A stretch of DNA of 24,000 nt from Leptotrichia sp. oral taxon 212. Lineage in GTDB: Bacteria > Fusobacteriota > Fusobacteriia > Fusobacteriales > Leptotrichiaceae. Shown here piece by piece: positions 1 through 24,000 of the stretch; the stretch's first letter is position 1, and the number at the start of each line of letters is the position of its first letter. The notes under the pieces were generated by a model that had not been told where the DNA came from, searched no databases, and was given only the letters and a program-made list of their open reading frames with translations. The stretch lies in assembly GCF_001274535.1 (NCBI RefSeq), contig NZ_CP012410.1:755126-779125 (forward strand), written 5' to 3'. A program made the translations under genes and the position numbers.

Positions 1-1
1 T

Positions 2-697
<696 letters not shown>

Positions 698-742
698 TTA
701 ATAAATTAAAATAATTGAAATTAAAGGACATACTTATTTTAT

Positions 743-811
743 GAGGTTATCTCAAAAGTTAAGAAAATTTATTTACAAATTACTTCTAACTTGCGAGATA
801 ATCTCTTTATT
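743..811 (+). terminator. Long imperfect hairpin after the GH4 gene, possibly an intrinsic terminator or a small palindromic repeat
   Basis: GAGGTTATCTCAAAAGTTAAGAA (743-765) pairs with CTTCTAACTTGCGAGATAATCTC (783-805). About 17 of 23 positions are complementary, plus G-U pairs. The loop is 17 nt and is followed by TTTATT. The hairpin starts 46 nt after the stop at 697. Confidence 0.4.
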
Positions 812-847
812 AATGAGATATAATTTTAAATAAAAGGATGAGAAAAT

Positions 848-2596
848 ATGGATACAAAAAAATTAGATAAAAAATGGTGGAAGAAAGAAGTTGGATATCA
901 GATATATCCAAGAAGTTTTTATGATAGTAACAATGACGGAATCGGAGATTTAAATGGAATTACTGAAAAACTTGACTATCTGAAAAATCTGGGGATAACT
1001 CTTATCTGGGTTTGTCCAATATTTAAGTCACCAATGGATGACAATGGATACGATATTTCAGATTACTATGATGTAAATCCTGAATTTGGAACAAAGGAAG
1101 ATTTGGAAAGATTAATTTCAGAGGCAGAAAAAAGAGGAATAAAAATAATTCTGGATTTAGTAATTAATCATACTTCTGATGAGCATGAATGGTTTTTAGA
1201 AGCGTTGAAAAATCCTGAAAGCAAGTACAGGAATTATTACATTTTTAAAAGGGGGAAAAATGGACTGCCACCGACAAACTGGAGAAGTCACTTTGGAGGA
1301 TCGGTCTGGGAAAAAGTTGAAGGGGAAGTTGATGAAAACGGAAATGAAATGTATTATCTGCACTTATTTACGAAAAAACAGCCTGACTTAAACTGGGAAA
1401 ATCCAGAAGTCAGGCAAGAACTGTACAAAATCGTAAATTACTGGCTGGAAAAAGGAATTGCAGGTTTCAGGGTAGATGCTATAAATTCAATAAAAAAAGA
1501 TAAGGATTATCTGGATTTACCTGTTGATGGTGCAGATGGGCTTGCACATAATATAAAGTACACTTTGAATCAGCCGGGAATTGAGGGATTCTTAACAGAA
1601 CTGGCAGAAAAAACATTTAAGAAGTATAATTGTATGACTGTAGCTGAAACACCTTTGCTGGAATACGAAAGATATAGTGATTTTATTGGTGAAGGCGGAT
1701 TTTTTTCAATGATTTTTGATTTCAGCTATTCTGATTTGGATATGGCGAAAGAAGGTTTTTACTATTCAGTGCAGGATGTGAAAGTGAGAGAATTAAGAAA
1801 TAAAATTTTTGAAAGTCAGCTGACACAGCAGAAATATGGCTGGGGAGCACCATTTTTAGAAAATCACGATTTGCCAAGAAGTTTGAATAAATTTTTTGGA
1901 GAAAAGGCAAATGAAACAAATGCCAAACTGCTTGGAAATGTATTCTTCTTTTTGCGTGGAACCCCTTTCATTTATCAGGGACAGGAAATAGGAATGGACA
2001 ACTTTGTAAGAAATGATATCTCAGAATTTGACGATATTGCCAGCAAAGACCAGTATCAGCGTGCACTGGGAGAAGGTTTTTCTCCTAAAGAAGCACTATA
2101 TTTTGTAAATAAACGTAGCCGTGACAATTCTAGAACTCCTATGCAATGGGATGAAGGTAAAAATGCTGGTTTTTCAGAAGATGAAAATATAAAATCATGG
2201 ATAAAACTAACAGGAAGGCATACTGTAACAAATGTAAAAAATCAATTAAATGATGAAGATTCAATTTTTGCCCATTATAAAAATATGATTGAGTTACGGC
2301 AAAATGGAAAATATTCAGATTGTCTGATTTATGGAGAATTTATTCCTGTATTATTGAAAAATGATAAAATAATTGCATATATAAGAAAATATGAAAATCA
2401 GAATATTCTTTGTATTAATAATTTTTCTGATAAAAAGCAGCAAGTGGAATTAAGCGAGATTGCAAAAAGTATTAGCGAGAAAGAAATTAAACTGGCAGAT
2501 ATTCTGATTAATAATTATAAAAATATTGAAAATGATAGCGAAGTGTTAGCTCTTGAAGGATATCAAAGTTTGTTAGTAGAATTTCAAATATTATAA
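848..2596 (+). CDS. GH13 alpha-glucosidase (oligo-1,6-glucosidase / sucrose-isomer or trehalose-6-P hydrolase-like subfamily)
   Basis: 582-aa ORF with RBS AAAGGATGAG upstream. The four GH13 conserved regions are visible: DLVINHTSDEH (I), GFRVDAINSI (II, nucleophile Asp), MTVAETP (III, acid/base Glu), FLENHDLPR (IV). The N-terminus WWKKEVGYQIYPRSFYDSNNDGIGDLNGI is typical of the oligo-1,6-glucosidase group. Confidence 0.9.
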   Translation: MDTKKLDKKWWKKEVGYQIYPRSFYDSNNDGIGDLNGITEKLDYLKNLGITLIWVCPIFKSPMDDNGYDISDYYDVNPEFGTKEDLERLISEAEKRGIKIILDLVINHTSDEHEWFLEALKNPESKYRNYYIFKRGKNGLPPTNWRSHFGGSVWEKVEGEVDENGNEMYYLHLFTKKQPDLNWENPEVRQELYKIVNYWLEKGIAGFRVDAINSIKKDKDYLDLPVDGADGLAHNIKYTLNQPGIEGFLTELAEKTFKKYNCMTVAETPLLEYERYSDFIGEGGFFSMIFDFSYSDLDMAKEGFYYSVQDVKVRELRNKIFESQLTQQKYGWGAPFLENHDLPRSLNKFFGEKANETNAKLLGNVFFFLRGTPFIYQGQEIGMDNFVRNDISEFDDIASKDQYQRALGEGFSPKEALYFVNKRSRDNSRTPMQWDEGKNAGFSEDENIKSWIKLTGRHTVTNVKNQLNDEDSIFAHYKNMIELRQNGKYSDCLIYGEFIPVLLKNDKIIAYIRKYENQNILCINNFSDKKQQVELSEIAKSISEKEIKLADILINNYKNIENDSEVLALEGYQSLLVEFQIL

Positions 2597-2652
2597 AGGA
2601 TTTTACGGAAATATCAATAAATAATCTCAAATTTGATAATTAGATAAAGTAA

Positions 2653-2750
2653 AAAACTGCCTTTTATTCTTACAAATATTCTGTACTTAAAATCTTAAAT
2701 ACAAGATTAGAAGTATAGCATAAAATAGGAATATTAGACAGTTTTCTATT
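2653..2750. terminator. Long nested imperfect palindrome between convergent genes, a candidate bidirectional terminator
   Basis: Outer arms are AAAACTG (2653-2659) and CAGTTTT (2739-2745). Inner pairs are TACTT/AAGTA (2684-2688 / 2711-2715) and AATCTT/AAGATT (2691-2696 / 2703-2708). An A-tract lies upstream and a T-tract (TTTTCTATTTTATTT) downstream, so it could terminate both the GH13 (+) and the rep-like (-) transcripts. Confidence 0.4.
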
Positions 2751-3980
2751 TTATTTATCATTAAAATATTTAATTCTTTTTGGAGTACTTTCCATTTTTT
2801 CAATAACATTACCTGGAAGATATATTTCAATGATGGATTTTTTATCAGAATAATATCTGACAAAAATTTTTATATATTCATTTGAAAAATCAAAAGAATC
2901 GTTATCCTTAAAATAACTGATGGAATCAATATCTTTCAATTTAAAAGTGCGAAGGAGTTCTTCAATTTTTGGATAATATCTTTTTATTTCATTGAGTTTT
3001 CGTGTAAGGGTGTAAAATAAAACTATCGGAGATTTAACGGTTTTAAATTCACTTACATAAAGTTTCAAATTATCTGATGCGAGATTGAGCATTAATGTTC
3101 TTTTCAAATTTTTTTCAAAATTTTCAGAAAAAGAACTCTTAGCATGATTTATATTGTCATATACATATTTATATCCCCTCTTTGCTACATACAGTACAAA
3201 TAAACGATAAATTTCTTCAGGATTAGAAATTTTTTCTTTAATAAGCTCAAGCATTTTATAGATTGTATTGTCATATGGACTGTAAGGCTGTCTTGATTTA
3301 GTTATAAAAAAATTGATAGAAACAATTTTATTGGTAGGTTTTCCGCTTTCCTTTATTTTTTCATATTTAACGGAAAAATCTGTAAAAGTATTTATATCCA
3401 TTATAGCCTTTTTTAAAATATGTTTCTCAAAGTCAAAAAATCTTTCATACTTATTATCTGCATTAAGGTGCATTTTTACAGATGAAAGAGGAAGACAGAC
3501 TTCATTTTTATCTTCGGCATTCTTGATAATATTGTTATAAAAACCAAATGAAAAGGAATCCGTCATAAAAATAAATTTTTCAATTTCAAGAAGAGAAAAG
3601 AAACTTTTTTTGAGAGAAAAACAGTTCTTGAATTCTTCTGTAAAAAATATCTGACAATAATCAGAGTGCAAAATAAAAGATGAAAGAATTCCAAAAAAAC
3701 CGGAAAAATTAATGTCCGGAGAAAAAACAGAAAAAGATATATACTTTTCTGATAGAGCTTTAAAAAATGAATTAAAATTATTAATAGAAGAAAATTCAGG
3801 TATGGAAAGAATTTCTTCAAATCTGATTTCAGCTTTTTCCAGAAAATAGGAATCTGAAACAATTTTGAAAAATAATAATTTAAGAAATATCTTTTCATTT
3901 TTTGTTATTTTTTTAGAAAATTCAAGTTTAATATCCTTTTTCTGAAAATTTGTAAATTTTTGTGAAAAATATATGTTCAT
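2751..3980 (-). CDS. Rep_3-like (RepA/pi-type, tandem winged-helix) replication-initiator homolog with an extra ~180-aa C-terminal region
   Basis: 409-aa ORF with AGGAG 7 nt before the ATG. The segment CLPLSSVKMHLNADNKYERFFDFEKHILKKAIMDINTFTDFSVKYEKIK...KIVSINFFI follows the pattern I remember from pSC101 RepA (ISLDEFKFMLMLENNYHEFKRLNQWVLKPISKDLNTYSNMKLVV...LIFQV). The N-terminal part also fits the first WH domain loosely. The gene is visibly more AT-rich than its neighbours. Confidence 0.6.
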   Translation of the reverse strand: MNIYFSQKFTNFQKKDIKLEFSKKITKNEKIFLKLLFFKIVSDSYFLEKAEIRFEEILSIPEFSSINNFNSFFKALSEKYISFSVFSPDINFSGFFGILSSFILHSDYCQIFFTEEFKNCFSLKKSFFSLLEIEKFIFMTDSFSFGFYNNIIKNAEDKNEVCLPLSSVKMHLNADNKYERFFDFEKHILKKAIMDINTFTDFSVKYEKIKESGKPTNKIVSINFFITKSRQPYSPYDNTIYKMLELIKEKISNPEEIYRLFVLYVAKRGYKYVYDNINHAKSSFSENFEKNLKRTLMLNLASDNLKLYVSEFKTVKSPIVLFYTLTRKLNEIKRYYPKIEELLRTFKLKDIDSISYFKDNDSFDFSNEYIKIFVRYYSDKKSIIEIYLPGNVIEKMESTPKRIKYFNDK

Positions 3981-3996
3981 TTTGAAACTCCTAACT

Positions 3997-4093
3997 AACG
4001 AAAAAAAAATTATTTATTTCGTTTAGATTTTATATATAATTTTAATATTTATAAATTATATAAATATAAACGAAAAATATAAAAAAAATTCGT
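3997..4093. promoter_or_regulatory. Two similar inverted-repeat sites (AACGAAA-N13-TTTCGTT and ACGAA-N14-TTCGT) in the rep-like gene upstream/5'UTR region
   Basis: Site 1 spans 3997-4023 with 7-bp arms. Site 2 spans 4070-4093 with 5-bp arms. Their centres are about 71 bp apart. They hold four of the five CpG dinucleotides in the otherwise nearly pure A/T tract 3981-4187. Confidence 0.4.
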
Positions 4094-4187
4094 CTTTTTA
4101 ATAATTATACATAAAATCGATAATAAAATCAATAAAATAAAAGCAATTATTATAAAAATATTATATAAATAATTAAGAAACAATTTT

Positions 4188-4216
4188 TTGACAAAATGAC
4201 AAATGTGAGGTATAAC
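4188..4216 (+). promoter_or_regulatory. Sigma-70-type promoter of the PTS/peptidase locus
   Basis: TTGACA (4188-4193), a 17-bp spacer, then TATAAC (4211-4216), about 55 nt upstream of the ATG at 4270. Confidence 0.55.
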
Positions 4217-4269
4217 GATAATGAAAACAATAAAGATAAAATTTTAATTTTAATGTGGAGGAAGAGAAA

Positions 4270-5166
4270 ATGGGAAAAAGATTGCTTAGCTGCTTTACCA
4301 GTGATTTTAATAAAATGTCTGGTCAGGATTTAAAGAATGCAATAAAGGCAAGTGAAGGCAGAACAGTGTTGTCAGAAAATGTTGCAGGAAGAAGAAGCGT
4401 TACAGGTGATGTCACAAATAGTGAACTGGCAAGAGCTTTTGGAGCAGACCTTATACTGCTGAATGGAATTGATGTGTATAATCCGGTTATAGATGCTCTT
4501 CCTGAGTCAGATGAGCCTATAAAGCTTGTAAAAAAACTTACAGGAAGACCTATAGGACTTAATCTGGAACCTGTAGATCTGAAAGCTGACATGATGGAAG
4601 AAATAGAGATTATCCCTGAAGGAAGAATATGTTCAGAAGCTACACTGAAAAAGATAGAAAAAATGGGATTTGACTTTGTATGCCTGACAGGTAATCCTGG
4701 AACAGGAGTTACAAACAGCCAGATTGCTGAAGGAATAAAACTGGCTAAAAAGCATTTTTCAGGAATGGTAATAGCAGGTAAAATGCACTCTGCAGGAGTT
4801 GACGAACCTGTTGCAAATTTAGATGTTGTAAAAGAATTTATTGAAAGTGGTGCAGATGTTATAATGCTTCCGGCTGTAGGAACAGTACCTGGATTTACTC
4901 AGAGTGAAATGGAAAAAGCTGTAAAATATATCAAAGAAAATGGAGCACTTTCAATGTCTGCAATAGGAACAAGTCAGGAAAGCTCCACAAGAGAAACAAT
5001 AAGACAAATAGCGATAATGAATAAAATTGCGGGAGTGGATATTCAGCATATTGGAGATGCAGGATATTCAGGAGTTGCAAACTTTGAAAATATAATGGAA
5101 CTTTCCATAGCAATAAGAGGAGTAAGACATACAGTCAGAATGATTGCAGCTTCAAATGACAGATAG
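4270..5166 (+). CDS. Conserved hypothetical protein of unknown function (alternating beta/alpha pattern suggests a TIM-barrel-like fold); first gene of the PTS locus
   Basis: The ORF track starts at GTG 4255, but GGAGG (4257-4261) sits 8 nt before ATG 4270 (MGKRLL...), so 4270 is preferred. The sequence is non-repetitive and soluble-looking (ADLILLNGIDVYNP, CLTGNPGTGVTN, GADVIMLPAVGTVPG). I do not recognise a named family. Confidence 0.7.
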   Translation: MGKRLLSCFTSDFNKMSGQDLKNAIKASEGRTVLSENVAGRRSVTGDVTNSELARAFGADLILLNGIDVYNPVIDALPESDEPIKLVKKLTGRPIGLNLEPVDLKADMMEEIEIIPEGRICSEATLKKIEKMGFDFVCLTGNPGTGVTNSQIAEGIKLAKKHFSGMVIAGKMHSAGVDEPVANLDVVKEFIESGADVIMLPAVGTVPGFTQSEMEKAVKYIKENGALSMSAIGTSQESSTRETIRQIAIMNKIAGVDIQHIGDAGYSGVANFENIMELSIAIRGVRHTVRMIAASNDR

Positions 5167-5204
5167 AAAAATAAAAAATAAATATATATATTTTAGGAGG
5201 TTTT

Positions 5205-5531
5205 ATGAAAAGAATATACTTGTTTTGCAGTGCAGGAATGTCTACAAGCTTAGTTGCCAAAAGGATGCAGGAAGTGGCAGATAAACATAGTCTTCCCGTT
5301 GAAGTGAAGGCTTTTCCTGACAATAAGATAGATGTTATTGTCGAGGAATTTCATCCTGATGTAATTCTTTTAGGACCACAGGTAAAGTTTAAGCTTGAAC
5401 AGACAGCTTCAAAATACGAACCACAGGGTATTCCAGTAGCAGTAATTGATCTTGAAGATTATGGAAAAGTTGATGGAGAACGTATTTTAAAGAGAGCAAT
5501 AAAAATATTGAAGGAAAAGGCAGGGAAATAA
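5205..5531 (+). CDS. PTS EIIB component, lactose/cellobiose (chitobiose) family
   Basis: 108 aa with RBS TAGGAGG. The N-terminal MKRIYLFCSAGMSTSLVAKRM carries the phospho-Cys motif typical of Lac-family IIB proteins. Confidence 0.9.
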   Translation: MKRIYLFCSAGMSTSLVAKRMQEVADKHSLPVEVKAFPDNKIDVIVEEFHPDVILLGPQVKFKLEQTASKYEPQGIPVAVIDLEDYGKVDGERILKRAIKILKEKAGK

Positions 5532-5532
5532 T

Positions 5533-6882
5533 ATGTTTGATAAGTTGGAAAAAGTGTTAGGGCCTTTGGCATCTAAATTGAGTAGTAATAAAGTTTTAGC
5601 AGCAATCCGTGATGGATTTCTTGTGGGAACACCGTTAATTATAGCAGCTTCAATATTTTTAGTTATTGGTAATTTCCCTATTGAAGGATATGAAAAATTT
5701 GTTGCACAGTTTTTAGGTGAAGGATGGGACGGATATCTTAATGCTGTTATCCGTTCAACATTTGGAGTAATAGCACTTCTTGGTGTTATCGGTATTGGAT
5801 ATTATTATGCGAAGGCAAAGGGAGTAGAAGGAATTTCAGGAGCAGCTGTATCATTAGTAGCATTCCTTATTATAAGCCCTCAGTCTCATGATTTGTTTGT
5901 AAATGCAGAAGGAAAAGCTTTTAGAGGTTTTGCACTTAGAAATTTAGGAACAGAAGGTTTATTCCTTGCAATGATTACAGCATTACTTGCTGTAACTGTA
6001 TTTGCTGCAGTTAAAAATAAAGGATGGACAATAAAACTTCCTGAAGGAGTTCCGCCTGCAGTAATGAATTCATTTGCGGCATTAATACCAAGTATGTTTG
6101 TAATGCTTCTGTTCTTTGTGTTAAGACTTTTCTTCTATTTCTTTACAAAAGATCAGTATGCACATGACTTTATTTATAAAGTTCTGCAAGGTCCTCTTGA
6201 AGGTTTAGGAAAGAATCTCTTCTTTGAACCGATTTATCAGTTCCTATCAACATTATTCTGGTTCTTTGGTATTAATGGTCCTGCTGTTACAAATACAGTT
6301 TTCTCTCCATTACACCTGGCTATGACAACAGGAAATCAGGAAGCATTTGCGGCTCATATGCCATTACCTCATATATTTACAGGTTCATTCTCTGATTTCT
6401 TCTGTAACTTCGGTGGAGGAGGAAGTACACTATCTCTAGTGTTGCTGATGATTTTTAAAGGTAAGTCAGAACGTATGAAAAAATTAGGAAAATTATCTAT
6501 AGTGCCTGGAATTTTTGGAATAAACGAAATGGTTATTTTTGGACTTCCAGTTGTATTGAACCCAATTATTGCGATTCCATTTTTGTTAACACCGCTTGTT
6601 AATACAATTTTAGGTACACTTGCAACAGTATTACATATTATTCCTCGTACTACAGGAACATTATTACCTTGGACAACGCCTTTATTCTTTTCAGGATGGC
6701 TTTCTACAGGAAGTATAGTTGCAGGACTTTTCCAGATAGTACAGGTAGCAATAGGATGTATGATTTACTATCCATTCTTTAAAATATTGGATACTCAGTA
6801 TTTGCAAGATGAAACAAAACCTGTAGAACAAAATGAAAAAGATGATTTAGAAGACATTTCGCTTGATGATATCTCTTTCTAG
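5533..6882 (+). CDS. PTS EIIC permease, lactose/cellobiose family
   Basis: 449 aa, starting 1 nt after the IIB stop. It is polytopic and hydrophobic, with the Lac/Cel IIC-like N-terminus (LASKLSSNKVLAAIRDGF) and GINGP/INE motifs, and ends in an acidic tail. Confidence 0.9.
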   Translation: MFDKLEKVLGPLASKLSSNKVLAAIRDGFLVGTPLIIAASIFLVIGNFPIEGYEKFVAQFLGEGWDGYLNAVIRSTFGVIALLGVIGIGYYYAKAKGVEGISGAAVSLVAFLIISPQSHDLFVNAEGKAFRGFALRNLGTEGLFLAMITALLAVTVFAAVKNKGWTIKLPEGVPPAVMNSFAALIPSMFVMLLFFVLRLFFYFFTKDQYAHDFIYKVLQGPLEGLGKNLFFEPIYQFLSTLFWFFGINGPAVTNTVFSPLHLAMTTGNQEAFAAHMPLPHIFTGSFSDFFCNFGGGGSTLSLVLLMIFKGKSERMKKLGKLSIVPGIFGINEMVIFGLPVVLNPIIAIPFLLTPLVNTILGTLATVLHIIPRTTGTLLPWTTPLFFSGWLSTGSIVAGLFQIVQVAIGCMIYYPFFKILDTQYLQDETKPVEQNEKDDLEDISLDDISF

Positions 6883-6907
6883 AAAATATAATTTGTATTG
6901 AATAAGG

Positions 6908-6952
6908 CTGTTTCAAAATTAATTTATAAATTTTAATTTTGGGGCAGTTTTG
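6908..6952 (+). terminator. Rho-independent terminator after the IIC gene (plus-strand specific)
   Basis: CTGTTTCAAAATTAA (6908-6922) pairs with TTAATTTTGGGGCAG (6933-6947) to form a 15-bp stem. Three positions are U-G wobbles that pair only in the plus-strand RNA. The stem is followed by TTTTGTT. Confidence 0.55.
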
Positions 6953-7081
6953 TTCGTTATAGAGGTTACTTCAATATGAGAACTTCATTTAAGAGGAAAA
7001 TACACAAGTAATCATAAGAATAAAAGGACAGCTAATAGCAGAACATCTAAGTAAAATTTTTAGTAGTAAAGGAGACAGACA

Positions 7082-7603
7082 ATGAGAATAGTTTTATTTT
7101 TTGATCAGATTCAATCTGGAACAGGCGGGAAAGAAGGAGCTAATGTGGAACTTGCACTGGAAAAGGGTGGAATTGGTTCATACATGATGTTTTCAGAATA
7201 TATAAAAAATATAGGTGGAACAGTGCTTGCAACAACATACTGCAGCGACAACTATTTTAATGAAAATCAGGAACTTGTCCTTGAAAAAATGACGGGTCTT
7301 CTGAATAAGGTAAAAGCTGATATTCTTTTGTGTGGACCATGTTTCAACTATTACAACTATGCAGAAATGTCTTCCATTTTAGCAGAACACATAAAGAAGG
7401 AAACAGACTGTAAACCTGTAGTTGTATGTTCGGAAGAAAATAAAGAAATAATAGATAAATATAAAAATGATCTGGTAATGATAAAAATGCCCAAAAAAGG
7501 TGGAGTAGGATTACGTGAATCATTGCAGAATATGGCAAAAGTAATTAAAAAAGTTTATGATGGAGCAGATTTATCTGAAGTAAGTGATTATATATATAAA
7601 TAG
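7082..7603 (+). CDS. Stand-alone homolog of the N-terminal domain of glycine/sarcosine/betaine reductase component B (GrdB-like); function unknown
   Basis: 173 aa with RBS AAAGGAG. MRIVLFFDQIQSGTGGKEGANVELALEKGGIG...ATTYCSDNYFNENQE...ADILLCGPCFNYYNY...MPKKGGVGLRESLQNMAKV follows the remembered GrdB N-terminal pattern (YLNQFFGQIGGEEKA...GP..., CGDNYF.EN, AGPAFNAGRYG). There is no in-frame TGA and no selenocysteine region. Confidence 0.6.
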   Translation: MRIVLFFDQIQSGTGGKEGANVELALEKGGIGSYMMFSEYIKNIGGTVLATTYCSDNYFNENQELVLEKMTGLLNKVKADILLCGPCFNYYNYAEMSSILAEHIKKETDCKPVVVCSEENKEIIDKYKNDLVMIKMPKKGGVGLRESLQNMAKVIKKVYDGADLSEVSDYIYK

Positions 7604-7610
7604 TCAGAAA

Positions 7611-7836
7611 GAAACTATCTCAAAAAAGAAATAAAACATATGAAAAATATATTTATTCATTTACTAAAATTTCACTAATATAAAACAGTCATTCATAAAG
7701 AAAAAGTCAAAAACTCACCTAAAGGTTCAAACAGATGACTTTTTCTAAATTCATTTCCTGTTTTATATTGTGAAATTATAAATAATTCATAAATATAATT
7801 TTTCATATTACTCTTTAAATTTTTTTGAGACAATTC
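7611..7836. repeat. 226-bp imperfect palindrome, MITE-like, inserted between the GrdB-like and M42-like genes
   Basis: The left arm (7611-7688) and right arm (7758-7836) are reverse complements at roughly three quarters of positions by hand alignment. Examples are GAAACTATCTCAAAAAA vs GAATTGTCTCAAAAAAA at the tips, ATATGAAAAAT, ATATTTAT, and AATTTCAC..AATATAAAACAG at the inner ends. An inner hairpin is formed by AGAAAAAGTCA (7699-7709) and TGACTTTTTCT (7736-7746). Confidence 0.6.
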
Positions 7837-7838
7837 TA

Positions 7839-7867
7839 CTGAAAATTTCTATTTTTAAAAATACAAT
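7839..7867 (+). promoter_or_regulatory. Possible promoter for the peptidase genes, abutting the palindromic element
   Basis: CTGAAA (7839-7844), a 17-bp spacer, then TACAAT (7862-7867), 28 nt upstream of ATG 7895. The match to consensus is weak. Confidence 0.3.
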
Positions 7868-7894
7868 CAAATAAATAAAAGAAATGGAGAAGGT

Positions 7895-8884
7895 ATGAGA
7901 TTAGAGGAATTATGCCAATTAAGGGGAGTTTCAGGAGATGAAAAGGAAGTACATGATTTTTTATATGATGAATATAAAAAAAGAAATCTTCCAATAATAA
8001 AAGACAGACTAGGGTCGGTTTTTGGCATTAAGAAAGGAAACGATTCATCATATAAAATAATGATAAGTTCAAACATGGATGAAAGTGGAGGAATGATTTC
8101 AGACATCAGGGAAGACGGACTGATGGAATTTTTAACAATAGGACTTTATGAAAAAAGTCTGTTTGAACAGAGAACAGTAAAAGTACTTAACAGAAGACAT
8201 GAAGAATATACAGGATTTATAGTAAAAAATGAAAATGAACTTTTACTTGATACAGGATATGGAAATAAAGAGGAAGTTTTAAAAGCGGGAATTCAGATTG
8301 GAGATATTTTTTTACTTGATGTTCCAACTTTATGCCTTCCGGAAGGAGAGATACTTTCTAAAAATCTTTCTAACAGGGCAGGGCTTGAAGTTGGTCTTAC
8401 AGTTCTGGATAAACTGGAAGAAGGTAGGGAAAATCTTCCATTTGATGTAGCAGTAGGCGGAATATCCCATTCAGTAACAGGTCAGCGTGGAGCAATAACG
8501 GCAACGACTGCTGTAAAACCTGATATAGCTATTGTCATTGATGCGACATATGTAAAAGAACCTAAAGAAAATGCCGTATATATTCGCAGTTTTGATAAGT
8601 CAATGCTTCCAAATCAAATGTTAAAACAGGAATTTTATGAAGCTGCACAGAAAAAAGGATATATTCCTGAAGGGCATGTTCAGCTGGAAGCAACAGACGG
8701 TTCTTTTATCCATAAGTCATTGGAGGGAACTCCGGCAGTTGTACTTGTACTGCCTTTAAAACATAAACAGGCTCTTTTAAATTCGTTAAAAGTAAAGCAC
8801 ATAAATAATCTTAGTGATGTAATCATAGAGTTTATTAAGGGGCTGACTGCTGAAAAAATAGAAAAATTCGGATTTAAAGGGTGA
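7895..8884 (+). CDS. M42 peptidase-fold paralog with degenerate metal-binding residues (probably non-catalytic)
   Basis: 329 aa with RBS GGAGAAGG. It is collinear with the downstream M42 protein, but motifs are altered: SSNMDESG vs THMDEVG (His to Asn), KNLSNR vs KAFDNR (Asp to Ser), GISHSVTGQRGA vs TVQEEVGLRGA (Glu-Glu to His-Ser). VIDAT retains the Asp. Confidence 0.75.
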   Translation: MRLEELCQLRGVSGDEKEVHDFLYDEYKKRNLPIIKDRLGSVFGIKKGNDSSYKIMISSNMDESGGMISDIREDGLMEFLTIGLYEKSLFEQRTVKVLNRRHEEYTGFIVKNENELLLDTGYGNKEEVLKAGIQIGDIFLLDVPTLCLPEGEILSKNLSNRAGLEVGLTVLDKLEEGRENLPFDVAVGGISHSVTGQRGAITATTAVKPDIAIVIDATYVKEPKENAVYIRSFDKSMLPNQMLKQEFYEAAQKKGYIPEGHVQLEATDGSFIHKSLEGTPAVVLVLPLKHKQALLNSLKVKHINNLSDVIIEFIKGLTAEKIEKFGFKG

Positions 8885-8889
8885 GAAAA

Positions 8890-9969
8890 ATGAATTTTGA
8901 TATAAAATGGGAAGTTTTGAAGGAGCTGACAGAAACTTATGCAATTTCAGGATTTGAAGAGGATATTGTCAATATATTGAAAAAGCATATAAATCTTCCA
9001 TTTTCTCAGGATGGTCTTGGATCCTGCCTTTTTACAAAAGAAGGCAACGGTATTTCTATAATGGTAGCCACTCATATGGACGAAGTAGGATTTGTCGTAA
9101 AGGAAATAGATGAGCAGGGGTACCTGTATTTTCAGAATGTAGGAAATATGTGGTCGCATGTTCTGCTTAATCAGAAAGTGGCAGTTATAAATGAAAAAAA
9201 GAATATATATTATGGTGTTATTGGTGGACCTGCAGTCCATTCAATAAAGGAAAAGGAAAGAGAAAAGGTATTGCCAATTGATAAACTATATATTGATATG
9301 GGAGTTAGCAGTAAAAAACGGATTGAAGAACTGGGAATAAAAGTAGGAGACATGATATGTCCGTATGGAGAAATGATAGAACTGAATGAGAAAGGATACC
9401 TCGCAGGAAAAGCCTTTGATAATCGTGTAAGTGTAGCGACAGGAATATGGCTTATGAATATGCTGAAAAAGGAAAATACAGGTAATAAGGTTACTCTCGC
9501 GGCAACAGTACAGGAGGAAGTTGGGCTAAGAGGTGCAAGAACAACAGCACATAAAGTATTTCCTGACCTGGCAATAGCTGTAGATACTACTTTGGCAGGG
9601 GATACCCCCTTGAATAAAAACAATATAAAGCTTGGCAAAGGAGTAGCCATTAATGTTATTGATTCAATGACCATAATGAACAGGGGACTGCTTATTTATA
9701 TTGAAAATCTGTGCAGAAAGAATGACATTCCTTATCAGCTGAGCTGTTTTACAGATGGTGGGACTGATGCAGGAAATATTCATAAGTCAGGAACTGGAAT
9801 ACTTGCAACAACTTTATCTATACCTATGAGATACATGCATACTCATCTTGGAGTCGTACATAAGGATGATATTATTGCGACATTGAAACTGCTGAAACTG
9901 ATAATAGAAGATCTGACTCCTGAAAAGTATGACAGAATACTGAGGGAAAACTATAATTACAGTGAATAA
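8890..9969 (+). CDS. M42 family glutamyl/leucyl-type aminopeptidase (TET/FrvX/YpdE-like), catalytic motifs intact
   Basis: ATG 8890 is preferred over GTG 8881 because the RBS AAGGGTGAG precedes it. Motifs present: ATHMDEVGF, GKAFDNR, QEEVGLRGA, AIAVDTT, GGTDAG, PMRYMHT. The alternative GTG 8881 would overlap the upstream gene's stop codon (8882-8884). Confidence 0.85.
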   Translation: MNFDIKWEVLKELTETYAISGFEEDIVNILKKHINLPFSQDGLGSCLFTKEGNGISIMVATHMDEVGFVVKEIDEQGYLYFQNVGNMWSHVLLNQKVAVINEKKNIYYGVIGGPAVHSIKEKEREKVLPIDKLYIDMGVSSKKRIEELGIKVGDMICPYGEMIELNEKGYLAGKAFDNRVSVATGIWLMNMLKKENTGNKVTLAATVQEEVGLRGARTTAHKVFPDLAIAVDTTLAGDTPLNKNNIKLGKGVAINVIDSMTIMNRGLLIYIENLCRKNDIPYQLSCFTDGGTDAGNIHKSGTGILATTLSIPMRYMHTHLGVVHKDDIIATLKLLKLIIEDLTPEKYDRILRENYNYSE

Positions 9970-9996
9970 GATGAAAAAACTTGAGGAGGTAAGAAG

Positions 9997-10962
9997 ATGT
10001 GGGGAATAATTGCAACATGGTGCATGGCACATGATGGTGTCAAAGAAGCTTCAGAAATATTGAAAAATGATGGAAAAGCAGGAGAAGCGATAGAAACTGC
10101 AATAAAAAACGTTGAAGATTTTCCTTTTTATAAATCTGTAGGTTACGGTGGACTTCCAAATGAAGAAATGGAAGTCGAACTGGATGCGGCATACATGGAT
10201 GGAAGCAGCTTTGATTTTGGTGCAGTATGTGCCATTAAAGATTTTGCCAATCCTATATCTGTTGCCAGAGATTTGAGTCATTTAAATGAAAATAGCATGT
10301 TAGTAAGTGAAGGTGCAGAAAAATATGCGCATAAAAAAGGTTTTGAAAGAAAAAATATGCTTACAGAAAGGGCAAAAATACATTACAGAAACAGATTGAA
10401 GGATATGGCACATATAAAAGAAATAGAAATAAAGCCCTATTCAGGACATGATACGGTTGGTATGGTGTGCCTTGATAAAGAAGAAAATATAGTTGCAGGA
10501 ACTTCTACAAGTGGACTTTTCATGAAAAAGAAAGGAAGAGTGGGAGATTCGCCTGTAATCGGTTCAGGACTCTATGCTGACAGTGAGATTGGAGGAGCAA
10601 GTGCAACAGGACTCGGAGAAGATATAATGAAAGGAATAATTTCATATGAGATAGTAAAACTTATGGAAAGTGGTCTTTCTCCTCAGAAAGCATGTGAAAA
10701 GGCTGTCTTCACTTTTGAAAAGAAATTGATAAGAAAAAGAGGAAAAGCAGGAGATATTTCTGTAATTGCCATGAATAACAAAGGAGAATGGGGAGTAGCT
10801 ACAAATATTGAAAATTTTTCCTTTGTTGCAGGAAATGAAAAGACTCCTGTAAAAGTATACAGGACAAAAAGAAAAGGCAATGAAATGAAACACGAAGAAG
10901 CGACTGAAGAATGGCTACAGGAGTATATCAATGAAAGAACTAAACCTCTTATAGAAAAGTAA
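9997..10962 (+). CDS. Ntn-hydrolase of the Asparaginase_2 family, glycosylasparaginase (N4-(beta-N-acetylglucosaminyl)-L-asparaginase)-like, cytoplasmic
   Basis: 321 aa with RBS GAGGAGG. The autoprocessing site SGHDTVGMVCLD matches the HDT(I/V)GM signature of glycosylasparaginases rather than the GTVGAV of isoaspartyl peptidases. The N-terminus WGIIATW resembles AGA (VVNTW). GDSPVIGSGLYAD and GASATGLGEDIM are present. There is no signal peptide. Confidence 0.75.
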   Translation: MWGIIATWCMAHDGVKEASEILKNDGKAGEAIETAIKNVEDFPFYKSVGYGGLPNEEMEVELDAAYMDGSSFDFGAVCAIKDFANPISVARDLSHLNENSMLVSEGAEKYAHKKGFERKNMLTERAKIHYRNRLKDMAHIKEIEIKPYSGHDTVGMVCLDKEENIVAGTSTSGLFMKKKGRVGDSPVIGSGLYADSEIGGASATGLGEDIMKGIISYEIVKLMESGLSPQKACEKAVFTFEKKLIRKRGKAGDISVIAMNNKGEWGVATNIENFSFVAGNEKTPVKVYRTKRKGNEMKHEEATEEWLQEYINERTKPLIEK

Positions 10963-10974
10963 GGCAGGTAGAAA

Positions 10975-12195
10975 ATGGATAAAAATATGGATGTTAACAA
11001 AAAATATGACAATAGTAAGAATATTTCCAATGAGGAAATGATACAGAAAATAAAAAAAGAAGTGAAAAAAATACAGCCAGAATTAATAGAGACAATACGG
11101 GAATTAGTTTCTATTTACAGCATTCAGATGGAACCTGAAGAAAATGCTCCATTTGGAAAAGGGCCTACCGAGGCACTTAATAAAGCTCTGGAAATATCAG
11201 AAAGACTGGGATTTAATACAGTAAATATAGATAATAAAATAGGTTATGCCGAATATATACCGGAAGAAATAAGGGGTTATGAAGAATATATAGGGATTTT
11301 TGGACATGTAGATGTTGTTCCTCTTGGCGAAGGGTGGAAGTATCCTCCATTAGGTGGAAAAATAGAAAATAACCGTATATATGGAAGAGGTGTTCTAGAT
11401 AATAAAGGTCCTATTCTGTCAAATCTTTTTGCACTCCATATTCTGAAAAAATTAGGAATAAAATTTGATGTTCCTGTAAGAATAGTTTTCGGAACAAATG
11501 AAGAAACAGGATTTGCATGTGTAAAACATTATCTGACAAAGGAAAAAGCCCCTATTTTTGGCTGGACTCCTGATTGTAAATGGCCAGTTGTATACGGAGA
11601 AAGGGGAAGGCTTAAAGTAAGAATATATTCTGAAATGAAAGATTTAGAGAAATTATATGAATTTGTAAATGGATATATTTTATCAGCACCTAATAATGGT
11701 GTAAAATTAAAAATAAACTTTAAGGATGATGATTTCGGAGAAATGATATTAAGAGGGTATAGATTTGGAATTGCTGAAAATAGATATTTTTTTGAATTTG
11801 TAATGAGCTATCCTGCAATATGTAAAAAAGAACAACTTATGAATCTAATCAGGAGTAATTTGACGGAAGGAACGGAGCTGGAGGAAATTTCCAACTGGAA
11901 TCCAGTTCTATATGATAAAAGTTCTGAATATGTGTATACCTTACAGAAAGTATATAATTATGTTACAGGATTTAATGCGGAACCTGTCACAACGACAGGA
12001 GGAACTTATGCAAAGATAATTCCTAATATTATTGCATATGGCCCAAGTTTTCCAGGTCAGAAGGATATAGCACATTTACCTGATGAGTGGCTTGATTTAT
12101 CAGATTTAGAGAAAATAACAGAGATTTATGCACTTTCATTATATGAAATAAGTAAGTTGAAAAATAAAAGACAAAGTAGAAAGTTGAAAAAGTAA
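10975..12195 (+). CDS. M20 family dipeptidase (PepV/Sapep-like)
   Basis: 406 aa. Motifs: FGHVDVVPLGEGWKYPP, GRGVLDNKGP, FGTNEETG, and C-terminal TTGGTYAK...AHLPDEW. The overall layout fits PepV-type dipeptidases. Confidence 0.85.
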   Translation: MDKNMDVNKKYDNSKNISNEEMIQKIKKEVKKIQPELIETIRELVSIYSIQMEPEENAPFGKGPTEALNKALEISERLGFNTVNIDNKIGYAEYIPEEIRGYEEYIGIFGHVDVVPLGEGWKYPPLGGKIENNRIYGRGVLDNKGPILSNLFALHILKKLGIKFDVPVRIVFGTNEETGFACVKHYLTKEKAPIFGWTPDCKWPVVYGERGRLKVRIYSEMKDLEKLYEFVNGYILSAPNNGVKLKINFKDDDFGEMILRGYRFGIAENRYFFEFVMSYPAICKKEQLMNLIRSNLTEGTELEEISNWNPVLYDKSSEYVYTLQKVYNYVTGFNAEPVTTTGGTYAKIIPNIIAYGPSFPGQKDIAHLPDEWLDLSDLEKITEIYALSLYEISKLKNKRQSRKLKK

Positions 12196-12327
12196 TAAAA
12201 ATAGAATTTACAGTAAAAATAAAAAAGAGGAGATAAAGAATACAAATTTAAAATAACAAAAACGATAGTAAAGTATTTTTTGTATATACTGTATTTTTTA
12301 ACATCCTCTTTCTTTATTAGATTCTGG

Positions 12328-12663
12328 TTATCTGAATTTTACAATTTCTCCTGAGTTGCTGTTCACATCATATTCAAACTTCTTTCCGTTTACGTAAAAT
12401 TCAATTTCATATACGGCAATGCCATTTTCTACCCCAAGCTGAATTTTAGTAATTTTAGCATCACGTTCTGCTACCCTTGCATGAGATAACGCAATTTTTT
12501 TAGCTTTTTCAGAAGAAATATTTGTTCCTGCAGAAAATTTAATTTTTTCAGCAGTATTATCCTGATTAAGAATAAAATCTTTGTAATTAATATTAGCAGA
12601 ATATACTGTTATTTCAAGCAAAAGAGAAATAATTAATATTGATTTAAAAAATATATTCTTCAA
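12328..12663 (-). CDS. Secreted PepSY-domain protein
   Basis: 111 aa with a TTG start, supported by GGAAAGGAG 7 nt upstream. It has an N-terminal signal-like segment (ILIISLLLEITVYS). The C-terminal ISSEKAKKIALSHA...ITKIQLGVENGIAVYEIEFYVNGKKFEYDVNSNSGEIV fits the PepSY pattern. Confidence 0.7.
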   Translation of the reverse strand: MKNIFFKSILIISLLLEITVYSANINYKDFILNQDNTAEKIKFSAGTNISSEKAKKIALSHARVAERDAKITKIQLGVENGIAVYEIEFYVNGKKFEYDVNSNSGEIVKFR

Positions 12664-12689
12664 TGTTATTCTCCTTTCCTATTTCAATT

Positions 12690-13040
12690 TTACTTATTGG
12701 AACTCCATTTTATAGCTCTTCCTGTATAAGCATCAATTTCAAAGTCGTAAGTTACCCCACCATGAACCAATTTTCCTTTAAATGAATCCCCTTCTCCACG
12801 AAACTCCTTAACATCTGATACATTTGAACCAGGAACTCTGGCTGTAACAATTTGCTTAACTCTGTCATGAGAAAGTTTAACTCTGCTGTTTTTTGAATCT
12901 TTAACTTCTGAATTTCCAACTTGATTTTCAATAACAAAATTTGGAATTTTCACTGCAGCATCAGGTTTACCTGAAGAAAATGCAATACTTCCCAGAATTA
13001 AAAGACCAGACAAAGCAAATTTTAAATAATTTTTTTTCAT
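12690..13040 (-). CDS. Secreted PepSY-domain protein
   Basis: 116 aa with RBS AAGGAGG and signal peptide MKKNYLKFALSGLLILGSIAFS. LSHDRVKQIVTARVPG...GKLVHGGVTYDFEIDAYTGRAI fits PepSY. Confidence 0.7.
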   Translation of the reverse strand: MKKNYLKFALSGLLILGSIAFSSGKPDAAVKIPNFVIENQVGNSEVKDSKNSRVKLSHDRVKQIVTARVPGSNVSDVKEFRGEGDSFKGKLVHGGVTYDFEIDAYTGRAIKWSSNK

Positions 13041-13063
13041 ATTGATAACCTCCTTATTTTTTC

Positions 13064-13072
13064 ATTATATCA
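13064..13072 (-). promoter_or_regulatory. Extended -10 promoter element (TGaTATAAT on the minus strand) upstream of the PepSY genes
   Basis: The reverse complement of 13064-13072 reads TGATATAAT, about 24 nt upstream of the ATG at 13040. The -35 is weak (TGGAAT). Confidence 0.35.
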
Positions 13073-13192
13073 TAATTATTTCTACAATTCCATAATAGCA
13101 AATTTTCATTAAAGAAAAATGAGAAGACAGATTTTTCAAAATAATTTTTAATGTATAATTTTGATTTTTTATAAAATTTATAATAAATCAAT

Positions 13193-14542
13193 CTAAAGGG
13201 GGATTTTTATTGTGAAAATAGTTCCTTTTTCAATTTTGCTAATAACTGAAATATCTCCATTATGAGCTTCTACAATCCATTTTACCATTGAAAGTCCAAG
13301 CCCGGCTCCTTCATTATTACGTGAAGGATCAACCTGATAAAATCTTGTCCATATTTTATCAATATGTTCATGACTGATTCCAATTCCATCGTCAGCAATT
13401 TTAATTACAATCATTTTTTCCTGTATATATAAGTCAAAATAAATATTTCCATTAATTTTTCCATATGTAACAGCATTTGAAAGAAGATTTATAAAAACTC
13501 TCATTATCATTGATTCATCAATATCTGCATAAATATTAGGCGTAATTTTGGAAATAATATTAATATTTTTAGTTCTTGCATTTTCTCTTCTGGAATCAAT
13601 AACAATTTCTGCAAGTTCACTGATATTGATATTGGCAAGATTTAATTTCTGATGTCCCTTGTCCATTCTTGCAAGTGTTAAAAGCTGTGAAACAAGATGT
13701 GACATTTTTTGAGTTTCATTAAAGATTATATTGAAGATATTTTTACTTTCTGAAACTGTAGAAACATTGTCCTTTCCGTATTCTGCCTGAGCCATTATAA
13801 CAGAAATAGGAGTACGTAGTTCATGAGAAACATCTGAATTGAACTGTACTTCCCTTTCAAAAGAATTTTGAAGCCTGTCAAACATTGTGTCAAATGTATT
13901 TGCCAATGTATAGATTTCATCATTTCCTTTACCAAGGTTTATTCTTTGTGACAGATCATCTCCTTCATTTATTTTTTCAGCGGCAGATCTTATTTTTTCA
14001 ATAGGGATAAATGCATTTTTAGTTATGATATATCCAATTATTCCGGCAAAAATAAGAAAAAATGGAAATCCAACAAGAGAAATTGTGATGACAGTTTCCA
14101 TGGCCTGACTTGCTCCAACAGCAGACATTACACCACGAACCCAAACTTCTCCATATCCCTCATAAGTTTTTTTACTTTCATATACATACCATTTTTCATA
14201 CTGATGTTTAACAGTCTTAATACTTTTTTTATCTGAAAATGTATCATCGTATTCAAAATTCAGTGGATTATTACCGTATACAAATCCCAAGTTTTTATTA
14301 TACACTGAAAGCTGTATAGTATCTATCTTTGTTTCCATGTCATTTTCAACGATAATTTCACCATCTATGATGGAGATTTCCCTGAAACTGCTTTCTACTG
14401 TACTTTTAAGACGTCCATATTCATATGAATGAATAATATTCTCACTCATATAGAAAATAATTAAAAGAAACAGAATTACAAGACCTGTCATTAGACCCAT
14501 GTACCATAATGTTATTTTCAGTTTTATAGAAATTTTATTCAT
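13193..14542 (-). CDS. Sensor histidine kinase (two TM segments, HAMP, HisKA, HATPase_c)
   Basis: 449 aa with H-box SHELRTPISVI, N-box LLSNAVTYG, G-boxes DDGIGI and GAGLGLS. The start overlaps the response-regulator stop by 8 nt. Confidence 0.9.
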   Translation of the reverse strand: MNKISIKLKITLWYMGLMTGLVILFLLIIFYMSENIIHSYEYGRLKSTVESSFREISIIDGEIIVENDMETKIDTIQLSVYNKNLGFVYGNNPLNFEYDDTFSDKKSIKTVKHQYEKWYVYESKKTYEGYGEVWVRGVMSAVGASQAMETVITISLVGFPFFLIFAGIIGYIITKNAFIPIEKIRSAAEKINEGDDLSQRINLGKGNDEIYTLANTFDTMFDRLQNSFEREVQFNSDVSHELRTPISVIMAQAEYGKDNVSTVSESKNIFNIIFNETQKMSHLVSQLLTLARMDKGHQKLNLANINISELAEIVIDSRRENARTKNINIISKITPNIYADIDESMIMRVFINLLSNAVTYGKINGNIYFDLYIQEKMIVIKIADDGIGISHEHIDKIWTRFYQVDPSRNNEGAGLGLSMVKWIVEAHNGDISVISKIEKGTIFTIKIPL

Positions 14543-15212
14543 TTTCCACCTTCAGAATATATCCAATCCCTCTTATAGTGTGAATCAGTTTTGGTGAAAA
14601 ATTATTATCAATTTTTTTTCTTAAATATCGTATATATACATCAACAACATTTGTACCACCTTCATAGTTATAATCCCATATGTGCTGCTCAATTTTTTCT
14701 CTTGAAAGGACTTTTTCCTTGTTTCTGATCATATATTCCAGAATAGTAAATTCTCTTGTTGAGAGTTTTATGGAAATTTTATCTCTGGACACTTCGTGGG
14801 AATCACAGTTAACAGTAAGGTTTGCAATAGTAAAAACATTGCTTGCATTATTTGTATTTCTTCTGAGAAGTACACGGATTCTTGCTAAAAGCTCATCAAA
14901 GGCAAAAGGCTTTATAAGATAGTCATCAGCTCCAAAATCAAGTCCCTGAACCCTGTCCTCTATTCCGTCACGTGCAGTGAGAAGAAGAACAGGAGTTTTG
15001 ATATTCTGCTTTCTTATCTTTTTAAGAACCTCAAATCCATCTAATTTAGGCAGCATAATATCCAGTATTATGACATCATATTCAATAGAAAAAATATAAT
15101 CAAGTGCTTCCTTCCCATCAAAGCATGAATCAACGCCATAGTGTTCCAATTTTAATTTTTTTACAATAATGTCATTTAAATTAACTTCATCTTCAACTAC
15201 AAGTATTCTCAT
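14535..15212 (-). CDS. OmpR-family response regulator
   Basis: Start placed at MRILVVEDE (ATG at 15212, RBS AAGGGG upstream) rather than the ORF-track 15296. Receiver motifs VIILDIMLPKLDG and LLLTA are present. The C-terminal winged helix reads LSTREFTILEYM...IHTIRGIGYIL. Confidence 0.9.
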   Translation of the reverse strand: MRILVVEDEVNLNDIIVKKLKLEHYGVDSCFDGKEALDYIFSIEYDVIILDIMLPKLDGFEVLKKIRKQNIKTPVLLLTARDGIEDRVQGLDFGADDYLIKPFAFDELLARIRVLLRRNTNNASNVFTIANLTVNCDSHEVSRDKISIKLSTREFTILEYMIRNKEKVLSREKIEQHIWDYNYEGGTNVVDVYIRYLRKKIDNNFSPKLIHTIRGIGYILKVENE

Positions 15213-15579
15213 ATGAAAATAGTCCCCTTTCTTCTTAAGTTGCAAAGTTAACAGATGTTTTTTCTTTATTATACAGTAAGTATTGGATAAAAGCAAGGAA
15301 ATAAGATAGCCAGGAAATTAACAATATATATTAATATCTATCATACATTAGTTATTAATAATATAAATAAAAAAATATAATTATTATTTAGAAAACTAGA
15401 TAATTATTATGTTTTATTTAATTATAAATATTTAAAATTCGCATCCTGGCATATAAAAAATATTTAAATAAGGGATAGATACAAAATAAACTTGTATAAA
15501 TCAAACTTTATATGATAAAATAACAACACTGGTAAAAGTTTTTTAGTAAAAGTGAAATTATAGAAATTTTAGAAAAATG

Positions 15580-15588
15580 TGGTATAAT
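15580..15588 (+). promoter_or_regulatory. Extended -10 promoter (TGgTATAAT) for the lipoprotein/YafY transcription unit
   Basis: TGGTATAAT at 15580-15588, about 65 nt upstream of ATG 15653, within the AT-rich divergent region 15213-15634. Confidence 0.4.
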
Positions 15589-15652
15589 TTACTAAAGAAT
15601 AACAGGTGTATCTAAAAAATGAGAAAATAAATATATGGGAGGAAAAATAAAA

Positions 15653-16651
15653 ATGAAAATAGGGAGAATAATAAAAATTATAGCATTTACAATAATATTT
15701 TTTATACTGCAAAGTTGTGTAAAAATTGAAACAAGTATGAATGTAAATTCAGATTTATCAGGAACATCCAGTTCAGAAGTTTCAATTATGAAAAATTTGA
15801 TGCCTGAGGAAGAGCTGAAAAAGGAAATTGAAAAACTGGGAATAAAGAAATTTGAATTTGAAAAAATAGAATCAGATGACAATACAGTTGACAAATATAA
15901 TATAAAACTTGAATGGAGAACAGAAGAGGAACTTGAGAAGATACTTTCTTTTATTAATACCGGTATGACAATGTCCGAGGTAAATTCTCCAATAACTTCC
16001 CCATTAACTGGGAATAAGGAAAAAAGTAAGAATAACACAGAAAATACTGAAAATCAGAAAAAAGATGAATCAAAAACAGTTGAAATTGAAACAAAAGATG
16101 AAAATAATGATAAAAATAAAAAACATGTTGACAAAAATGGAAAAGAAAACGTTGAGAAAAAGATTTTTACTAAGGAACATGGTGTAGTAACTGTAAATAT
16201 GGGTGTTGTCAAGATAAATAAATTAGTTGTAAAAGTAGATGGTAAAATAATACCTGATTCTGTTCAGGAGGGTATAGTTTCAGATTCTAAAAATGAAATA
16301 ACATTCTATGAGGGAGATAAAGTTAATTTCAAATATAAGAATAACAGTCTTTTACTTCCAATTTTAATAGGAACAGGAATAGCTGTTGTTATTATTGGTA
16401 TAGGAGCTGTTATATTTGCATCAAAAAGAAAAAAGAAAAGTAATGAAGAAGAAGAGTATGATGAATTTGCTGAAGATATAAAGCATGAAATGGAAAGAAA
16501 AAAATCAGCAGATGATGCAGATGATAATGAAAAAACAGAAGAAAATTTAAATGAAGTTTCTGAAGAAGTGACAGAAATATCAGAGGACAACGGAATTAAA
16601 TCTGAAAATGACAGTGATGAGAAAGAGGAAATTTCAGGAGAAAATATATAA
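15653..16651 (+). CDS. Putative lipoprotein with a C-terminal TM helix and a long acidic tail (possibly LppM/DUF3153-like)
   Basis: GGGAGG (15637-15642) favours ATG 15653 (MKIGRII...) over 15635. The signal and lipobox read IIFFILQSC. CVKIETSMNVNSDLSGT resembles the start of LppM-type domains, but this is a weak recollection. A TM helix follows (LLLPILIGTGIAVVIIGIGAVIFA), then KRKKK and a Glu/Asp-rich ~80-aa tail. Confidence 0.6.
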   Translation: MKIGRIIKIIAFTIIFFILQSCVKIETSMNVNSDLSGTSSSEVSIMKNLMPEEELKKEIEKLGIKKFEFEKIESDDNTVDKYNIKLEWRTEEELEKILSFINTGMTMSEVNSPITSPLTGNKEKSKNNTENTENQKKDESKTVEIETKDENNDKNKKHVDKNGKENVEKKIFTKEHGVVTVNMGVVKINKLVVKVDGKIIPDSVQEGIVSDSKNEITFYEGDKVNFKYKNNSLLLPILIGTGIAVVIIGIGAVIFASKRKKKSNEEEEYDEFAEDIKHEMERKKSADDADDNEKTEENLNEVSEEVTEISEDNGIKSENDSDEKEEISGENI

Positions 16652-16675
16652 TATAAAAAAATAGGTTGACAAATT

Positions 16676-17569
16676 ATGCAAATAAATAGATTATTTGAGA
16701 TGCTTCATATGATGCTAAACAAGAAAAATATTACAGCTAAAGAACTGTCAGAATATTTTGAAGTATCTGTAAGAACAGTATACAGGGATGTAGAAACTTT
16801 GGCTTCTGCAGGTATCCCTGTATATTCTTCAAGAGGTAAAAATGGTGGAATTAGATTACTGGAAGGCTATACTTTGAATAAATCACTGATTTCTCAGGAT
16901 GAGCAGAATGAAATAATGTATGCACTGCAAAGTCTAAAGGCTGCAAATTATCCAGAATCGGAGGGAACTTTTAAAAAATTGAGTTTGATTTTTAATAAAT
17001 CGTCAGATAACTGGATAGAAATTGATTTTTCCAGATATGGAAGTGATGATAATGTTTTATTTGAAAATATAAAGCAGGCGATACTGAAAAAATTGATAAT
17101 AAAGTTTACATATTTTAATTCAAGAGGGGAAAAATCCTATAGAACAGCTGATCCACTGAAAATATGGTTTAAAGAGAAGGCATGGTACTTATTTGCTTAC
17201 TGTCATAATAAAAAAGATATTAGGCAGTTCAAAATAAATAGAATAAAAGAGCTTATTCTTACAGAAGAACATTTTGAAAAATCGCTGGAAAATTTTAAGA
17301 TGAATAATAAAAAATCTAAACTAAAAGATGTAAGAGTTGTAGTTGAAATAGATAAATCACAGGCATATCGTGTTTATGATGAATGTTCGGAAGAAAATAT
17401 AAGTAAAATGGAAAATGGAAATTTTGAAATTATAATGGAATATCCTGAAAATGATTGGGTTTATGGATATCTTCTATCTTTTGGAGAATATTTGAAAGTG
17501 AAAGAACCTAAGAGAATAAAAAAAATTTTATTTGAGAAAATTGAGAAAATGAAGGAGAATTATAAATAG
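16676..17569 (+). CDS. YafY-family transcriptional regulator (HTH_11 + WYL domain)
   Basis: 297 aa. MQINRLFEMLHMMLNKKNITAKELSEYFEVSVRTVYRDVETLASAGIPVYSSRGKNGGIRLLEGY is the classic YafY N-terminus. The WYL region reads KAWYLFAYCHNKKDIRQFKINRI. Confidence 0.85.
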   Translation: MQINRLFEMLHMMLNKKNITAKELSEYFEVSVRTVYRDVETLASAGIPVYSSRGKNGGIRLLEGYTLNKSLISQDEQNEIMYALQSLKAANYPESEGTFKKLSLIFNKSSDNWIEIDFSRYGSDDNVLFENIKQAILKKLIIKFTYFNSRGEKSYRTADPLKIWFKEKAWYLFAYCHNKKDIRQFKINRIKELILTEEHFEKSLENFKMNNKKSKLKDVRVVVEIDKSQAYRVYDECSEENISKMENGNFEIIMEYPENDWVYGYLLSFGEYLKVKEPKRIKKILFEKIEKMKENYK

Positions 17570-17604
17570 GAAAATATCATTTATAGATTTTTTCAAGGAC
17601 AAAA

Positions 17605-17613
17605 TGTTATAAT
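17605..17613 (+). promoter_or_regulatory. Extended -10 promoter (TGtTATAAT)
   Basis: TGTTATAAT at 17605-17613, 36 nt upstream of ATG 17650. The RBS is GAAAGGAAGAG. Confidence 0.4.
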
Positions 17614-17649
17614 TTGTTAAAATATTAAAAGTGAAAGGAAGAGTTGTAA

Positions 17650-18321
17650 ATGAAAAAATTTTTAACTATGATATTATTATTTTTAAGCATCTTTGAATTT
17701 TCGAACGCTAAAACCAAAACTTTGAATAATGAAAAGCAGGCTGTCATTAACAGCTTTTATGAATTTATGAAATTTCATACAAGTCCTGAAAATGTCAAAA
17801 AAAATGTTTTTGACAATTCTGTGGATGACACAAATGAAATTTTAGGAAACAATGTAAGCAATCAATTTAAAAAAGATTTAAAAAATATTGCGACAAGTCA
17901 GACAAATAAATCGTTAATAAACGCTGCTGATTATTTAATAATTGCAAACTCAAAAATTTCATACAAAGTATTGGATGCTGAAGTAAAAAAAGGAACAGGT
18001 ATATTAACTGTACATATTAAAGGACCTGATTTTACCGCATATGGCTATGAACTGCAAAATTACGTAAAAAAAATTAGTAATGAAAATAAGAAAAAAATTT
18101 CAAAAATGAATGATAAACAATATCAAACTTTTCTTCTAGAAAAAATTTCTGAATTTTATTTACAATTAGTTAAAAGAAGTGATTTAAAATATATGGAAAG
18201 TGATATCAAAGTGTATGCAAAAAAATATTCTAATACATGGGGAGTGATTCAGGACTACACAATAAATAATGCTATTTATAAGTATTTAGGCTTTGGTTAT
18301 GGTCCAGAACTAATGAGATAA
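17650..18321 (+). CDS. Secreted hypothetical protein
   Basis: 223 aa with signal peptide MKKFLTMILLFLSIFEFSNA. It is Lys/Asn-rich and I recognise no motif. Confidence 0.6.
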   Translation: MKKFLTMILLFLSIFEFSNAKTKTLNNEKQAVINSFYEFMKFHTSPENVKKNVFDNSVDDTNEILGNNVSNQFKKDLKNIATSQTNKSLINAADYLIIANSKISYKVLDAEVKKGTGILTVHIKGPDFTAYGYELQNYVKKISNENKKKISKMNDKQYQTFLLEKISEFYLQLVKRSDLKYMESDIKVYAKKYSNTWGVIQDYTINNAIYKYLGFGYGPELMR

Positions 18322-18393
18322 ATTATAAACAGACAAAAAACTTTTTCCCTTTCTGCTTAACTTTCTTTTTTATTAATATAATAAAAGATTTTT

Positions 18394-18417
18394 AATATGA
18401 CATACTGATGTCATATT
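18394..18417. promoter_or_regulatory. Perfect palindrome AATATGACAT-ACTG-ATGTCATATT, a candidate operator upstream of the VOC/GyrI-like genes
   Basis: The 10-bp arms are exactly complementary (18394-18403 / 18408-18417). The site ends 8 nt before a TATAAT (18426-18431), so it overlaps the expected -35/spacer region. ATG is at 18465. Confidence 0.5.
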
Positions 18418-18464
18418 TCTTGTATTATAATAATTATAGAAAATTTTAAAGAGGAGGAATTTTT

Positions 18465-18866
18465 ATGTTAAATAGTTTTTATCCTGTAATTTTAAGTAAT
18501 AACATAGAGGTAACAGGAAATTTTATAAAAAAATATTTTAATTTTAAAGAAACATTTGTCAGCGATTGGTATATCAGTTTGAAATATGAGAATAACTTTG
18601 AGATAGCAATTATAGATAAAAATCATGAAACAATTCCAGAAGGGTTCAGGCAACAATCCAAAGGAATTATATTAAATTTTGAAGTTGAAGATGTTGATAA
18701 AATATATGAAAGGATTTCAGAAGATAAAGATATGAATATATTGCTAGAAATACAAAATGAGGAATGGGGACAGAGGCATTTTATTTTTGAAGGTCCTGAT
18801 AATCTTCTGATAGATGTTATACAGATTATAGAACCAACTGAAGAATTTTTGAAACAATATAAATAA
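18465..18866 (+). CDS. VOC superfamily protein (glyoxalase / bleomycin-resistance fold)
   Basis: 133 aa with RBS GAGGAGG. The pattern PVILSNNIEVTGNFIKKYFNF...ILNFEVEDVDKIYERI...EEWGQRHFIFEGPDNLLIDVIQ is typical of small VOC proteins. Confidence 0.7.
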   Translation: MLNSFYPVILSNNIEVTGNFIKKYFNFKETFVSDWYISLKYENNFEIAIIDKNHETIPEGFRQQSKGIILNFEVEDVDKIYERISEDKDMNILLEIQNEEWGQRHFIFEGPDNLLIDVIQIIEPTEEFLKQYK

Positions 18867-18887
18867 ATTGAAAAAGGTGGTACAATT

Positions 18888-19382
18888 ATGAAATATGAAA
18901 TAGTAGAAATTAAAGAAAAAACTCTTGTTGGATTAAAAGCGAGAATAAAGGAAGAGAAAACAGCATATGATACAATCTGGAATTTATGGAAAGATTTGTA
19001 TTCTGAAAAAGGTGTCAAAAATGTAAAAGATAGAAAAAACGGTAATCTTATGGGAGTTTATTATAACTACAGTAATGAAAATGGACTTGCGTATGACTGT
19101 CTTACAGGTTGTGAAGTAAAGGATACAAGAGATAAAATCCCTGAAAATATGATAAAAATACAAATCCCTGATGGAAAATATGCAAAATTTGTAATTACTG
19201 GAAATCCTGAAAAGGCAGTTGGAGAGTTTTGGGATAAATTTTGGAAAGAATTGAGTGAAGATTTTTCGGATAATAGAAAGTATACATATGATTTTGAAGA
19301 ATATATAACTAAAGATAATTATGAAATATCAGGTGAAAGCTATGAAAACATGGAAATTCACATTTATATCAGTATAAAATAA
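18888..19382 (+). CDS. GyrI-like (SbmC/Cass2/AraC-effector-binding type) small-molecule-binding protein, copy 1
   Basis: 164 aa with RBS AAGGTGG. MKYEIVEIKEKTLVGLKARI... and the C-terminal EIHIYISIK fit the GyrI-like beta-alpha-beta-beta duplication pattern. Confidence 0.7.
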   Translation: MKYEIVEIKEKTLVGLKARIKEEKTAYDTIWNLWKDLYSEKGVKNVKDRKNGNLMGVYYNYSNENGLAYDCLTGCEVKDTRDKIPENMIKIQIPDGKYAKFVITGNPEKAVGEFWDKFWKELSEDFSDNRKYTYDFEEYITKDNYEISGESYENMEIHIYISIK

Positions 19383-19401
19383 TAATTAGGAGATGATAAT
19401 T

Positions 19402-19875
19402 ATGAAATATGAAATAGTAGAAATTAAAGAAAAAACTCTTGTTGGATTTAAAACAAGAGTGAAAGATGATGAAACAATGTCTGAAAAAATTTCAAATTTA
19501 TGGAAAAAACTGTATTCTGAAAAAGGTGCTAAAAATATAGAAAACAAAATAAATGATAATGCTATAGGTGTTTACTATAACTACAGTAACGAAAATGGAT
19601 TTGAGTATGACTGCCTTACAGGTTGTGAAGTAAAGGATACAGTAGAGAAAATCCCTGAAGATATGATAAAAATACAAATTCCAGAGGGAAAATATGCAAA
19701 ATTTATAGTTATCGGAAATCCTGAAAAAGCTGTTGGAGAATTTTGGTATAAATTCTGGGAAGAATTTGGGAAGGAAAAATCTGATATAAGAAATTATACA
19801 TATGATTTTGAAGAATATATAGCAGGTAATGATTATGAAAATACAGAAATTCACATTTATATCAGCATAAAATAA
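19402..19875 (+). CDS. GyrI-like small-molecule-binding protein, copy 2 (tandem paralog)
   Basis: Start moved to ATG 19402. AGGAG (19388-19392) abuts the track start at 19393 but sits 9 nt before 19402. The 157-aa protein is collinear with copy 1. Confidence 0.7.
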   Translation: MKYEIVEIKEKTLVGFKTRVKDDETMSEKISNLWKKLYSEKGAKNIENKINDNAIGVYYNYSNENGFEYDCLTGCEVKDTVEKIPEDMIKIQIPEGKYAKFIVIGNPEKAVGEFWYKFWEEFGKEKSDIRNYTYDFEEYIAGNDYENTEIHIYISIK

Positions 19876-19894
19876 TCATTAGGAGATAATAATT

Positions 19895-20527
19895 ATGGCA
19901 TTTGATTTTAAAAAAGAATTTAAAAGATTTTATAAGCCATCAGAGAATCCTGAAATTATAGAAATCCCTAAAATGAATTTTATAGCAGTACGGGGAAAAG
20001 GAAATCCCAATGAGAAAGAAGAGGAATATCAGAAAGCCATTGAAATGTTATACGGAGTTGCCTATACCCTTAAAATGAGTTACAGGACACAATATAAAAT
20101 TGAAGGATTTTTTGAATATGTTGTTCCTCCTTTGGAAGGACTCTGGTGGCAGGAAAATGTAAAGCATGAAAATTATCTGCTAAACAAGGAATTATTTAAC
20201 TGGATTTCTTTAATTAGAGTGCCTGATTTTATTAAAAAGGAAGATGTGGAATGGGCTATAAAGTGTGCTACTGAAAAAAAGAAAAAGGATTTTTCAAAAG
20301 TTGAATTTTTCAGCTATAATGAAGGGCTTTGCGTACAATGCATGCATATAGGAAGCTACAATGAAGAACCTGAAACTATCCAAAGAATGAATGAATTTGC
20401 ACAAAATAATGGATATAATATAGAATTAACAGAAAAAAGATATCATCATGAAATTTATTTAAGTGATCCAAGAAAGGTAGATATAAATAAACTGAAGACA
20501 GTGATAAGACAGCCTGTTAAAAAATAG
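19895..20527 (+). CDS. GyrI-like domain protein (210-aa subfamily)
   Basis: MAFDFKKEFKRFYKPSENPEIIEIPKMNFIAVRGKGNPNE...YQKAIEMLYGVAYTLKMSY...PLEGLWW...HHEIYLSDPRK matches the widespread ~210-aa GyrI-like family as I remember it. Confidence 0.75.
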   Translation: MAFDFKKEFKRFYKPSENPEIIEIPKMNFIAVRGKGNPNEKEEEYQKAIEMLYGVAYTLKMSYRTQYKIEGFFEYVVPPLEGLWWQENVKHENYLLNKELFNWISLIRVPDFIKKEDVEWAIKCATEKKKKDFSKVEFFSYNEGLCVQCMHIGSYNEEPETIQRMNEFAQNNGYNIELTEKRYHHEIYLSDPRKVDINKLKTVIRQPVKK

Positions 20528-20577
20528 AGGATTTAAAAGTAAAGTATCAAAATAAGAGTATTGCAAAGAAGTGGAAG

Positions 20578-20624
20578 TCCATTCCAGTTGATAGCTTATC
20601 AGCCGGAATGGATAATTTTTATTT
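20578..20624 (+). terminator. Rho-independent terminator after the GyrI-like genes
   Basis: TCCATTCC (20578-20585) pairs with GGAATGGA (20605-20612). An inner TGATA-GCT-TATCA hairpin is present, followed by TAATTTTTATTT. It overlaps the stop of the convergent GH16 gene. Confidence 0.55.
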
Positions 20625-21605
20625 AGAAGGAACAAATACACGAATATAGTCAATATAGCTTTTTACAGAATTTATTTTCTTTGAAGGATAGCCATTTCCA
20701 CCTACTCCTCCTTGAAACATAATATTCCATGTAGAATTTAATCTATTGTCAGATATTGAATCTTCAATAAATTTATTATATACACCAGTTCCCTTCAAAT
20801 CTGTAGAAAAGGAATAGGTTTTCTTATTGTCAACCCAATAAGAAATAATTGCCTCATTAGGATTTGAAGATGGTTCTACCGATACAGAGTAAACATGAAA
20901 ATCATCTTGTACGCTGGACTTCACGGCAGAGTTTTTCATTTTTCCGTTCACTACATTTTTTTGAAGTTTTCCAGTTTTTTTATTGTATAGATGAATAGAC
21001 TGAGTAACTACATTTTTTCCATTTGTTGGTGTAAAAAATTCTCCTATATCCAACTCTGCAACAGAAGCTCCTTTGTAATGGGCTATCCAGGGAGCATGCC
21101 AAAACCCTTCTTCATTTACAATTTTTGCTCTTACATCAATTCTTAAATACAGAGGATAGAAAACTTTTACAGGATTACGTGAGTATCTGCCTCCTGATGT
21201 AATAAATCCTGAATTCCATGCTTCATAAGATGTTCCATTAGAAGTTGTAACTATTTTTCCTTTCATTCTTTCCGAATTTATTACTAAAACTCCATTTCCC
21301 TGAGAATCTGTTATTTCTGAAACTTTGCTCGCATTGTAAAATTGAATCATTCCCTGTGGCTGACCATAAGTATTATTATTGTCATATACAGACCATTTAT
21401 TTGTATCAATATGGTTATCATTAAATTCATCTCCACCATAATATGTCCAACGTTCGCTTTCTGTGTAAGCGCGTATTGTTGAATTATTAATATGTGGCAA
21501 TGATTTTTCTGATTTTTTATTGTTTATGGTGTTGGAATTAGCTTCGTTTATAGTTAATAGCACAGATATAAGGCATAGTAATTTTATATAAAATTTTTTT
21601 TTCAT
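20619..21605 (-). CDS. Secreted GH16 family glycoside hydrolase (beta-glucanase/endo-beta-galactosidase type; specificity unknown)
   Basis: 328 aa with signal peptide MKKKFYIKLLCLISVLLTINEANS. The catalytic motif ExDxxE is present as AELDIGEF, with surrounding GFWHAPWI and a beta-jelly-roll-like composition. Confidence 0.8.
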   Translation of the reverse strand: MKKKFYIKLLCLISVLLTINEANSNTINNKKSEKSLPHINNSTIRAYTESERWTYYGGDEFNDNHIDTNKWSVYDNNNTYGQPQGMIQFYNASKVSEITDSQGNGVLVINSERMKGKIVTTSNGTSYEAWNSGFITSGGRYSRNPVKVFYPLYLRIDVRAKIVNEEGFWHAPWIAHYKGASVAELDIGEFFTPTNGKNVVTQSIHLYNKKTGKLQKNVVNGKMKNSAVKSSVQDDFHVYSVSVEPSSNPNEAIISYWVDNKKTYSFSTDLKGTGVYNKFIEDSISDNRLNSTWNIMFQGGVGGNGYPSKKINSVKSYIDYIRVFVPSK

Positions 21606-21634
21606 AATTATTTTCCTTTCAAATTATACAAATT

Positions 21635-23182
21635 TTAAACAGGAAAAATAAATGAAAAAACAGTTTCCTGCCCAGGAATACTGGAAACAGATATTTCAAT
21701 ATCGTGTCTTATTGCAATCTGTTTAGCAATTGCAAGTCCTAATCCCATTCCACTTTCATTATTTTCCCCTTCAGATTTATGAAAACGTTCAAATATATTA
21801 TTAATATCCTTATCAGCAATTCCGCTTCCTTTATTTGAAATATCCATTTTAATTTCTTTTATTCCATTTTCTGATACAGTTTTTCCAATATTAATTTTAA
21901 TAGGAGTATTTTCATAAGAAAATTTAATCGCATTATCCAGTATTATAATTATCATCTGTCTTATACGGAAATAATCTCCTTCAAAAATATAATCATCCGG
22001 ATTTTCATTACATGTAACAGTAATATCTATATTTCTAATCCTTGCAGGCTGTTTCATGCTTCTTGTAGCGTCATTTGCAATTTCGTATAAACTAAGCGGA
22101 GATTTTTCAATCGAAAAATCAGTATTCTGCAACTTTGATAAGTCAATCAGATCATTTATCAATTTCTGGAGATGAATACTTTCAGAAAGTATCTGATGAT
22201 GGTATTCACTAATTTTTTCAGGCTCGGTAATAATGTTATCGCAAAGAGCTTCCGTTGAACCTCTGATTACTGTAACAGGAGTTCGTAGCTCATGAGACAC
22301 ATTTATAATGAAATCCTGTCTCATTTTTTCAAAATGTTCACTTTCCTTTGAACTTTTAAAAAGCTGTATAGCCAGTTTATCTATAGTTTGAGCAAGATTT
22401 CCAATTTCGTCATTCTGCTTGACATCTGTCTGAGCTTCATAATTTCCTTCAGCAAGTAATAAAGCTGTATTTTTTATTTTATTCAGAGGTTTTGTAAAGC
22501 TTAGTGAAAGAACAATTGCACTGATACTCGCAAGAGTAAGTGCAACAAAAATACTTATAATGAGAGTATAGATACCATTGTTTAGTGCTGAAGACAGATT
22601 TTCAACAGGAGAATGGAGCAGGGCAACTCCAATAACTTCGCCATTTTTGAAAATAGGAGCGGCAGTAGTCAGTGCTCTTCTATCCAAAAATTCATTAAAA
22701 TTTTCAGTTGTATTAACTGTGCCTTTAAATGCGGCGTTTACAGCCTTCTCTGCATTTTGTGGCAAAATCATGTATGTTTCCGGAATATTTCTTTCAGAAT
22801 TATCTTTTTCCTGAATAATGGAACCTGATTCCTTTTCTATTATCCAAACTTTTGCCATTGCAATATCCTCTATCATACGCATATTTCTTCGATGAGGTTT
22901 TTCACTGTTATGCCCTTCAAAATTTCTTTTCTGTTCGTTATACCATAAGTTTGAAATTATTTCAGAAACCTTTATGGCTCTTGCTTCCAGATTTTTCTTA
23001 TTTAAGCTGACAGTATTTCTTACATACATTGAAGCAAAGACACTTCCTGTAACAACAGAGAAGAGAAATAATGAAATTCCAAAATAGAAAACAAGTTTTA
23101 GAAAAATTCTGTTTTTAAAATTTATTTTTCCAGTTTTAATATAATTTATATTTTTAAAAATATTCATGTCAGTTATCCTCAT
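21635..23182 (-). CDS. Sensor histidine kinase with a ~170-aa extracytoplasmic domain, HAMP, HisKA, HATPase_c
   Basis: 515 aa with two TM segments (FYFGISLFLFSVVTGSVFA and LIISIFVALTLASISAIVLSL). H-box is SHELRTPVTVI, N-box is ILDNAIKFS, and the G2 box is GMGLGLAIAK. Confidence 0.9.
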   Translation of the reverse strand: MRITDMNIFKNINYIKTGKINFKNRIFLKLVFYFGISLFLFSVVTGSVFASMYVRNTVSLNKKNLEARAIKVSEIISNLWYNEQKRNFEGHNSEKPHRRNMRMIEDIAMAKVWIIEKESGSIIQEKDNSERNIPETYMILPQNAEKAVNAAFKGTVNTTENFNEFLDRRALTTAAPIFKNGEVIGVALLHSPVENLSSALNNGIYTLIISIFVALTLASISAIVLSLSFTKPLNKIKNTALLLAEGNYEAQTDVKQNDEIGNLAQTIDKLAIQLFKSSKESEHFEKMRQDFIINVSHELRTPVTVIRGSTEALCDNIITEPEKISEYHHQILSESIHLQKLINDLIDLSKLQNTDFSIEKSPLSLYEIANDATRSMKQPARIRNIDITVTCNENPDDYIFEGDYFRIRQMIIIILDNAIKFSYENTPIKINIGKTVSENGIKEIKMDISNKGSGIADKDINNIFERFHKSEGENNESGMGLGLAIAKQIAIRHDIEISVSSIPGQETVFSFIFPV

Positions 23183-23188
23183 AATTTT

Positions 23189-23878
23189 TTATTCCTGAAT
23201 ATCAAATTTATAGCCTACACCCCATATGGTCTTTATATTCCAGGATTCATGTTCATAGTTGTCAAGTTTTGCGCGAAGTCTTTTTATATGGGAATCGACT
23301 GTTCTGCTGTCACCAAAATAATCATATCCCCAAATAGAATCCAGAAGATTTTCCCTTGTAAAAACCTTATTCCGATTAGTTGAAAGAAGCCAAAGAAGTT
23401 CTATTTCCTTTTTTGTAAGGGAAATATCCTCATCATTTATTTTTACAGTAAAATCACTAAAATTAATTGTAAGGTTATCGTAGGAAAAAATTTTTTCCTG
23501 ATTGATGTTTTCATTAGGTATAACCCGTCTTAAGATGGCATGTATTCTTGCAATAACCTCTCCAGGAGAAAAAGGCTTCACAATATAGTCATCAGCACCT
23601 GTTTCAAGTCCCATAATCCTTTCAAAATCTTCACCTCTTGCAGTAATCATTATAATTGGAACATTTGAGAAGGTACGCACTTCCTTACAAACATCAAATC
23701 CATTTTTTTTTGGCATCATAATATCCAGTAAAACTATATCAAATTTATTATTCCTAATTTTTTCAAGTGTTTCTTCTCCATCATGAGCCAAAGTAACATT
23801 AAAATTATTCTTTTTACAATATTCCTTTAATATGGATACAATCTGGAGATTATCATCAGCAATTAAAACATTATACAT
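23189..23878 (-). CDS. OmpR-family response regulator
   Basis: Start placed at MYNVLIADDN (ATG 23878, RBS AAAGGAT upstream) rather than the track start at 23938. Receiver motifs IVLLDIMMPKKNG and IMITA are present. The winged helix reads LTKKEIELLWLL...IKTIWGVGYKF. Confidence 0.9.
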   Translation of the reverse strand: MYNVLIADDNLQIVSILKEYCKKNNFNVTLAHDGEETLEKIRNNKFDIVLLDIMMPKKNGFDVCKEVRTFSNVPIIMITARGEDFERIMGLETGADDYIVKPFSPGEVIARIHAILRRVIPNENINQEKIFSYDNLTINFSDFTVKINDEDISLTKKEIELLWLLSTNRNKVFTRENLLDSIWGYDYFGDSRTVDSHIKRLRAKLDNYEHESWNIKTIWGVGYKFDIQE

Positions 23879-24000
23879 TTTTTTATCCTTTACAGTTTTG
23901 TTTATAATTTTATCACAAATTGAATAAAAAAAGAACATTTACAAAAAATACTTTTCAAATTTAACAAAAAGAAAAAAGTCATAATTTTGTCAAAAATAAC

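Follow-up and report, generated by a model that had tools for sequence, protein, structure and literature searches.

The eight-gene Leptotrichia cluster in the 24,000-nt stretch of DNA analysed here (the window) is, by its sequence, related to the ega (enterococcal glycosylasparaginase) locus of Enterococcus faecalis and is predicted to import GlcNAc-asparagine by a PTS and cleave it inside the cell. The best explanation, which we consider likely, is that Leptotrichia has its own version of the ega-type GlcNAc-Asn utilisation pathway. The functional reading, a GlcNAc-Asn PTS with a cytoplasmic glycosylasparaginase (GA), is well supported: the GA, IIB, IIC, GrdB-like and M20 genes are co-conserved, the GA-linked IICs form a single clade, and the gene set is that of ega. 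The first-pass annotation had proposed such import by a Lac/Cel PTS, with cytoplasmic cleavage by GA, and cross-phylum co-conservation and the match to ega agree with it. Its statement that no PTS had been characterised for such substrates is out of date, since the E. faecalis locus is known, in the accessible part of that literature, as a GlcNAc-L-Asn PTS. The idea of a GlcNAc-Asn PTS is already published, and novelty is limited to three extra conserved genes.

Genes and proteins of the cluster

Eight open reading frames occupy 4270-12195 on the + strand (Table 1), and positions and profile matches agree with the genes and families first described from the sequence.

Table 1. Features of the cluster and its flanks, with window positions and supporting matches.
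Feature	Positions	Strand	Evidence
Promoter-like TTGACA (4188-4193), 17-nt spacer, TATAAC (4211-4216)	4188-4216	+	read directly
DUF7916 protein, TIM barrel accompanying PTS genes	4270-5166	+	PF25509, E 9.5e-132
PTS EIIB, Lac/Cel type	5205-5531	+	PF02302, E 3.1e-15; active-site Cys9 in LFCSAGMSTS
PTS EIIC, Lac/Cel family, member of GA-linked clade	5533-6882	+	PF02378, E 8.2e-57
Strong hairpin then U-run between IIC and GrdB-like gene; candidate terminator/attenuator	6892-6963	+	
GrdB-like protein without selenocysteine, 173 aa	7082-7603	+	NF041545 GrdB_like_no_Se, 229.6 bits, cutoff 175
Intergenic insertion of ~275 bp, strain-specific, AAATA-flanked	7603-7877	.	absent from second Leptotrichia locus (L001)
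M42a, M42-fold paralog without metal ligands (pseudo-peptidase)	7895-8884	+	PF05343, only 127 bits
M42b, intact M42 (TET-type) aminopeptidase	8881-9969	+	PF05343, 314.7 bits; all ligands present
Cytoplasmic glycosylasparaginase (Ntn hydrolase), EgaG/AsnA2-like	9997-10962	+	Asparaginase_2, E 3.7e-68
M20 Sapep/PepV-type dipeptidase, shortened lid, EgaP-like	10975-12195	+	TIGR01887, 322 bits, cutoff 208
AT-rich inverted-repeat region between convergent M20 and PepSY genes	12202-12326	.	

By sequence score, GA lies far nearer to glycosylasparaginases of solved structure than to isoaspartyl peptidases, with Flavobacterium GA as its top PDB match (1p4k, E 4.4e-58, 200 bits) versus about 118 bits for each of the E. 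coli and human isoaspartyl peptidases. Alignment to the Flavobacterium enzyme places T153 of the GHDTVGM motif on the nucleophile Thr152, and H151-D152-T153, T171, R181, D184, T204-G205 and W8 match catalytic or binding residues; none of the catalytic or Asp-binding residues is missing. Residue 4 aligns with residue 7 of the mature enzyme, leaving no space for a signal peptide, and the alignment upholds both the motif and the missing signal peptide noted earlier. Homologs in E. gilvus, E. raffinosus and L. curvatus, listed by NCBI as N(4)-(beta-N-acetylglucosaminyl)-L-asparaginase, share 54-56% identity with it.

The IIB is 72-74% identical to the IIBs of Granulicatella and Abiotrophia cassettes and 52% identical to an E. 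gilvus ega-type IIB. The IIC scores 387.8 bits against TIGR00410 (Lac/Cel subfamily, cutoff 236), shares 44-46% identity with the IICs of E. gilvus and L. curvatus, and falls with these and every other GA-linked IIC in one clade of a neighbour-joining tree. No IIA, GntR, PRD regulator or CutC was found within the 24,000-nt window, and Pfam searches of its other scanned ORFs detected no NagA, NagB or related glycosidase, as the first-pass annotation had stated for the locus.

The ligand positions read H, D, D, E, E, D, H in M42b (top PDB match 1vhe, E 6e-73) versus N, D, S, S, V, D, Q in M42a, which has lost four of five metal ligands and the catalytic Glu and so cannot be a metallopeptidase. 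The loss recurs in all seven loci that carry the M42 pair. The two genes overlap by 4 nt (M42b start, M42a stop) if M42b starts at GTG 8881. Seven of the 13 related GA cassettes have the pair and six do not; with M42a degenerate as well, the earlier description of three peptidase-fold genes was overstated. The catalytic-domain motifs of M20 align with Sapep (3khz), with about 13 residues standing for Sapep residues 210-321, and the protein lacks a lid segment of about 67 aa found in its Enterococcus and Latilactobacillus homologs.

The cluster also encodes two conserved accessory proteins, DUF7916 and the GrdB-like protein. The latter matches the GRDB model (347 positions) over positions 2-164; its gene is also found in L. 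curvatus and corresponds to the 'putative oxidoreductase' pseudogene in the accessible description of ega. DUF7916 (298 aa from ATG, 303 aa from GTG 4255) is modelled by AF2 with eight beta/alpha units (pLDDT 96.6), and its top PDB folds, at TM scores of only about 0.5, are the pyruvate carboxylase CT domain, PrpB, pyruvate kinase, IMPDH and NanE; weak NanE matches were found in 15 of 59 family members. Its relatives occupy at least 504 genome loci and lie inside a PTS cassette in 58 of 79 sampled. In many genomes they stand beside Lac/Cel PTS genes, most often in the absence of GA, and the protein is not specific to this pathway. The commonest operon is ROK, IIC, DUF7916, IIB, IIA, in which DUF7916 is the sole candidate catabolic enzyme. 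It is missing from the Enterococcus and Latilactobacillus loci inspected and is not among the genes that the accessible part of the E. faecalis account describes for ega, and is therefore probably dispensable for the core pathway.

Conservation of the cassette and transcription signals

Eighty genome loci anchored on DUF7916 were sampled, and GA is present in 13 of them; the hosts, which fall into three orders in two phyla, are Leptotrichia, Granulicatella, Abiotrophia, Carnobacterium, a Streptococcus-labelled MAG and Anaerococcus. All 13 carry an M20 gene, a closely related IIC (56-67% identity) and the GrdB-like gene, which occurs in no other sampled locus; IIB is present save where a contig end cuts the locus. 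Within a plasmid collection, GA homologs of more than 54% identity came only from E. raffinosus, E. gilvus and L. curvatus, and the three plasmid loci inspected are ordered GntR-M20-GA-IIB-IIC(-IIA) or GA-GntR-GrdB-like-IIC-M20; one Enterococcus chromosome has GntR-M20-GA-IIB-IIC. Co-conservation of PTS and GA, a check proposed at first pass, is thus seen in 13 of 13 GA loci and in the Enterococcus and Latilactobacillus loci.

The promoter-like motif reported earlier is present. Such sites are not in excess in this AT-rich region (42 found vs 41.3 +/- 7.2 in shuffles), and a consensus scan does not list this one because it breaks the T-at-position-6 rule. The sole evidence for a promoter here comes from a second Leptotrichia genome, where four spacer bases differ but neither hexamer does. 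The hairpin after IIC folds at -29.2 kcal/mol (z = -9.15; 0 of 200 shuffles fold as well) and is kept in the second Leptotrichia locus with one G-to-A change that retains pairing, next to a divergent downstream spacer. The insertion before M42a has no match in Rfam or in the plasmid collection and leaves the GrdB-like gene with TAG instead of TAA as its stop codon; in the second Leptotrichia locus the M42a ribosome-binding site adjoins the stop codon of the GrdB-like gene. Together, hairpin and insertion make a single eight-gene operon doubtful, and co-transcription is not assured. Transcription probably starts at the promoter-like site and is modulated at the hairpin. The inverted-repeat region after M20 is likely the end of the transcription unit, on weak evidence (fold of 12190-12330, -25.4 kcal/mol, z = -2.9).

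Proposed pathway and alternatives

GlcNAc-Asn would arise as the stub left from N-glycoproteins cut by endo-beta-N-acetylglucosaminidases and proteases. EIIC would take up GlcNAc-beta-Asn, and phosphate would reach Cys9 of EIIB by way of EI, HPr and a Lac/Cel-type EIIA whose gene lies elsewhere, yielding GlcNAc-6-P-Asn; this step is predicted from PTS chemistry and by analogy with E. faecalis, whose EIIA in the accessible account is CelA1. GA would activate itself by cleavage between D152 and T153 and act on the beta-aspartyl-glucosylamine bond of the predicted phosphorylated substrate, releasing L-aspartate and 1-amino-GlcNAc(-6-P), which would decay to GlcNAc-6-P and ammonium. Housekeeping NagA and NagB, encoded outside the window, would then pass the sugar to glycolysis. 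M20, always found with GA, and M42b, the latter probably in complex with inactive M42a, may speculatively serve to free the alpha-amino and alpha-carboxyl groups of short imported glyco-peptides, as GA requires. The dispensable pepV of L. casei, the inactive M42a and the truncated M20 lid count against such peptidase roles.

A substrate range wider than in E. faecalis is rather unlikely, and we know of no PTS for peptide transport, which counts against it. GlcNAc-Asn would then be one among several substrates, with short N-glycopeptides or chitobiosyl-Asn-like core fragments, M42a/M42b and M20 would trim the peptide, and DUF7916 would be an additional phosphorylated-sugar enzyme. DUF7916 and the M42 pair are indeed conserved additions in the cassette sub-lineage that shares the short-lid M20, but the pair is missing from six cassettes and DUF7916 from the Enterococcus and Latilactobacillus loci. 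The fold of DUF7916 is with confidence a TIM barrel, weakly similar to NanE and other phosphosugar barrels, and the protein is the lone candidate catabolic enzyme of its commonest operon, yet a literature search found no paper that mentions it and no activity is reported for it. In favour of a wider range, the literature describes certain Lac/Cel EIICs as accepting oligomers that reach four or more residues in length.

It is very unlikely that the cluster joins an ordinary beta-glucoside or chitobiose PTS to a separate amino-acid and peptide salvage module of GA and peptidases that merely adjoins it. All the GA-carrying loci examined, which span two phyla and come in several gene orders, keep the PTS genes with GA/M20; the IICs linked to GA are monophyletic, and the ega PTS serves GlcNAc-Asn in E. 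faecalis (by the accessible account). In favour of this reading are the cellobiose-type top models of IIC (TIGR00359, 387.8 bits, under the cutoff of 434) and the strong hairpin that sets IIC apart from the downstream genes. Least probable of all is an isoaspartyl aminopeptidase or L-asparaginase function of the Ntn hydrolase, which would then degrade isoAsp-damaged peptides with M42 and M20. The catalytic Thr, Arg and Asp are common to both enzyme classes and the sole NCBIfam match is beta-aspartyl-peptidase PRK10226, but that match (120.5 bits) is far under the cutoff of 567, the PDB scores favour glycosylasparaginases, the sugar-stacking Trp is retained, and the 54-56% identical homologs, glycosylasparaginases by their NCBI names, are sited in ega-type loci.

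Relation to known systems

M42-family genes are also embedded in cryptic E. coli PTS operons (frvX, sgcX, ypdE), of which sgc also has a TIM-barrel gene, sgcQ; these are of the Fru and Gat PTS types and lack GA, M20 and GrdB-like genes. A literature search returned nothing on the function of frvX, sgcX and ypdE. Flavobacterium/Elizabethkingia GA and human aspartylglucosaminidase share with the window GA the Ntn-hydrolase fold, the H-D-T autoprocessing site and the Arg, Asp and Thr-Gly substrate-binding residues. Their substrate is unphosphorylated and they are secreted, periplasmic or lysosomal, whereas the window enzyme has no signal peptide, has Met in place of Flavobacterium Phe13 and carries a C-terminal extension of about 40 aa.

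The Lacticaseibacillus casei BL23 alf-2 locus links a cytoplasmic AsnA2 glycosylasparaginase to an M20 PepV-type peptidase and uses a permease, as stated at first pass, and salvages another N-glycan core glyco-amino acid, fucosyl-alpha-1,6-GlcNAc-Asn (PMC6960285). Its importer is the MFS permease AlfH rather than a PTS, it requires fucosidase AlfC, kinase SugK and AsdA, none of which the window has, and its product is unphosphorylated GlcNAc; pepV is dispensable, the mutant growing normally on 6'FN-Asn (PMC6960285). The asnA2 locus of Latilactobacillus sakei and L. curvatus (LSA1693-1689 in L. sakei: asnA2, GntR, IIC, M20) resembles the window in GA (54% identity), Lac/Cel IIC (46%), GrdB-like gene (32%) and Sapep-type M20 (35-46%). 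It differs in having a GntR regulator (the LSA1692 subfamily is named after it) and in having no annotated IIB, no DUF7916 and no M42.

The closest relative is the experimentally characterised E. faecalis ega locus, OG1RF_10933-10939 (Combret et al., 2023, Res Microbiol 175:104169, as described in papers that cite it), which comprises GntR, a dipeptidase and EgaG together with EIIB and EIIC of Lac/Cel type and a GrdB-like 'oxidoreductase'. Its transporter is termed the GlcNAc-L-Asn PTS in the articles that cite Combret et al. (2023), and its EIIA, CelA1, is encoded elsewhere and acts in trans, as had been suggested for the IIA of the Leptotrichia system. The window differs in lacking GntR, in gene order, in the shortened M20 lid, in the added DUF7916 and active/inactive M42 pair, and in host (Fusobacteriota vs Lactobacillales). 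Putative orthology to EgaG, EgaB and EgaC is assigned through other Enterococcus loci of the same gene order; with E. gilvus as proxy, identities to the window are 56% (GA), 52% (IIB), 44% (IIC) and 38% (M20). As far as the accessible description of ega extends, the two loci share five core families, namely glycosylasparaginase, Lac/Cel EIIB, Lac/Cel EIIC, M20 dipeptidase and GrdB-like 'oxidoreductase', and the ega substrate, GlcNAc-L-Asn, is the one proposed for Leptotrichia.

Genes, transcription and setting of the locus

Profile searches confirmed the families of the eight plus-strand genes that the first-pass annotation had described as lying behind one promoter, and all eight are present at the positions it gave (see the table). 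The promoter sequence, TTGACA-17-TATAAC, exists as stated and was read directly. Promoter-like sites in the region are not commoner than in shuffled sequence, this site fails the -10 rule of the scan, and the one point in its favor is that both hexamers are unchanged, with four spacer bases differing, in L001, a Leptotrichia MAG contig on which the locus recurs with proteins 87-99% identical to those of the window. A hairpin between the IIC and GrdB-like genes, missed by the consensus terminator scan and found by sequence reading and folding, is kept in L001 with one pair-preserving change. An AT-rich insertion of ~275 bp, flanked by AAATA, parts the GrdB-like stop codon from the ribosome-binding site of M42a (the first of two M42 peptidase-family genes); the insertion is absent from L001, where stop codon and ribosome-binding site are adjacent. 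It matched nothing in the plasmid collection or in Rfam and is not repeated in the rest of the window, clear terminal inverted repeats were not found on reading, and a weak hairpin lies inside it. An Rfam scan of 3900-12700 returned nothing real. Because of the hairpin and the insertion a single eight-gene transcript is not assured, so the genes and promoter sequence of the first-pass operon stand while its one transcript is in doubt.

Features of the window, with profile assignments for the eight locus genes
Feature	Position	Strand	Assignment or property
GH4 glycosidase, C-terminal part	17-697
GH13 alpha-glucosidase-type gene	848-2596
Rep_3-type replication initiator gene	2751-3980	-	PF21205
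Very AT-rich stretch	3981-4187
Promoter-like sequence	4188-4216
DUF7916	4270-5166	+	PF25509, E 9.5e-132
IIB	5205-5531	+	PTS_IIB, lactose/cellobiose family
IIC	5533-6882	+	PTS_EIIC, lactose/cellobiose family
Hairpin	6892-6963		-29.2 kcal/mol, z = -9.15, then U-run
GrdB-like	7082-7603	+	N-terminal half of GRDB; NCBIfam selenium-free equivalog GrdB_like_no_Se, 229.6 bits (cutoff 175)
AT-rich insertion	7603-7877
Weak hairpin	7699-7746
M42a	7895-8884	+	Peptidase_M42 (the two M42 proteins score 127 and 315 bits)
M42b	8881-9969	+	Peptidase_M42
GA, predicted glycosylasparaginase (Ntn hydrolase)	9997-10962	+	Asparaginase_2
M20 dipeptidase	10975-12195	+	Sapep family
Two small PepSY-domain genes	12328-13040
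Two histidine kinase genes, each then a response-regulator(-like) ORF	12328-15296 and 21635-23938 (- strand)
First response-regulator ORF	14535-15296
WYL/HTH regulator gene	16676-17569
Glyoxalase-like gene	18465-18866
Tandem ORFs	18888-19382 and 19393-19875		84% DNA identity over 300 nt; first scores Cass2/GyrI-like
Third GyrI-like gene	19895-20527

The Rep_3-type gene lies directly upstream of the locus, with the AT-rich stretch between them, and in L001, too, DUF7916 is closely preceded by a minus-strand ORF, of 409 aa. IIB, IIC and GA are 65-74% identical to Granulicatella proteins. The Rep_3 neighbor and this level of identity suggest that the cassette came by horizontal transfer on a plasmid-like element, and it was probably acquired from oral Lactobacillales. 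The GH4 and GH13 genes upstream look like a separate alpha-glucoside utilization module. Downstream, the PepSY-domain genes precede the first histidine kinase pair, and the two response-regulator(-like) ORFs share a 99-nt stretch of 72% identity; the regulator and glyoxalase-like genes come just before the tandem ORFs, which are followed by the third GyrI-like gene.

Co-conservation of the PTS and glycosylasparaginase genes

DUF7916 relatives were aligned and one genome per species was scanned with the 21-sequence alignment; this gave at least 504 loci with a relative, of which the best 80 were taken with 10-kb flanks. A GA gene is present in 13 of these best 80 of at least 504 loci, from Leptotrichia, Granulicatella (7), Abiotrophia, a Carnobacterium MAG, a Streptococcus-labelled MAG and Anaerococcus (2). 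All 13 also carry a GrdB-like gene, an M20 gene and an IIC 56-67% identical to that of the window, and, except at contig ends, an IIB. The usual Firmicutes order is PRD-type activator, IIA, IIB, IIC, GrdB-like, (M42a, M42b), GA, M20, (CutC), DUF7916, the genes in parentheses not being constant; in Leptotrichia DUF7916 has shifted to first place, and the locus has no IIA, regulator or CutC gene. The CutC-family TIM-barrel gene (PF03932) lies between M20 and DUF7916 in Granulicatella, Abiotrophia and Carnobacterium cassettes (e.g. 9255-10004 of locus L028 and 9220-9999 of L051) and is missing from the Anaerococcus cassettes as well as from that of Leptotrichia.

A plasmid collection served as a second sample, independent of DUF7916. 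GA homologs above 54% identity were found there only on E. raffinosus and E. gilvus megaplasmids and a Latilactobacillus curvatus replicon, and the three loci inspected read GntR-Sapep dipeptidase-GA-IIB-IIC-IIA or GA-GntR-GrdB-family-IIC-Sapep; one Enterococcus chromosome has GntR-M20-GA-IIB-IIC. In a neighbor-joining tree every GA-linked IIC, the E. gilvus and L. curvatus ones among them, falls in a single clade, apart from the remaining IICs that adjoin DUF7916. Separation of the PTS genes from the asparaginase and peptidase genes had been named at first pass as an outcome contrary to a PTS route for glyco-asparagine; the genes are kept together in both samples.

Predicted properties of the encoded proteins

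By sequence, GA is closer to glycosylasparaginase (EC 3.5.1.26) than to isoaspartyl peptidase or plant-type asparaginase. A PDB search gave Flavobacterium glycosylasparaginase structures at E 4e-58 (200 bits), the E. coli and human isoaspartyl peptidase/asparaginases at ~118 bits (E 6e-33) and taspase at ~69 bits, and GA scored 120 bits against PRK10226, far under the cutoff of 567. The His-Asp-Thr autoproteolysis site (H151-D152-T153) aligns with Flavobacterium H150-D151-T152, and the PDB beta-chains begin at GA residue 153, the Thr nucleophile. Residues binding the aspartate moiety (R181, D184, T204-G205, T171) align with Flavobacterium R180, D183, T203-G204 and T170; the sugar-stacking Trp11 of that enzyme corresponds to W8, and its Phe13 is replaced by Met10. 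Residue 4 of GA aligns with residue 7 of the mature Flavobacterium enzyme and there is no signal peptide, so GA is predicted to be cytoplasmic. As it is also 54-56% identical to the GA of Enterococcus and Latilactobacillus loci of the type of ega (the E. faecalis glycosylasparaginase locus), the protein fits the description of a cytoplasmic glycosylasparaginase of the EgaG/AsnA2 type.

M42b keeps the five metal ligands and the catalytic Glu (H65, D180, E212/E213, D235, H320), whereas M42a has His to Asn, Asp to Ser, Glu-Glu to Ser-Val and His to Gln changes, a loss that hits four ligand positions and the catalytic Glu and recurs in all seven loci with the pair. M42a is thus predicted to have the M42 fold yet to be no active metallopeptidase, making the pair a putative enzyme and pseudoenzyme. 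M42a and M42b lie end to end or share 4 nt, an arrangement that suggests a hetero-oligomer of their products. The M20 protein of the DUF7916 branch lacks a lid segment of ~67 residues found in the Enterococcus and Latilactobacillus proteins, and its lid is ~100 residues shorter than that of S. aureus Sapep.

Within the 80-locus sample the GrdB-like protein is confined to GA cassettes, and its homolog alignment has invariant Q9, G13, G15-G16-K17 and G85-P86 and an MPKK motif. A profile search found no related solved structure; the single-sequence model (pLDDT 68.7) gave only weak P-loop-NTPase-like matches (E at least 4e-3, TM below 0.5). A redox role based on a thioredoxin-like CGPC motif was dropped, this motif not being conserved among the homologs. 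Selenocysteine read-through was likewise rejected, the family being recognized as selenium-free and the M42a ribosome-binding site following directly after the stop codon in L001.

The predicted model of DUF7916 is a confident TIM barrel (pLDDT 96.6) for which a fold search gave no close solved relative (TM ~0.5); a sequence search matched no solved structure and a literature search on DUF7916 found no papers. Weak similarity to NanE is seen in 15 of 59 family members. DUF7916 is not specific to the GA pathway: 44 of 79 loci have a Lac/Cel PTS gene at most three genes away from it and three more have a Man-type PTS gene there, and 11 further loci of the 79 are ega-like cassettes. The commonest unit consists of a ROK regulator, IIC, DUF7916, IIB and IIA, with no phospho-glycosidase. 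This unit, with a Lac/Cel IIC, occurs in Clostridium, Streptococcus, Enterococcus, Bacillus and one Pasteurellaceae genome (among L004-L080; e.g. L004 8524-11700, L053 and L066). GH16-like or GH35 genes are at times near the minimal DUF7916 operons, and DUF7916 is paired with a mannose-type PTS in three Catenibacterium loci. DUF7916 may be an unrecognized catabolic enzyme for PTS products.

Proposed pathway and relation to known systems

The EIIC would import GlcNAc-Asn and the EIIB (Cys9) would phosphorylate it via a trans-encoded EIIA; GA would then split the product into aspartate, GlcNAc-6-P and ammonium, and housekeeping enzymes would carry out the remaining steps. M20 always accompanies GA in the GA-carrying loci examined. 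Since the substrate of glycosylasparaginase must have its alpha-amino and alpha-carboxyl groups free (PMC6960285), trimming of short glyco-peptides would be a natural role for M20 and M42b; this role is speculative, as growth of L. casei on the glyco-amino acid was normal in a pepV mutant (PMC6960285).

In a broader and, in our judgment, improbable reading, the DUF7916 branch, which has the M20 with the short lid and, at roughly half of its loci, the M42 pair, has functions beyond those of the E. faecalis prototype: DUF7916 would represent a new TIM-barrel enzyme family acting on phosphorylated Lac/Cel PTS products, and an M42a/M42b hetero-complex and M20 would trim PTS-imported N-glycopeptides in the cytoplasm. 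If true, the enzyme role would explain the many ROK-IIC-DUF7916-IIB-IIA operons without a phospho-glycosidase, and the trimming would offer an initial class of substrates to account for the association of M42 genes with PTS operons (frvX, sgcX, ypdE), which has long lacked an explanation; on the function of these three genes a literature search found nothing. Three conserved accessory proteins, DUF7916, the GrdB-like protein and the metal-less M42 paralog, are marked out for experiment. The most promising is DUF7916, which is beside PTS genes in most sampled loci, is often the sole candidate catabolic enzyme of its operon and has relatives encoded by at least 504 loci.

As related in papers citing the ega description (Combret et al.), OG1RF_10933 of E. 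faecalis is a GntR regulator, 10934 a dipeptidase, 10935 EgaG, and 10936 and 10937 a Lac/Cel EIIB and EIIC; 10938-39, a pseudogene in OG1RF, encodes a GrdB-related putative oxidoreductase in other strains. The same papers report two promoters, a transporter termed the GlcNAc-L-Asn PTS in the group's later work, and, as its EIIA, CelA1, the single cellobiose-type EIIA of E. faecalis, encoded elsewhere. L. sakei LSA1693-1689 has the same gene association. The first-pass statement that no PTS for such substrates had been characterized is therefore out of date; the core of its functional interpretation is supported by co-conservation and by the ega gene set, and its novelty is not, ega having been published. 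Because a PTS route for GlcNAc-Asn is established in E. faecalis, the locus should be annotated as ega-like and not as a new pathway. Its presence in an oral Fusobacteriota genus points to scavenging of N-glycoprotein cores by the oral community.

The first-pass description of L. casei alf-2 was accurate: that locus comprises a permease, AlfC, AsdA, PepV, AsnA2 and SugK (PMC6960285). The MFS permease AlfH, GH29 fucosidase AlfC, AsdA and ROK kinase SugK are not in the window locus, its eight genes belonging to other families and the other scanned window ORFs being likewise assigned otherwise.

The gene set of the window locus is that of E. faecalis ega. The two are tied together by which genes they hold, by gene order and by 38-56% identity of the window proteins to those of E. 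gilvus; E. gilvus, E. raffinosus and another Enterococcus stood in for E. faecalis, and the matches listed for an E. gilvus GA query (at least 120) included other Enterococcus and Vagococcus species and no E. faecalis. As in ega-type loci, the window has adjacent Lac/Cel EIIB and EIIC genes, the EIIC within the GA-linked clade; a Sapep/PepV-type dipeptidase (EgaP in ega), with catalytic ligands kept and lid shortened; and a GrdB-like protein without selenocysteine, whose gene is variable among enterococci, being absent from several Enterococcus ega loci. No IIA was found in the 24-kb window, consistent with an EIIA encoded elsewhere, as CelA1 is. Unlike ega-type loci, the window lacks a GntR (LSA1692-subfamily) repressor, and tblastn with two proteins of this subfamily found no match there; the PRD-type activator that takes the place of GntR in the closest cassettes is absent too. 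The window locus thus differs from ega by the M42 pair, the short-lid M20, DUF7916 and the absence of a regulator, and compared with published ega its architecture is a variant, in a phylum new for such loci, that includes three conserved accessory genes.

Follow-up and report, generated by a model that had tools for sequence, protein, structure and literature searches.

The window, i.e. the whole analyzed stretch of 24,000 nucleotides from Leptotrichia sp. oral taxon 212 (NZ_CP012410.1:755126-779125), contains at positions 4255-12195 a cassette of eight genes, all on the + strand, with the following features:

4255..5166, + strand: DUF7916 protein, present in the cassette of most relatives, where it is usually the last gene
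5205-5531, + strand: PTS IIB of the lactose/cellobiose family (family profiles)
5533-6882, + strand: PTS IIC of the lactose/cellobiose family (family profiles)
7082..7603, + strand: GrdB-related protein without selenocysteine (NF041545, full length)
7895..8884, + strand: degenerate M42 paralog, 329 aa (PF05343, alignment, AF2, Foldseek)
8874..8892, + strand: gene junction with a Shine-Dalgarno-like stretch, AAGGGTGAG, inside the end of the first M42 gene (base-level reading)
8890..9969, + strand: intact M42 aminopeptidase with all ligands present, 359 aa when counted from the ATG (a GTG at 8881 could also serve as the start)
9997..10962, + strand: glycosylasparaginase-like Ntn hydrolase (Asparaginase_2) with an HDT autoprocessing site (profile and sequence comparison)
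10975..12195, + strand: M20 Sapep/PepV-like dipeptidase (family profiles)

In every related cassette, the gene immediately upstream of the M42 pair is the GrdB-like one, and the Ntn hydrolase scores 200 bits (E = 4e-58) against Elizabethkingia glycosylasparaginase chains, compared to 118 bits against isoaspartyl peptidases. An extension of the GrdB-like protein into the 290-nt gap behind its gene, by read-through at a selenocysteine codon, was considered and rejected: the ORF fills the 171-position model NF041545, which has no selenocysteine, and the gap is an insertion missing in the closest relative. This AT-rich palindromic stretch of about 270 bp (7604-7880), located between the stop codon of the GrdB-like gene and the ribosome-binding site of the degenerate M42 gene, with ATAAATA shared by its flanks, looks like a small non-coding MITE-like insertion within the operon; in the closest relative (L003), a spacer of 19 nt separates the two genes. 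Immediately upstream of the cassette, the - strand (2751-3980) encodes a homolog of Rep_3-like initiators (409 aa, with the PF21205 WH2 domain), which is located in the 2.44-Mb single-contig genome rather than on a plasmid. A scan of 6850-9000 for promoters and terminators yielded no sites above the count in shuffled sequence. The nearest named relative of the window region is a Leptotrichia MAG (88% identity).

The two M42 proteins align collinearly (28% identity, BLASTP E = 1e-27), and both match PF05343, the degenerate ORF with E = 1e-36 over profile positions 1-286 of 292 and the intact ORF with E = 6e-94. The AF2 model of the degenerate protein (pLDDT 88.5, pTM 0.88) has the two-domain layout of the M42 family and superimposes on M42 structures with TM 0.82-0.91 (Foldseek; E = 2e-31 at TM 0.90), the top match being the 9a5r model (B. 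subtilis YtoP-YsdC); a Pfam search detected no added domain and no match to another Pfam family. Among the NCBIfam M42 equivalogs (PRK09961, PRK09864, glu_aminopep and lys_aminopep), the models closest to both M42 proteins of the window are PRK09961 and PRK09864; the best score of the degenerate protein, 140.8 bits, is below the cut-off of 412. In the database records, orthologs of this protein are named 'hypothetical protein' (NCBI) or 'cellulase'.

At the junction, the TGA of the first gene (8882-8884) overlaps the second gene by 4 nt if translation of the latter starts at the GTG (8881-8883), or precedes it by a 5-nt gap if the ATG at 8890 is used. Judging from the base sequence, AAGGGTGAG is likely to be the ribosome-binding site of the intact M42 gene, and the two genes are likely to be translationally coupled. 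Seven related loci read base by base have similarly tight junctions, with M42 genes that share 4-17 nt or lie 4-5 nt from each other, and in the loci of a sister family described below, tblastn coordinates place the two M42 genes adjacent to each other or overlapping. An earlier note on this DNA had described an adjacent, collinear M42 pair, with the first ORF at these coordinates and with the same two possible junctions, and was correct on each of these points.

For analysis of the active site, the degenerate ORF was aligned to its intact neighbor, to solved M42 chains and to approximately 200 homologs, with the PhTET2 numbering checked against the catalytic E212 named in PMC8993905; family-specific residues were positioned from the sequence register together with the secondary structure prediction. 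The intact protein keeps H62, D177, E209 (catalytic), E210, D232 and H317 as well as the loop His117. In the degenerate protein, four of the five metal ligands are gone, and so is the general-base Glu (TET2 E212), as seen in the following positions, all assigned by the alignment:

8072-8074, + strand: Asn60, first His ligand lost (SSNMDE)
8369-8371, + strand: Ser159, bridging Asp lost (NLSNR)
8471-8476, + strand: Ser193-Val194, catalytic Glu replaced by Ser193 and ligand Glu by Val194
8540-8542, + strand: Asp216, fourth metal-ligand position (VIDAT), kept
8768-8770, + strand: Gln292, last (fifth) ligand, the His of RYMHT, lost

Most of this had been read correctly in the earlier note, namely, the His to Asn replacement in the HMDEVG motif, the Asp to Ser replacement at the bridging position, the Asp of VID(A)T as the sole clear survivor among the ligands, and a second copy with every motif in place. 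The replacement of Glu-Glu by His-Ser given there, however, is one residue out of register because QEE aligns with H192-S193-V194, without gaps, on the shared GxRGA. The loss of the last His was not described there, nor was the absence of two loops: the chamber loop, together with its conserved His (PAVH in the intact copy; TET2 P121-P122-H123), is lost through a 15-residue deletion, and approximately 13 residues deleted after Asp216 correspond to the entry-pore loop (TET2 P246, H248). Arg198, the equivalent of TET2 R217 in the GxRGA helix, is invariant, and the old pocket retains the invariant polar residues Ser193, His273, Lys274, Asp268, Asp62 and Glu63.

A word-index search identified 48 orthologs of the degenerate protein (41-99% identity). 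In these, ligand 1 is Asn in all but a few sequences, the bridging Asp is a variable non-ligand residue, the two Glu positions are Ser followed by Val or Ile, ligand 4 is Asp or Glu, and the last His is variable; thus, the orthologs keep the degenerate pattern, with conserved or variable non-ligand residues, across the 39 loci described below. It appears improbable that the protein still functions as a metallopeptidase via a shifted or single-metal site. Such a site could draw on Asp216, Asp62, Glu63, His273 and Asp268, all of which are conserved, and Asn60 could in principle coordinate a metal; however, four of the five canonical positions are occupied by Asn, a variable residue, Val/Ile and another variable residue, the general base has become an invariant Ser, orthologs have Gln, Tyr, Glu or other residues in place of His192 and His290, and the sister family has Thr or Cys even in place of Asp216. 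Furthermore, the AF2 model and the predicted secondary structure put the substituted residues at the strand ends that carry the ligands in canonical M42; therefore, the ligands have been replaced and are not, as the earlier note had considered, still present in a shifted position.

In six independent species pairs, dN/dS of the degenerate gene is 0.063-0.131, compared to 0.051-0.099 for the intact neighbor and 0.01-0.12 for the other cassette genes. Across phyla, identity is 41-51% for the degenerate protein, 55-61% for the intact one, 66-68% for IIC and 67-71% for the Ntn hydrolase. The combination of low dN/dS with faster cross-phylum divergence indicates that the degenerate gene is somewhat relaxed yet clearly constrained. 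That it is a decaying, functionless duplicate is accordingly contradicted by the selection data and is highly improbable, although the faster evolution and one in-frame stop point in this direction: the frame is open in 38 of the 39 loci, 49 columns are invariant in an alignment of 25 sequences of the degenerate family, and the AF2 fold is confident. The stop, a TAA in Granulicatella elegans ATCC 700633 (L008:9376-9378) at a codon that is CAA in other Granulicatella, was also recovered in the whole-genome search; the gene may be broken in this strain, in which case its loss is tolerated, or the codon may be a sequencing error. Taken together, loss of the two-metal site and of the general base, conserved under purifying selection, makes the conclusion that the upstream copy is catalytically inactive, as originally proposed, well supported at the sequence level.

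A profile search of 1.8 billion representatives, followed by tree construction, places the degenerate family within a well-supported clade (100/99). Of the 41 representatives in this clade, 40 show degeneration, to a greater or lesser extent, and one retains the full ligand set. The clade includes a fully degenerate group, which consists of the window family and a sister family with Ser, Pro or Ala at ligand 1 and Thr or Cys at ligand 4 (the Asp216 position); Ser193, in the position of the catalytic Glu, is invariant across both of these families, as are Lys274, Phe271, Thr204 and Arg100, and all five are atypical of canonical M42. Partly degenerate lineages, such as those with the H-D-N-E-Q-D-N pattern (Asp to Asn, Glu to Gln), also belong to the clade. 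The upstream M42 copies form this one clade, and ligand loss is graded and confined to the upstream lineage. In eight loci (L053-L059 and L063), the upstream copies show H-D-N-E-Q-D-N/D, whereby the bridging Asp is replaced by Asn, the ligand Glu by Gln and the last His by Asn or Asp, with the first His and the catalytic Glu kept; these copies may be intermediates in the process that leads to fully dead copies. The graded series can be read as a natural record of a subunit falling silent.

In 39 distinct loci from two phyla, a degenerate M42 gene is located directly upstream of an intact M42 gene, such that the two overlap or are no more than about 10 nt apart. The pair is found in Leptotrichiaceae, Granulicatella, Abiotrophia-like bacteria, Streptococcus, Erysipelotrichales and Vagococcus; the order GrdB-like gene, degenerate M42, intact M42 is identical in all 39 loci, and the downstream partner always has the HDDEEDH set and the loop His. 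The longer order IIB, IIC, GrdB-like, degenerate M42, intact M42, Ntn hydrolase, M20 and, often, DUF7916 is shared by Leptotrichia, Erysipelothrix, Streptococcus respiraculi, S. cuniculi and many Granulicatella. The loci that were fetched include those of the sister family in Erysipelotrichales and those around 40 GrdB-like genes in Lactobacillales, of which 17 have the pair in the cassette. Among 65 cassettes in total, as counted in windows of about 8 kb on either side in what is a sample of genomes, 39 have both M42 genes, 26 have neither, and none has just one. In four Lactobacillales cassettes (L084, L085, L089 and L091), the GrdB-like gene is followed directly by the Ntn hydrolase gene, with both M42 genes absent; these cassettes are otherwise near kin of the Granulicatella/Streptococcus type, with 74% identity to the window in IIB, 65-68% in IIC and 64-65% in the Ntn hydrolase. 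The both-or-neither counts, together with these four closely related cassettes, imply that the two M42 genes are acquired and lost together. A search of the complete 2.44-Mb single-contig genome from which the window comes detected no third M42 gene.

Loci from Sedimentibacter and related bacteria (L019-L023), which had been recovered with the family patterns, were rejected as members of the module: they contain runs of three M42 genes, with all copies ligand-complete. Four of them (L019-L022; Sedimentibacter and related Bacillota), with three tandem M42 genes each, may also encode mixed particles. One further candidate for a degenerate M42 (L040) was rejected as a canonical M42.

The degenerate gene was detected in 9 of the 190 Fusobacteriota genomes searched, all nine from one family and two genera. 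The window copy is 94-97% identical to copies in another genus of the family and 87-88% identical to those in its own genus. The closer similarity to the copies from that genus, along with the patchy distribution of the cassette, suggests that the cassette has moved laterally, both inside this family and between Fusobacteriota and Bacillota.

These observations are best accommodated if the degenerate protein joins the intact M42 as a partner without catalytic activity, in a TET-like assembly whose task is to trim glyco-peptides after their import, a reading that we favor with modest confidence. What we infer here is loss of activity, physical association and substrate. This partner role, which the earlier note had also proposed, is suggested by the fixed gene order, the overlapping or near-overlapping junctions, the both-or-neither distribution in 65 cassettes and the lack of another M42 in the genome; by the graded ligand loss that is confined to the upstream lineage, with the interface residue Arg198 retained; and by the precedents for mixed M42 particles. 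PhTET2 and PhTET3 form heterododecamers (PMC4220976), and in-cell crosslinks were detected between B. subtilis YtoP and YsdC (PMC10090944); TET2 R217 is located at the dimer-dimer interface (PMC4220976).

Several features count against such an assembly. The H248/P246 loop is deleted, so the degenerate protein may not fit a canonical dodecamer: H248 is one of the five dimer-dimer interface residues of TET2 that were mutated to slow dodecamer assembly (PMC4220976). The TAA codon of G. elegans also counts against a partner role, in that loss of the degenerate protein may be tolerated, unless the codon is a sequencing error. A metal-driven transition between dimer and dodecamer is said to have been reported by Dutoit in 2019. 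Assembly of the M42 dodecamer is metal-dependent, such that EDTA de-oligomerizes the particle and cobalt re-assembles it (PMC4220976); the degenerate protein, from its sequence, probably binds no metal, which argues against membership in a dodecamer. The P121-P122-H123 loop of TET2 stabilizes the substrate and may help to activate the catalytic water, apparently at a neighboring subunit's active site, and shows co-evolution with the entry-pore residue P246 (PMC8993905). The loop His being dropped in the degenerate protein and kept in the intact one fits like-with-like homodimers that share a particle in the manner of PhTET2/3, or else particles that are distinct for each protein, rather than a dead subunit serving a live one in a heterodimer.

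Some of the same features could be explained if the degenerate protein acts alone, as a binder of (phospho)GlcNAc-Asn, a chaperone or an aid to assembly, a regulator or a new metal-free enzyme, with the linkage reflecting a shared pathway. A binding or other non-peptidase role had been the alternative named in the earlier note. The invariant polar residues in the old pocket could indicate such a function of its own: the five atypical residues (Ser193, Lys274, Phe271, Thr204 and Arg100) are invariant in both fully degenerate families, and Asp62, Glu63, Asp268 and His273 are kept; moreover, of the loops lining the TET chamber and pore, two have been lost, including one at the dimer-dimer interface, and loss of the metal site may block dodecamer formation. 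Nevertheless, an independent function of this kind appears rather unlikely, albeit with appreciable weight, given that a degenerate M42 lacking an adjacent intact M42 occurs in 0 of the 65 cassettes, that the order is fixed and the junction overlapping or nearly so, that ligand loss is graded from an intact ancestral state, as expected of a subunit freed from catalysis, and that the protein has acquired no new domain and matches no other Pfam family. A more specific version of the partner reading is tentatively put forward as possible, somewhat short of probable: in an obligate mixed TET-like particle, dead subunits devoid of the metal site, the chamber loop and the pore loop would remodel the entry pore and the chamber such that the live subunits could trim phosphorylated glyco-peptides imported by the PTS.

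The cassette context bears on the possible substrate. As far as the locus is described in PMC11549559 (citing Combret 2023), the ega locus of E. faecalis encodes the glycosylasparaginase EgaG, lactose/cellobiose-type EIIB and EIIC, a GrdB-like 'oxidoreductase', a GntR regulator and a dipeptidase; in that description, no M42 genes are listed. The ega PTS imports GlcNAc-L-Asn with CelA1 as EIIA, and both uptake and use were demonstrated experimentally, in E. faecalis only, according to the account given in PMC11976118 (citing Combret 2023). The window cassette shares with ega the glycosylasparaginase, the EIIB and EIIC, the GrdB-like protein and the dipeptidase in one locus, but adds the M42 pair and DUF7916 and is without an adjacent GntR regulator or EIIA. 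The shared gene content therefore identifies the window cassette as a locus of the ega type to which an M42 pair has been added and, given that ega as described uses GlcNAc-Asn in the absence of M42 genes, use of the free glyco-amino acid does not require the pair. We infer that the pair might extend an ega-type route to Asn-linked glyco-peptides. In Erysipelothrix rhusiopathiae (L001:1-1999), a gene for a GH101 endo-alpha-N-acetylgalactosaminidase adjoins the cassette regulator, which is a further sign of host-glycoprotein foraging around the module.

Under the partner reading, the degenerate and intact proteins would be translated together and then co-assemble into a TET-like particle in which the intact subunits alone would cut, with the dead subunits shaping the assembly, the pore or the chamber for bulky (phospho)glyco-peptides brought in by the PTS. 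The M42 particle would trim these glyco-peptides from the N-terminus down to glyco-Asn, the M20 dipeptidase would handle the remaining dipeptide bond, and the glycosylasparaginase would finally split the glyco-Asn. The M42 pair looks like an add-on that could widen the E. faecalis-type PTS route for GlcNAc-Asn, which is used during infection, to glyco-peptides in oral and mucosal bacteria, namely Leptotrichia, Granulicatella, Abiotrophia, Streptococcus and Erysipelothrix.

M42 genes within PTS sugar operons of unknown substrate include frvX, sgcX and ypdE of E. coli; to our knowledge, these are single, ligand-intact genes, and we know of no dead partner for any of them. A literature search on FrvX, YpdE and SgcX recovered gene lists alone, and nothing was found that joins an M42 aminopeptidase, a PTS and an asparaginase. 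The proposed particle, if real, would provide a testable reason why M42 'peptidases', such as those of frvX, sgcX and ypdE and those that older annotations called the 'cellulase' CelM, are encoded within PTS sugar operons. Annotation pipelines at present label proteins of the degenerate family 'hypothetical' or 'cellulase'. The L. casei alf-2 pathway, for fucosyl-GlcNAc-Asn, reportedly relies on uptake by a permease instead of a PTS and includes no M42 genes. As in the window cassette, a cytoplasmic glycosylasparaginase, AsnA2, is linked there with a PepV-type peptidase, as far as the pathway is outlined in PMC6960285.

Pseudo-subunits beside active paralogs are already known from the M16B family (PMC11266112), as are mixed TET particles; a dead M42 partner appears to be new, with no prior description found in the literature. 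In MPP and the bacterial hetero-subunit M16B enzymes, an inactive alpha paralog without the metal motif pairs with an active beta and aids substrate handling (PMC11266112), an arrangement that the window pair resembles at the gene level; however, the M16B fold is unrelated to that of M42 (clan ME versus clan MH), and M16B forms a clamshell dimer, not a self-compartmentalizing particle. The 2024 review of pseudo-metallopeptidases (PMC11266112) does not mention M42. A widespread dead or half-dead M42 clade tied to an active neighbor would add M42 to the families with pseudo-subunits, and the mixed TET-like particle, if it exists, would contain the first pseudo-subunit in the M42/TET family. M42/TET aminopeptidases are model self-compartmentalizing proteases, whose partners in mixed particles have so far all been active. 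The window pair is similar to the TET/M42 hetero-oligomers (PhTET2/PhTET3 and YtoP-YsdC) in the fold (TM 0.82-0.91), the two-domain layout and the interface Arg of GxRGA; co-assembly of paralogs is known for these hetero-oligomers and would be a further similarity. The partners described previously are all active, with different specificities, whereas the first copy of the window pair is stripped of its metal site and general base and lacks both the Pro-Pro-His loop and the pore loop. The window pair further differs from the known TET partners in that its genes are joined as one fixed, likely translationally coupled module.
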